Source: Nanobdellota archaeon (lineage in GTDB: Archaea > Nanobdellota > Nanobdellia > Woesearchaeales > JAHJEM01). From it: DNA of 42,322 nucleotides. Where the stretch lies: positions 1-42,322 of the forward strand of contig JAZDID010000098.1 in the NCBI GenBank assembly GCA_043805315.1, given 5' to 3'. Both the position numbers and the translations under genes were made by a program. Shown here in pieces: positions 1-42,322 of this stretch (positions are counted from its first letter, which is position 1; each line of letters starts with the position of its first letter). The notes under the pieces were generated by a model. That model saw nothing but the letters and a program-made list of their open reading frames with translations, had not been told where the DNA came from and searched no databases.

Positions 1-311
1 GAAACGGTGCGATGATCATGTCTGCAAAGAAATTCATAGGCAAAAAGGCATATGTGCTAATCAAGAATTAGCGAATTATGCAACACAGCACTTAAAAATG
101 TTAAAAGGGTAACAAAAATATAAAATCAGTTTATAATCGAAATTTCAAAACCACTTTATCTTCACTTTGATATGACGCGCTGCATACTTATCGAATTTTT
201 CCCATTGGTAAAAATGGCTTAAATTTTTATATGAAATTCGATTCTTGAGTTTAAAGAAAGCTGGCTGAAGACGCATCAAGAGAACAGAACCAGCATAACG
301 ACACTACATGT

Positions 312-1106
312 GTGCTTAGCTCTGAAATGACAAAATATTTAAGACAGCCGCTCACAATTGAGACCATGGAATCAGGGATCACGAACGAGCCTCTCAGGGT
401 GCATTTTTCTCAGAAAGAAATTTCTCAACTCTTATTTGCCATCTTCGCGTTCTCAATAGTCTTCTTCCTCATCAAGTGGCGGAGCACTGACTTTACCAAG
501 ACCACGGGAGTCATGTACTTCATTTTTGTCTTCATCATCGTCTTCCTCTTCATGTTCCTTATGGTCTATATCCAGAAGAGGACTGGATTACGGCTTGGTT
601 ATCATGTTGAATACCAGAACTCCCTGCTCTACCTAGTCATCGGGGTATTCGTGACCTTCCTCTTCCTGGGCTACGTCTTCATCCTGGTGACTGGAGAAGC
701 CATCCTGACCATGCACCCTCGATTGCGGACAGGGCAGTTCAGGTCCCACTTGAATGTCCGTGATGCAGGATTCATCTCCATCATCGGAGCACTGTTCGGC
801 TTCGGCCTGTTCATCGTTCTCATCATCCTCTATGCACTCTCCAAAGACGAGATCATCCTTGAGGCGATCAAGATCATCCTGCTCATCTCCTTGTTCATCC
901 TCGTGCCTGCTCCTAAGAACAACGGCCTTGCCGCATTCAGGTGGAGCAGGATCATCCTCTTGTCCTGCTTCTTTGTCCTGGTATTCTCATTTGGGCTGAC
1001 ATTCCTGTCAGAACCCTCCCTCATCCTCGGCTACCTTGCCGGCGGATTCCTCCTACTGCTTATCGGCGTCATCGAAGTTCTGCCTAGGATATTCTACGGC
1101 GCATAA
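312..1106 (+). CDS. Polytopic membrane protein, function unknown
   Basis: 264-aa ORF (GTG 312, or ATG 327). It has at least six long hydrophobic segments (LLFAIFAFSIVFFLI, VMYFIFVFIIVFLFMFLMVYI, LLYLVIGVFVTFLFLGYVFILV and others). I recognised no family motif. Confidence 0.55.
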   Translation: MLSSEMTKYLRQPLTIETMESGITNEPLRVHFSQKEISQLLFAIFAFSIVFFLIKWRSTDFTKTTGVMYFIFVFIIVFLFMFLMVYIQKRTGLRLGYHVEYQNSLLYLVIGVFVTFLFLGYVFILVTGEAILTMHPRLRTGQFRSHLNVRDAGFISIIGALFGFGLFIVLIILYALSKDEIILEAIKIILLISLFILVPAPKNNGLAAFRWSRIILLSCFFVLVFSFGLTFLSEPSLILGYLAGGFLLLLIGVIEVLPRIFYGA

Positions 1107-1148
1107 TGCTGCGCTTTTCTTTGCACAAGACTTCAGATTTCCCCACCC

Positions 1149-1439
1149 TCACAACAAGGACATCACTCCCTTGATGACGAGATGGCCTGCGAAGATGATG
1201 GTCAGGAATGTCATCGGAAAGAAGAAGAGAATTAAGACGTAGACGCCGATGATGATGTCGATGATGCTCGCGATGTCTCCGATGAACGCGATCCCTTTCA
1301 GCAGGAGATAGCCTGCAATGATGATCGCGAGCCTCAAGGAATGCACGAGCTCATAATTCATCAAGATGATGATGAGTGCAGCGGCGATGTCGAACAGGCC
1401 AAAAAACTTTACCAGCATGCGCCCGATGAACGAGGCCAC
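1149..1439 (-). CDS. Small 3-TM membrane protein, function unknown
   Basis: 96-aa ORF whose track start at 1439 is GTG. An in-frame ATG at 1418 lies about 25 nt downstream of the palindromic TATA box TTTATAAA (1443-1450). A leaderless 89-aa product starting MLVKFFGLFD is therefore plausible. The protein is very hydrophobic and convergent with 312-1106. Confidence 0.5.
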   Translation of the reverse strand: MASFIGRMLVKFFGLFDIAAALIIILMNYELVHSLRLAIIIAGYLLLKGIAFIGDIASIIDIIIGVYVLILFFFPMTFLTIIFAGHLVIKGVMSLL

Positions 1440-1533
1440 ATTTATAAAAGTGACGCTCTCGAGGGGATTTTTGATTATTCCTCAGTGGTCATCCTCGATA
1501 ATCACAACTTGCGGCGTCAATAAATTCGAAAGA

Positions 1534-1541
1534 TTTATATA
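1534..1541 (+). promoter_or_regulatory. TATA box candidate (TTTATATA) upstream of the 77-aa repeat protein
   Basis: The AT-rich octamer matches the TTTATAAA-like boxes seen upstream of many genes in this window. GGGGTGA (1583-1589) precedes ATG 1597 as an SD-like site. Confidence 0.4.
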
Positions 1542-1596
1542 CCCTATCGACTAAACCTGCTCATATAATCTAAATTGTCTAGTGGGGTGAAAACAC

Positions 1597-1830
1597 ATGG
1601 CAGAAAAAGTAGCAAAAGTTGGGGTACGGAAAGTAGATGGCTACCTCTATTTCGTCGACAAGCAAGGAGATATCTCTCGGGCAGTCATGTCGCGGGGCGG
1701 CGGAAAGAAAGGAAAAGGCAAGAGAGAGAAAGTAGCAAAGGTCGGCGTCAAGAAAGTCAAAGGCTACCTCTATTTCGTCGATAAGCACGGAGACGTCTCC
1801 CGGGCAAAGATGGCCAGGGGAAGAAAATAA
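1597..1830 (+). CDS. Small, highly basic protein built from two tandem ~35-aa repeats
   Basis: 77 aa. Repeat 1 is EKVAKVGVRKVDGYLYFVDKQGDISRAVMSRG and repeat 2 is EKVAKVGVKKVKGYLYFVDKHGDVSRAKMARG, joined by a GGKKGKGKR linker. The DNA repeats (about 1603-1700 vs 1727-1820) are roughly 80% identical. SD-like GGGGTGA lies upstream and a T-rich terminator follows. Confidence 0.7.
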   Translation: MAEKVAKVGVRKVDGYLYFVDKQGDISRAVMSRGGGKKGKGKREKVAKVGVKKVKGYLYFVDKHGDVSRAKMARGRK

Positions 1831-1837
1831 ACCCCTT

Positions 1838-1876
1838 GTTTGTTTTTCCTTTTTTTATTTTTTTTCTCTTTTTCTC
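1838..1876 (+). terminator. Long T/C-rich tract (archaeal oligo-T terminator candidate)
   Basis: TTGTTTGTTTTTCCTTTTTTTATTTTTTTTCTCTTTTTC lies directly after the stop of 1597-1830. Confidence 0.5.
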
Positions 1877-1895
1877 ACGGTTTACTTCTCACAAA

Positions 1896-1904
1896 TTATA
1901 TAAA
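1896..1904 (+). promoter_or_regulatory. TATA box candidate for hef (leaderless spacing)
   Basis: TTATATAAA ends 24 nt before ATG 1928, and no SD-like sequence lies between them. Confidence 0.45.
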
Positions 1905-1927
1905 CACGGTTTGCTTCTCACGACTGC

Positions 1928-4189
1928 ATGACTGGCAGATATGCACTGAAGGAGTTCACTCCGCGCCTCTATCAGGAGACCATCCTTGCCATCGCAGTGA
2001 ACCACAACACCCTTGTAGTCCTACCGACAGGCATGGGAAAGACCGCAATCGCATTCCTGCTCAGCCTCCAAAGGATACATGCTTATCCGAAATCCAAGAT
2101 CCTGTTCCTGGCGCCAACCAAGCCATTGGTGCAACAGCATCATGACACCCTGCTGCGGCTGACTGACGTGGCTGAAGAAGACTGCGCAGTCTTCACTGGC
2201 TTTGTCCCGCCTGCAAAGAGGAAAGAGCTCTGGCAAAAAGCCTCATTCATATTCTCGACTCCGCAGAGCATTGAGAACGACGTGATCAACAGGACTGTGA
2301 GCCTACAGGAGGTCAGCCTGCTCATCTTTGATGAGGCGCACAGGGCTGTGGGAGATTACAGCTATGTCTTCCTGGCAAAGCAGTATCTCACGCAGGCAGA
2401 CTATCCCCGAATTCTCGGGCTGACCGCATCGCCAGGAAGCGAGCTCGAGACCATACAGGATGTGATCAAGAACCTCAGCATAGACAAAATCGAGGTGAGA
2501 ACAGAAGACGACCCTGACGTGCGGGAGTATGTCCAAGAGATTGACATCACCTGGATCAGGGTCGAGCTGCCGCCTGAATTCCAGAAGATCCAGAAAGTCC
2601 TGCAGCAGAGCTATCTGACCAAGCTCGAGCGAGTCAAGCAGAACGGCTATCTCTACGGCAATCCAGAGCACTACAACAAGACCGCACTGCTGAACCTGCA
2701 AGCGGCACTGCATGCAAAGATCAGCCAGGGAGAGAAAGACTTTGGGATCTTAATGTCGATCAGCAACCTCGCAGAAGCCATGAAAATCCAGCACGCGATC
2801 GAGCTCATTGAGACACAAGGCATTTCCGCGCTCTACGAATATCTTATGAGCATTGAAAACCAGGCAGCAAACACCAAAGTGCGGGCAGTCAAAAACCTCG
2901 TCCAAGATGTCGGATTCAGGTCAGCACTGATCCTGACGAGAAAGCTGTATGAGCAGAACATCGAGCATCCCAAGCTCTACAAGCTCCGCGAGCTCATCAG
3001 TCAAGAGATCAGAACAGATGAGAAGAGAAAAATCATCATCTTCAGCCAGTACCGAACGCAGGGAGAGGCAATCAAGAAAGAGCTGGACACCATCCCAGTC
3101 AGCTCCAAGATATTCGTTGGTCAGCAGATGAAAAAAAGCTCAGGCTTATCGCAGAAAAAGCAGAAAGAGATCCTTGACGAGTTCAGGAAGGGAGTGTTCA
3201 ATTGCCTGATCGCGACGAGCGTTGCAGAAGAAGGCCTCGACATTCCGAAAGTTGACCTGGTCGTGTTCTACGAGCCCATCCCTTCAGCAATCCGGACAGT
3301 GCAGCGCAGGGGAAGGACAGGCAGGCTGGAGAAAGGTGCAGTCGTGGTGCTCTTGACCAAAGGCACCAGGGATGAGGGATACCATTATGCTGCACAGCAC
3401 AAGGAAAAACGGATGTTCAGGATCCTTGCCAGCATGAAAGGAAAGCTCGGCACAGAAATCAGGGCAGAGATGAAAGAATCCACAAGCCCACCCCAAGAGC
3501 CAGAGAAAACCCTCGCAGACTATATGCCTGAAAAAAACGATAAAGAGGTAAAAATCTACACTGACTTCAGGGAGAAAGGGTCAGCGCTGCTCAAAGAGCT
3601 CATGCAGCTCGGCGTGCATATCGAGCTCAAACACCTCGAGGTCGGAGATTACCTGGTATCAGACCGGATCTGCGTGGAGATCAAGAAAGTAGCTGACTTC
3701 GTCGACTCTATCATCGACGGCAGGCTGCTCTCGCAGATGAAGGACTTGCGGCATTACCAAAAGCCCATCGTGATTATCGAAGGAGAGGAAGACATCTACA
3801 GCCAGCGCAGGGTACACCCGAACGCGATCAGGGGCATGATCAGCGCAATAGTCTTTGGATTCGGCATTCCAGTCCTGCAGACCAAGAATTACCGGGAGAC
3901 CGCGGGATTCCTGCACATCATCGCGCGGCAGGAGCAGTTTCCAGACGCGAAATACCAGTTCCACACTGCAAAACCCTATACATTGCAAGAGCAGCAGGAA
4001 TACATTGTCAGCACGCTGCCCGGCATCGGCGGGACTCTCGCAAAGCCACTCTTGAAAAAGTTCAAGACAGTCAAGACAGTGTTCTCTGCAACAGAAGACG
4101 CGCTGAAGGAAGTCGAGATGATCGGCGAGGTGAAAGCCAAAAAGATACGGGAAGTGCTGGATGCAGAGTATGAGGAAAAGAAGAGATAA
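1928..4189 (+). CDS. hef: Hef-type helicase-nuclease (SF2 DEAH helicase + ERCC4/XPF nuclease + HhH2)
   Basis: 753 aa. Helicase motifs are PTGMGKT (I), FDEAHRA (II) and QRRGRTGR (VI). The C-terminal ERCC4 domain is EVGDYLVSDRICVEIKKVADFVDSIIDGR (ERK appears as EIK), followed by the HhH pair LPGIGGTLAKPLL ... IGEVKAKKIREVL. Confidence 0.9.
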   Translation: MTGRYALKEFTPRLYQETILAIAVNHNTLVVLPTGMGKTAIAFLLSLQRIHAYPKSKILFLAPTKPLVQQHHDTLLRLTDVAEEDCAVFTGFVPPAKRKELWQKASFIFSTPQSIENDVINRTVSLQEVSLLIFDEAHRAVGDYSYVFLAKQYLTQADYPRILGLTASPGSELETIQDVIKNLSIDKIEVRTEDDPDVREYVQEIDITWIRVELPPEFQKIQKVLQQSYLTKLERVKQNGYLYGNPEHYNKTALLNLQAALHAKISQGEKDFGILMSISNLAEAMKIQHAIELIETQGISALYEYLMSIENQAANTKVRAVKNLVQDVGFRSALILTRKLYEQNIEHPKLYKLRELISQEIRTDEKRKIIIFSQYRTQGEAIKKELDTIPVSSKIFVGQQMKKSSGLSQKKQKEILDEFRKGVFNCLIATSVAEEGLDIPKVDLVVFYEPIPSAIRTVQRRGRTGRLEKGAVVVLLTKGTRDEGYHYAAQHKEKRMFRILASMKGKLGTEIRAEMKESTSPPQEPEKTLADYMPEKNDKEVKIYTDFREKGSALLKELMQLGVHIELKHLEVGDYLVSDRICVEIKKVADFVDSIIDGRLLSQMKDLRHYQKPIVIIEGEEDIYSQRRVHPNAIRGMISAIVFGFGIPVLQTKNYRETAGFLHIIARQEQFPDAKYQFHTAKPYTLQEQQEYIVSTLPGIGGTLAKPLLKKFKTVKTVFSATEDALKEVEMIGEVKAKKIREVLDAEYEEKKR

Positions 4190-4202
4190 GGCATTAATAA
4201 AC

Positions 4203-4210
4203 TTTATAAA
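4203..4210 (+). promoter_or_regulatory. TATA box candidate (TTTATAAA followed by CCACCCC) upstream of lemA
   Basis: The box has the same form as those at 9384 and 30798. GAGGTGA lies 7 nt before ATG 4246. Confidence 0.4.
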
Positions 4211-4245
4211 CCACCCCTTATTTGCATCGAGAGAGGTGACCTAGA

Positions 4246-4806
4246 ATGGTATGGTGGACATGGTTGATCATCGGCATCATCGCCCTCGTGATCATCATAT
4301 TTATAGCAATCTACAACAGCCTGGTCATATTGCGGAACAGGATCGAGAACGCGTGGTCGCAGATTGACGTGCAGCTCAAACGAAGATTTGACCTTATTCC
4401 GAACCTTGTCGAGACAGTGAAAGGCTATGCAAAGCACGAGCGCAAGGTGTTTGAAGAAGTCACCAAGGCACGGACTGCGATGGGCAATGCCAAGACCCTT
4501 CCTGAGAAGGCAAAGGCAAACAACATGCTCACAGGAACCTTGAAGACCTTGTTTGCTGTCGCAGAGAACTATCCCCTGCTCAAGGCGAACGAGAACTTCC
4601 TCCAATTGCAGGAAGAATTGTCCGGCACAGAGAGCAAGATCGCCTATGCACGGCAGTTCTATAACGACTCAGTGCTCTCGTTCAACAACAAGCTCCAGGT
4701 ATTCCCTTCAAACACGATAGGGAACATGTTCAGCTTCAAGATCCGCGAGTACTTCAAGACAGAATCTGCAGAAGAGCGCAAGGCAGTCAAGGTGCAGTTC
4801 GAATAA
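4246..4806 (+). CDS. lemA: LemA family membrane protein
   Basis: 186 aa. An N-terminal TM segment is followed by the LemA core [43 protein letters not shown] ... [12 protein letters not shown]. Confidence 0.9.
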
Positions 4807-4810
4807 AACG

Positions 4811-4834
4811 TTTTTTATTCATTTTCCTTTTTTT
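4811..4834 (+). terminator. T-rich tract after lemA
   Basis: TTTTTTATTCATTTTCCTTTTTTT lies between the lemA stop and the SET gene start. Confidence 0.4.
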
Positions 4835-4840
4835 GGTAAA

Positions 4841-5305
4841 ATGCAAGTTCAAATTCTCAAAACGGATAAGACAGGAAGAGGAATTTTTGCAAAGAAAGAT
4901 TTTAAAAGAGAAGAGTATATTTTTACATTTAAAGGAAATATCATAAATAATAGGACTTATGCAAGAAAATTAAAATGTACTTTACAAATCGGAAGGAATA
5001 AATGGCTAGAACCCGACAATAGTTCAGTGGGGAGATATATTAACCATTCCTGCAATCCTAATGCGGGCATTAAAGGATTAAAAAGAATAGTTGCCATAAG
5101 GAATATTAAAAAGGGTGAACAGATCACTATTGACTATTCAATTACCGATGATGACCCTTCGTGGATAATGCATTGCAAATGTGGGAGCATAAGGTGCAGA
5201 AGAAAAATTAAAAGCATACAATCCCTTCCTGATACTTATTTTAAACAATATCAGCCATTCGTTCCCCAATTTTTATGTAAATATCATGTACAAACAACCA
5301 CGTAA
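4841..5305 (+). CDS. SET-domain protein (putative lysine methyltransferase)
   Basis: 154 aa. Motifs are GRGIFAKKDFKREEYI, RYINHSCNPNAG (the NHSC motif), EQITIDYS, and the post-SET-like CKCGSIRCRRKI. The gene is visibly much more AT-rich than both neighbours. Confidence 0.85.
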   Translation: MQVQILKTDKTGRGIFAKKDFKREEYIFTFKGNIINNRTYARKLKCTLQIGRNKWLEPDNSSVGRYINHSCNPNAGIKGLKRIVAIRNIKKGEQITIDYSITDDDPSWIMHCKCGSIRCRRKIKSIQSLPDTYFKQYQPFVPQFLCKYHVQTTT

Positions 5306-5326
5306 ATCAGATAATTCCTGCGCACG

Positions 5327-6229
5327 ATGAAAACCGACTTTTACACTGAGATAAGCCACAATAAATGGAGAACTTTCTTCCTCCTGTTCTTCTTCTCGTT
5401 CATCATCATCCTCTTAGGATGGGTGTTCAGCGTTGCTCTGGGAGGCAGCGCCTACATCGGGATGTTCTTTGCATTCATCATCGCGATCATCTTCGGGCTC
5501 ATCGGCTATTATACTGGAGACAAGACAGTTCTTGCGATCAGCAAGGCCAAGCCAGTCACGCACAAGGACGACCCGTTCCTCTGGAACACAGTGGAAGGGC
5601 TTGCGATAGCAGCAGGCATTCCCATGCCGAAACTCTACCTGATAGAAGAAACCTCGATCAACGCATTCGCGACAGGACGGGATCCCCAGCACGCATCCAT
5701 TGCAGTGACCAGCGGAGCGCGCAAGAGATTGAACAGGACAGAGCTTGAAGGTGTCATTGCGCACGAGATGAGCCACATCAAGAACTATGACATCAGGTAC
5801 ATGGTGCTCGTGGCAGTGCTTGTCGGGTTCGTTGCGTTATTCTCTGACTTCATGCTCCGCACATTCCTCTGGGGAGGCGGGAACCGGGACAGGGACAGAG
5901 GTGGAATTGGAATCATCTTCATCTTGCTCGCAATTGTATTAGCAATCCTCGCGCCATTAATAGCGCAGCTCATCAAGTTTTCCATCTCGCGCAAACGCGA
6001 GTATCTCGCAGACGCCTCAGGAGCCATGCTGACACGCTACCCTGCAGGACTTGCCAATGCACTCAAGAAGATCAGGGATGACCATGACAAGGTCGTGGAC
6101 ACTGCGAACAAAGCCACTGCGCATTTATACATCGAGAACCCCTTGCGGAACATAAAAGGCGCGTTCAACAGCATGTTCAGCACGCACCCGGACATCAACG
6201 ACCGGATCAAGAGATTGGAAGGGATGTAG
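5327..6229 (+). CDS. htpX: HtpX-type M48 zinc metalloprotease
   Basis: 300 aa with four TM segments. It has the HEXXH motif in VIAHEMSHIKNYD, a downstream EYLAD glutamate, and the C-terminal STHPDINDRIKRL. Confidence 0.9.
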   Translation: MKTDFYTEISHNKWRTFFLLFFFSFIIILLGWVFSVALGGSAYIGMFFAFIIAIIFGLIGYYTGDKTVLAISKAKPVTHKDDPFLWNTVEGLAIAAGIPMPKLYLIEETSINAFATGRDPQHASIAVTSGARKRLNRTELEGVIAHEMSHIKNYDIRYMVLVAVLVGFVALFSDFMLRTFLWGGGNRDRDRGGIGIIFILLAIVLAILAPLIAQLIKFSISRKREYLADASGAMLTRYPAGLANALKKIRDDHDKVVDTANKATAHLYIENPLRNIKGAFNSMFSTHPDINDRIKRLEGM

Positions 6230-6256
6230 TTCTTGCTACCTCTGCACGAATTCTTT

Positions 6257-7275
6257 TTATATGAACTGGCGGACAGCCCGTAGTGGGCTTGTGACCAGCT
6301 GCGACGGGACGATATAGCAACTCATGTAGCACTTCCCCGCGCACTTCGGAATAGGACCGTATTTCTTCTCCAGCTTGCGCAATGCCATCATGTAATCACC
6401 TTCCTTCAGAAGGTTGATCTTCGCCTTTCCCAAGGGCTTGCAGGGATAGGAAAAGTCGCCGTTCGGGTCGACCCGCGGCGTCAATGTTGGATAGCATGAG
6501 AACGGCCCGATCGTCTCTATCGTCTCAAGATAGTCATCTGAATCGAGCAAGAGCGTGCTTTTCTTCTTGGTTTCTCGCACATACCGGATCATCTCCTGGA
6601 ATTGCTTGCTGTGCACCACATCGCGGTTGACTGTCTCGTCATCTAAAAGCTCTGGCGAGACTGTGAAACGGATGCCGTGTTTTGGGTAAAGAAGATCACC
6701 TGCTTCACCTGGGGAAGAGTGTCTTTTGTGGCGACGCAGTTGATGGTCATGACATATCCTTTCTTTTTTTGCAATGCGGCGCATCTGATGATGTTCTCCT
6801 TCACTTTCGCGACAACCTGTGCTGGAGCCTTGACGACCTTTGCGTAGGCGTTCATGTCAGCCATATCCATGCTCACGTTCAGGTTGGTCAGGTAATCAAG
6901 GGTATTCATGCGCTTGTGCATGAGACTCATGTTGGAGATCATGCTCACTGAGGAAAATCTCAGCTTCTTTGCGGCCTTCAGAATCTCGACGATATCCTTT
7001 CGCATGAGCGGCTCTCCGCCAGTGATGTAGAGGTTCGGGCAGGCTTTCCTGATGATGCCCAACAATTGGATCGCTCCTTCTGTATCCAGCTGTTGCTGCG
7101 GATGCCTGGTGATGCCTGTATGCGCGTACACACAGTAGGCACAGTTGAAATTGCACGCTGAAGTGACGTAGTAGGAGAACATGAGCGGCCGAAGCGATGA
7201 AGTCCTCCTCAGCTTTACCCGCAGAACATCTTCCAGGTAATTCCTTAGCACGTGCGCTGAGATCAAACCTTGCAT
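6257..7275 (-). pseudogene. Radical SAM protein with Cys-rich C-terminal domain, interrupted by a frameshift
   Basis: ORF 6643-7275 carries CNFNCAYC (CxxxCxxC) and ITGGEPLMRKD. ORF 6257-6784, in another frame, continues sensibly (DLLYPKHGIRFTVSPELL ... CYPTLTPRVDPNGDFSYPC ... CAGKCYMSCY). The frames switch near 6690-6712, at a CAGGTGAAGCAGGTG direct repeat on the minus strand. Confidence 0.7.
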
Positions 7276-7362
7276 AAGACTTCTATTCCCAGGACATATT
7301 TAAGAGTTTTCTTTTTTCGCTCTGAAGCAAGAAGAGAAACCTTTTTTCTGAAATATCGCGTA

Positions 7363-8760
7363 TTATTTTTCTGTTGGTCTTTCTTGGTTTGGCGGTTCTT
7401 TTGTCTCTTTTTCAATCTTCTTCCCCTTCCTCACCTTCGGTCCATACCTCCTGTTCATCAACACCTTCAGCTTTGCGTACTGTGCAGGATTCTTTATCCG
7501 AGGACAGAATGAATCAGGAGTGCACACGCCGAAATCCTTGTAATAGCCTGGATTCGAGCAGTTGGGCGGAGGGACCTTCTTCTGCACGCCGCCAGAATAC
7601 CGTAATTGGCCTTTGATATAGACTTCCCGCAGCTTCTCAGGATTCTGCTCATTCCACTGGTAGATCCGCTCGCGAATCTTGTCCTTGTCCCAGCCCACGC
7701 TCGTCAAAAAATTGTTCAGGACGAACACAGACCTTTTCTTTCCATCCCTCAATCCTGCAAAGATGTTCTTGATGCAGGGAGGGAAGAACGCTTCTGGAAT
7801 GGCTTCCACGTCCACATCCTCATACTGCCGGTGTTCTTTGGTCTCTTCCTCTTTCTCATAGCGAGTCCTCTCTGTAGTAAAATCATATGCCTGTTTGATG
7901 AGTTTGGTAGCCTCTCCAGGAACCACATTCCGGACTAAGAACGTGTGTTGTGGCTTGACCTGCTCTGGCTTTGCCTGCTCTTTCCTGAACTGCAAAACCT
8001 CGTCAGGATCAATAGGCACGCTCACCAAGCCTGACTTTTCATGCAGAGAATACGGCATGCGGTACATATGCCTGCTCGAAATCAAGATCGTGTCAATAAC
8101 AAGGAAGGATTCTGAATTCAACTGCTTCACATTGATACCTGCCTCGTTTTTTTCGATCCTTGTAATCTCTGCCTCATTCAGCCCGGTTTTCTCCTTGATC
8201 TTCTCAAAATCCCCTTTCTCAAATGTAATAATGGCATCTCCAGTAACATCCTTGATCAGGAATTTGATATACTCTGCAATCTTGCGCGGAGCCTCTGGAA
8301 ACAATTCTTTCGTGGGCTTATTATGGATGATGTCAGGAAATGCTTCAAACGGAACGCCGATGTGGAATCCTTTGTTGCCAGAGAACTTGCATGTCACACT
8401 CTTGATGCCATGATAGCGCAAGGCTTTAATCGTGTAATATGCTGCGATCTTTGAATATTCAAACACCTTACAATCAATGTCTAAAACAAGGTCCCAGCCG
8501 CTTCTGAGTTCATCCAATTCTCTCCGGGAAAGGTCAGGGTTCAGATGCAACGGATTTTTCCACAGTTCTTCTGAGCAATGGAAGCTGAAAGCCTTCTGCT
8601 TTGCAAACTCCAAGATGTCATTGGGATAGCTCAACACCTCAGGACGCCTGCCGAAGCCTTCCTCAAACCGTACAGCGACTTCCTTGTTCTTTGCATGCAG
8701 GACCATCTCTTTCCTGATGTCTTCCCGCTTGTAATACGACAGGCTCGTGGCAAAATACAT
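7363..8760 (-). CDS. priS: Fused archaeo-eukaryotic primase: PriS catalytic domain + PriL-CTD-like 4-Cys domain
   Basis: 465 aa. AEP motifs are DLVLDIDC (DxD) and SGNKGFHIGVPF (sGxGfH). The C-terminal part has four Cys (PPCIKNI ... PPPNCSN ... GVCTPDSFCPRIKNP) and helical PriL-CTD-like sequence. Confidence 0.8.
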   Translation of the reverse strand: MYFATSLSYYKREDIRKEMVLHAKNKEVAVRFEEGFGRRPEVLSYPNDILEFAKQKAFSFHCSEELWKNPLHLNPDLSRRELDELRSGWDLVLDIDCKVFEYSKIAAYYTIKALRYHGIKSVTCKFSGNKGFHIGVPFEAFPDIIHNKPTKELFPEAPRKIAEYIKFLIKDVTGDAIITFEKGDFEKIKEKTGLNEAEITRIEKNEAGINVKQLNSESFLVIDTILISSRHMYRMPYSLHEKSGLVSVPIDPDEVLQFRKEQAKPEQVKPQHTFLVRNVVPGEATKLIKQAYDFTTERTRYEKEEETKEHRQYEDVDVEAIPEAFFPPCIKNIFAGLRDGKKRSVFVLNNFLTSVGWDKDKIRERIYQWNEQNPEKLREVYIKGQLRYSGGVQKKVPPPNCSNPGYYKDFGVCTPDSFCPRIKNPAQYAKLKVLMNRRYGPKVRKGKKIEKETKEPPNQERPTEK

Positions 8761-8781
8761 GCAGAGAGATAATGGAGAAGG

Positions 8782-8791
8782 TTATAAAAAA
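8782..8791 (-). promoter_or_regulatory. TATA box candidate for the primase gene (leaderless spacing)
   Basis: The minus strand reads TTTTTTATAA and ends about 22 nt before the ATG at 8760. Confidence 0.4.
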
Positions 8792-8808
8792 GTTGTTACT
8801 GCAAGGCC

Positions 8809-8995
8809 AAGTCAACTATGTATTATTGAATGTGCCTACCACCCACCAATTCTTTTTCAGATTGTTCCCACCCATCATTGAACAAGTTCAATGGGGTATT
8901 GTCGAATACATTCGACAGGGTTTGGACACAGTCCAAACTTTAAGCCTGGCTTAAACCACCTCCCCTCCACCACCCAGACCCAGGTAATGAACTGC
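8809..8995 (+). repeat. Conserved C-rich intergenic element, copy C (interrupted)
   Basis: The sequence is AAGTCAAC ... TGTGCC ... TTCTTTTTCAGATTGTTCCCACCCA (to 8874), then an 80-nt insert, then CCACCTCCCCTCCACCACCC (8956-8975) ... AGGTAATG. It is collinear with copy A at 36679-36782. Confidence 0.7.
8876..8955. repeat. Cassette of four consecutive palindromes, each with 8-bp arms
   Basis: The four palindromes are CATTGAAC-aa-GTTCAATG (8876-8893), TGTCGAAT-ac-ATTCGACA (8900-8917), GTTTGGAC-aca-GTCCAAAC (8920-8938) and TTTAAGCC-t-GGCTTAAA (8939-8955). I verified each by reverse-complementing the arms. Confidence 0.85.
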
Positions 8996-9161
8996 ATCTA
9001 CATTTCTTCAGAAAAACACATCAAGAAAACAGCACTCAGAAGCGCACAACGCAACAAACACATCCTAAATTGGTAAGATTTTTAAATCCACCCTGCCTTT
9101 TCATTGCCACATCAATGCCTGTATTGTGATTTTCGGGAAAATTTGGTGTGAAGGTGATCAT

Positions 9162-9311
9162 ATGCCACAAGGAAGATGCATGAAATGCAAGAAGCAGGTC
9201 GAGATCAAGAATCCAGTCAACGTAGTCATGAAGAACGGCATGGAAGCTGCAAAAGGCGTCTGCCCGACCTGCGGAACCAAGGTGTTCAGGATACTCGGAA
9301 AAAAGAAGTGA
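9162..9311 (+). CDS. Small zinc-ribbon protein (DUF5679-like)
   Basis: The ATG at 9162 is preceded by AAGGTGATCAT, so I moved the start from the track start 9126. The 49-aa product MPQGRCMKCKKQVEIKNPVNVVMKNGMEAAKGVCPTCGTKVFRILGKKK has CxxC ... CxxC. Confidence 0.6.
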   Translation: MPQGRCMKCKKQVEIKNPVNVVMKNGMEAAKGVCPTCGTKVFRILGKKK

Positions 9312-9340
9312 AGCAAAGATATATTCCGCGCATTCCACAG

Positions 9341-9366
9341 CTCTTTTTTCCTTTTTTTCTCTTTCT
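9341..9366 (+). terminator. T/C-rich terminator candidate
   Basis: CTCTTTTTTCCTTTTTTTCTCTTTCT lies downstream of the zinc-ribbon gene. Confidence 0.45.
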
Positions 9367-9383
9367 AAACCCAAACAGCAACC

Positions 9384-9391
9384 TTTATAAA
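9384..9391 (+). promoter_or_regulatory. TATA box candidate for the ribosomal protein operon
   Basis: TTTATAAA is followed by CCCGCC. It is the only such box between the terminator at 9341 and rpl3, and implies a roughly 130-nt leader. Confidence 0.5.
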
Positions 9392-9416
9392 CCCGCCATT
9401 ATTCCTGACGAGCAAG

Positions 9417-9482
9417 AATAATAATTTTGGCGGAACGAGAAATTATTATTGCATACCGCGCCTGAAAAAGAACCTTTTTCAG
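9417..9482 (+). promoter_or_regulatory. Two perfect hairpins in the rpl3 operon leader
   Basis: Hairpin 1 pairs AATAATAATTT (9417-9427) with AAATTATTATT (9440-9450) across a 12-nt loop. Hairpin 2 pairs CTGAAAAAG (9462-9470) with CTTTTTCAG (9474-9482) across a 3-nt loop. Confidence 0.45.
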
Positions 9483-9546
9483 TACACCAAAGAAGAAGTC
9501 ATCTTCTCAGGCGTATCCAAAAGAAAACATTCAGAGGACTGTTCAG

Positions 9547-10524
9547 ATGCCGAAAGCGCAAAGCCCAAGACACGGAAGCATGCAGTACTGGCCACGCAAG
9601 AGAGCCAAAAGGATCTATCCTCGAGTGCGCTCCTGGCCATCTGCCACAAAACCCGGCTTTCTCGGCTTTCCCGGCTACAAGGCAGGTATGACCCATCTCA
9701 TCGCCACAGACCTGCGGAAGAACTCGCAGACAAAAGGCGAGGACATCTTCTATCCCACGACGGTCATCGAGTGCCCGCCCATCAAGATCCTTTCTCTCCG
9801 CTTCTACCAAACCATCTATCATTCTCTCAAGCCAGCCAAAGAGTTCCTGTTCAAGCCAGACAAGGAAATAGGCCGCAAGATTCCCCTGCCAAAAAAATAC
9901 CATGATCCCAAAGAGCTCGAGAGCATCAATCCAGAAGAATTCAAAGACATCACTGCAATCGTCTATACCCAGCCACGGCTCGCAGGCACGAAGAAAAAAC
10001 CAGAAGTTTTCGAACTGCACCTTGGCGGCACAAATACAGAAAAGCTTGAATTCCTCAAAGCGCGCCTCGGAAAAGACATCACCATCAAAGAGGTGTTTGA
10101 GGAAGGCAACTGGGCAGACATCAGAGGCATCACCACAGGAAAAGGCTATCAAGGACCTGTGAAAAGGTTCGGCATCGCGATCAGGCACCACAAGTCAGAA
10201 AAGACAAAGCGAGGCCCGGGATCATTAGGCGGCTGGAGCGCGCAAGGCCATGTCATGTACCGAGTCGCGCATGCAGGCCAGATGGGCTTCCACCAACGGA
10301 CAGAATACAACAAGCAGATCCTGAAGATAGGAAACAAGCCAGAAGAGATCAACCCGAAAGGAGACTTCCTGCACTATGGCAAGGTCAAGACAGACTACCT
10401 CCTTGTCAAAGGATCAGTCATCGGCCCTGCAAAGCGCATGCTCCTCCTGACAAAACCGCTCCGCCTTAAACACCACGCGCAATTGCCAAGCATCCAATAC
10501 ATCAGCCAATCATCCAAACAATAA
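9547..10524 (+). CDS. rpl3: Ribosomal protein uL3
   Basis: 325 aa. The N-terminus is MPKAQSPRHGSMQYWPRKRA, with KGYQGPVKRFG and GQMGFHQRTE motifs. It heads the canonical archaeal gene order. Confidence 0.95.
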   Translation: MPKAQSPRHGSMQYWPRKRAKRIYPRVRSWPSATKPGFLGFPGYKAGMTHLIATDLRKNSQTKGEDIFYPTTVIECPPIKILSLRFYQTIYHSLKPAKEFLFKPDKEIGRKIPLPKKYHDPKELESINPEEFKDITAIVYTQPRLAGTKKKPEVFELHLGGTNTEKLEFLKARLGKDITIKEVFEEGNWADIRGITTGKGYQGPVKRFGIAIRHHKSEKTKRGPGSLGGWSAQGHVMYRVAHAGQMGFHQRTEYNKQILKIGNKPEEINPKGDFLHYGKVKTDYLLVKGSVIGPAKRMLLLTKPLRLKHHAQLPSIQYISQSSKQ

Positions 10525-10553
10525 TCCAGACAATAATCCAGACAATAATCCAA
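10518..10553 (+). repeat. 12-nt tandem repeat (ACAATAATCCAG) x3
   Basis: It spans the rpl3 stop codon (10522-10524) and most of the rpl3-rpl4 spacer. The third unit ends in AA instead of AG. Confidence 0.85.
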
Positions 10554-10565
10554 GCAAGAAAACAC

Positions 10566-11573
10566 ATGAAACTCAGCATCGTGACCATTGACAAGACAGA
10601 AATCGGAAAGATAGAGCTGCCTGGCCAGTTCCAAGAAGAGATCAGGCCAGACCTCATCAGAAGAGCTGTCCTGGCAATACAGTCACACAAACGCCAGCCC
10701 TATGGCGCGATGCCAGGAGCAGGTCAACGGGCGAGCGCAAAGCTCTCCCGGCGAAGGAGAAATTACCGTGGCTCGTATGGCTTAGGCATATCCCGCGTGC
10801 CCAGAAAGATACTCTCCAGAAGAGGGACACGGATGAACTGGGTCGGCGCTGTCGCGCCAGGCATGGTAGGAGGACGAAGAGCCCACCCGCCCAAAGCAGG
10901 CAAGAACTGGAGACAGAAGGTGAATGAGAAGGAAAACAGGAAAGCCATCCGGAGCGCATTAGCAGCAAGCATCACACCACACTATTGCACATTGCGAGGC
11001 CACCGTCTTCCCCAGGAGTATCCTTTCATTGTCGAAGACAAGTTTGAAGAGCTGAAGCGGACAAAAGAAGTCTATGCAGCTCTTGAAAAGCTCGGATTCG
11101 CACCAGAGCTAGGAAGGACCAAAGAGAAAAAACTCAGGCCAGGAAAAGGGAAGCGGCGAGGCAGGAAATACCAGCAGCCCAAAGGACCGTTACTTGTCGT
11201 CTCAAAAGACTGCAACCTGCTCAGTGCCGGAAAGAACATACCCGGAGTTGAGATTGTCCCTGTCAATCAGCTGAATGCAGAGCTCCTTGCTCCAGGAACA
11301 CATCCTGGCAGGCTCACCATATACACGGAAGCGGCACTTCGCAGGCTGGATAAAGAAAAACTGTTCACAGAATCATATCATAGGGAAAAAATCCCTCTTC
11401 CGAAGGCAGAGGCAGAAAAAAAGGCAGAACCAAAAAAAGCCCTAGGTAAGATCAAGAAAGAAAAACCCGCAAAGAAGAAAGACACGCCCGCAGCCAGTCC
11501 TCTTGCACTGAAAGAGAAAAAAGAGAAAAAAACAGAAAAGAAAGAGAAGCCGGCACGCAACACAACAGCATAA
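10566..11573 (+). CDS. rpl4: Ribosomal protein uL4 with long Lys/Glu/Ala-rich C-terminal tail
   Basis: 335 aa. The uL4 core includes QPYGAMPGAGQRASAK, GGRRAHPPK and RKYQQPKGPLLV. The tail reads KAEAEKKAEPKKALGKIKKEKPAKKKD ... KEKKEKKTEKKEKPA. Confidence 0.93.
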   Translation: MKLSIVTIDKTEIGKIELPGQFQEEIRPDLIRRAVLAIQSHKRQPYGAMPGAGQRASAKLSRRRRNYRGSYGLGISRVPRKILSRRGTRMNWVGAVAPGMVGGRRAHPPKAGKNWRQKVNEKENRKAIRSALAASITPHYCTLRGHRLPQEYPFIVEDKFEELKRTKEVYAALEKLGFAPELGRTKEKKLRPGKGKRRGRKYQQPKGPLLVVSKDCNLLSAGKNIPGVEIVPVNQLNAELLAPGTHPGRLTIYTEAALRRLDKEKLFTESYHREKIPLPKAEAEKKAEPKKALGKIKKEKPAKKKDTPAASPLALKEKKEKKTEKKEKPARNTTA

Positions 11574-11594
11574 TCATACACAAGATACGCGACC

Positions 11595-11849
11595 ATGGAA
11601 CGAATCATCAAATACCCTCTGTCAACAGAGAAGTCCATCAGGCTTATGGAATCAGAGAACAAGCTCGTCTTCATCGTCGACAATGCTGCGCGAAAGCCAG
11701 AGATAAAGCAAGCGATAGAAAAACGCTTCGCCGCAAAAGTGCTCACCGTCAACACCTTCACAGACAGGAAAGGAAGGAAAAAAGCATATATCAGATTTTC
11801 ACCCGAGACGCCAGCGATTGACATCGCGACAAAACTCGGACTCATGTAA
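11595..11849 (+). CDS. rpl23: Ribosomal protein uL23
   Basis: 84 aa with IKYPLSTEKSIRLMESENKLVFIVD, supported by synteny. Confidence 0.93.
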   Translation: MERIIKYPLSTEKSIRLMESENKLVFIVDNAARKPEIKQAIEKRFAAKVLTVNTFTDRKGRKKAYIRFSPETPAIDIATKLGLM

Positions 11850-11867
11850 ATTCAAACAGCACACACT

Positions 11868-12578
11868 ATGGGAAAGAACCTTATTCAACAGGCACGGGGA
11901 AAAGGAGGCCCGACCTACCGGGCACCATCCTTCAAGTTCAAAGGAGTTGCACGTGTCGAGCACAAGGGCTGCGCGCGGGTTGTGGACCTGATCAGGTGCA
12001 GAGCGCACTCTGCACCACTGGCCTTTGTGGAATACCCTGACAAGACAACCGGCTACATCATCGCAGCAGAAGGCCTGTTTGTCGGAGACCAGCTCACGAT
12101 AGGGGCAGAGGCAGAGCACAAGACAGGAAACACCCTGCCATTGTACAACATCCCTGAAGGAACCGACATCTTCAACATCGAGAACAGGCCTGGAGACGGA
12201 GGCAAGTTTGTCCGCAGCTCAGGCCTCAGTGCCAAAATCATCACCAAGACCCAGGACAAGATCACGATTTTATTGCCTTCGAAGAAAAAAAAGGATTTCA
12301 ACCCGCGCTGCGCAGCAACCATCGGCGTGGTCGCAGGAGGTGGAAGGACTGAAAAGCCCTTCCTGAAGGCAGGAAAGATGTTTTTCAAGGCAAAACAGAA
12401 AAACCATTACTGGCCCATGATCTCCGGCTCAGCGCAGAATGCCGTCGACCATCCATTCGGCAACAAGAGAACCTCGCGGAAATCAAAAGCCCATCCTGTA
12501 GGAAGAGGAACGCCGCCAGGACGAAAAGTCGGCATGCTCTATGCGCGACGGACAGGCAGGAAGAGAGGAAAGCAGTAA
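11868..12578 (+). CDS. rpl2: Ribosomal protein uL2
   Basis: 236 aa with GKGGPTYRAPSFKFKG, SGSAQNAVDHPFG and GRKVG. Confidence 0.95.
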   Translation: MGKNLIQQARGKGGPTYRAPSFKFKGVARVEHKGCARVVDLIRCRAHSAPLAFVEYPDKTTGYIIAAEGLFVGDQLTIGAEAEHKTGNTLPLYNIPEGTDIFNIENRPGDGGKFVRSSGLSAKIITKTQDKITILLPSKKKKDFNPRCAATIGVVAGGGRTEKPFLKAGKMFFKAKQKNHYWPMISGSAQNAVDHPFGNKRTSRKSKAHPVGRGTPPGRKVGMLYARRTGRKRGKQ

Positions 12579-12579
12579 A

Positions 12580-12960
12580 ATGGCAAAAAAAGAATTCAGC
12601 TACAAGGGAAAGACATTAGAAGAGCTCAAGCAGCTCTCCCTGACCCAGCTCGCAGAACTGCTCCCTGCACGCCAGCGACGGAGCATCAAGAAAGGATTAG
12701 ACGAGGGAAAGCAGAAACTCATCAAGAAGATTGAGACAAAGAAAGCCCCTAAGACGCATGCCCGAGACATGATCGTGCTGCCGAGCATGGTCGGCAAGAT
12801 CGTCAGGATCCACAATGGAAGGGAATTCATCCCTGTCACGCTGGAAGAAGACATGATCGGCCTGTACTTCGGCAGCCTCGTGCTGACGCGGAGGAGGGTC
12901 ATGCACAATGCGCCAGGCATCGGCGCGACAAAATCAAGCTCGAACCTCGCAGTCAAATAA
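12580..12960 (+). CDS. rps19: Ribosomal protein uS19
   Basis: The ATG at 12580 (MAKKEFSYKGK) lies 1 nt after the rpl2 stop. The track start at 12541 would overlap rpl2. The core includes RIHNGREFIPV and MIGLYFG. Confidence 0.93.
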   Translation: MAKKEFSYKGKTLEELKQLSLTQLAELLPARQRRSIKKGLDEGKQKLIKKIETKKAPKTHARDMIVLPSMVGKIVRIHNGREFIPVTLEEDMIGLYFGSLVLTRRRVMHNAPGIGATKSSSNLAVK

Positions 12961-12963
12961 AAA

Positions 12964-12998
12964 CACACAACACACAACACACAACACACAACACACAA
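12964..12998 (+). repeat. Perfect heptanucleotide microsatellite (CACACAA) x5
   Basis: It fills the rps19-rpl22 spacer between the stop at 12960 and ATG 13006. Confidence 0.9.
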
Positions 12999-13005
12999 CA
13001 GCACC

Positions 13006-13533
13006 ATGAGCACCTACACCTATGCATTCAAGGACTTGAAAGAGAACATGGCAAAGAGTGTCGGCAGAGACTTGAACATCTCATTCAAGCAAGCGATCGA
13101 GATAGCAGGCATGCTCAGGAACAAGGAATTGGAAAAAGCCCAGCAGGCGCTGAAACGGGTGCTCGCATTCGAGCAAGCAGTCCCATTTAAGAGATTCACG
13201 AATGGATTAGGACACAAGCCCGGCATAAGCTCGGGAAGATATCCTCAACGCGCATGCACTGCCATCCTCAAGGTCCTGAATGAAGTCGAGGCGAACAGCC
13301 AGAACAAAGGGCTGGGGAAATGCAGGATCATCCACATCAGGGCGCAACAGGCAAGCAGGCCCATGCATTATGGCCGGAAGATGCGGACCCGGATGAAACG
13401 CGCGCACGTCGAGGTTGTTGTCCAGGAAATCGAGCCTGCAAAAGGAAAGAGAGAACAGAAATCAGAGCAGAAACAAGACAAGAAAGAAGAAAAAACCAGA
13501 TTGGAAAAACAAGGCGGGGAGAACAAGGCATGA
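13006..13533 (+). CDS. rpl22: Ribosomal protein uL22 with Lys/Glu/Gln-rich tail
   Basis: 175 aa. The core includes FKRFTNGLGHKPG and GRYPQRA. The tail is EIEPAKGKREQKSEQKQDKKEEKTRLEKQGGENKA. Confidence 0.93.
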   Translation: MSTYTYAFKDLKENMAKSVGRDLNISFKQAIEIAGMLRNKELEKAQQALKRVLAFEQAVPFKRFTNGLGHKPGISSGRYPQRACTAILKVLNEVEANSQNKGLGKCRIIHIRAQQASRPMHYGRKMRTRMKRAHVEVVVQEIEPAKGKREQKSEQKQDKKEEKTRLEKQGGENKA

Positions 13534-14294
13534 TCGAACGCAAATTCGTCTCACAAAATATCAAAGAATACCAGATAAAGGAGTATATCAACCAAAGCCT
13601 GAACAAGGCAGGACTGAGCGATGTCAAGCTCGTCAGGACGCCTTTAGGGGAGAAGATCATCATCTCTGCCTCGCGGCCCGGGCTTGTCGTCGGAAGATTC
13701 GGCGCCAATATAAGCAAGCTCACCAAGGACCTGAAAAAGAAATTCAACCTGGAAAACCCGCAGATCGAGCTGGACGAGGTCAGGACTCCCATGCTGGACG
13801 CGAACATCGTGGCAGAGAGCATTGCCAGCGCACTGGAACGGTTCGGCTCCTCCCGATTCAAAGGCGTCGGCCATAAGGCAATGACTGAGGTCATGGAGTC
13901 TGGCGCATTAGGGGTTGAAATCCTTATCTCCGGCAAGATTCCAAGCTCAAGGGCAAAGACCTGGCGGTTTTACCGAGGCTATCTCAAGAAATGCGGAGAC
14001 CTTGCCATCATGAAGGTGAAGAAGGCGAGCGTCCAGGCCAACCTGAAATCAGGCATCGTCGGCATCAAAGTCAGGATACTTCCCGGAGATGTCATACTAC
14101 CAGACAAGGTGACCTTGCGTGAAGAGAAAGAAACGATTGTCGAAGAAGTGCCCCCTGCAGCAGTCCAAGATGAGGAAAAAAAGGAAGCGCAAGGGGAACT
14201 GAAGGAGAAAGAACACGCAGAGCCCCACAAGACAAAAGAGAGAAAGAAAGAGCGTCTGCACAAGGACACACCTAAAGAGAAGGACAAACAATGA
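13530..14294 (+). CDS. rps3: Ribosomal protein uS3 with Lys/Glu-rich tail
   Basis: ATG 13530 overlaps the rpl22 stop (ATGA). The KH-type core is GLSDVKLVRTPLGEKIIISASRPGLVVGRFG. The track start at 13320 is an upstream out-of-gene extension. The tail reads EEKKEAQGELKEKEHAEPHKTKERKKERLHKDTPKEKDKQ. Confidence 0.93.
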   Translation: MIERKFVSQNIKEYQIKEYINQSLNKAGLSDVKLVRTPLGEKIIISASRPGLVVGRFGANISKLTKDLKKKFNLENPQIELDEVRTPMLDANIVAESIASALERFGSSRFKGVGHKAMTEVMESGALGVEILISGKIPSSRAKTWRFYRGYLKKCGDLAIMKVKKASVQANLKSGIVGIKVRILPGDVILPDKVTLREEKETIVEEVPPAAVQDEEKKEAQGELKEKEHAEPHKTKERKKERLHKDTPKEKDKQ

Positions 14295-14488
14295 AGCACA
14301 AGGAACTCATCAACCTTTCAGCAGAAGAGCTGGACAAGAAGCTGGACGAGATCGACTTAGAGCTCATCAAATTAAATTCACAGGTCGCGTCAGGAACAAC
14401 ACCAAAGAACCCTGGCCAGATACGGAAACTGAAAAAAACAATTGCAAGGATAAAGACAATTCAAGGAACCAAAACCCAAAATGAGTGA
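14291..14488 (+). CDS. rpl29: Ribosomal protein uL29
   Basis: 65 aa. It has an ATGA overlap with rps3 and the sequences LSAEELDKKLDEIDLELIKL and LKKTIARIKT. Confidence 0.9.
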   Translation: MKHKELINLSAEELDKKLDEIDLELIKLNSQVASGTTPKNPGQIRKLKKTIARIKTIQGTKTQNE

Positions 14489-14789
14489 GATATGCGCAAT
14501 TTGTGGACTGCCCAAGGAACTATGCGTCTGCGAAACCATAGCGAAAGAAAGCCAAAAAATAACAGCAAAGGTGATAAAAAAGAAGTTCGGAAAGAAATAC
14601 ACCCTCATCGAAGGCATCAAAGAGACAGAGATTGACATGAAAGAGCTCACCAAGAAGCTCAAGAACAAATTCGCCTGCGGAGGGACAGCCAAGGACGGCT
14701 ATATCGAACTACAAGGGGATCACCTGAAGCAGATCAAGCATGTGCTGATCGACTTGGGCTTTTCACCAGAAACCATCGAAACCAGATAA
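14481..14789 (+). CDS. sui1: Translation initiation factor aIF1 (SUI1 family)
   Basis: 102 aa. It has the Cys knuckle CAICGLPKELCVC and the SUI1 core FACGGTAKDGYIELQGDH, in the canonical position after L29. Confidence 0.9.
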   Translation: MSEICAICGLPKELCVCETIAKESQKITAKVIKKKFGKKYTLIEGIKETEIDMKELTKKLKNKFACGGTAKDGYIELQGDHLKQIKHVLIDLGFSPETIETR

Positions 14790-14796
14790 CGCAACA

Positions 14797-14982
14797 ATGA
14801 AACACGAGCACCAGGCCTGCATAGGAGGCTGGCTAGAGATAACCAGCGCAACAAACACAGACCTCGTACACCTGAAAGGGAAGATCATCAAGGACACCAT
14901 GCACACATTCGTCATCATGACAGCAGACAACAAGAGAAAAACCATCCTCAAGAACGCATGCACCTGCAGGATCACCGCGTGA
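14797..14982 (+). CDS. rnp1: RNase P protein component 1 (Rpp29/Pop4), minimal form
   Basis: 61 aa. It sits in the canonical slot between SUI1 and S17. The core GWLEITSATNTDLVHLKGKIIKDTMHTFVIMTADNKRKTILK resembles the Rpp29 barrel (G..g.VvdET.nt..i). Confidence 0.7.
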   Translation: MKHEHQACIGGWLEITSATNTDLVHLKGKIIKDTMHTFVIMTADNKRKTILKNACTCRITA

Positions 14983-15019
14983 ACAATCACCGCCTGAAAA
15001 CCATTGCTGGAGAACGCAC

Positions 15020-15343
15020 ATGAAAAAAACCATCGGATTCGAGATCAAGAGCCCGGAAAAAAAATGCACTGACAAGAACTGCCCTTTCCATGGCACGCTC
15101 CCTGTGCACGGCAGGCAATTCACCGGCAGCATCATCAGCGACAAGATGCACAAGACCGTCACAGTCCATTGGGAGAGGAGAAAATACATCACAAAATTCG
15201 AACGATACGAGAAGAGGCAATCAACGGTCAAAGCGCACAACCCTCCCTGCCTCAACGCGAAGAAAGGAGACAAAGTCATCATCATGGAGACCAGGCCGCT
15301 CTCAAAGACAAAAAACTTCACTGTCATCCAGATCCTTAGCTAA
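15020..15343 (+). CDS. rps17: Ribosomal protein uS17
   Basis: 107 aa with CPFHGTLPVHGRQFTGSIISDKMHKTVTV and a ...RPLSKTKNFTV C-terminal region. Confidence 0.93.
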   Translation: MKKTIGFEIKSPEKKCTDKNCPFHGTLPVHGRQFTGSIISDKMHKTVTVHWERRKYITKFERYEKRQSTVKAHNPPCLNAKKGDKVIIMETRPLSKTKNFTVIQILS

Positions 15344-15360
15344 CTCGAGGAATATCCACC

Positions 15361-15762
15361 ATGAAAGCAATCAAAGCACGCATCACCCGCGGACTGCCCT
15401 TGGGCGCGTGGGTCGAAACCTGTGATAACTCAGGTGCAAAGATCATCAAGATCACCGCAGTCAAAGGCCACAAGACTGCGCATGGCAGGAACCCTTCGGC
15501 AGGCATCGCTGACCTCGTCATGGCATCTGTGAAAAAAGGCAAGCCTGAGATGCGAAAGCAGGTGGTGTTTGCCATCATCGTCAGGCAGAAGAAAGAGTTC
15601 CGCAGGCCAGACGGCACCCGCATCAAGTTTGAGGACAACGCAGCAGTCATTCTCAAAGATGACAAGGGCAATCCCAAAGGGACCATCTTAAAGGGTCCGA
15701 TCGCGAAAGAGGCCTGCGCACGATGGCCGCTGGTCGCAAAAATTGCAAGCAATATCGTCTAA
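15361..15762 (+). CDS. rpl14: Ribosomal protein uL14
   Basis: 133 aa with CDNSGAKIIKI and the uL14 fold, supported by synteny. Confidence 0.93.
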   Translation: MKAIKARITRGLPLGAWVETCDNSGAKIIKITAVKGHKTAHGRNPSAGIADLVMASVKKGKPEMRKQVVFAIIVRQKKEFRRPDGTRIKFEDNAAVILKDDKGNPKGTILKGPIAKEACARWPLVAKIASNIV

Positions 15763-15778
15763 TGCATCCGAGGAACCC

Positions 15779-16186
15779 ATGAACAAGAAATTTTCCCCAC
15801 ACTGGAAGGCGAGCAGCCAACCGAGAAAGCAGCGAAAATACAGGCATCACGCTCCTCTGCACGTGAAGAAAAAATTCCTGAGCAGCCATCTCTCTAAGGA
15901 ACTCCGCAAGAAATACCGGACCAGGAACCTCAAGGTACGGACAGGAGACAGGGTCAGGATCCAGAGAGGGCAGTTCAAAGGAAAAGAGGGGAAGATCGAA
16001 GAGGTTGACGCCAAGAAATCCAAGGTGTACATCGCAAAAGTCGAGACAACAAAAAAGGACGGATCAAAGACCCGCATACCTGTCAACCCCTCAAACCTCC
16101 TGGTCCTCGAACTCAACCTCGATGACAAGAAGCGGGCAGGAAAGCTCAAGCAGTTAGAAGAAGGAACGGTGAAGACGCATGGTTAG
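15779..16186 (+). CDS. rpl24: Ribosomal protein uL24
   Basis: The start is ATG 15779 (MNKKFSPHWKASSQPRKQRK). The KOW motif is GDRVRIQRGQFKGKEGKI. The track start at 15743 overlaps rpl14. Confidence 0.92.
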   Translation: MNKKFSPHWKASSQPRKQRKYRHHAPLHVKKKFLSSHLSKELRKKYRTRNLKVRTGDRVRIQRGQFKGKEGKIEEVDAKKSKVYIAKVETTKKDGSKTRIPVNPSNLLVLELNLDDKKRAGKLKQLEEGTVKTHG

Positions 16187-17030
16187 GAATCATCTCAAAC
16201 GGCTTAATGCACCCGCAAGCTGGGACATCCCCCGAAAGAAGACAGTCTTTGTCACGAGGCCTGCACCAGGCCCGCACCAGAGAGAATTCAGCATCCCGCT
16301 CAGCAACCTCCTCAAGGAAAACCTCAAGCTCTTCCCCACGCTGAAACTGCTCAAGCACGCCATCAACAACAAGCAGGTCCTCATCGACAAGAAAACAGCG
16401 CATAACCAAAAAGCCGCTCCAGGACTCATGGACACGCTCTCCTTCCCCTCGATCCACAAGCACTACCGGATGACGGTGAGCAGGAAGGGAAAACTCGGGC
16501 TCATTGAGATCCCTGAGAAGGAATCCGCACTCAAGATTGTCAAGATCATCAACAAACATGTGCTGGGCAAAAACAAGCTGCAGCTCAACCTCTCTGACGG
16601 CAGAAACATCCTCACAGGAGAAAAGGGCCATGCAACCGGAGACAGCCTGCTCCTTGAACTGCCTGGCCAGAAGATCATCGAGCATTTTCCCCTTGCAGTC
16701 GGCAGCCAGATTTTTGTCTTCAAGGGAAAACATACTGGACTGGACGGGACTATCAAAGAAATCAGACAAGACACTGTCATCTTCACCCACAACAGGGAGG
16801 AAGATGAGACCAAAAAGGAATTCATCTTTGTGACCGGAAAGACCGGGCATGCGGTAACGCTCATGAACAAGGCATCCATCTCCAAAGAACCCCTCTCCAA
16901 AGAACCCTTCCCCCCTCATGACATCCCGAAGCAGGAAAAGGAAAAGACACCAGAAGAAAAGCCAAGAGAAAAGGAAAACAAAGACAAAGAAGAACAGCCA
17001 AGAAAATCAAGGAAAAACCCGCAACCATAA
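16179..17030 (+). CDS. rps4e: Ribosomal protein eS4 with Lys/Glu/Pro-rich tail
   Basis: 283 aa. The N-terminus is MVRNHLKRLNAPASWDIPRK. It overlaps rpl24 by 8 nt. The tail is PKQEKEKTPEEKPREKENKDKEEQPRKSRKNPQP. Confidence 0.93.
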   Translation: MVRNHLKRLNAPASWDIPRKKTVFVTRPAPGPHQREFSIPLSNLLKENLKLFPTLKLLKHAINNKQVLIDKKTAHNQKAAPGLMDTLSFPSIHKHYRMTVSRKGKLGLIEIPEKESALKIVKIINKHVLGKNKLQLNLSDGRNILTGEKGHATGDSLLLELPGQKIIEHFPLAVGSQIFVFKGKHTGLDGTIKEIRQDTVIFTHNREEDETKKEFIFVTGKTGHAVTLMNKASISKEPLSKEPFPPHDIPKQEKEKTPEEKPREKENKDKEEQPRKSRKNPQP

Positions 17031-17033
17031 ACC

Positions 17034-17552
17034 ATGAACCCGATGCGGCAGATCAGGATAGAGAAACTCACCCTCAATATCGGCGCAGGGAAAGAGCAGT
17101 CCATCCTCACAAAAGGCATGAAGCTGCTTGAGCAGATCACTGAGATCCCTCCGGTCAAAACTATTACAAACAAGCGTATCGCCGCCTGGGGATTGCGGCC
17201 AGGATTGCCCATCGGCTGCAAGATAACTCTGCGCGGGAAAAAGGCGCAGGAGATCTTCTCACGCCTTGTCGGAGCCAAAGAGAACATATTGCAGCTTTCC
17301 AATTTTGACAATTACGGCAACATCTCATTCGGCATCCACGAGTATATCGACATCCCCCAGGTCAAGTACGACCCAGAGATAGGAATCATCGGGCTTCAGG
17401 TCTGCCTCACGCTTGAACGGCCGGGATTCAGAATCAAGAAGCGGAAAATCTCAAAAAGGAAGATCCGCCCCTCTCACAAGATCACCCAGCAGGACGCTAT
17501 CGAATACCTCAAGCAGGAGTTCCATGTCAAGATTGCAGAAGAGGCAAGCTAA
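17034..17552 (+). CDS. rpl5: Ribosomal protein uL5
   Basis: 172 aa with IRIEKLTLNIGAG and FGIHEYIDIP. Confidence 0.93.
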   Translation: MNPMRQIRIEKLTLNIGAGKEQSILTKGMKLLEQITEIPPVKTITNKRIAAWGLRPGLPIGCKITLRGKKAQEIFSRLVGAKENILQLSNFDNYGNISFGIHEYIDIPQVKYDPEIGIIGLQVCLTLERPGFRIKKRKISKRKIRPSHKITQQDAIEYLKQEFHVKIAEEAS

Positions 17553-17586
17553 ACAGACACGCTAAATTATCCTGACCACATGAAAA

Positions 17587-17817
17587 ATGACGACAACAGA
17601 CCATACCAAAGTCCTTAACCAGATCAGAGGAAAGCCTGCGAAGTACCAGAAATACCTCAAGTACAACACGCCCAGAAAAAGAACATTCGGCGAGTCGACG
17701 AAGAAATGCGTCCGCTGCGGAAGGACAGGCGGGCACATCAGCAAGTACGGCCTCAACCTCTGCAGGCAGTGCTTCAGAGAAGTCGCCTTGCATCTCGGCT
17801 TTAAAAAATTCAATTAA
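17587..17817 (+). CDS. rps14: Ribosomal protein uS14 (zinc type)
   Basis: 76 aa with [25 protein letters not shown]. Confidence 0.92.
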
Positions 17818-17825
17818 GGTGTACC

Positions 17826-18218
17826 ATGTCACTCAACGATCCCTTGGCAAACGTGTTAAGCTCGGTCAAGAACTATGAAGACCTCGGCAAGAAGGAGCTC
17901 TCAGTCAGGAACAATTCTAAACTCATCAGGAAAGTCCTCAGCATCATGCAAGACAACAAGTACCTGGGCGCATATGAAGAGATACACGACGGCAAAGGCG
18001 GAATCCTCAAGATAAACCTCTTGGGAAACATCAACGACACCAAGGTCATCAAGCCGCGCTTTTCCGTCAAGATCACTGACTATGACAAGTTCGAAAAACG
18101 CTACCTGCTGGCAAAGGACTTTGGCATCATCATCGTGAGCACGCACAAGGGCATGATGACTCACATTGAAGCGAAGAAGCAGAAGCTCGGTGGCAGGCTC
18201 ATCTGCTACTGCTACTAA
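17826..18218 (+). CDS. rps8: Ribosomal protein uS8
   Basis: 130 aa. The N-terminus is MSLNDPLANVLSSVKNYE, with GIIIVSTHKGMMTH further on. Confidence 0.93.
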   Translation: MSLNDPLANVLSSVKNYEDLGKKELSVRNNSKLIRKVLSIMQDNKYLGAYEEIHDGKGGILKINLLGNINDTKVIKPRFSVKITDYDKFEKRYLLAKDFGIIIVSTHKGMMTHIEAKKQKLGGRLICYCY

Positions 18219-18225
18219 CGAAAAG

Positions 18226-18281
18226 ACCGTGAAGAGAAGACCATGAAGATTCAACCATGAAGAAAACACCATGAAGACGCA
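18226..18281 (+). repeat. 14-nt tandem repeat x4 (ACC[G/A]TGAAGANNNN) spanning the rps8-rpl6 spacer and the rpl6 start
   Basis: The units are ACCGTGAAGAGAAG, ACCATGAAGATTCA, ACCATGAAGAAAAC and ACCATGAAGACGCA. They create starts at 18229 (GTG), 18243, 18257 and 18271 (rpl6). Confidence 0.85.
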
Positions 18282-18825
18282 AGAAACTATCATCGAAACG
18301 CTCGACATTCCTGACAAGGTCAGGATCACCCAGAAGGAAAGCATGTTCGAGATCACCGGGACAAAGGGGACTGTTGCCATGCAGCTCCACACTCCACAGC
18401 TCGAGATACGGCCAGAAGGAAACAAACTCCTGTTCATCGTCAAAAAGAAATACACCCAGCGTGAGAAGAAGCTCATCTTCACCTACAAAGCCCACATCAA
18501 AAACGCCTGCAAGGGCGTGATCGAAGGCCACGTCTACAGGCTCAAAATCTGCTCAGGACACTTTCCCATGACAGTGGGGCTGAAAGGAAACACCTTTGAG
18601 GTCAAGAACTTCATCGGAGAGACCATACCGCGGACCATGCGGCTCCGTGAAGGGGTCAAGGTGGTAGTGAACGGCGACGAAGTGGTTGTGGAAGGCATCG
18701 ACCTTGCAAGAGTGTCCCAGACCGCTGCGGACATCGAACAGCTGACGAAAAGGCCTGGCTATGACAAGCGGATATTCATGGACGGCATCTGGATCACAGA
18801 AAAAGACGGAGAACAGCTCGGATGA
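18271..18825 (+). CDS. rpl6: Ribosomal protein uL6
   Basis: 184 aa with a two-domain uL6 pattern, supported by synteny. The start is the fourth repeat unit's ATG; the two preceding ATGs each hit TGA after 5 codons. Confidence 0.92.
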   Translation: MKTQETIIETLDIPDKVRITQKESMFEITGTKGTVAMQLHTPQLEIRPEGNKLLFIVKKKYTQREKKLIFTYKAHIKNACKGVIEGHVYRLKICSGHFPMTVGLKGNTFEVKNFIGETIPRTMRLREGVKVVVNGDEVVVEGIDLARVSQTAADIEQLTKRPGYDKRIFMDGIWITEKDGEQLG

Positions 18826-19424
18826 AACAACTCTTAGCAGAGAGGAACCGGAAGAAGCTCAGACAGCCAAGGTTCACCAGGCAGGACGCGCACAAGAAGA
18901 AAAAGCTTGCCAAGGTATGGCGCAGGCCGAAAGGCTACCACAACAAGATGCGCCGGCACGTCCGGGGCTATCGCCGTGTGATCAAGGTCGGATGGGGCTC
19001 TCCCCAGGAAGTCAAGCACACAGACCAGGACGGCAAAAAGATTCTCCTTATCACTGGACCTGCAGACCTCCAGCACGCGGGGAAAGAGCACGCGCTCATC
19101 ATCTCGAAGAGGATCGGAAAGAAGAAAAAGCTCGCCTTGCTCCGAGAGATTAAGCAGAAAGGGCTCACGGTGTACAACATCACCATCGACGAGTACCTCA
19201 CGAAAGCTGAAAAGGAAATCCAAGAGAAAAAGCAGCTCAAGGAAGCGCAGCAGAAAGAAAAGGAGAAGAAGAAGGAGGAGAAAGCGCAGAAGGAGAAAAA
19301 GTCGATCGAAGAGAAGGTAGAGAAAGAGAAAACACCTGCAACACCTGCAAACCTGCAGACCGAGGAAGAGAAAAAGAAAAAAGAAAAGGAAGAAAAGGAC
19401 AAGGTGCTCACCAAACGCGAATAA
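18822..19424 (+). CDS. rpl32e: Ribosomal protein eL32 with ~85-aa Lys/Glu tail
   Basis: 200 aa. The core is RFTRQDAHKKKKLAKVWRRPKGYHNKMR. It has an ATGA overlap with rpl6. The tail includes QEKKQLKEAQQKEKEKKKEEKAQKEKKSIEEKVEKEK ... EEEKKKKEKEEKDK. Confidence 0.92.
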   Translation: MKQLLAERNRKKLRQPRFTRQDAHKKKKLAKVWRRPKGYHNKMRRHVRGYRRVIKVGWGSPQEVKHTDQDGKKILLITGPADLQHAGKEHALIISKRIGKKKKLALLREIKQKGLTVYNITIDEYLTKAEKEIQEKKQLKEAQQKEKEKKKEEKAQKEKKSIEEKVEKEKTPATPANLQTEEEKKKKEKEEKDKVLTKRE

Positions 19425-19455
19425 TCCCTGATCAAAATCACGAGAAAAAACAACG

Positions 19456-19914
19456 ATGAAACTCAAAGTCCAGAAGAAACTCGCAGCCTCCTTATTGGGC
19501 TGCTCACGGAAGCGGATCAGGTTCGACCCGGCACGTCTTGACGAGATTAAGGAGGCCATCACCAAGACAGACATCAGGGGGCTCATCGCAGACCGTATGA
19601 TTTGGAAGAAACAGGAAAAAGGAGTGTCCCGGGTGCGGGCGCGGAAGATCCTGCGGCAGAAACGGAAAGGCCTGCAGAAATCTGCCGGGAGCAGGAAAGG
19701 GAGCGCGAACGCGCGCGCGCCAGAAAAGCTCGCGTGGATGCGGAAGATCAGGATCCAAAGAGCTTTTCTCAAGGAGCTCAAGCAGAAAAAGCTCATCACC
19801 ACGATAACATTCACCCACCTCTACAGGAAAGCCAAAGGAGGCTTTTTCAGGAGTGTCCGGCACATCAAGATCTACCTGGAGGAAAACAAGCTTGTCCAAC
19901 AAGCAAAGAAATAA
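19456..19914 (+). CDS. rpl19e: Ribosomal protein eL19
   Basis: 152 aa starting MKLKVQKKLAASLLGCSRKRIRFDP. Confidence 0.92.
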   Translation: MKLKVQKKLAASLLGCSRKRIRFDPARLDEIKEAITKTDIRGLIADRMIWKKQEKGVSRVRARKILRQKRKGLQKSAGSRKGSANARAPEKLAWMRKIRIQRAFLKELKQKKLITTITFTHLYRKAKGGFFRSVRHIKIYLEENKLVQQAKK

Positions 19915-19917
19915 ACC

Positions 19918-20475
19918 ATGAACAGACTCACCTTTGTCCAACACCGGAGAAAACGCGAAGGCAAGACCAACTACAAGAAACGCCTCACGCTCTTGAAGAG
20001 CCGGAAACCACGGCTCGTCATCAGAAAGACGAACAAGAGCATCATTGCCCAGGTCGTCGAATACCTGCCGAGCGGAGACCACATCATCTGCGGAATCAAC
20101 TCGGGCTGCCTGCGCAAGGAGGGCTGGCAGTATTCGACAAAGAACATACCTGCCTGCTATCTCACCGGCATCATGCTCGCAAAGAAGCTAAAGGAAAAAC
20201 CTGCAAAAAAAGAAAAAGGCGAAGAGCAAGAATTGATCCTTGACATCGGCCTTCAAACCTCTGTGAAAGGGTCACGCATCTATGCAGTTGTCAAAGGCAT
20301 GATCGACAACAACGTAACCGTCCTCTGCGCTGCAGAAGTGTTTCCCAACCCTGAACGGATACAGGGAAAGCACATCCTCACGTACCACAGCACGAACAAA
20401 GAACAGCACAGCACCAAAGACATGAACGCATTCGAGAGCACATTCAACCAGATCCTGAAAAAATTCACAGCATGA
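19918..20475 (+). CDS. rpl18: Ribosomal protein uL18
   Basis: 185 aa with RRKREGKTNYKKRLTLLKS ... PRLVIRKTNKSIIAQV. Confidence 0.92.
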   Translation: MNRLTFVQHRRKREGKTNYKKRLTLLKSRKPRLVIRKTNKSIIAQVVEYLPSGDHIICGINSGCLRKEGWQYSTKNIPACYLTGIMLAKKLKEKPAKKEKGEEQELILDIGLQTSVKGSRIYAVVKGMIDNNVTVLCAAEVFPNPERIQGKHILTYHSTNKEQHSTKDMNAFESTFNQILKKFTA

Positions 20476-20494
20476 ACTGCACGACAGAGCAAAA

Positions 20495-21313
20495 ATGGAA
20501 CAAAAAACACAGGCAATCGAGTGGCAGCCGAAAACAGCGCTCGGAAGGAAAGTGAAGAACAAGGAGATCGTCAACATTGATGAGATCCTTGACGCAGGAA
20601 GGGCAATCCTTGAAGAGCAGATCACCGACAACCTCCTGTCCCTGGACTCTGAGCTCCTGCTCATCGGGCAGTCCAAGGGAAAATTCGGCGGAGGCCAGCG
20701 ACGGGTGTTCCGGCAGACACAGAAAAAGACACAGGAAGGGAACAAGCCAAAATTCTCCACCATGGCTGTCGTGGGCGACAGGAATGGCCACATCGGCATC
20801 GGATTCGGAAAATCAAAAGACACTGTCCCTGCACGGGAAAAAGCCCTGCGCCAGGGAAAGCTCAACATCATGAAGATCAGAAGGGGCTGCGGCAGCTGGC
20901 AATGCAACTGCGGCACGAGCCACAGCATCCCGTTCAGCGTGACCGGGAAATGCGGATCAGTCATCCTCAAGCTCATGCCTGCACCAAAAGGAAAAGGGCT
21001 CTGCATCGAAACCGAGTGCGCAAAGATCCTCAGCCTCGCAGGCATCCAGGACATCTGGTCAAAGAGCCAAGGCCAGACCAAAAACAGGATCAACATGATC
21101 ACGGCACTCGAAAAAGCGCTGCTGAAACTCTCACAAATAAAAATACAGCCAGATCACCTGAAAATGCTTTCCATCGTCGAAGGATCCCAGATACAGGAAA
21201 AGCAAACAGGAGAGGCAGCTGCGGCAGCAGAGCCTGCTCGTGGCAGAGATACCCGCAGCCCTCGTCACCAGGAAAGGAAAGGCGGGCAAAAAAGGAATAG
21301 GAAAAGGCAATGA
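20495..21313 (+). CDS. rps5: Ribosomal protein uS5 with basic C-terminal tail
   Basis: 272 aa with VVGDRNGHIGIGFGKSKD and GSVILKLMPAPKGKGL. The tail ends RSPRHQERKGGQKRNRKRQ. Confidence 0.92.
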   Translation: MEQKTQAIEWQPKTALGRKVKNKEIVNIDEILDAGRAILEEQITDNLLSLDSELLLIGQSKGKFGGGQRRVFRQTQKKTQEGNKPKFSTMAVVGDRNGHIGIGFGKSKDTVPAREKALRQGKLNIMKIRRGCGSWQCNCGTSHSIPFSVTGKCGSVILKLMPAPKGKGLCIETECAKILSLAGIQDIWSKSQGQTKNRINMITALEKALLKLSQIKIQPDHLKMLSIVEGSQIQEKQTGEAAAAAEPARGRDTRSPRHQERKGGQKRNRKRQ

Positions 21314-21392
21314 GGAGAATATAAAACTCTGAACAAAAAACAAGAAACTGCACTATACCATTCGAAAAAATCATTCGATAAAATAATACTGA

Positions 21393-21848
21393 ATGCGAGT
21401 CATCATGGAAATCAAGAAAACAGAGCAGAAGACCGAGCAGAGAACAGAGCAGAGAACAGAGCAGAAGACAGCGCAAAGATATGCTGCAATCCTGATCAGG
21501 CTTGGCGGAGGGATTCGCGGAGAGATCAAAGACACACTCTTCATGCTCAGATTGCGGAAAAAGAACTGCTGTGTTATCGTGGATGAAAGCACGACTGGCC
21601 TTGGCATGCTCAGGAAATGCAAGGACTTCATAACATATGGCGAAATCGACGCTGAGACAGAAGCGTTCCTGAAGGAAAAACGCGGCATCCCAGATCCAGC
21701 CAACAAAGGACACCTTAAACAGTATTTCCTGCTCCACCCCCCGCGAGGTGGCTTTGGCAGGAAAGGCATCAAAGTGCCATTCACAAAAGGAGGCGCGCTC
21801 GGCTACAGGAAAACAGCCATCAACGCGCTCATACGCAGGATGATCTAA
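21393..21848 (+). CDS. rpl30: Ribosomal protein uL30 with N-terminal (TEQ[K/R])n repeat
   Basis: 151 aa (the alternative ATG at 21405 gives MEIKK...). The core is AAILIRLGGGIRGEIKDTLFMLRLRKKN ... GALGYRKTAINALIRRM. Confidence 0.9.
   Translation: MRVIMEIKKTEQKTEQRTEQRTEQKTAQRYAAILIRLGGGIRGEIKDTLFMLRLRKKNCCVIVDESTTGLGMLRKCKDFITYGEIDAETEAFLKEKRGIPDPANKGHLKQYFLLHPPRGGFGRKGIKVPFTKGGALGYRKTAINALIRRMI
21420..21479 (+). repeat. 12-nt in-frame tandem repeat x5 (ACAGAGCAGAAG-like) inside rpl30
   Basis: The units are ACAGAGCAGAAG, ACCGAGCAGAGA, ACAGAGCAGAGA, ACAGAGCAGAAG and ACAGCGCAAAGA. They encode TEQKTEQRTEQRTEQKTAQR. Confidence 0.85.
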
Positions 21849-21849
21849 G

Positions 21850-22443
21850 ATGAAATACCGAAGAAAAAAGAATGTCAGGCTCCGCGGCTCAAAGACCCAT
21901 GCCTGGGGTGCCATGAAAAAGCACCGGGGAGCAGGCCACCGCGGAGGAAGAGGACGGGCAGGATCAGGAAAACGTGCAGACCAGAAAAAACCCAGCTATT
22001 GGAAAGAGAAGAACTGGGAAGGCAAGCACGGGTTCACCTCAAAATCACGCGCACACGTCTCTGCCATCAACATCAAAGACCTTGACCAGACCGCAGAAAA
22101 GCTCGCCAAGGAACAGATGATACAGAAAGCAGAAAACACCTATACTATCAACCTGAAAGAGCTCGGCTATACAACCCTGCTCGGAACAGGCAGCACGGCC
22201 AAGAAATTCATCATCACTGCAGAGCACGCATCCCGGGGAGCCAGAGAAAAAATAAAAGCTGCTGGCGGCGATATTCTCGGGCTCAAGCCAAGAAAACAGA
22301 AAAAAATAAAAGGCAAAGCGCACGAAGAAAAAGAACACAAAGAACAAAAGGAACAAAAGGGACAAAAGAAACAAGAAGAAATAAAGGAACAAAAGGAACA
22401 AAAGGAACAAACAGCAGCAGAGCAAAAAACAGCAGCGCAATAA
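21850..22443 (+). CDS. rpl15: Ribosomal protein uL15 with Lys/Glu/Gln repeat tail
   Basis: 197 aa with RRKKNVRLRGSKTHAWG and GGRGRAGSGKR. The tail is KAHEEKEHKEQKEQKGQKKQEEIKEQKEQKEQTAAEQKTAAQ. Confidence 0.92.
   Translation: MKYRRKKNVRLRGSKTHAWGAMKKHRGAGHRGGRGRAGSGKRADQKKPSYWKEKNWEGKHGFTSKSRAHVSAINIKDLDQTAEKLAKEQMIQKAENTYTINLKELGYTTLLGTGSTAKKFIITAEHASRGAREKIKAAGGDILGLKPRKQKKIKGKAHEEKEHKEQKEQKGQKKQEEIKEQKEQKEQTAAEQKTAAQ
22333..22413 (+). repeat. 9-nt in-frame repeat family (GAACAAAAG) inside the rpl15 tail
   Basis: GAACAAAAG occurs at 22342, 22351, 22387 and 22396. Variants are GGACAAAAG at 22360 and GAACAAACA at 22405. Confidence 0.75.
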
Positions 22444-22482
22444 GACAATAAGAACTTGATGAAAATCACCTGTTGAGAACCC

Positions 22483-23853
22483 ATGGGATTTTTCGACAAC
22501 CTCCTCCTCAATCTTCCAGAAGTCGCGCCGCCAAAGCAGAAACGGCTGGCGTTCAAGGAAAAGCTGAAATGGACACTCATCGTCCTCATCCTCTTCTATA
22601 TCCTCGGCCTCATAGAGCTGTACGGCTTAGGAGATGCACCTTTACGGCAATTTGAGTTTCTCTCTGTCATCCTTGGCGCATCCTTCGGCTCTATCATCTC
22701 ATTGGGTATCGGACCTATCGTCACTGCATCAATAGTCCTGCAGCTCTTGAACGGCTCAGGCCTGATGAAATTCGACCTCACCTCACATGAAGGAAAACAG
22801 CGCTTCCAAGGAATCCAGAAACTGCTCTCGATATTCTTCATCTTTTTCGAGGCGATGATCTATGTGCTCTTCGGCGGCCTTTCGCCAGCAGCAGGAGTTC
22901 CTGCAGGAATCCTTATATTCCAGCTCTTCCTCGGAGGCATGCTCATCCTCTTCATGGACGAAGTCGTGAGCAAATGGGGATTCGGCTCAGGCATAAGCCT
23001 CTTCATTGCAGCAGGAGTTGCCCAGAACATCTTCATCAGGACATTCAGCCCGTTCAAGCTCGGCGGGACATACAGCGCAGGCGCAATCCCTGCATTATTC
23101 CAAGCATTGGCTGCACAGAACCCGACAGAAGCAGGATTGCGGATAGCATCAATAGCAGCAACCATCATCGTCTTCCTTGTCGTCGTCTATGTGCAGGCCA
23201 TGAAAGTCGAGATTCCCCTGAGCTTCGGCCGCATCAGAGGGCACGGCATCAGGTGGCCCCTTAATTTCATCTACACCAGCAATATCCCTGTCATCCTGAT
23301 TGCAGCATTTCTCGCGAACCTGCAGCTCTTTGCCAGCATTCTCTCGCGATGGAACTATCCTCTCGGAAACCCGCAGACAGGCACCGGGATCATCGGCTGG
23401 CTCTCAGCACCCGGAGGACAGAACGGGCTTGTGGGCCTGATCATCAAGAACGGGACATTCATGATCGGCTGGGAACCCTATGCAAAAGGGCTCACCTATC
23501 TCTTATTCTTCCTTGGAGGCAGCATGCTCTTTTCCTGGTTCTGGGTGCAGACTTCAGGATTGGATGCACGAAGCCAAGCCAAGCAGATGATGGCCTCAGG
23601 ACTCCAGATACCCGGGTTCAGGAAAGACCAACGAGTCCTTGAGCGGCTCCTTGAACGCTACATCCTGCCGCTCACCATCATGGGAGGGCTCGCCGTCGGA
23701 TTCCTCGCAGCAATGGCAGACCTCTCCGGCGCATTGACATCCGGCACTGGATTATTGCTGACGGTGATGATCGTGTACAGATTGTATGAAGAGATCGCGC
23801 AACAACACGTGATGGACATGAACCCGATGATGCGCAAGTTCATGGGACGATGA
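22483..23853 (+). CDS. secY: Preprotein translocase subunit SecY
   Basis: 456 aa with ten TM segments, in the canonical position after L15. Motifs include LGIGPIVTASIVLQLL and GISLFIAAG. Confidence 0.95.
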   Translation: MGFFDNLLLNLPEVAPPKQKRLAFKEKLKWTLIVLILFYILGLIELYGLGDAPLRQFEFLSVILGASFGSIISLGIGPIVTASIVLQLLNGSGLMKFDLTSHEGKQRFQGIQKLLSIFFIFFEAMIYVLFGGLSPAAGVPAGILIFQLFLGGMLILFMDEVVSKWGFGSGISLFIAAGVAQNIFIRTFSPFKLGGTYSAGAIPALFQALAAQNPTEAGLRIASIAATIIVFLVVVYVQAMKVEIPLSFGRIRGHGIRWPLNFIYTSNIPVILIAAFLANLQLFASILSRWNYPLGNPQTGTGIIGWLSAPGGQNGLVGLIIKNGTFMIGWEPYAKGLTYLLFFLGGSMLFSWFWVQTSGLDARSQAKQMMASGLQIPGFRKDQRVLERLLERYILPLTIMGGLAVGFLAAMADLSGALTSGTGLLLTVMIVYRLYEEIAQQHVMDMNPMMRKFMGR

Positions 23854-23916
23854 CCTCTTTTAAGACCCTCCTTCTTTTCATTGCATTCTTTTAGTATTGT
23901 GCCAGTACAATAAAAG

Positions 23917-23924
23917 TTTATAAA
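23917..23924 (+). promoter_or_regulatory. TATA box candidate (TTTATAAA followed by CCGC)
   Basis: It lies upstream of the Cys-rich ORF. AAGGGAGGT lies 7 nt before ATG 24004. Confidence 0.4.
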
Positions 23925-24003
23925 CCGCTCCAGACTGATTCTGCAGATGAGAGGTGAAGAGCAGAAAAACTGAAGAATATAAAAAATAAGGGAGGTCATA
24001 GAC

Positions 24004-24354
24004 ATGAGAAAAACGCAAACCATCATACGCATAGGACTTGCGGCTGTTCTTGTCGCAGTATTCGTCTATGCATGGGCATCTGACACAGACGGCGGATTTA
24101 ATCCGTTTGTGAAAGGGACGTGCAGCTATATCCTGCCGAATGGGACAGGAGCGAACCTGACAGACTTCTGCTACAGCGGAGGCAACAGCTGGCTTGGCGA
24201 GTACTACCCTGAAGGTGACGGCCAAAACCAGAGCGACAGATGCATGCTTGCCTCTGTCTACTGCCCAGGATACAACCATGTTGACGGCGGAAACTGCTCG
24301 CACAACTTTAACTGCTTCATGGGAAGATGCAAGGAATTCATTGCTTGTCGATAA
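24004..24354 (+). CDS. Small secreted or membrane-anchored Cys-rich protein
   Basis: 116 aa. The N-terminal hydrophobic signal/anchor is IIRIGLAAVLVAVFVYAWA. The mature part has 8 Cys and four N-x-S/T sequons (NGT, NLT, NQS, NCS). A strong SD lies upstream. Confidence 0.65.
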   Translation: MRKTQTIIRIGLAAVLVAVFVYAWASDTDGGFNPFVKGTCSYILPNGTGANLTDFCYSGGNSWLGEYYPEGDGQNQSDRCMLASVYCPGYNHVDGGNCSHNFNCFMGRCKEFIACR

Positions 24355-24368
24355 GTGAATACGTGTAA

Positions 24369-24422
24369 TTTTTTCTTTCTTTTTTTCTTATTTTTCTTTT
24401 TGTATGAATTTCTTTTTTCTCT
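24369..24422 (+). terminator. 54-nt T/C-rich tract (terminator candidate)
   Basis: TTTTTTCTTTCTTTTTTTCTTATTTTTCTTTTTGTATGAATTTCTTTTTTCTCT follows the stop at 24354. Confidence 0.5.
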
Positions 24423-24441
24423 CTGGGATAAAAATAGAAAA

Positions 24442-24451
24442 TATTTAAAAA
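24442..24451 (+). promoter_or_regulatory. TATA box candidate for the TGase-like/MoxR operon (leaderless spacing)
   Basis: TATTTAAAAA ends about 22 nt before ATG 24474, with no SD-like site between. Confidence 0.4.
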
Positions 24452-24473
24452 CAATCATCCCACAATCTTACAT

Positions 24474-26441
24474 ATGACAAAAAGAATTGGCCCAGGAAAG
24501 ACCGCTCTTTTTACAATCCTGCCTGTGCTTGCATTATTTTTCTCGATACTAGTGTCTGCAGTTGATCAGGAAGAGCAGTATCCTTACGATTTTCTGCCTG
24601 AACGCAACTTCACCTTGAACCTGACAACAGCTAAGGAGGAAGTTTACCAGAAGACAATCATCACGCTCACTAAATTCCTTGCTGCGCAGACCAGGAGCTA
24701 TGACCAGAACACCAAAGGAGACAGTGTTCCACCTGAACAGGAAAACAGCCTGGCCTATGAATATACTGCAACATTGGAACAGGCAGAAGAGCTCTACTGG
24801 TGGATACGCTATCACCCGCCAGAGGAATTGCTTACCAAACCTACATTAGCATGGGTCACTTATCCTATACGGAACATATTCTGGAAAGCAGAGACCTACG
24901 ACGTGTTTGATGGCAGACGATGGTCAAAACGTGGAGAATCGCATGACATCCTGCCGGAGGCTGCAGAATTTGAAACCCTCACAATACTTCATCCCGAATT
25001 TAACCTAGCCAGTGAATTCAACCTTATCCGCCCAGACACCCCTGAATCAAGCATTGACTTCAGAAATTTTAGAAAACCAAAAAAAAGCTTTATCATGTCA
25101 GACAGCTACAGTGATACACGATTGGTGTCTAACAGTGAAAATAATTTTCTCAACTATTCAGTCAAGTATGCTCCGTATAATCCAGAAAGAGAAGTATATT
25201 ACGTTACACCTTATGAATCAGAGGTGATGAGGCAGAACACTCTTGTTCCTCCTGGTATCCTCCAAGAGCTCTCCTCTCTTGCTTTGGAGCTCAAGAATCC
25301 CTCATTGCCTTTACCCGTCCAGCTGAAAAAAAATGCAGAGTTTGTCAGGAACTATCTCACCTACGATCCTGCATGGTTTGCAGGCATAGGCCTGCGCAAT
25401 GATTCTGGAAATATCCTCGAGTATATCCTGACAAATAGAAAGGGCACCAGCCCCCATTACACCACCTTATTTATCCTCATCTCCAGGATACAAGGCATTC
25501 CTGCACGGTTCGCCTCAGGCTATGTCAGCGGGGTCGCATTCGAGAACAAAAGCTATGTCTATGATTCCTTCAGCTATACGTGGCCAGAAATCTATGAGCA
25601 GGGCAAAGGATGGATTCCGTACGATTTGGCACCGTTCAAAGAGCAAGATAAGAAAATAAGAAAATTGGCTGGTATGAACAGCTCTGAACCTATCACGAGC
25701 TATCCTGATGATTCAACACTCCAGCACCTGCTTCTCAAACACCTTGCAGCATGGTACGCGAGGAATTGGACAACTGAGGAACAAAACAAAACTCCCGAGC
25801 AATCGCAAGAACCACCCGGGATAACAGAACAAGAGCAGACAAGTGATTCCCCTGAACCGCATGACCTAGACTTCACAGAAACAATAGATATCGAGGCCGG
25901 CATGCAGCTTGCTAAGAAATCTCCTGTAAACTGCGATGAGCTCGAAGACACGGCTGAGAATCAGGAACTCCTTAAAAAGTGCGGGAAAGAAACCATCACA
26001 GCCCACGTCACACAAAGCACACACACTGTCGTGTATGCCCTCTTTCTTTTCATTGGCACAGGCGGCCTCCTCTTCTTTTACCTGCTGCATAAGAAGAAAA
26101 AAAAGAAAAGGAATGCTTTAGAGCAGATTAAGAAGGAAGAGGTCATGAGCATTATGAAAGAGATGCTGCTTTTAGGAGAACAAAAAGAGTATGCGCAAGC
26201 GATTATTCAGGGATATAATACTGTCTGCAACCACCTCGCAGAGCAATTCCGGCTTGTTATGGAGCCGGGCACCACAGCCAGAGAGTTCATTCAAAAAATG
26301 CCTACGAATGCCGGACTGGAAAGCCTGTCTGTTCTTGTCTTCATCTTTGAAAAGTACGCATATGGATTTGAGACGGACAAGAAGGACTACGATGTTTTCA
26401 TGAACATCCTCCAGTCCTATGCACAGAGGGATGCCGGATGA
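24474..26441 (+). CDS. Transglutaminase-like domain protein with C-terminal TM + DUF4129-like domain; catalytic Cys and His substituted
   Basis: 655 aa. The TGase core is RKGTSPHYTTLFILISRIQGIPARFASGY ... SYTWPEIYEQGKGWIPYDL. A TM segment (VVYALFLFIGTGGLLFFYLL) follows, then the DUF4129-like TAREFIQKMP ... FEKYAYG. Confidence 0.8.
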   Translation: MTKRIGPGKTALFTILPVLALFFSILVSAVDQEEQYPYDFLPERNFTLNLTTAKEEVYQKTIITLTKFLAAQTRSYDQNTKGDSVPPEQENSLAYEYTATLEQAEELYWWIRYHPPEELLTKPTLAWVTYPIRNIFWKAETYDVFDGRRWSKRGESHDILPEAAEFETLTILHPEFNLASEFNLIRPDTPESSIDFRNFRKPKKSFIMSDSYSDTRLVSNSENNFLNYSVKYAPYNPEREVYYVTPYESEVMRQNTLVPPGILQELSSLALELKNPSLPLPVQLKKNAEFVRNYLTYDPAWFAGIGLRNDSGNILEYILTNRKGTSPHYTTLFILISRIQGIPARFASGYVSGVAFENKSYVYDSFSYTWPEIYEQGKGWIPYDLAPFKEQDKKIRKLAGMNSSEPITSYPDDSTLQHLLLKHLAAWYARNWTTEEQNKTPEQSQEPPGITEQEQTSDSPEPHDLDFTETIDIEAGMQLAKKSPVNCDELEDTAENQELLKKCGKETITAHVTQSTHTVVYALFLFIGTGGLLFFYLLHKKKKKKRNALEQIKKEEVMSIMKEMLLLGEQKEYAQAIIQGYNTVCNHLAEQFRLVMEPGTTAREFIQKMPTNAGLESLSVLVFIFEKYAYGFETDKKDYDVFMNILQSYAQRDAG

Positions 26442-27703
26442 AAGAAATAGCATATACACTCTATGCATTCACGGTCATATGCCTCTTTGTCATCACTGTA
26501 TTTCTCGTCCTGATGAGCTCGACTATCAGCGGCATGGTGCGGTTCAACCAAGAAGAGTGGGGATCCTACACTCAACTCAAGAAAGCCATTGCAGAAGAAG
26601 GGTATACTATAAAAATTCTCGTCTTTAATTTCAACAACATCCAAGCCGTCAGGAATGACTCGATCATCCTTATATTCTCTCCGCTCAAACCATATGATGT
26701 GCACGAGATAGACCTGCTGAAAGAGAAAGTTTCTGCCGGCTCCACGCTCATCATTCAAGACCGCTCTATTAACACATATTATCTCCTTAAGGCATTCAAC
26801 ATAACCAGGGGACTACACACGTTATACGAATTCGAGAGCTATCGCAAAAGGCAGGACCTTCCTATAGAACAATTTCATTATGCAGGCATTTCCGGAAATC
26901 TCTCATTTCGCCAGCCACAACCCCTTATCGAAATCCCTCGCTCTGCAGAAGTCATCAGCATGAGCTCGCCACAGAGCTATATGGACATTGATGACAATGA
27001 AATCCTCGATGACCAGGATGGGAAAGGGCCCTTTCCTCTCATCATCTCATTAGTCCATGAAAAAGGGACAGTGGTGGTCATCTCAGACAGTCATCTTCTC
27101 ACCAATGACCTCCTGAATAGAACTGAGAACAGAGGGCTCTTTGAATCCTTGTTACGCACTCTTGGAAATCCAGAAAAGAACCACGTTATCATCGACGAGT
27201 CCCATTCAGGAAAAAGCAATTTCTTCATCCCCACGATCAACCTCTTCATCATGCTTCTCAAGAACGAGTGGCTGGTCATCCTTTTTTCCCTCTGCTTTGC
27301 ATTGCTTTTCCTGGCTCAAAAGATCGCCGATGCCATCCATGAACAGAAGAAAAGGGTCAAGAGGGACCGTCCAGAAAATAGGTTCAGCGAGCTTGTGCAC
27401 AAGACCAAACGAGAGGCAGTATTAAGCATGAATATGAACACTTGGCTGGTTGTGCATATGGGGGATGAGCTGATGCGCCAGATGAAAAAAAGGCTTAACA
27501 GAAAAGATGACACGTCTGCTCCTGAAATACTGGCAGATGAGTTCTGCTCATATTTTCCTGTAGTAAATCCAATAGATTTAAAAAGAATAATCACCCGCAT
27601 CCAAGAGGTAAAAAACAAGAAAAACGCTGTCAGGAGCTTTGAGGAAGCAAAGAAGATTTGTGACAGTATCGAAGACCTCCTTCATAAAATCCAGTCCCTT
27701 TAA
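26438..27703 (+). CDS. DUF4350-like membrane protein
   Basis: 421 aa. It has an ATGA overlap with the upstream gene. An N-terminal TM segment is followed by an extracytoplasmic domain (GSTLIIQDRS, GTVVVISDSHLLTNDLLNRTENRGLFESLL), a second TM segment and a cytoplasmic tail. Confidence 0.65.
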   Translation: MKEIAYTLYAFTVICLFVITVFLVLMSSTISGMVRFNQEEWGSYTQLKKAIAEEGYTIKILVFNFNNIQAVRNDSIILIFSPLKPYDVHEIDLLKEKVSAGSTLIIQDRSINTYYLLKAFNITRGLHTLYEFESYRKRQDLPIEQFHYAGISGNLSFRQPQPLIEIPRSAEVISMSSPQSYMDIDDNEILDDQDGKGPFPLIISLVHEKGTVVVISDSHLLTNDLLNRTENRGLFESLLRTLGNPEKNHVIIDESHSGKSNFFIPTINLFIMLLKNEWLVILFSLCFALLFLAQKIADAIHEQKKRVKRDRPENRFSELVHKTKREAVLSMNMNTWLVVHMGDELMRQMKKRLNRKDDTSAPEILADEFCSYFPVVNPIDLKRIITRIQEVKNKKNAVRSFEEAKKICDSIEDLLHKIQSL

Positions 27704-27743
27704 AATTAGCTCATCCTATATGTGCAAAAAAGAGGTGATGCGC

Positions 27744-28691
27744 ATGAACGTCCCGCAGCTGTTTTCAAAGCTCTCTGCAGAGCTCAGCACAAAGATCATC
27801 GGGAAAACAGACATCATAGAGGAAATATTTATCGCCCTACTCTGCGACGGCCATATCCTTCTCGAAGGAGTCCCAGGCACAGCAAAGACCATCATCGCGA
27901 ACAGCATTTCCAAAAGCATCAATTGCAGCTTCAAGCGGATCCAATTCACGCCAGACCTTCTTCCCTCAGACATCCTGGGGACGTTCGTCTTCAGCCTCAA
28001 GACCCGGGAGTTCGAGCTCAGGCGTGGACCCATCTTTGCCAACTTCATCCTTGCCGACGAGATTAACAGGGCGCCTCCCAAGACCCAGGCTGCACTACTC
28101 GAATGCATGCAAGAGACACAGGTCACTCTTGAAGGATATACCTACAAGCTCAAAGTCCCATTCATCGTCATCGCAACCCAGAACCCTATTGACATGGAAG
28201 GCACCTACCCTCTCCCAGAAGCGCAATTAGACAGGTTCATGTTCAAGAGCAACCTGACCTACCCTTCACGGGATGAGGAAATACGCCTCTTGGCAATGAA
28301 AAACCTTCCGGACAAAGAGATTAAGAGCGTGATTTCACCAGCAGACATTGAAGCGTTGAAAAAAGAGCTGAGTACGGTTAAGATTGACGAAAGCATATAT
28401 GTCTACATCACAGATATCATCCAAAAAATACGCGGATTGCCTGACATTGAGCTCGGACCAGGGCCACGAGCCTCCATTGCCTTTCTTAAAGGAGCAAAAG
28501 CGTATGCCCTAATGAGCGGAAGGGAGTATGTCATTCCAGATGATGTCAAGCGCCTGGGCTATCCTATCCTGCGCCATAGGATACGGCTTAAGCCAGAAGC
28601 CCAGATAGCAGGAATCACTGTCAGCCAACTCATCTCCAAAGCAGTCAATGAAGTCCCAATACCTAAAGTAATGGACAAGTCGAGAAAATGA
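27744..28691 (+). CDS. moxR: MoxR-family AAA+ ATPase
   Basis: Walker A is LEGVPGTAKT and Walker B is ILADEINRAPPKTQAALLECMQE, with ATQNPIDMEGTYPLPEAQLDRF downstream. GAGGTGA (27732-27738) favours ATG 27744; ATG 27738 is also possible. The track start at 27639 overlaps the upstream gene. Confidence 0.9.
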   Translation: MNVPQLFSKLSAELSTKIIGKTDIIEEIFIALLCDGHILLEGVPGTAKTIIANSISKSINCSFKRIQFTPDLLPSDILGTFVFSLKTREFELRRGPIFANFILADEINRAPPKTQAALLECMQETQVTLEGYTYKLKVPFIVIATQNPIDMEGTYPLPEAQLDRFMFKSNLTYPSRDEEIRLLAMKNLPDKEIKSVISPADIEALKKELSTVKIDESIYVYITDIIQKIRGLPDIELGPGPRASIAFLKGAKAYALMSGREYVIPDDVKRLGYPILRHRIRLKPEAQIAGITVSQLISKAVNEVPIPKVMDKSRK

Positions 28692-29980
28692 ACTCAAGAG
28701 CCCTTGTTCTCATATTCATTTCTCTCTTCTGCATAACATACGGCATTGTCTTTGAACGCATAGAGCTCATGCTCATCGGCATCAGCCTTGCATGCTATCT
28801 GTTCTTCACCTACCTTTTCCTCCGTATCCGGACATCCGGCATAGAGATTGTCTTGAAAAAAGACATGGCAAGAAGCAGCCACGAGAAAGAAGACATCCAC
28901 ATCTTAGTCAATATAGAGGTCAACTCGCCCATGGTTTTCGATGTGACAGATGACGCACCAGAGAAAAACATCATCAAAGGGGAGAACAAGGTCTGCAATG
29001 CAAGAGGAAAGGCAACACTAGATTACACACTCAGGTTTGACAATTACTGCGTCTTCAAGACCGGGCCTGTCAAGATAGCTATCCATGACATGCAGCGGCT
29101 CTTTTACTGGGAAAAGCAGGCCGGAGAGACATATTATGTGCTTGTCTACCCCTCCCTGTTCGAGATTAGCAAGATTAAGTTCAAGATCACTGAAAAGACC
29201 CTCTCTAACCTCCTCGGCACACGTAAGACATCAGAGAAAGGTATGGGAAACGAGTTCATGTCCATCAGAAGATATGAAACAGGGGATGACATCAGGAACA
29301 TTGACTGGAAAGCCACTGCAAAGCTGGACACATTAATGGTGAAAACCTTCGAGATAGAAAGAAAACAGCGGATCTTTCTCTTGCTTGACGTGGGAAAAGA
29401 GATGAACACTGGAGAAAAGGCATCTATGATAGACACTGCCGTGTATTCCATGATCTATCTCAGCCAGCTCATCCTTGAAAGGAAGGACATGCTCGGCATC
29501 GGCCTCTATGCAGACGCAATACAGCTCTTCAGCCAGCAAGTCAACTCTCGAAACCAGCTCATGAATCTTTTTGAGCAGGTCAGCTTCCAGACATTCGATA
29601 AAGAGACAGATCACGAGCGCTGCTTTCACCAGCTGTCAGTATACATAAAAAAAAGATGTGGGCTCATCATTATCTCAAACCTCGTCTCAGAAAAACCTGA
29701 AAAGATATTTCACGCCGTACAATATCTGGCCTCAAAAAGCCATTCTATCCATCTCATCTGCCCCTTCGAGCCCTATTTCTTCCAGAAAGAGGAAAATTCG
29801 CTCTTGGACAAGATATCCTATCTCGTGGCAAAACAGCGCTATGACAAGTCCTATGACGAGCTGTACACCATGTTGAAAAAAATCGGCGTGACCATGCACA
29901 AGACAGGTCCGGACAATATAGGAATGAAGCTGACAGAGATCTATCTGGACATAGTCAAGAGGAATCTTGCAGCGGTCTGA
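28688..29980 (+). CDS. DUF58 (vWA-like) protein
   Basis: 430 aa. It has an ATGA overlap with moxR, two N-terminal TM segments, and the signature IRRYETGDDIRNIDWKATAKLDTLMVKTFEIERKQRIFLLLDVGKEM. Confidence 0.88.
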   Translation: MNSRALVLIFISLFCITYGIVFERIELMLIGISLACYLFFTYLFLRIRTSGIEIVLKKDMARSSHEKEDIHILVNIEVNSPMVFDVTDDAPEKNIIKGENKVCNARGKATLDYTLRFDNYCVFKTGPVKIAIHDMQRLFYWEKQAGETYYVLVYPSLFEISKIKFKITEKTLSNLLGTRKTSEKGMGNEFMSIRRYETGDDIRNIDWKATAKLDTLMVKTFEIERKQRIFLLLDVGKEMNTGEKASMIDTAVYSMIYLSQLILERKDMLGIGLYADAIQLFSQQVNSRNQLMNLFEQVSFQTFDKETDHERCFHQLSVYIKKRCGLIIISNLVSEKPEKIFHAVQYLASKSHSIHLICPFEPYFFQKEENSLLDKISYLVAKQRYDKSYDELYTMLKKIGVTMHKTGPDNIGMKLTEIYLDIVKRNLAAV

Positions 29981-30012
29981 ATAAAAAAGCACATCAGGCG
30001 CAGGATACATGC

Positions 30013-30567
30013 TCACCGTCTATTTTTCTGTTTTGCAGCAAGAGCCTCAGTCAGAATAGTATAGATATCATAGGTGGCCACCACCAGCAAGAGAATGAGC
30101 ACGAACAGAAGGAAAACAATATAGAGCGAGGAGAACTCAAAAAACTCAAGTTCCTGCCTTAGAAAGCCGAAATTAAACATGATGACCAGCAAGGGAGAGG
30201 AGGTCAAGAAGATGGCAAGAAAATTCTTCTGGTGAAACCTAGACAGGCTCATCTGAAACATGACCAGCACCAAGAACCATGAAACCAGAAGAATGCTGAC
30301 GCTAACGAGGTCTGCCTGCTTGAAAAAGACAATGACCTCATAGATATAGAGCATTATGACACCATAGACAAAAACATCAATAAACAGGCTCAACACGAGC
30401 AATATGAACATGGCAAGCAAGAACAGTGGTGCATTAAAAATGATGTACTGTACCATGAGGAACAAGAGTGCCAGGCAAGAGAAGAGAGAAAAACCTATCC
30501 AATCCACCTCAGCAAGGATCTTGCTAATCACGACATTTCCCTTCTTCACAAGATTATGCACTCCCAT
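30013..30567 (-). CDS. Polytopic membrane protein, function unknown
   Basis: I placed the start at ATG 30567 (MGVHNLVKKG), which is preceded by AAGGGGAG. The 46 codons upstream in the track ORF (to 30705) run through the GC-rich hairpin and have an atypical Arg/Cys/Gly composition. The protein has five or six TM segments. Confidence 0.55.
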   Translation of the reverse strand: MGVHNLVKKGNVVISKILAEVDWIGFSLFSCLALLFLMVQYIIFNAPLFLLAMFILLVLSLFIDVFVYGVIMLYIYEVIVFFKQADLVSVSILLVSWFLVLVMFQMSLSRFHQKNFLAIFLTSSPLLVIMFNFGFLRQELEFFEFSSLYIVFLLFVLILLLVVATYDIYTILTEALAAKQKNRR

Positions 30568-30616
30568 GATTACTCCCCTTTCCAGCACCACCCGGTTATT
30601 AAATCTTTCGACAAAG

Positions 30617-30774
30617 CGGTCGCATTGAAAAGATATGCGTCGGCAACGAGCACTGCCTGTGCGGCCGCCATCGTATCCGGTCTCGATAGAAAACCGCGTC
30701 TTCATTGACCGTTGTACCTTGGTTAGGCGGCCAAGGCACAGGCGGTGGTGCTCTTGATGTTTTCAATGCGACCG
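30617..30774. ncRNA. GC-rich 158-nt imperfect long hairpin; candidate structured RNA of unknown class
   Basis: The nested complementary blocks are 30617-30631/30760-30774 (15 bp perfect), 30648-30653/30748-30753, 30655-30662/30736-30743 and 30663-30669/30726-30732. A hand count gives about 56% G+C, far above other intergenic DNA here. TATA-like boxes lie on both sides (30596-30603 and 30798-30806). Confidence 0.35.
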
Positions 30775-30797
30775 ACAACGCACGGCGGTATCATAAA

Positions 30798-30806
30798 TTT
30801 TATAAA
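30798..30806 (+). promoter_or_regulatory. TATA box candidate (TTTTATAAA followed by CACCCCC) for the DUF106 gene
   Basis: It ends 32 nt before ATG 30839. AAGGTAG lies just upstream of the ATG. Confidence 0.45.
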
Positions 30807-30838
30807 CACCCCCTTGTTCTGGCAATTAAGGTAGCACT

Positions 30839-31603
30839 ATGGTATTCGAATCAATACTCGACCCGGTATTCCGACCATTACTAGGGCTCAATCCGCTCTT
30901 CGCTATCCTTCTTCTCTCGCTCGGCATCACCTTCATCGTCACCATCGTGTACAAGCTCACCACGAACCAGGCTGAGATGAAGCGGCTGAAAAAAGAGATG
31001 AAGGACCTCCAGAAGCAGCTCAAAGAGCTTGCAAAGACAGACCCGAAAAAGGCAATGTCTGTCCAGAAAAAGGCAATGGAGAAGAACTTCAGCTACATGA
31101 AGCACTCGCTCAAGCCGACACTCTACACATTCCTTCCCATCATCATCATCTTCGGCTGGCTGAACAGCAACATGGCCTACCAACCCCTGCTTCCCGGAGA
31201 GCCTTTTGAAGTGAAAGCAGTGTTTGACAAGTACCTGATCCTCAACGTGACCTTGGAGGCAAATCCAGAGCTCACTTTTCTCAACGAACAAGCGCAACCA
31301 TTACAACAAGGGATAGCTAGCTGGAACCTCTCTGGAGAGGCAGGAAAATACCAACTCACCCTGAAAGACGGCACGCGCGAATACACCAAGAAAATTCTCA
31401 TCTCCTCGGAAAAACGCTATGAGAACCCTGTCGAGATGTACAAAAGCGCGCCCCTGAAACAGGTCATCATCGGCAACAACAGGATCAGGCCGTTCGGAGA
31501 CTGGTTCAACATCCTCGGCTGGCATCCGGGCTGGCTCGCCACCTATATCCTTTCTTCTATGCTCTTCAGCATCCTGCTCAGAAAGGCCATGAATCTAGCA
31601 TAA
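30839..31603 (+). CDS. DUF106 / EMC3-TMCO1-like membrane protein (archaeal YidC/Oxa1-superfamily insertase candidate)
   Basis: 254 aa. TM1 is followed by a charged coiled coil (QAEMKRLKKEMKDLQKQLKELAKTDPKKAMSVQKKAMEKN), then SYMKHSLKPTLYTFLPIIIIFGWL. It sits in the conserved position next to L34e. About 110 extra residues lie between TM2 and TM3. Confidence 0.8.
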   Translation: MVFESILDPVFRPLLGLNPLFAILLLSLGITFIVTIVYKLTTNQAEMKRLKKEMKDLQKQLKELAKTDPKKAMSVQKKAMEKNFSYMKHSLKPTLYTFLPIIIIFGWLNSNMAYQPLLPGEPFEVKAVFDKYLILNVTLEANPELTFLNEQAQPLQQGIASWNLSGEAGKYQLTLKDGTREYTKKILISSEKRYENPVEMYKSAPLKQVIIGNNRIRPFGDWFNILGWHPGWLATYILSSMLFSILLRKAMNLA

Positions 31604-31605
31604 GC

Positions 31606-31613
31606 TTTATAAA
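31606..31613 (+). promoter_or_regulatory. TATA box candidate (TTTATAAA) upstream of rpl34e
   Basis: It lies immediately after the DUF106 stop and 60 nt before ATG 31674. Confidence 0.4.
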
Positions 31614-31673
31614 GAGGCAGGAATTCTCGTCAATAAACATAAAATAAAACCAATACACACAAAATGTGAGAGC

Positions 31674-31952
31674 ATGCCAAGCGGACGATTCAAGTCAAGG
31701 ACATTCAGGAGAGTGCACGTGCGGACGCCGAAAGGTGTATCGACATTGCGCTATGACCGCAGAAAACCGAAGAATGCGCATTGCGGCAGGTGCGGCGATA
31801 GTCTGAAAGGCATCCCCCGCCTTTTGCCTGGAAAGATGCACAACCTGGCAAAGACCAAGAAACGGCCAGAACGGCCATATGGCGGCACATTATGCACGAA
31901 ATGCATGCGCCAGAAGATCAAGGAGCTCGCATTCACCAAACAAAATCCATAG
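31674..31952 (+). CDS. rpl34e: Ribosomal protein eL34
   Basis: 92 aa. The sequence MPSGRFKSRTFRRVHVRTPKG ... CGRCGDSLKG ... RPYGGTLCTKCMRQKI includes a zinc ribbon. Confidence 0.92.
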   Translation: MPSGRFKSRTFRRVHVRTPKGVSTLRYDRRKPKNAHCGRCGDSLKGIPRLLPGKMHNLAKTKKRPERPYGGTLCTKCMRQKIKELAFTKQNP

Positions 31953-32032
31953 TATTTATTTACCAAAACGAAGAAGTCTCTTACTGCACTTGGCGACAAC
32001 GCAGGTTCTGACAAGAGATGGAGGAGAGGAAC

Positions 32033-32416
32033 ATGCTGCATGAAATTGGACGGATTTGTATCAAGATAGCGGGCAGGGATGCTGGCAAACGATGCGCGAT
32101 TGTTGAAGTCTATGAAGGGAACATCGTGCTCATCGACGGAGAAACCAGGAGAAGGAAATGCAACATCAAGCACCTCGAGCCGCTAGCTGAGACCATACCT
32201 GTCAAGAAAGGAGCAAGCCATGCTGACATTATTGCAGAGTTCAAGAAGATCGGGATAGAGATCGCGGAAAGAAAGGCAAAGAAGCCAGCAGCGACAGCAG
32301 GCGAAGAGAAAACGCCGGAGCAGACGAAGTCGGAACAGAAAAAGTCCGAACAGAGGAAAACTCTTGAAGAGAAGAAGCTGAAGAAAGCAGGGAAGAAGCC
32401 GGAGAAGAAAGGTTGA
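32033..32416 (+). CDS. rpl14e: Ribosomal protein eL14 with Lys/Glu-rich tail
   Basis: The KOW-like core is GRICIKIAGRDAGKRCAIVEVYEGNIVLIDG. GGAGGAG precedes ATG 32033; the track start at 32018 is also possible. The tail is AERKAKKPAATAGEEKTPEQTKSEQKKSEQRKTLEEKKLKKAGKKPEKKG. Confidence 0.9.
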   Translation: MLHEIGRICIKIAGRDAGKRCAIVEVYEGNIVLIDGETRRRKCNIKHLEPLAETIPVKKGASHADIIAEFKKIGIEIAERKAKKPAATAGEEKTPEQTKSEQKKSEQRKTLEEKKLKKAGKKPEKKG

Positions 32417-32472
32417 GTGCATACGAAACAAAACAGCGCACAACAACTCGCTATCCATCGTTGCATCATAGC

Positions 32473-32481
32473 ATTTAAATA
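32473..32481 (+). promoter_or_regulatory. TATA box candidate (ATTTAAATA), leaderless spacing to ATG 32505
   Basis: It ends 23 nt before the ATG, with no SD-like site. Confidence 0.4.
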
Positions 32482-32504
32482 CTCGTTCTCACTTTATTCT
32501 CTTC

Positions 32505-33284
32505 ATGAATGCCGTCTATGAAGAGATGATCTCGTTCATTGTCTCTTCAGGAAAACGCATAGCTCCGAAAGCAGGAAAAATCAAAGATATTGGTGTGAAG
32601 AAGAAGTACCTCACTGAAGAGGATATCGCCATCGAACGAGGGATGAAAAAGATCATCCACCATCATCATCCTGCGCACGCCTTTTACGCAGAAGAAGAGC
32701 ACGATCAGCATCCTGAAGGCACGGATGTGTGGATAGCAGATCCTATAAGCGGGACGCGGAGCTTCCTCGCGGGATTGCCGCATTATGCCCTTGTTATCGC
32801 CCACGCGAGAAACTCCATTGTCCAATTCAGCGCAGTCTATGACCCTTCAGCAGACGAGCTGTTTACCGCATATCGAGGAAAAGGGGCATTCCTCAACAAA
32901 AAGAAACTATTCCTTTTACCCAAAAAAGGAATCCTGCACATCGTATTCAACCTGTCCATCAACTGGGCTGATGCGCAGAGCGCACAAGAGGTGGCTGAGA
33001 AGATGCGCAACTTTTCAGTATCAACAAACAGCAATTCTCATGCAGTCAACATCTGCCATGTCGCCTGCAACAGGTATGACGGAGCCATCTGCCTTGCCAA
33101 GGACAGCTTTCCCTATTTCGCTGCAAGCCTCATCTTGACTGAAGCAGGCGGATTATTCACAAACCAGTACGGAGATCCTATCATTCACTATCATGATCGC
33201 GTATTCTTAGGAGGCAAACCTTCCACGTACCAGCAGTTGAAAAAAATAATGGAGCACGTGAAATTACCTGAAAATTCTCGATAA
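32505..33284 (+). CDS. Inositol monophosphatase/FBPase-fold protein with substituted metal-binding motifs
   Basis: 259 aa. Motifs are FYAEEE, WIADPISGTRSF (canonical DPxDGT) and SFPYFAASLILTEAGG (canonical WDxAAG). Confidence 0.75.
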   Translation: MNAVYEEMISFIVSSGKRIAPKAGKIKDIGVKKKYLTEEDIAIERGMKKIIHHHHPAHAFYAEEEHDQHPEGTDVWIADPISGTRSFLAGLPHYALVIAHARNSIVQFSAVYDPSADELFTAYRGKGAFLNKKKLFLLPKKGILHIVFNLSINWADAQSAQEVAEKMRNFSVSTNSNSHAVNICHVACNRYDGAICLAKDSFPYFAASLILTEAGGLFTNQYGDPIIHYHDRVFLGGKPSTYQQLKKIMEHVKLPENSR

Positions 33285-33332
33285 GAAATTGGCCGCCCCC
33301 AGAAACAAACCTGACGATAAACGTGAACTTTA

Positions 33333-35027
33333 TCACCCCAACTCAACATCATCCAACAATTCTGTCAGGTTCAGCTCAAACCCTGCGACCGGCATCTCGA
33401 GATTCCAGCTTTTCAATACCTGCGGGTGGATCTCGCCGAGGAAGCCGACCTTCTTTCCCTTCACGATAATCCTGCCGACCCTGCCTGGAATGAACGATAG
33501 GTGCTCTGCAGGGATGACCTCGTACTGGAGCTTCAGGCTGTCGAGCAAGAAGTCAAGCGCCTGTTTTGCCTCTGTGTAATTGGTCTCTGCTGACGCAGAG
33601 GCATAGGCGATCCTCAAGGGATTCTCTGACCTGGTCTCCGCATCTTTCTTGAAGAGCACGACCTCTCCAATTTCGAATATCCGCTGCGGGTACTGCCTCT
33701 TTGTATTCCTTGACAGGAATTCCATGATGCTCGGCAAGAGCCAGTTCCTGAACACTGACCAGTTGTTCGAGACAGGATTGTCAATCTCAATATACTTGAG
33801 CGCGTCCTTGGCAAGCGTTCTTGGAAGGTTCATGTTGTCATACAGGGATTCAAGGTTGGTGAGGACATACGACATGATTTCCTGGCATTGCAGGCTGATC
33901 ATGATCTCCCGGACCTTTCTTGCGAGGCGTTCTTTCCTGGCAATGCATCCGATAGTCCCAATCATAGGCATGACAGGCGCTATCTCATTGAAGCCCTCGC
34001 TGATGAGGATATCCTCAATAATATCGACCGGGTGCATGATGTCATGCCGGTATGCCGGATACAGGACTTCTATGTTCTCCCCTTTCACCGTGGCGTCATA
34101 GCGCGCCATGGAGAGCAGCTCAATTATTTTTTTATCAGACACAGACGTTCCGAAAAGCTGGATGACTTGTTTCTTGCCAATCTGCATTTTTCCCGGCGTG
34201 AAATCAGGTGTTATCATCTTTTTCTTTTCATAACAAATTTCAACACTTTCCGCTTTCCCCCCTCTCTCAACAAGAGCCGCAACAACCACCTGTAGGGCAG
34301 GCACGAGATAGGCGAGATCAAACCCGCTGCATTCGATGAATACTGTTTTTGTCTTTTCAGTGACCTTCCCGGTATGATCTGAATTGATGATCGGCGGCAT
34401 GGACAATACCTGGCCTGCACTGTCAATGAATACAGGATATGCGTTGCAGCCGTCAAGCAAATGCGCGTACTCGCGGCCTTTCGGGTGCTGCTGGAGGATT
34501 TGCAGGAGATCAAGGGGAGTATCAAAATCCAGGGGGACGAACTTCAATGCGTGTGGGGCGAACGCCTTGTAGAATATCGGCCTATGTATCTTCTGGTAAT
34601 CATACACGCCGATCGCGACCTCTTTGCGCTTCTTGCCATAATTCTCGCAGAGCTTTTCCTGGAGCTGGATGAGCTGGCCCAACACCTGCGCATTAATCCG
34701 TAATCCGGAAACAACAGCGCACACTGTCAAGGGCCGTATACTGGCCACGCTCTTGTCAACAATCACTTTCAAGCCAGAGCTCTTCACTGTATACTTTGGC
34801 AAGCCGCTCTTTAGTGTATATCTTCCCTGAATTTCACGGGCAATGCCTTCTGCACTCCACAAGTCTGGCCTATTGGTGTCTGCAACCTCCACTTTCAGTA
34901 AGTCTCCTTCACTGTCGGCTATTTCTGACTTTGCGAACAGGATGGCTTTCTCTTTCAGCTCTTTCAACGGAATGTTCTTTCCGACAAGCCTGCACAAGTC
35001 CTTGTATGAGACATCGATGGTTGGCAT
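33333..35027 (-). CDS. pheT: Phenylalanine--tRNA ligase beta subunit (archaeal type)
   Basis: 564 aa. The N-terminus is MPTIDVSYKDLCRLVGK, with a B3/B4-B5 domain pattern. It lies directly downstream of pheS on the same strand. Confidence 0.92.
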   Translation of the reverse strand: MPTIDVSYKDLCRLVGKNIPLKELKEKAILFAKSEIADSEGDLLKVEVADTNRPDLWSAEGIAREIQGRYTLKSGLPKYTVKSSGLKVIVDKSVASIRPLTVCAVVSGLRINAQVLGQLIQLQEKLCENYGKKRKEVAIGVYDYQKIHRPIFYKAFAPHALKFVPLDFDTPLDLLQILQQHPKGREYAHLLDGCNAYPVFIDSAGQVLSMPPIINSDHTGKVTEKTKTVFIECSGFDLAYLVPALQVVVAALVERGGKAESVEICYEKKKMITPDFTPGKMQIGKKQVIQLFGTSVSDKKIIELLSMARYDATVKGENIEVLYPAYRHDIMHPVDIIEDILISEGFNEIAPVMPMIGTIGCIARKERLARKVREIMISLQCQEIMSYVLTNLESLYDNMNLPRTLAKDALKYIEIDNPVSNNWSVFRNWLLPSIMEFLSRNTKRQYPQRIFEIGEVVLFKKDAETRSENPLRIAYASASAETNYTEAKQALDFLLDSLKLQYEVIPAEHLSFIPGRVGRIIVKGKKVGFLGEIHPQVLKSWNLEMPVAGFELNLTELLDDVELG

Positions 35028-35053
35028 TTTTTTTGATGCTCTTTTTATTTTTA

Positions 35054-36607
35054 TTATTCTTTTTTTCCAGCCCGCAAATACTGCAAGTCCTGGCTGAACA
35101 AATCCCTGATATCCTTTATTCCTAATTTGACCATGGCGAGCCGGTCAATGCCAAAACCCCAGGCAATGACTTGCTCCTTGACCCCAAGCGCGCAGGTCAG
35201 CTCTGGCCTGAACACGCCAGCGCCAGCAAGCTCCATCCATCCTAAACTCGGATGCTTGATCGAGAGCTGGACACTCGGCTCTGTAAACGGAAAATAATCA
35301 GGATAAAACCTGACTTCCTTTACTCCTGTAATCTCAACAGCAAACTGCTTGAGCAGGCCAAGCAGGTGAGGAAATGACAAGCCCTCGTCAACAATGAACC
35401 CGCCGAGCTGGTTGAACTCAACTCCGTGAGTAGCATCGATCACATCAGGCCTGAAACACCTGACGAGGCTGAAATACTTTCCCGGAATCTTCAGATCCTT
35501 GCGAGCAAGATAGCGCGGGGATATTGCGGTGTCATGGGCTCGCGGCATTAATTGGCTTGCGGCCTTTTCATCCCAGCGATACCGCCAGCCTGTCGAGCCT
35601 GCGATGCCTTTCTCATGGGCTTGCTTGACATTCTGGACGATCTTTTTATCAGGAAGCAGTCCATACCTTGGCTCCTTGATGCGATACGTAGAACTCCAGT
35701 CACGTGCAGGATGGTTCTGCGGCTGGAATAATGCGTCGAAATTATAGAACTCCAACTCAATGAGCGGACCTTCCATCTCTGCAAAACCCATCCCCAAAAG
35801 CTTGTCCCGCACACCCTCGATGAACGCTGCATACGGCTGCTTCTTTCCTCCCACTATTTTTGGGACATTGATCTTGACATCATAGGGCCTGAATTTCTTA
35901 TTCTTCCATGCTTCGCTCCTGATGATCTGGGAAGTCAGGCGTTCAATGGACAAGTCCTGCTCTCCTGCCTTCAGCTTCATGATAAGCTGCTGGCACAGCG
36001 CTTTCCCCTGCCCTGTGAAAAAGAGCTGCTTTTCCTTCCGCATGTCTCGCTTGACAATCTTCTTCCTCTGCTGCAGGCTTGCCAGGGCATAGCGCTCTTC
36101 ATCAGAAAGCGTGTGCTGGTCAAGAGGAAATTCCTTGTTCAGAAAAAGCTCTTCGAGGCTCTGCCGCTCCAAGGACCTTTTTCCTTGATCTGTGATGAAG
36201 AAGAGATTGTCCTGCCTTTTCTCGTCCCTCTTGATCTCAATGAGCCCTTTTTTCTTCAGGATCCCGATACTGACCGCCATTTCCTCGTCAGACAATGTGG
36301 TGTGCTGTTTCATCTCCTTGAGCGTCTTTGCCTGGTCCCTGATCTGGTGGAGGAACTGGCGCTCAGGCAGGCCCTGCTTCAGGTACAGCCTGCCATTCTC
36401 ATCCAAAGAGACAAGCTCATGCCTCTTTTCCTCAATCCTCACCAGCCCTTTGTTGCCCAGCCACTGCACTGCCCGCATGACCTCGACATCTTTCATGCCT
36501 GATTGGTGCTGCACTTCCTCTATCAAGATGCCATCTGCAAGAAAAGGAAGAACCTTGCGCTCCAAGGGATGGAGTCCTGCAAGCAGCTCAGCAACCTTTT
36601 TTTCCAT
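35054..36607 (-). CDS. pheS: Phenylalanine--tRNA ligase alpha subunit
   Basis: 517 aa. N-terminal winged-helix repeats are followed by a class II core (FQPQNHPARD, FRPDVIDATHGVEFNQLGG, GAGVFRPE). Confidence 0.93.
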   Translation of the reverse strand: MEKKVAELLAGLHPLERKVLPFLADGILIEEVQHQSGMKDVEVMRAVQWLGNKGLVRIEEKRHELVSLDENGRLYLKQGLPERQFLHQIRDQAKTLKEMKQHTTLSDEEMAVSIGILKKKGLIEIKRDEKRQDNLFFITDQGKRSLERQSLEELFLNKEFPLDQHTLSDEERYALASLQQRKKIVKRDMRKEKQLFFTGQGKALCQQLIMKLKAGEQDLSIERLTSQIIRSEAWKNKKFRPYDVKINVPKIVGGKKQPYAAFIEGVRDKLLGMGFAEMEGPLIELEFYNFDALFQPQNHPARDWSSTYRIKEPRYGLLPDKKIVQNVKQAHEKGIAGSTGWRYRWDEKAASQLMPRAHDTAISPRYLARKDLKIPGKYFSLVRCFRPDVIDATHGVEFNQLGGFIVDEGLSFPHLLGLLKQFAVEITGVKEVRFYPDYFPFTEPSVQLSIKHPSLGWMELAGAGVFRPELTCALGVKEQVIAWGFGIDRLAMVKLGIKDIRDLFSQDLQYLRAGKKE

Positions 36608-36630
36608 ACTGCCTTAGAAATAGGAGGAGT

Positions 36631-36639
36631 TTAAAAAAT
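36631..36639 (-). promoter_or_regulatory. TATA box candidate for pheS (leaderless spacing)
   Basis: The minus strand reads TTTTTTAAA and ends about 24 nt before the ATG at 36607. Confidence 0.4.
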
Positions 36640-36678
36640 TTGTTGAATTTGCAGTCCTATGTCTTTCATACTGATGCG

Positions 36679-36782
36679 AAGTCAACGAGTGTGTGCCGGA
36701 AAATGCACTCACTACATTCTTTTTTACAGATTGCTCCCACCCACCTCCCCCAACCACCACCTTGGCAAAAGGTAATGCATTA
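36679..36782 (+). repeat. Conserved C-rich intergenic element, copy A (uninterrupted)
   Basis: The sequence is AAGTCAACGAG ... TGTGCC ... TTCTTTTTTACAGATTGCTCCCACCCACCTCCCCCAACCACCACC (core 36727-36761) ... AGGTAATGCATTAC. Confidence 0.7.
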
Positions 36783-37028
36783 CATCGACTCAGTTGGCGA
36801 TTGGCCAAGTCCGGTTGGTTGTGGTAGAGTTGAGCTGCCAGTCGTGCTCAGCAAGGAGTTCTTTAGCACTTCAAAGTAACAATCCCTCCGATAGATTTAT
36901 ATAGTACTTTGGTATAGCCATATGGTGAAACCATTGTGTGTGGGTAAAAAACAGTAATATATTTATAGTAGTTATGCATAATCAATATTAAAAAGGGGTG
37001 ATTAATCCTCATTTTTGGAGGTAGAAGC

Positions 37029-37826
37029 ATGATTGTTAAAGAAGAGTTTTTAAACAAGCTACGGAGAACGTTTTCTCTGAACCTCTATGAGGTCAAGATT
37101 TGGACAGCCCTTCTTTCCAGAGGGGTATCCACGGCAGGAGAGCTTTCTGACATCGCAAACGTCCCCAGGTCCAGGTCGTATGATGTCCTGGAGAGCCTAG
37201 AGAAAAAGGGATTTGTGGTGATGAAGCTGGGCAAGCCAATCAAGTACCTGGCTGTGCCGCCGAAAGAGGTCGTAGAGCGCGTAAAGAAAAACATGAAGAC
37301 CGACGCAGAAGAGCGGATCAAGAGGCTGGAGGATCTCAAGAGCACTGACGTGATCCACGAGCTGAACTCTCTCCACACCCAGGGGATAGAGCTCATCGAA
37401 CCGTCTGACCTGTCCGGCGCGTTGAAAGGAAGACACAACCTCTACAACCACCTTGAGATGACCATAAAGGGAGCGCAGAAACAAGTCAGTATCGCAACGA
37501 CTGCGCAAGGCCTGCTGCGGAAAGTGGAAGGCTTGAAGCCGATCTTCCAGGACCTCTCGAAAAAAGGGGTTGACATCAAGATAGCGGCGCCCATCAATAA
37601 GGAGACAGAAGCAGCGATCAAGGAGCTGAAAGGCATCGCAGAAGTCAGGCATTCTGACGGCAAATCCAGATTTACCATTGTGGACAGCAAGGATGTCATC
37701 ATGATGGTCATGGACGACGCAGAAGTCCATCCGACGTATGACATCGGCATCTGGCTCAAGGCACCATTCTTGGCGTCAGCGCTCCAGACCATGTTCGACT
37801 CGAACTGGAAGAGCCTGAAACGATAA
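37029..37826 (+). CDS. TrmB-family transcriptional regulator
   Basis: 265 aa. The wHTH is LNLYEVKIWTALLSRGVSTAGELSDIANVPRSRSYDVLESLEKKGFV, followed by a coiled coil and a C-terminal domain. GGAGGT lies 6 nt before the ATG. Confidence 0.88.
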   Translation: MIVKEEFLNKLRRTFSLNLYEVKIWTALLSRGVSTAGELSDIANVPRSRSYDVLESLEKKGFVVMKLGKPIKYLAVPPKEVVERVKKNMKTDAEERIKRLEDLKSTDVIHELNSLHTQGIELIEPSDLSGALKGRHNLYNHLEMTIKGAQKQVSIATTAQGLLRKVEGLKPIFQDLSKKGVDIKIAAPINKETEAAIKELKGIAEVRHSDGKSRFTIVDSKDVIMMVMDDAEVHPTYDIGIWLKAPFLASALQTMFDSNWKSLKR

Positions 37827-37836
37827 ACTCAGCACA

Positions 37837-37868
37837 TTTTTTATTTTTTTTCTTTCTTCTTTTTTTCT
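37837..37868 (+). terminator. T/C-rich terminator candidate after the trmB-family gene
   Basis: TTTTTTATTTTTTTTCTTTCTTCTTTTTTTCT is followed by further T-runs up to about 37899. Confidence 0.5.
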
Positions 37869-37925
37869 GATGAGATTCACTTATTTTCGTATTTTTTTCA
37901 GCAGAAAGAACACCATCCCAACTGC

Positions 37926-38819
37926 TTAACAGCGTATAACATATAATAATTCTTCCCCAACTATGCTTGTTTGGAATGGAAGGTCGTGCGCCCGCAAGAA
38001 CCCTTCCAGCCACCAGCGCTTCTCCTCAGCAATGCGCTTCCTGCCGCCGATGGTTTTAGTCGGAAAGGTCACTGCCAGCAGATCCGCATGCTTCGCAAGG
38101 TGGAGAATGAGCTTTTTCGAGATGTGCCTGTTCACTGTCTCCAGCGTGTCCACGAGCTTGAAGAGGAAGCACGCCAGGAATTCATCCTTCGCTTTGTGCA
38201 GGTCAATCATCGGAAAATCTTCTTCCCGGGCGAGATCAATCCGAATCGCAGCGCCCCTGATGCCTCGAGAGCGGAAATAGGAGTTCAGGAAGGCCATGTC
38301 CTGTGATGACACGTCGTATGCGGCATACGTTATGCGCTGTTTCAGGACCCCGGCAAGCAGCTTGCATGACGCGGGATTCATGCCGCAGCCGAGATCGATG
38401 ACGCGGACGCGCTTTCCTTTCCACGCAGGAGCATGCGGCAGGAAAATCTGCCCGTACAGCTCTCGATAGGCAGGCAAGCGCTCTGCACTCGAGCGATGCG
38501 CGCGCAAGATTTTTTCGTCGCTATCACTGGCTTTTTTCTCCGCATATCCCTGCATGATAAACACGCCGTAGACCTCACGCAGCTCCTTCCGGACGGATTT
38601 CAGCACGAGCCTGTACTCGCGTGTCTTTTTTATCTTGGCAGCATCGCCTAACGCCTTTACCATCAATGATCGCCGGATGTTGGGATTTTTCTTGAGAAAT
38701 GACTGTATCCTACCTTCGATGAAATCTGCATCAAGAGTTCGCAATTCCTTTTTTTCCCGGATATCCTTCCCAAGCAGCAGGACAACAGCGTCGAACAGCA
38801 CAGGGTTTACCTTTTCCAT
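37926..38819 (-). CDS. FmrO/Rmt-ArmA family 16S rRNA (guanine-N7) methyltransferase homologue
   Basis: 297 aa. Blocks collinear with my recollection of RmtB are RAHRSSAERLPAYRELYGQIF, RVIDLGCGMNPASC, ACFLFKLVDTLE, LAVTFPTKTIGGRKRIAEEKRWWLEG and VGEELLYVIRC. The start overlaps the pelota 3' end by 13 nt. Confidence 0.8.
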   Translation of the reverse strand: MEKVNPVLFDAVVLLLGKDIREKKELRTLDADFIEGRIQSFLKKNPNIRRSLMVKALGDAAKIKKTREYRLVLKSVRKELREVYGVFIMQGYAEKKASDSDEKILRAHRSSAERLPAYRELYGQIFLPHAPAWKGKRVRVIDLGCGMNPASCKLLAGVLKQRITYAAYDVSSQDMAFLNSYFRSRGIRGAAIRIDLAREEDFPMIDLHKAKDEFLACFLFKLVDTLETVNRHISKKLILHLAKHADLLAVTFPTKTIGGRKRIAEEKRWWLEGFLRAHDLPFQTSIVGEELLYVIRC

Positions 38820-39856
38820 CGCAAGATCCCCGCGATGCCACCAAGGCTGTCAACCTTCCTCACGGCGTCGTGTGTAGAGATGATGTTGACCTTTCCCTTC
38901 GCAGCCTCGACCTTGCGCATCACGCTCTCGACCTCTCGGTACTGATTTTTCTGGCGAGCCTTTTGGATGCACTTGTCTGTCAGGACGAGCTGGCTGATGG
39001 CGCCTTCGTGGGTTTTTTCAGCCACATCTTTCAGGCCATAGGCTGCCATATCCTTGGAAACAGCGGCGAGCAGTTCCTCAACAAGGGAATCTTCTTTGCT
39101 TGTTCGATCTGCCTCAAGCAGTTTCCGCAGCTCAGGCCTCCTCACCACCTCATTGATGACTGTCTCATTCACGTCAGAGCATGCTGCGAGTGTGATTTTC
39201 GGCACAAGCTCTTTGGGCATCTCCTTCATCAGATATTCCTTCCAGAATGATGGGGAAGCGACAACTACATTCTCCAAAGAATACCTCTTGACATACTCTT
39301 GTATGAGCCTGACAATCTCCTGATAGAAACTTTCAGCCTTTTTTTCTTCAATCGCTTTTTTGCGCACATCACCCTTGATTCTAGTGAGCAAGTCATAGCC
39401 CTGGGTCTTGAGCAGGCCGAACAATGCCTCTTCCCTGTCAAAGACCACCACGAGGATCTTGAGCTGGCGAGCTGCTGTCGATTCCTTAAGCTTCTCAAGC
39501 TGGAACGAGAGCCACTCCTTTTTTATTATCTGCACTATTGCAGAAGGCTGGACATCAATGGTCTGGAAGACTCCGCGCGGAATGTCCTCAGGCCCTTCGG
39601 TGATCACGCCGGACACGCGCAGGATGTTCGCGTAATCAGAGAAGTCCACCTTAGCAACCTCTAAGGTGACGTGGAATGTCTTCCTGACTGCTTTTGCGCT
39701 GCCTGCCTCTACATCCCCTATCTTGACTTTCCGCTCAGTCTCTCCTCTCACGCTGTCTCCAGGGTCGATGATCGCGCTCAAATACCAGAGGTCATCGAGG
39801 TTCTGGACAAGCACTTTGACAATGCCATGCTTCAAGTCCTGATGGATAATCTTCAT
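38807..39856 (-). CDS. pelA: Pelota (aDom34) ribosome-rescue / mRNA surveillance factor
   Basis: 349 aa. The N-terminus is MKIIHQDLKHGIVKVLVQNLDDLWYLSAIIDPGDSV, with a three-domain eRF1-like layout. Confidence 0.92.
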   Translation of the reverse strand: MKIIHQDLKHGIVKVLVQNLDDLWYLSAIIDPGDSVRGETERKVKIGDVEAGSAKAVRKTFHVTLEVAKVDFSDYANILRVSGVITEGPEDIPRGVFQTIDVQPSAIVQIIKKEWLSFQLEKLKESTAARQLKILVVVFDREEALFGLLKTQGYDLLTRIKGDVRKKAIEEKKAESFYQEIVRLIQEYVKRYSLENVVVASPSFWKEYLMKEMPKELVPKITLAACSDVNETVINEVVRRPELRKLLEADRTSKEDSLVEELLAAVSKDMAAYGLKDVAEKTHEGAISQLVLTDKCIQKARQKNQYREVESVMRKVEAAKGKVNIISTHDAVRKVDSLGGIAGILRWKR

Positions 39857-39976
39857 TTTTGATTGATACTCTTCATTTTAGAATGCAAAAAACAAGCTGT
39901 TTTAATAATTTTATCGAAATTTCGCTCTATTGACTTGCTCATGTTGACGAATATGCTCGTGGCAATCATCTTTTAT

Positions 39977-40012
39977 AGGATTGTGCCCACCCACCAGCCC
40001 CCAACCACCACC
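39977..40012 (+). repeat. Conserved C-rich intergenic element, copy B (core only)
   Basis: AGGATTGTGCCCACCCACCAGCCCCCAACCACCACC is preceded by TCTTTT. It has the same orientation as copies A and C. Confidence 0.7.
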
Positions 40013-40113
40013 CTAGGTTGGTCATCAGAACTAATATCAGAAATGATGCATCAGGAGAAAAGAATGCTCAGAAAAACACCACGAGAAGATTGGCCTTGAA
40101 TTTTCTCCATATA

Positions 40114-40122
40114 TTTATAAAA
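40114..40122 (+). promoter_or_regulatory. TATA box candidate (TTTATAAAA), leaderless spacing to ATG 40144
   Basis: It ends 21 nt before the ATG. Confidence 0.45.
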
Positions 40123-40143
40123 TACGCCGTATTCCTCTCCTGC

Positions 40144-40443
40144 ATGAAACCTCTCTTGCTGCTCGTCTGCATCTTCCTTCTTGCAAGCCTGCTTGCTGCA
40201 GCGCCTGCACAAGCCTGCACCTTGTGCAGCTATCCTCGGTATTATACTGGCCATTATCCGAATTATATGTCCATGCGCTTTGGCGTGTATGGCGGCGGAG
40301 ACTATTATCACAGCCAGTACACGATCTTCGGAGATTATAGAGGAGGAGGAAACCGTTACTCGTACATGAATAGGATAGGCTATGGTGCAAAGCCGTGGTG
40401 GCAGTATAACCGGCTCGTCTATACTCGCCATCCTTTTTCATGA
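40144..40443 (+). CDS. Small secreted Tyr/Gly-rich protein
   Basis: The start moves to ATG 40144 (MKPLLLLVCIFLLASLLAAAPAQAC), which gives a signal peptide. The 75-aa mature part has 15 Tyr plus GGG runs. The track start at 40018 lies upstream of the TATA box. Confidence 0.6.
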   Translation: MKPLLLLVCIFLLASLLAAAPAQACTLCSYPRYYTGHYPNYMSMRFGVYGGGDYYHSQYTIFGDYRGGGNRYSYMNRIGYGAKPWWQYNRLVYTRHPFS

Positions 40444-40524
40444 AATGCAGTGTTTCATGCATGTTTCATTTGCAGGTTTTATCTTCTGAGACAATTGAAA
40501 GGGAAGCACCAGAAAACCAATAAA

Positions 40525-40532
40525 TTTATATA
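40525..40532 (+). promoter_or_regulatory. TATA box candidate (TTTATATA) upstream of the 397-aa surface protein gene
   Basis: A second AT box lies at 40538-40550. AAAGGGAG lies 6 nt before ATG 40599. Confidence 0.35.
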
Positions 40533-40598
40533 TACTCTTTTTAAAAATACCTCTCTATAGTTGCCAATATAAATAAAACAGATTGAAAAGGGAGACCT

Positions 40599-41792
40599 AT
40601 GCAGAGACACATCCAGAAAAAAGCGCAGACTGCCGGCGGTTCAGCCATCCTTGTCGCGATCATCACGACCTTGATCATCCTGTACATCCTCTTCCTGCCT
40701 CCAGACGAGCGGGCAAGTCTCTTAGGAGACAATACAGGAACCGGAGGGACTGGCGGCTACATAGGGCCATTGCCGAAAGCTGCTGTGCTCTTGGATGCGA
40801 CACCCGGTACACTCTCTGTCGCGCGGACAAACACGATCGAGCACACGATTCCCAGCATCAAGATACTGACCCAGACAAACGCCAATGAGATCAAGAGGAT
40901 AGATTCCTTATATGTCTCACGAGGCTCATTCGACGACGGCAGCAAAGAGGTCAGCTTCAGGCTGGACTCAGGGCTCAGCAATAATCTCCTCCTTTCATTC
41001 AATGTGAAAAAAGCCAGCGGAAAACTCCTGGTCTATCTGAACAACAAAGAAGTCTTCAGCAGCGAACTCAGCCCTGGCACTGCAGAGCCGATCCCGCTCT
41101 CCCGTGATTATCTCAGTGATGAGAACAACCTCACATTTTCCGTGTCTTCCCCTGGCGGTGCATTCTGGCGCATGAACGAGTACCAGCTTGACAGTATTCT
41201 CATCTCCGGAGACATCACTGACGTAAGCAGGGCATTCTCAGAAGTCCACTTCTCAATTTCCCAAAACGAGATCGAGAACCTGGAAAAAGCAGAGCTGAGA
41301 TACACGCCGAACTGCGATGCGAGCAGGGCAGGGACACTTGTCGTGCTCCTGAACACCCGGGTTGTTTTTGGAGGGATTCCTAGCTGCAGGAGCCAGAACA
41401 AGATTGAGATCGCGAAAAACCTTCTCACTCTTGACGACAACATCCTTGCATTCCAGACAGGGGAAGGAAAATACGAGGTCAACAACATCAAGCTCGTCTC
41501 GACACTCCAGAAGCCCATCGACCCTATCTATTATTTTGACATCCCGCCAGAATACTACCAGTATGTCTATGACCGGGAACTTGACGGCTACCTCCTCCTG
41601 ACATTCCCTGACGAGAATCAGATCAAGCAAGGAGTCATAACCCTGAACGGGCACAAGGCGAACTTCAAGACCCAGGGACTCACGTACAACCTGCGGGTTT
41701 CTCCATACCTGAAAGACGGCACGAACTCGCTTATCATCACACCGCAGACCTCCAGCCTGACCATCACAGAACTCAGGCTAGAGCTCAGATAA
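40599..41792 (+). CDS. Surface protein with prepilin-like (class III) signal and three beta-sandwich-like modules
   Basis: 397 aa. The N-terminus is MQRHIQKKAQTAGGSAILVAIITTLIILYILFLPPDER. Three modules end in GKLLVYLNNKEVF, GTLVVLLNTRVVF and GVITLNGHKANF contexts. Confidence 0.65.
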   Translation: MQRHIQKKAQTAGGSAILVAIITTLIILYILFLPPDERASLLGDNTGTGGTGGYIGPLPKAAVLLDATPGTLSVARTNTIEHTIPSIKILTQTNANEIKRIDSLYVSRGSFDDGSKEVSFRLDSGLSNNLLLSFNVKKASGKLLVYLNNKEVFSSELSPGTAEPIPLSRDYLSDENNLTFSVSSPGGAFWRMNEYQLDSILISGDITDVSRAFSEVHFSISQNEIENLEKAELRYTPNCDASRAGTLVVLLNTRVVFGGIPSCRSQNKIEIAKNLLTLDDNILAFQTGEGKYEVNNIKLVSTLQKPIDPIYYFDIPPEYYQYVYDRELDGYLLLTFPDENQIKQGVITLNGHKANFKTQGLTYNLRVSPYLKDGTNSLIITPQTSSLTITELRLELR

Positions 41793-41835
41793 AATCAAAA
41801 AAGAGGAGAACAATCCTTTTCCCTATCATGTCCAC

Positions 41836-42322
41836 ATGCCAGATGCAGAAGAAAAACGGATAAAGCGGATTCTTGGCAAGCTTGGCACTGGCATGAGCGA
41901 CTCTATAAAATACTCTGACTGGAACATGAAACGCCAGGCAGGAAAACAGGAAAAAGAGCTCAGGAAACAGCAGCTCGAGCAAGAGCACCTGCAAGCGCAG
42001 GCTGCATTCAACTCGATGAAAGGCCGGAACGACATCACTCACCAAGAGCTCTATGAGGCGAAACAACGCCAGCGCCAGGCAAAAGCAGCGCTCAACCAAG
42101 CCAATCCCTGGAAAAAGCCCTTCAGTGCCATCCATAGAGGAACATCAGGGCTCATGGAAGGCCTGGCACTGCGGCCGACAAACAGGCCAGTAAAAGAGAA
42201 TCCGAACGCATACTATAATTACGAATGGGATGAGAGCGTTGAGCTCGTCTTGCTCATTTTGGCTGCTCTCGTCCATATTGTCGATGTCTTTTTCCTGAAG
42301 CTCGCACGAGGTCCGACGCAAT
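41836..42322 (+). CDS. Hypothetical protein, 5' part (runs off the window)
   Basis: The frame is open from ATG 41836 to the window end (162 codons) and is not in the ORF track because it has no stop. The product MPDAEEKRIKRILGKL ... has a Gln/Lys/Glu coiled-coil-like stretch and then a hydrophobic segment, VELVLLILAALVHIVDVFFL. Confidence 0.5.
   Translation, partial: MPDAEEKRIKRILGKLGTGMSDSIKYSDWNMKRQAGKQEKELRKQQLEQEHLQAQAAFNSMKGRNDITHQELYEAKQRQRQAKAALNQANPWKKPFSAIHRGTSGLMEGLALRPTNRPVKENPNAYYNYEWDESVELVLLILAALVHIVDVFFLKLARGPTQ

What the first reader, a model, noticed from the sequence alone, without database searches (positions are those of the whole stretch)
36679..36782. Conserved C-rich (minus-strand G-rich) element in three divergent intergenic gaps, always in the same orientation
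Three gaps each separate a leaderless minus-strand gene from a plus-strand gene: primase|zinc-ribbon (8761-9161), pheS|trmB-family (36608-37028) and pelota|Tyr-rich ORF (39857-40143). All three carry the same plus-strand motif: a T-run, then CAGATTG or AGGATTG, 2 nt, CCCACCCACC, 1-2 nt, and CCCCAACCACCACC. Copy A is 36727 CAGATTGCTCCCACCCACCTCCCCCAACCACCACC 36761. Copy B is 39977 AGGATTGTGCCCACCCACCAGCCCCCAACCACCACC 40012. Copy C lies at 8858-8874 plus 8956-8975. Copies A and C also share flanks (AAGTCAAC ... TGTGCC upstream, AGGTAATG downstream), so the unit is about 100 nt. A 1-nt indel between A and B changes the reading frame, so the conservation is at the nucleotide level and not in a peptide. 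In each case the core starts roughly 100-120 nt upstream of the minus-strand ATG. On the minus strand it reads as consecutive G-tracts (GGTGGTGGTTGGGGGAGGTGGGTGGGAG), which could in principle form a G-quadruplex. I could not fit it to a tRNA, a C/D-box sRNA, an ORB-type origin box or a CRISPR repeat.
Basis: seen in the sequence. Interest (0 to 1): 0.72.

Follow-up and report, generated by a model that had tools for sequence, protein, structure and literature searches.

The report
Orphan C-rich repeat between divergent genes
Three head-to-head gene gaps of an uncultured DPANN (Woesearchaeota-like) archaeon share a real, non-coding sequence of about 45 bp that is absent from all relatives, always lies beside a flipped or newly acquired small gene, and has no assignable function.

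Summary
GATTGNNCCCACCCA occurs exactly three times, all on the + strand (0.01 expected). It sits in a 34-45-nt block of T-run, GATTG, CCCACCCAYC and a C-rich tail. A profile of the block finds nothing else in the window.

It matches no tRNA or Rfam family and shows no conserved RNA fold. The shared blocks do not keep one reading frame, and the gap ORFs have no homologue. It scores high on G4Hunter, but only copy B fits even a relaxed four-tract G-quadruplex pattern.

New here: the element is lineage-specific. It is absent from 1.35 Mb of related DPANN loci, from a close relative (primase 89% identical) and from genome, metagenome and viral pattern scans. In relatives the same genes lie 29-163 nt apart. 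In the window the gaps are 288-421 nt, and the gene facing the element is inverted (TrmB, DUF5679) or an orphan (Tyr-rich ORF). An octamer, AAGTCAAY, lies 50-51 nt left of the core in all three copies but is flipped in B.

Best guess (about 0.35): a DNA-level site that organises or insulates newly formed back-to-back promoters. Rivals are a mobile or recombination footprint, a C-rich small RNA, or decaying small ORFs. Function is unproven and only three copies are available.

The parts
36717..36761 (+). Copy A core: TTCTTTTTT-ACA-GATTG-CT-CCCACCCACC-T-CCCCCAACCACCACC. It has no G from 36734 to 36763.
36679..36686 (+). Copy A auxiliary octamer AAGTCAAC, 50 nt left of GATTG.
36770..36777 (+). 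Copy A AGGTAATG block, shared with copy C (marginal, p about 0.03).
36645..36890 (.). Window-specific spacer DNA of gap A. It lies between the pheS promoter (TATA 36631-36640) and the conserved TrmB upstream region (from about 36893).
39968..40012 (+). Copy B core: ATCTTTTAT-AG-GATTG-TG-CCCACCCACC-AG-CCCCCAACCACCACC.
39929..39936 (-). Copy B auxiliary octamer AAGTCAAT at the same 50-nt offset from GATTG, but in inverted orientation.
39885..40110 (.). Spacer DNA of gap B. Together with the orphan Tyr/Gly-rich secreted ORF (40144-40443) it fills a position where relatives have about 84 nt between pelota and the orf397 homologue.
8850..8876 (+). Copy C core, left half: TTCTTTTTC-A-GATTG-TT-CCCACCCATC.
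8877..8954 (+). 78-nt insert splitting copy C. It consists of four different perfect hairpins or palindromes in a row.
   Evidence: z = -6.85
8955..8975 (+). Copy C core, right half: ACCACCTCCCCTCCACCACCC, homologous to A 36740-36761.
8809..8816 (+). Copy C auxiliary octamer AAGTCAAC, 51 nt left of GATTG.
8982..8989 (+). Copy C AGGTAATG block.
8797..9066 (.). Window-specific DNA of gap C, bounded by blastn homology to the close relative L100 (primase side up to 8796, DUF5679 promoter side from 9067).

Best explanation
The element is a lineage-specific, non-coding element that acts as DNA.

Structure:
- A strand-asymmetric core of about 45 bp: T-run, GATTG, 2 nt, CCCACCCAYC, then a C-rich tail.
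- An auxiliary octamer AAGTCAAY 50 bp to its left.
- Both lie in roughly 225-270 bp of new spacer DNA that separates two back-to-back promoters.

Proposed mechanism (inferred):
- The core and octamer are recognition sites for a sequence-specific DNA-binding factor. Alternatively, the core is a structure-prone G/C-asymmetric tract that responds to the negative supercoiling generated between divergently transcribed genes.
- Together they organise or insulate head-to-head promoter pairs created when a small upstream gene was flipped (TrmB, DUF5679) or newly inserted (Tyr-rich ORF).
- The T-run on the + strand would also stop upstream-antisense transcripts that start at the near-symmetric TATA box of the leaderless minus-strand gene.

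Shown: the copies exist and are homologous; the core is better conserved than the flanks; no coding signal, RNA fold or known RNA family was found; the element is lineage-specific; it is placed at remodelled junctions; the octamer keeps its position but not its orientation.

Inferred: protein binding, insulation or termination, and any non-B DNA structure.
For: - The core is far better conserved than its flanks: 0.79, 0.71 and 0.65 against 0.30-0.50. The exact 15-mer is invariant in all three copies. This argues for constraint on the sequence itself.
- AAGTCAAY sits 50, 51 and 50 nt from GATTG in A, C and B but is flipped in B. The octamer is expected about 3.7 times per 42 kb on both strands, so a hit at the same offset within 1 nt has p of about 3e-4 (my own estimate). 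Position kept while orientation is free fits a protein-DNA site and does not fit an RNA.
- There is no consensus RNA structure on either strand: -3.3 and -7.7 kcal/mol with no useful covariation. Single folds of copy A are not better than shuffles; copy B was not folded on its own.
- No Rfam or tRNA match was found.
- Orientation and distance to the minus-strand gene are constrained: 99-122 nt from the ATG. All three copies lie in head-to-head gaps.
- Relatives have 29-163 nt at the same positions against 288-421 nt here.
- Prokaryotic promoters often fire in both directions because of sequence symmetry (PMC10268837). Archaeal RNA polymerase terminates at oligo-T tracts (my own knowledge: Santangelo and Reeve).
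- The copies rank 1st, joint 2nd and 4th among G4Hunter windows.
Against: - No binding protein is known, and no transcription or structure data exist for this organism.
- Only three copies can be seen. The rest of the genome could not be retrieved.
- A 45-bp block 87% identical between A and B looks more like common descent (copying) than a typical transcription-factor site.
- Copy C tolerates a 78-nt insert in the middle of the core.
- The T-run is short in B (T4) and weaker than this genome's real terminators.
- The three downstream genes (primase, PheRS, pelota) have no obvious reason to be co-regulated.
- The octamer statistic is post hoc.
Confidence: 0.35

Rival explanations
1. The element is a footprint or functional end of a small mobile or recombination-associated element. 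The core would be the part needed for mobility or recombination: a transposon end, an att-like site or a recombination hotspot. Its insertions brought in or accompanied the new spacer DNA, the single-gene inversions (TrmB, DUF5679) and the orphan gene. It would have no host function.
For: - All three copies lie in DNA absent from relatives, including one with a primase 89% identical.
- In each case the adjacent + strand gene is inverted or novel.
- A-B similarity has sharp edges, with the core at 0.79 and the flanks at random level, as expected for a short copied unit.
- The window shows further lineage-specific insertions.
- The G/T-rich strand is the kind of sequence that stalls forks and is favoured by strand-exchange proteins (my own knowledge).
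Against: - There are no terminal inverted repeats or target duplications.
- No inverted or direct repeats flank the flipped or novel segments.
- None of the 30 ORFs scanned contains a transposase, integrase or invertase domain.
- The core has almost no G and cannot form the hairpins used by REP/RAYT or IS200/IS605 ends.
- There is no match in viral or plasmid-like contigs.
- All copies keep the same orientation and a similar distance to the downstream gene, which random insertion does not predict.
Confidence: 0.28
2. The element is a family of small non-coding RNAs transcribed from the + strand. Their unstructured, G-free, C-rich stretch would act as a seed that pairs with G-rich targets such as Shine-Dalgarno regions. 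A and C contain CACCUCC, identical to the anti-SD end of 16S rRNA. This would work like the C-rich-seed sRNAs RsaE/RoxS of Firmicutes.
For: - The core is G-free for about 30 nt.
- A and C carry CCACCTCC.
- This genome uses GGAGGTGA-type SD sequences on some genes.
- The + strand downstream of the core in B and C is A/C-rich, like sense strands here, and ends at T4-T5 runs.
- Compact DPANN genomes rarely keep gaps of 300-400 nt without a gene.
Against: - No BRE/TATA box lies at a fixed distance upstream of the core. The T-run is too close to act as one and matches the genome's TATA consensus poorly in A and C.
- There is no conserved secondary structure or terminator hairpin.
- B lacks the anti-SD heptamer.
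- The auxiliary octamer is flipped in B.
- There is no Rfam match.
- Downstream parts differ almost completely between copies.
Confidence: 0.17
3. The gaps hold small, fast-evolving or decaying protein genes of 52-61 codons on the + strand with a Pro/Thr-rich middle. The C-rich core would be their coding sequence: ...I(A/V)PTH-(Pro/Thr-rich)-...-(D/N)W.
For: - ATG-started ORFs of 58, 52 and 61 codons exist in one common relative frame.
- The 1-nt A/B indel is compensated 5 nt later, the C insert is 78 nt (26 codons), and the downstream blocks keep the same relative frame in all copies (my arithmetic; about p 0.01, post hoc).
- The + strand open frames in A and B are longer than in shuffles (p 0.04 each).
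Against: - The upstream shared blocks (AAGTCAAC, TGTGCC) are in different frames in A and C.
- This frame has a stop in C just after the core, and the C ORF starts inside the insert.
- CCCCCAACCACCACC is identical in A and B yet read in different frames.
- Substitutions are not biased to third positions.
- The source's gene caller called none of them.
- A profile of the three ORFs finds no true homologue among 1.84 billion representatives; the single hit is a spurious tandem-repeat ORF.
- The open frame in C is not unusual (p 0.57).
Confidence: 0.07
4. The element acts purely as a G-quadruplex (minus strand) or i-motif (plus strand) switch, with no specific protein. The fold itself would regulate the upstream region of the leaderless genes.
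For: - G4Hunter magnitudes are 1.88-2.08, ranking 1st, joint 2nd and 4th in the window.
- ViennaRNA with the G-quadruplex option places a two-tetrad quadruplex in all three minus-strand RNAs.
- The location between divergent promoters is where negative supercoiling favours non-B DNA (twin-domain model, my own knowledge).
- Recurrent intergenic PQS that fold in vitro are known in Methanomicrobiaceae (PMC8044849).
Against: - No copy fits the canonical four-tract pattern, and only B fits with loops up to 12.
- G-tract number and spacing are not what is conserved. GATTG, the T-run and exact non-G positions are conserved, and a pure structure does not need them.
- Copy C separates its tracts by 78 nt.
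Confidence: 0.1

Closest known systems
Recurrent potential G-quadruplex sequences (rPQS) of Methanomicrobiaceae (Chashchina et al. 2021, PMC8044849)
   Same: Both are short, highly similar G-rich/C-rich sequences repeated at several intergenic sites of an archaeal genome. Both are clade-restricted, lie a few hundred nt or less from gene ends, and have unknown function.
   Different: - rPQS have four G3+ runs with loops of 1, 3-5 and 1 nt plus a complementary C3TC3 track. They lie mostly between tail-to-tail genes, occur in either orientation, and only 11% are head-to-head.
- The element here has no canonical four-run pattern and no complementary track.
- It has a fixed orientation, lies only in head-to-head gaps, and carries extra conserved non-G parts (T-run, GATTG, octamer).
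Short interspersed prokaryotic repeats (REP/BIME, MITEs)
   Same: They are dispersed, non-coding, intergenic, lineage-specific and variable between close relatives.
   Different: REPs and MITEs rely on palindromes or terminal inverted repeats and often show target duplications. This core is essentially G-free and cannot pair with itself. No TIR or TSD was found, and no RAYT or transposase is in view.
Putative mobile promoters / promoter propagation (Matus-Garcia et al. 2012, recalled from my own knowledge)
   Same: Homologous intergenic sequence lies upstream of unrelated genes within one genome. A and C share similarity from the core towards the promoter of the downstream gene.
   Different: The conserved part is 60-90 nt upstream of the TATA boxes, not the promoter itself. 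The primase promoter already exists in the close relative that lacks the element.
C-rich-seed regulatory sRNAs (RsaE/RoxS type; my own knowledge)
   Same: An unstructured C-rich stretch could pair with G-rich ribosome-binding sites.
   Different: No promoter, terminator hairpin, conserved fold or family match was found. Those sRNAs are bacterial.
Archaeal origin recognition boxes (ORB / mini-ORB)
   Same: The G-string-like run is on one strand, and one copy lies next to a replication gene (primase).
   Different: There is no dyad element. The copies are 3-28 kb apart, all in one orientation, and do not bracket an AT-rich unwinding region. No Orc1/Cdc6 gene was found among the ORFs scanned.

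Membership tests
tRNA / tmRNA | Cloverleaf detectable by ARAGORN | tested here: not met
   0 genes in the window. The core has almost no G, so it cannot form stems.
Any Rfam 15 family | Covariance-model score at or near the gathering threshold | tested here: not met
   No hit at gathering threshold. In E-value mode no hit overlaps any core; the one hit inside a gap, SNORD15 at 8975-9120 (10.3 bits against a gathering score of 75), only abuts copy C.
C/D-box sRNA | C box RUGAUGA and D box CUGA, with C' and D', spaced by guides of about 12 nt and closed by terminal pairing | tested here: not met
   Inspection of both strands. There are only isolated UGAUG-like words, with 7-nt spacing to CUGA in B and C and none in A.
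CRISPR repeat | Tandem array of repeats separated by spacers of similar length | tested here: not met
   Copies lie at 8860, 36729 and 39979, which is 3-28 kb apart, each alone in its gap.
ORB-type origin box | Dyad element plus G-string, with inverted copies flanking an AT-rich region near orc1/cdc6 | tested here: not met
   No dyad was seen, all copies are on the same strand, and no Orc1/Cdc6 domain was found in 30 scanned ORFs.
Canonical G-quadruplex motif | Four runs of G3 or more with loops of 1-7 nt | tested here: not met
   None of the three copies fits. B fits only with loops up to 12.
G4-prone sequence (G4Hunter) | Absolute score of 1.5 or more in a 25-nt window | tested here: met
   Scores are -2.08, -1.96 and -1.88 on the + strand, ranking 1st, joint 2nd and 4th in the window. 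Folding was not tested.
rPQS of Methanomicrobiaceae | Four G-runs with loops of 1, 3-5 and 1 nt, an adjacent complementary C-rich track, and no link between orientation and genes | tested here: not met
   Sequence layout compared with the description.
MITE / IS-derived element | Terminal inverted repeats and target-site duplication, with a transposase somewhere in the genome | tested here: not met
   No TIRs in the gaps, no repeats flanking the remodelled segments, and no transposase in the window. The rest of the genome is not available.
REP/BIME | Imperfect palindrome of about 35 nt that folds as a hairpin | tested here: not met
   The core is G-free, and no hairpin over the core is conserved across the three copies.
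Invertible segment (inverton) | Inverted repeats at both ends of the flipped DNA, both orientations present in the population, and a recombinase | tested here: inconclusive
   No flanking inverted repeats were found. Orientation polymorphism and a recombinase could not be tested.
Small protein gene | One reading frame with a start in all copies, codon-position substitution bias, and homologues | tested here: not met
   Frames and starts are inconsistent. The ORFs were not called by the source's gene caller. No real homologue was found. Downstream frame conservation and ORF length are weakly suggestive.
Structured ncRNA (new family) | Conserved secondary structure with covariation | tested here: not met
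   RNAalifold gives -3.3 kcal/mol on the + strand and -7.7 on the - strand, with a negligible covariation term. Only three sequences were available.
Archaeal oligo-T terminator | Run of 5 or more T on the non-template strand at a transcript end | tested here: inconclusive
   The runs are T6 (A), T5 (C) and T4 (B). No transcript data are available.

The most novel reading that the evidence does not exclude
The core would be a strand-oriented boundary module, prone to G4/i-motif formation or bound by a protein. It would be copied into, or would create, new head-to-head promoter regions when single genes are flipped or inserted. That would make it either a portable insulator/spacer for compact DPANN genomes or the recognition site of an unknown single-gene inversion system.
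Probability: 0.12. Interest if true: 0.75.

Novelty: new variant of a known kind. Interest (0 to 1): 0.42.

Why it matters
- DPANN archaea have very compact genomes and almost no characterised regulatory DNA or small RNAs.
- This is a conserved, oriented, non-coding element that appears exactly where gene order was remodelled: TrmB and DUF5679 flipped, and an orphan gene gained.
- If it has a function, it would be a handle on how these genomes rebuild promoter regions after rearrangement, or on what drives such rearrangements.
- It would also add a second, different case to the few reports of recurrent G-rich intergenic repeats in archaea.
- If it is only a mobile footprint, it is an ordinary lineage-specific repeat.

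Tried and rejected
- **Known RNA.** Rfam gathering mode on the whole window, E-value mode on the gaps and ARAGORN gave nothing relevant.
- **Structured RNA.** Single folds and RNAalifold on both strands show no conserved structure. The long hairpin in A (C-rich arm paired with 36813-36827) is absent in B and C.
- **BHB intron for the 78-nt insert in C.** Rejected, because both exon sides are C-rich and cannot form the required helices.
- **tRNA 3' end or att remnant** (CCCACCC-A-CCA in B). Rejected, because no T-arm can form in a region without G.
- **H/ACA and C/D-box RNAs.** Their boxes are absent or wrongly spaced.
- **T-run as a TATA box.** It matches this genome's AAAnTTTATAAACC consensus poorly in A and C.
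- **Finding more copies.**
  - An exact pattern scan of genome contigs gave 0 hits.
  - Metagenome contigs gave 11 hits lacking the second half of the element and any flank similarity, which I judge to be chance; of the two inspected, L003's lies inside a 518-aa ORF and L009's lies in no ORF of at least 60 aa.
  - Viral contigs gave 4 chance hits.
  - nhmmer over all 105 fetched loci, 1.5 Mb, hit only the 11 loci that the pattern scans themselves had selected (10 shown). The 84 related loci, 1.35 Mb, gave no hit.
  - An exact look-up of the window's PheS found nothing.
  - The orphan Tyr-rich ORF was tried as bait for sister contigs and matched only itself.
- **Coding.** Six-frame reading, an ORF-length test, the gene-caller check and a profile search of 1.84e9 proteins gave no support beyond weak frame and length signals.
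- **Inverton or IS-mediated inversion.** No repeats lie at the ends of the flipped segments.
- **A C-rich run in relative L058.** It lies inside a coding gene and is not analogous.
- **Link to the TrmB operator.** The conserved TrmB upstream region shows no convincing similarity to the core.
- **Bacterial-type promoter and terminator scans.** These were uninformative.
Full report
**1. Observation**

- The exact word GATTGNNCCCACCCA occurs at 8860, 36729 and 39979, always on the + strand. Dinucleotide-preserving shuffles give 0.01 expected matches and none reached three.
- Local alignment gives a 45-nt A-B block (TCTTTT..GATTG..CCCACCCACC..CCCCCAACCACCACC, one 1-nt indel), a 38-nt A-C block and a 34-nt B-C block. 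blastn within the window gives E = 4.6e-6 for A-B and 9e-5 for A-C.
- A profile built from the three copies retrieves only them (E 1.5e-17 to 7e-8). The next hit is the displaced second half of copy C.
- They are the only 26-nt stretches with at least 68% C in the window. They rank first, joint second and fourth among G4Hunter windows.
- Pfam confirms the neighbours: a fused PriS-PriL primase, a DUF5679 zinc ribbon, PheS/PheT, a TrmB-family regulator, an FmrO methyltransferase and pelota.
- All three gaps are head-to-head. GATTG lies 99-122 nt from the minus-strand ATG.

- Copy C is interrupted by a 78-nt insert (8877-8954).
- The Tyr-rich ORF starts at 40144.
- The extended unit of about 100 nt is real only for A versus C, where flank identity is about 0.5 and the shared AAGTCAAC region has p < 0.003. 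B's flanks are at random level.

**2. What it is not**

- No tRNA and no Rfam family matches. In permissive E-value mode no hit overlaps a core; the only hit inside a gap is a sub-threshold SNORD15 match that abuts copy C.
- RNAalifold on the three units gives consensus energies of only -3.3 kcal/mol (+ strand) and -7.7 kcal/mol (- strand), with no useful covariation.
- Single-sequence folds of copy A are no better than shuffles. Copy C's + strand scores z = -2.3 only because of its insert.
- The core is practically free of G over about 30 nt, so it cannot pair with itself. This excludes REP-like hairpins and tRNA-like arms.
- Coding was examined closely.
  - The blocks shared by A and C upstream of the core (AAGTCAAC, TGTGCC) lie in different frames.
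  - The frame that is open in A and B has a stop in C right after the core. The other candidate frame has no start in B.
  - The 15 nt CCCCCAACCACCACC are identical in A and B yet read in different frames.
  - The gene caller behind the public record called the 49-aa DUF5679 and the 99-aa Tyr-rich ORF but none of the gap ORFs.
  - A profile of the three ATG-started ORFs (58, 52 and 61 codons) found only one spurious tandem-repeat protein among 1.84 billion representatives.
- Two weak signals keep coding from being fully excluded.
  - Downstream of the core the similarity blocks keep one relative frame in all copies. The 1-nt A/B indel is compensated 5 nt later and the C insert is 26 codons (my arithmetic, about p 0.01, post hoc).
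  - The + strand open frames in A and B are somewhat long (p 0.04 each).
  - Substitutions show no third-position bias, so at most these are decaying or very fast-evolving ORFs.

**3. G-quadruplex**

The minus strand is G4-prone by G4Hunter (magnitudes 1.88-2.08). No copy fits (G3+N1-7)x4, and only B fits with loops up to 12. The number and spacing of G-tracts differ between copies, and C has 78 nt between its tracts. The invariant parts are the T-run, GATTG and exact non-G positions, which a pure structure does not need. A G4 or i-motif remains possible but is not what the conservation pattern points to.

**4. Context and comparison with relatives (new)**

- PheS and primase searches place the window in the DPANN/Woesearchaeota-Nanoarchaeota group. 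The best PheS relatives are 61% identical.
- The window's own genome is not in the searchable DNA collections.
- I fetched 80 pheS loci from GTDB species representatives, which with four loci fetched earlier gives 84 related loci and 1.35 Mb. The core profile gives no hit there at E up to 10. C-rich runs are rare in them, and the one I inspected (L058) is coding.
- Pattern scans of the genome, metagenome and viral collections gave only hits that I judge to be chance, because they lack the second half of the element and any flank similarity.
- **Locus A.** In the relatives that keep synteny the order is orf397(-) | pelota, FmrO, TrmB, pheS, pheT, with the last five co-directional. The gaps are about 84 nt (orf397|pelota) and 65-88 nt (TrmB-pheS). 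In the window TrmB is inverted. Its upstream region is conserved nucleotide for nucleotide with relatives from about 36893. About 245 nt of new DNA (36645-36890) carrying copy A lies between it and the pheS promoter.
- **Locus B.** Between pelota and orf397 the window has about 740 nt of extra DNA. It comprises copy B plus a signal-peptide-bearing Tyr/Gly-rich ORF that has no homologue in 5.8 billion proteins.
- **Locus C.** A close relative was found (L100; primase 89% identical in protein, about 80% in DNA). There DUF5679 lies upstream of and co-directional with the primase, 60 nt away, and there is no element. In the window DUF5679 with its promoter is flipped, and 270 nt (8797-9066) containing copy C are window-specific. 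More distant relatives have 29-163 nt upstream of the primase.
- So all three copies sit in lineage-specific DNA at places where the facing small gene was inverted or newly acquired.
- No inverted or direct repeats flank these segments, the gaps have no terminal inverted repeats, and no transposase or recombinase domain is present among the 30 ORFs scanned.

**5. Internal architecture**

- The core is much better conserved than its surroundings: 0.65-0.79 against 0.30-0.50.
- The octamer AAGTCAAY lies 50, 51 and 50 nt to the left of GATTG in A, C and B, but in B it is on the opposite strand. The octamer is expected about 3.7 times per 42 kb, so a hit at the same offset has a probability of roughly 3e-4 (post hoc).
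- Conserved position with free orientation is typical of protein-DNA sites and incompatible with a function in RNA.
- The core's T-run (T6, T4, T5) lies about 55-90 nt downstream, on the + strand, of the near-symmetric TATA box of the minus-strand gene. B and C also share GTGTTTTTCTGA on the minus strand a short way inside the right-hand promoter.
- Prokaryotic promoters commonly fire in both directions (PMC10268837), and archaeal RNA polymerase terminates at oligo-T (my own knowledge). These runs could therefore stop upstream-antisense transcripts.
- The right-hand TATA boxes lie 101-102 nt (B, C) and 137 nt (A) beyond the C-rich end.

**6. Interpretation**

The most economical reading is a DNA-level cis element in the middle of newly formed back-to-back promoter regions. 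It would be a recognition platform (core plus octamer) for a sequence-specific factor, a supercoil-responsive structure-prone tract, or both, and it would organise or insulate the two promoters. I put this at about 0.35. Only the anatomy, the lineage specificity and the negative results are shown. Binding, insulation and structure are inferred.

The main rival (0.28) is that the core is the functional end or footprint of a mobile or recombination-associated element responsible for the rearrangements.
- The sharp A-B similarity edges, the absence from a close relative and the junction positions favour it.
- The lack of any repeats, duplications or enzymes, together with the constant orientation and distance to the downstream gene, speak against it.

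A C-rich-seed small RNA (0.17), a pure G4 switch (0.10) and small or decaying ORFs (0.07) are less well supported. These readings are not all mutually exclusive, and the confidences do not sum to one.

**7. Comparison with known systems**

The nearest described phenomenon is the recurrent PQS family of Methanomicrobiaceae (PMC8044849). Those are repeated G-rich intergenic sequences of unknown function. They have four regular G-runs plus a complementary C track, occur in either orientation and lie mostly between tail-to-tail genes. The element here fails those defining features.

It also fails the tests for REP/BIME, MITE, CRISPR, ORB, C/D-box RNA and any Rfam family. It therefore belongs to no known family. 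I rate it a new variant of the general kind 'short lineage-specific interspersed intergenic repeat'.

**8. Unexplained**

The 78-nt insert in copy C consists of four different perfect hairpins in a row (DNA fold z = -6.85). It is unique in all sequence held.

**9. Verdict**

The finding is real, non-coding as far as can be tested, and lineage-specific, and it is linked to local gene-order remodelling. Its function is unresolved because only three copies and no expression data are available. Interest is moderate (0.42). The decisive data are the complete genome, read-level orientation polymorphism and strand-specific transcript ends.

Noticed in passing
window 36893-37028 (and L014 9000-9130, L021, L023, L029, L045, L025): The roughly 135 nt upstream of the TrmB-family gene are conserved almost base for base across relatives whose PheS proteins are only 55-61% identical to the window's. 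The conserved parts are a TATA-like box, GACTATTG, GTAAAAAAYAGTAACATATATATAGTAGTTATGCG, ATTAAAAAGGGGTGATTARTCCTAC and the SD. This is a candidate autoregulatory operator or structured leader.
   Followed up: partly
window 37029-37826 and 9162-9311: TrmB and the DUF5679 zinc-ribbon gene are each inverted relative to their downstream neighbour (pheS, primase) when compared with relatives. No repeats flank the flipped segments.
   Followed up: yes
window 8877-8954: A 78-nt insert consists of four different, perfect, adjacent hairpins or palindromes (DNA fold z = -6.85). It is unique in the window and in 1.5 Mb of fetched loci, has no Rfam match, and is not a BHB intron.
   Followed up: partly
window 7363-8760: The primase is a single 465-aa PriS-PriL fusion, with Pfam hits to both the small and large subunit. 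Primases of similar length (432-503 aa) are found in the DPANN relatives, and many carry both Pfam domains.
   Followed up: partly
window 40144-40443: An orphan 99-aa ORF has a signal peptide and a Tyr/Gly-rich mature part. It has no homologue in 5.8 billion proteins. It lies in DNA that relatives lack between pelota and the orf397 homologue.
   Followed up: partly
window 24474-29980 and 6257-7275: There are further lineage-specific insertions relative to relatives. A transglutaminase-DUF4350-MoxR-DUF58 block lies between SecY and EMC3. A radical-SAM/DUF3463 pair lies between the M48 peptidase and the primase.
   Followed up: no
window 1589-1820 and 22306-22428: A tandem pair of 109-nt units is 76% identical at 123-nt spacing. 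A separate 9-nt periodic Lys/Glu/Gln-coding repeat is also present.
   Followed up: no
window 4199-4222, 9380-9403, 23913-23936, 30795-30818, 9075-9095: A recurrent promoter consensus AAAnTTTATAAACCnCCCC is seen. At the three sites where the downstream gene was read (4199, 30795 and 9075) it precedes genes that have a 5' leader and an SD. Leaderless genes have the TATA box about 25-32 nt before the ATG.
   Followed up: partly

Follow-up and report, generated by a model that had tools for sequence, protein, structure and literature searches.

An FmrO/Arm-family 16S rRNA methyltransferase homologue encoded directly behind pelota in DPANN archaea

The gene that overlaps the 3' end of pelota in the genome of a Woesearchaeota-like archaeon encodes a homologue of the bacterial 16S rRNA m7G1405 methyltransferases ArmA and Rmt. 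This protein, designated MT in the following, is the product of a chromosomal gene that is vertically inherited across DPANN archaea. The evidence as a whole leans towards an active, two-domain, SAM-dependent Arm/Rmt methyltransferase which serves as a housekeeping enzyme in DPANN archaea of the Woesearchaeota/Nanoarchaeota type, with G1405 of the cell's own 16S rRNA as its likeliest target.

The MT gene and its overlap with pelota

The window, the whole stretch of 42,322 nt that was analysed, originates from a Woesearchaeota-like groundwater archaeon, and in public reads the sequence occurs only as groundwater metagenome DNA. MT is encoded on the reverse strand (37926..38819) by an open reading frame of 297 amino acids plus stop with an ATG start, and its assignment as an FmrO/Arm-family SAM-dependent rRNA methyltransferase is based on the ORF list, profile matches and fold. 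A chance ORF or shadow frame was rejected, as the opposite-strand ORFs at 37963-38306 were without support. The upstream gene on the same strand (38807..39856) codes for pelota (aPelota/Dom34), a ribosome-rescue factor. Its product scored 228.6 bits against TIGR00111 (cut-off 177.65), and eRF1 domains 1-3 were detected with Pfam.

In a preceding sequence-only reading of this DNA, MT had been described as an FmrO/Arm homologue of the m7G1405 methyltransferases, located directly behind pelota and starting 13 nt within the pelota stop region. Profile, fold and sequence agree with this description, and the overlap was confirmed as ATGGAAAAGGTAA (38807..38819, reverse strand), with the MT ATG placed inside the codons for the C-terminal ...R-W of pelota. 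The junction, (A/C)GATGG, recurs in at least 18 related loci. Such a conserved overlap suggests that both genes are co-transcribed, in which case MT would be translated from the pelota message, beginning at an ATG embedded in the last pelota codons. The A/T-rich stretch upstream of pelota (39857..39920, reverse strand) contains the TATA-like boxes GATAAAATTATTAAAA and TTCTAAAATG, which were located by eye, and is a candidate archaeal promoter for the pair. A scan for sigma-70 promoters and intrinsic terminators was disregarded as not applicable to archaea. Neither the Rfam search nor the tRNA scan gave a match in the window, so that it offers no rRNA sequence around position 1405.

Family assignment, fold and conserved residues

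The Pfam profile FmrO (PF07091), proposed earlier as a check on the assignment, matched MT significantly (E 3.1e-11; 43.7 bits, gathering score 27). This family comprises the bacterial 16S m7G1405 methyltransferases ArmA, RmtA-H, Sgm, KgmB and GrmA. In a phmmer search of the PDB, ArmA (3fzg) was the best match (1.4e-11), followed by RmtF, RmtB, Sgm and RmtC, and all matches up to E 0.085 were exclusively m7G1405 methyltransferases. A tblastn search against plasmids retrieved armA at E 3e-12 with 93% of the MT query covered. When 80 DPANN sequences were aligned with ArmA and RmtB/C/D/F by hhalign, the homology extended end-to-end (columns 6-282 of the DPANN alignment against 2-258 of 259 in ArmA/Rmt) with a probability of 100% and an E-value of 1.6e-48. 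The relationship of MT to the ArmA/Rmt family is thus far beyond chance. The sequence blocks on which the original proposal had been built, AHRSSAERLPAYRELYGQIF, VIDLGCGMNP, FLFKLVDTLE, VTFPTKTIGGRKRIAEEKRWWLE and VGEELLYVI, were all found in the window; their quoted RmtB counterparts agree with the real RmtB1 of a plasmid record and align as described.

The AlphaFold (AF2) model of MT reached a pLDDT of 95.7 and a pTM of 0.90, and consists of a helical N-terminal domain and a class I Rossmann-fold C-terminal domain, the two-domain fold of the bacterial enzymes. The top 11 Foldseek matches of the model were all Sgm (3lcu/3lcv), RmtC (6pqb/6cn0) or ArmA (3fzg), with E-values from 8e-16 to 4e-10; the highest TM-score was 0.74, across some 305 columns. 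After a gap, other methyltransferases began at E 2e-7; an affiliation with a different Rossmann methyltransferase family was rejected, since the next-best folds were weaker in E-value by a factor of at least 1000. The resistance methyltransferases NpmA and KamB, which form m1A1408, belong to a family different from that of MT and did not match it in Pfam, NCBIfam or PDB searches, although they have the rRNA docking surface and base-flipping at the top of helix 44 in common with RmtC (PMC10288597). Against the NCBIfam equivalog NF000466 for acquired resistance Rmt enzymes, MT scored 101.5 bits (E 4.6e-29; residues 63-295 of MT against 29-253 of the 254 model positions), which is below the cut-off of 250 and thus identifies MT as a member of the family but not as a resistance equivalog.

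The conservation of individual residues was counted over the best 80 DPANN relatives out of at least 493 genomes, positions were mapped onto RmtC, and residue roles were taken from the cryo-EM structure of RmtC on the 30S subunit (PMC10288597). All coordinates given below refer to the reverse strand. According to model and alignments, the N-terminal domain (amino acids 1-100; 38520..38819) corresponds to the domain with which RmtC, Sgm and ArmA dock onto the 30S subunit, and in the AF2 model it contains helices at residues 6-21, 31-44, 46-58, 60-65 and 67-83. Its KKEL motif (K23 K24 E25 L26; 38742..38753) aligns with KKY of ArmA and RmtB (K20-Y21 of RmtC). Lysine is found at position 23 in 76 and at position 24 in 67 of the 80 relatives. 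At position 26, the equivalent of RmtC Y21, 64 sequences carry leucine, 12 phenylalanine and 4 tyrosine, so that the hydroxyl group of Tyr21 is mostly missing in the DPANN relatives. An insertion of about 21 residues (38622..38687), modelled as helices 46-58 and 60-65, is missing from each of the five reference enzymes and represents an extra helix specific to the DPANN clade. In the following segment, RKELREVYGVF (38559..38591), R77 corresponds to R50, R81 replaces H54 and F87 corresponds to Y60 of RmtC, whose aromatic side chain is stacked on SAM and on G1405 (PMC10288597). R77 and F87 are each conserved in 78/80 relatives, and position 81 is occupied by arginine (68), histidine (9) or asparagine (3). 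MT therefore retains R50 but not His54 and Tyr21, two residues that are essential in RmtC and near-universal in the N-terminal domain.

The H-x-S-(S/T)-x-E-R motif (H108-R114; 38478..38498) aligns with LHASTKER of RmtB; S110 and R114 are invariant among the 80 relatives, and H108 and E113 occur in 76 and 78 of them. S110 corresponds to S107 of RmtC, which contacts the SAM carboxylate (PMC10288597). The SAM-binding motif I, VIDLGCGMNP (38373..38402), includes D142, G146 and N148, each present in 80/80. The motif II acidic residue D169 (38313..38315) is aspartate in 46 and glutamate in the other 34 sequences and matches RmtC D160, a contact of the SAM ribose (PMC10288597), so that all 80 relatives carry an acidic residue here in addition to the SAM-binding residues named above. 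Within the FKLVD segment (38148..38162), K221 was found in 80/80 and, in a second count, in 114/114 relatives; its RmtC equivalent, K204, turns toward N7 of G1405 (PMC10288597). The nearby D224 is clade-specific and near-invariant (76/80), with threonine in RmtC and proline in ArmA and RmtB at this position. Finally, the KTIGGRKRI loop (38031..38057) is the counterpart of Loop237-246 of RmtC, which distorts helix 44 and is disordered in free RmtC (PMC10288597). K255, R260 and I263 of this loop correspond to K236, R241 and M245; K or R occurs at position 255 in 57/80 and at position 260 in 66/80 relatives, and I, M or L at position 263 in 77/80. The confidence of the AF2 model is slightly lower around the loop (pLDDT 89-91 in the blocks covering 251-270).

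MT accordingly carries equivalents of the residues that position G1405 (K204, Y60 and K236) as well as the helix-44-distorting loop. With ArmA/Rmt it shares the SAM motifs, the HxSTxER motif, this loop and the pairs K204/K221 and Y60/F87. It differs from them by the additional N-terminal helix, the exchanges H54->R and Y21->L/F, its position in a separate clade and a low overall identity (22-28% to the ArmA/Rmt references in the multiple alignment; up to 30-31%, to RmtF, in local tblastn alignments). The invariance of the catalytic and SAM-binding residues indicates that the activity of MT is under selection.

Distribution, inheritance and gene neighbourhoods

Relatives of MT are encoded in at least 493 species-level genomes, and the best 80 all belong to DPANN-type archaea. 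By profile search the family comprises 2111 clusters at 50% identity, of which 968 matched with E<=1e-30. The size of the family had been underestimated in a first single-sequence homology search, which gave 9 proteins, in comparison to the genome scan and the profile searches. An archaeal copy had been regarded as unexpected in the sequence-only reading. This view does not hold, as archaeal members of the Arm family have been known since 2010, the year in which NEQ545 from Nanoarchaeum equitans was presented as the first orthologue in an archaeon (Husain et al. 2010; PMC2896518); NEQ545 also appears among the signature genes of the Nanoarchaeota (Podar et al. 2013; PMC3655853), and MT adds another member. 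A literature search pairing FmrO with archaea found no paper, and several relatives carry the JGI automatic annotation '16S rRNA (guanine(1405)-N(7))-methyltransferase'.

The DPANN relatives are deeply divergent (27-50% identity). They were separated from the bacterial and resistance-type enzymes in 99/100 bootstraps of neighbour-joining trees, which were calculated from simple Kimura distances, with the actinomycete producer enzymes Sgm and KgmB outside the sample and the root unplaced. The distances among MT sequences track those of the accompanying pelota proteins (Mantel r 0.79; 0/2000 permutations), both proteins diverge at similar rates (0.60 for MT vs 0.55 for pelota), and their genes are similar in GC content (0.526 for MT, 0.51 for pelota).

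The gene order pelota->MT->TrmB->PheRS was found in about 28 loci, so that the synteny with pelota, for which a check in relatives had been recommended, is conserved well beyond the window. In the window, the TrmB-family transcription regulator of this block (PF01978, 67.6 bits) is encoded convergently to MT on the forward strand (37029..37826), and TrmB was the downstream neighbour of MT in 22 related loci. A second arrangement, aIF1A->RIO1->KH/Pno1-Dim2-like->MT, occurred in about 11 loci. Elsewhere MT is located next to genes for an Rsm22-like methyltransferase, aIF2-gamma or a MiaB-like enzyme. These contexts are all translation-related, and each type of neighbourhood falls in one subclade of the MT tree. 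The window itself is chromosomal, with a ribosomal-protein operon, SecY, PheRS and primase. No mobile element was found anywhere in the 42,322 nt, in which MT is flanked by pelota and TrmB/PheRS beside the ribosomal-protein operon; the genomic signs of an acquired resistance Rmt, a mobile element or a producer cluster, were not found. The 16S motif of positions 1392-1408 was absent from all 90 related loci examined.

These data bear on the possibility that MT provides self-protection by forming m7G1405 in groundwater and sediment DPANN archaea exposed to kanamycin- or gentamicin-type compounds, perhaps after acquisition from bacteria. All characterised members of the family confer resistance through m7G1405, ArmA is the best single-sequence match to MT, NEQ545 was placed nearer to the pathogen-type enzymes by Husain et al. 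(PMC2896518), and two reference enzymes together with P0104 adjoin the archaeal clade in the neighbour-joining tree. We nevertheless regard this explanation as decidedly improbable, given the presence of the gene in hundreds of deeply divergent species genomes in step with the core gene pelota, its location in translation and ribosome-biogenesis operons and not beside biosynthetic clusters or mobile elements, the bootstrap separation from all sampled bacterial enzymes and the score below the NCBI resistance-family cut-off. Of the two roles put forward from the sequence, the housekeeping function is favoured by the evidence, the protection against aminoglycosides less so. A recently transferred mobile resistance gene was rejected on account of the separate clade, the chromosomal context and the pelota-like divergence. 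MT is an archaeal, chromosomal and vertically inherited gene, whereas ArmA, Rmt and Kgm enzymes are encoded by genes for producer self-resistance or by plasmid-borne genes.

Target nucleotide and proposed role

Most likely, MT is a housekeeping N7-guanine methyltransferase that acts on the top of helix 44 in the 16S rRNA of its own cell. Catalytic activity, the 30S subunit as substrate and the target nucleotide are features that we infer, and the proposed mechanism follows that of RmtC. The helical N-terminal domain would dock onto the mature small subunit at h24/h27/h44/h45, and the K-T-x-G-G-(K/R)-x-x-(I/M) loop with neighbouring residues would deform helix 44 at its top. This could allow a guanine to be flipped into the pocket between F87 and SAM and to be methylated at N7, with the invariant K221 placed where the modification takes place. 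The universally conserved G1405 would be the likeliest target of such a reaction. In that case, constitutive insensitivity of the ribosomes to 4,6-disubstituted deoxystreptamine aminoglycosides would follow as a side effect of the modification. If MT forms m7G1405 constitutively, an archaeal radiation bears as a housekeeping modification the very mark that confers pan-aminoglycoside resistance on pathogens, the chemistry would be older than its clinical use, and the roughly 2000 clusters at 50% identity would constitute a natural sequence set for the study of ribosome recognition by these enzymes.

Among the organisms with a family member, a map of this rRNA region has been published only for Nanoarchaeum equitans. 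As judged from its published description, and with orthology assumed, NEQ545 resembles MT in that it is an Arm-family protein of a DPANN archaeon, keeps the C-terminal motifs and has diverged in its helical N-terminal domain; it is reported to be without one N-terminal helix, whereas MT has one more than ArmA/Rmt. In the mass-spectrometric analysis of N. equitans rRNA, the RNase T1 fragment 1406-1410 was obtained, which requires cleavage after G1405 (PMC5389701). Since m7G1405 blocks cleavage by RNase T1 (PMC2760815), G1405 is not stoichiometrically N7-methylated in N. equitans. In the N. equitans study, fragments containing nucleotide 1402 were missing at the expected mass, and RiboMeth-seq revealed a base modification at G1401 for which no enzyme was assigned (PMC5389701). 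The cleavage after G1405 counts against the preferred explanation, as do the two replaced N-terminal residues, the additional helix and the score below the NCBI Rmt cut-off. According to work cited in PMC2760815, neither Sgm nor KgmB protected yeast small subunits, although the A site is conserved, which would point to lineage-specific docking.

The N. equitans data speak for a second explanation, in which family and chemistry remain the same and the diverged N-terminal domain shifts the docking register to another guanine of the decoding region, G1401 or a different small-subunit position. The replacement of H54 and Y21, the helix inserted in the docking domain and the near-invariant D224 adjoining the catalytic lysine are in line with such a shift. 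However, MT retains the counterparts of all RmtC residues responsible for distorting helix 44 and for holding G1405 (K204, K236, R241, M245 and Y60), which is difficult to reconcile with a changed geometry at the target, and m1G or m2,2G fits the sequencing ambiguity at G1401 better than m7G. We consider this alternative unlikely, if the least so of those discussed here. If the target differs from G1405, the specificity of the family is more plastic than assumed, and the unassigned decoding-centre modification of N. equitans may gain an enzyme.

A broader version of this idea, a DPANN-wide enzyme that constitutively methylates a decoding-centre guanine other than G1405 (e.g. G1401) and may in addition serve as a late small-subunit checkpoint, having taken over the KsgA/Dim1 surface in nano-sized archaea, appears quite unlikely. 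If true, the pathogen-type ArmA/Rmt enzymes, for which no origin is known to have been established, would have their deep relative in this archaeal clade and not in the producers among the actinomycetes.

MT could also act mainly as a factor of late small-subunit assembly or quality control at h44/h45, similar to KsgA/Dim1, with methylation being secondary; such a factor might offset a loss of KsgA/Dim1. RmtC uses the KsgA surface formed by h24/h27/h44/h45 and needs the mature 30S subunit (PMC10288597). Some nano-sized archaea, N. equitans among them, lack KsgA/Dim1, and MT is the last gene of the late-maturation cluster aIF1A-RIO1-KH(Dim2-like) in the loci mentioned above. But the invariant catalytic and SAM-binding residues indicate selection for activity, and the content of the window has no bearing on KsgA, so that we assign this explanation a very low probability. 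Through its conserved ties with pelota and the aIF1A-RIO1-Dim2 cluster, MT provides a concrete starting point for studying how ribosomes mature and are quality-controlled in organisms that so far cannot be grown alone. KsgA/RsmA/Dim1, which form m6,2A1518/1519, are Rossmann-fold housekeeping enzymes which target the small subunit at a late stage and on the surface used by RmtC; they belong to an unrelated family and modify a different base and atom, so that their likeness to MT is functional only.

Family affiliation and predicted fold

The window encodes a methyltransferase of 297 aa on the minus strand (37926..38819), exactly where the sequence-only reading had placed a homologue of m7G1405-type 16S rRNA methyltransferases. 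All peptide blocks quoted in that reading were found in the ORF, and the RmtB strings given there agree with the actual RmtB1 from a plasmid record, with the alignment blocks as described. The protein matched the Pfam profile FmrO (PF07091) significantly, scoring 43.7 bits (gathering score 27). In a sequence search of the PDB every match better than E 0.08 was an m7G1405 methyltransferase. The best match was ArmA (3fzg, 1.4e-11), and further matches were the 260-residue G1405 methyltransferase chain 6pi9, which we take to be RmtF, RmtB (3frh/3b89), Sgm (3lcu) and RmtC (6pqb, 6cn0 and 8ghu). A tblastn search against plasmids retrieved armA (E 3e-12, 93% of the query) and then rmtF, rmtD, rmtC and rmtB. 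With hhalign, the profile of 80 archaeal relatives aligned from end to end with one built from ArmA, RmtB, RmtC, RmtD2 and RmtF (probability 100%, E 1.6e-48; columns 6-282 versus 2-258 of 259), the sole large difference being an archaeal insertion of approximately 21 residues in the N-terminal domain. An AlphaFold2 model based on 114 aligned sequences (mean pLDDT 95.7, pTM 0.90) predicted an N-terminal domain of five helices ahead of a Rossmann-type domain. Sgm, RmtC and ArmA accounted for all of the top 11 Foldseek matches in the PDB (E 8e-16 to 4e-10, over about 305 aligned columns), and other methyltransferases appeared only from E 2e-7. The Pfam, PDB, tblastn, hhalign and Foldseek matches thus bear out the proposed homology. 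The score of 101.5 bits with the NCBI resistance-family model NF000466 was below its cut-off of 250; the protein therefore belongs to the Arm/FmrO family but is no equivalog of the acquired resistance enzymes.

Active site, docking surface and probable target guanine

In the cryo-EM structure of the RmtC-30S complex, K20, Y21, R50 and other residues dock the N-terminal domain on the h24/h27/h44/h45 surface, H54, Loop237-246 (S239, R241, M245), T207, R211 and N248 pry helix 44 open, Y60, K204 and K236 hold the flipped G1405, and S107 and D160 bind the cofactor (PMC10288597). These residues were mapped by alignment with the reference enzymes, and conservation was counted in 80 archaeal genomes. 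K204 corresponds to K221 of the window protein (80/80, and 114/114 in a wider set), Y60 to F87 (78/80), S107 to S110 (80/80), D160 to D/E169 (80/80) and K236 to K/R255 (57/80). Motif I (D142, G146, N148) was present in 80/80. The counterparts of R241, M245 and R50 are K/R260 (66/80), I/M/L263 (77/80) and R77 (78/80). Other positions differ from RmtC: H54 is replaced by R81 (R in 68 relatives, H in 9, N in 3), Y21 by L26 (L in 64, F in 12, Y in 4) and T207 by a near-invariant D224, R211 has no aligned counterpart in the window protein, and the archaeal N-terminal domain comprises one helix more. The catalytic and helix-distorting machinery has thus been kept under strong selection, while the docking domain is partly remodelled. 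The enzyme would then be active, acting like RmtC on a guanine at the top of helix 44 in the small subunit, and adapted to the archaeal subunit.

The sequence-only reading had called an archaeal copy unexpected. This is not warranted, since NEQ545 of Nanoarchaeum equitans was described as 'the first archaeal ortholog' of the Arm family, with perfect C-terminal motifs, a diverged N-terminal domain and a function left open by the authors (Husain et al. 2010, PMC2896518), and this homologue was later listed among 15 Nanoarchaeota signature genes (Podar et al. 2013, PMC3655853). When 16S rRNA of N. equitans was examined by mass spectrometry around helices 44 and 45, nucleotides 1406-1410 appeared as the RNase T1 fragment UC(Am)(Am)Gp; fragments with nucleotide 1402 were not seen at the expected mass, and a base modification of G1401 was inferred, with the enzyme unassigned (Seistrup et al. 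2016, PMC5389701). As m7G1405 blocks RNase T1 cleavage (Savic et al., PMC2760815), G1405 is apparently not stoichiometrically N7-methylated in N. equitans. Either NEQ545 is inactive or substoichiometric, or the archaeal enzymes target another site nearby. These data weaken the specific assignment to G1405 and leave the family assignment untouched. An enzyme of identical chemistry with a different target guanine, for instance G1401, might account for the modification in N. equitans; beside the conserved counterparts of the residues that hold G1405 in RmtC, we regard it as unlikely. G1405 would be the most likely target. With these corrections, the earlier interpretation is supported.

Gene neighbourhood and inheritance

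Directly upstream lies pelota (38807..39856, minus strand; TIGR00111, 228.6 bits, cut-off 177.65) with all three eRF1 domains. The ATG of the methyltransferase lies at 38819 and the TAA of pelota at 38809-38807, which gives the 13-nt overlap that had been read from the sequence (ATGGAAAAGGTAA). Pelota adjacency recurred in about 28 of the 80 relatives' loci, which share with the window the order pelota, methyltransferase, TrmB-family regulator, PheRS alpha, PheRS beta, with a conserved 400-aa membrane protein divergently upstream. In at least 18 of the pelota loci the methyltransferase ATG lies within the last ...L-R-W codons of pelota, as (A/C)GATGG. Across related loci the overlap measures 7-19 nt and has thus survived approximately 50% protein divergence. 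The methyltransferase would be expressed from the pelota message, and functional coupling to pelota specifically may be envisaged.

A further 11 or so loci have it as the final gene of an aIF1A-RIO1-KH (Pno1/Dim2-like) cluster. Factors of this kind act late in the maturation of the small subunit and in occupancy of the A site. In the remaining contexts the neighbour is a MiaB-like methylthiotransferase, an Rsm22-like methyltransferase or aIF2-gamma, and each context maps to what is essentially a single subclade of the methyltransferase tree. These neighbourhoods favour a function on the small ribosomal subunit. An assembly checkpoint factor mainly substituting for KsgA could also be at home among maturation factors; with the K204 counterpart kept in every relative counted, we consider it very improbable. 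In the literature searched, the DPANN-wide breadth and the two conserved operon contexts were not described.

A scan of one genome per species identified relatives in at least 493 genomes. The best 80 were labelled Woesearchaeota, Nanoarchaeota, Nanoarchaeia, Pacearchaeota, 'archaeon' and, in certain co-assembly MAGs that also have DPANN-type gene order, 'uncultured Methanosarcinales'. When 1.84 billion representatives were searched exhaustively with a profile, 2111 clusters reached E<=1e-3, and 968 of these reached E<=1e-30. In JGI annotation several relatives already bear the name '16S rRNA (guanine(1405)-N(7))-methyltransferase'. Neighbour-joining trees separated the archaeal type from the sampled bacterial type and the five reference enzymes in 99/100 bootstraps. 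Among 22 sequences (the window and 21 related loci with both genes recovered), methyltransferase and pelota distances correlated (Mantel r 0.79; 0/2000 permutations as high), with mean divergences of 0.60 and 0.55. The GC contents of the two window genes are alike (0.526 and 0.51). The window DNA, contained in a groundwater metagenome, is chromosomal. Among its genes are those of a Hef-type helicase-nuclease, a fused primase and the two PheRS subunits, as well as the ribosomal-protein operon from L3 to SecY; no mobile element was found around the methyltransferase gene in the window. Distribution, tree, distances and setting mark a housekeeping gene that is inherited vertically. A transferred resistance cassette was rejected on the clade split, the correlated distances, the chromosomal setting and the GC content near that of pelota. 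Primary use in antibiotic self-protection would agree with the kinship to resistance enzymes; given the vertical signature, it appears improbable. We favour, at somewhat better than even chances, a housekeeping, vertically inherited Arm/FmrO N7-guanine methyltransferase made from the pelota message and acting at the top of helix 44 in the small subunit of its own organism, most likely at G1405.

Further observations on the loci and the window

The 'uncultured Methanosarcinales archaeon' records (L006, L007, L009, L012 and other CAY*/CAZ* records) show the pelota-methyltransferase-TrmB-PheRS order and are interspersed with Woesearchaeota-labelled records in the match list; the label is probably a placeholder or error. 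A shorter sister group (P0105-P0114) comprises proteins of about 251 aa. One member (L088, 5001-5756) lies on a 651-kb contig with archaeal-type genes for an ERCC4-HHH nuclease and a DRG/TGS GTPase and adjoins an M16 peptidase gene, not pelota, so the family reaches a further lineage and another gene context. At the loci of the closest named relative, a Nanoarchaeota MAG with a 49% identical methyltransferase (L081/L082), a VapB-VapC (PIN) toxin-antitoxin pair (4556-5171) is inserted between methyltransferase and TrmB, together with a protein of 661 aa whose Pfam matches are periplasmic-binding-protein-like and DHQ-synthase-like. An Rsm22-like gene (PF09243, the family of mitochondrial small-subunit Rsm22) immediately precedes the methyltransferase in three loci (L039 4053-5381, L052 2740-4098, L059 207-1049), possibly a second pairing of small-subunit methyltransferases.

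The predicted membrane protein divergently upstream of pelota (40599-41792, plus strand) has 397 aa and no Pfam match. Counterparts occur in about 20 related loci (L003 3641-4840, L010 3643-4857 and others), usually preceded by a DUF4112 protein of about 630 aa, and the pair travels with the pelota-methyltransferase block. The primase (7363-8760, minus strand; 465 aa) joins small-subunit (PF01896) and large-subunit (PF04104) domains in a single ORF, a PriS-PriL fusion of a kind reported for Nanoarchaeota. The ribosomal-protein operon (L3, L4, L2, S3, S4e ... SecY; approximately 9500-23900, plus strand) has a very strong A-over-T skew on its coding strand (0.35-0.43). L4 (335 aa, Pfam domain ending at residue 263) and S3 (324 aa) look long, which together with the skew suggests Lys/Glu-rich extensions. 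A SET-domain protein of 154 aa (4841-5305, plus strand; PF00856, 59 bits), encoded between LemA-family and M48 peptidase genes, could be a DPANN protein lysine methyltransferase. A four-gene block (24474-29980, plus strand) encodes, in order, transglutaminase-like, DUF4350, MoxR AAA+ ATPase and DUF58 proteins.
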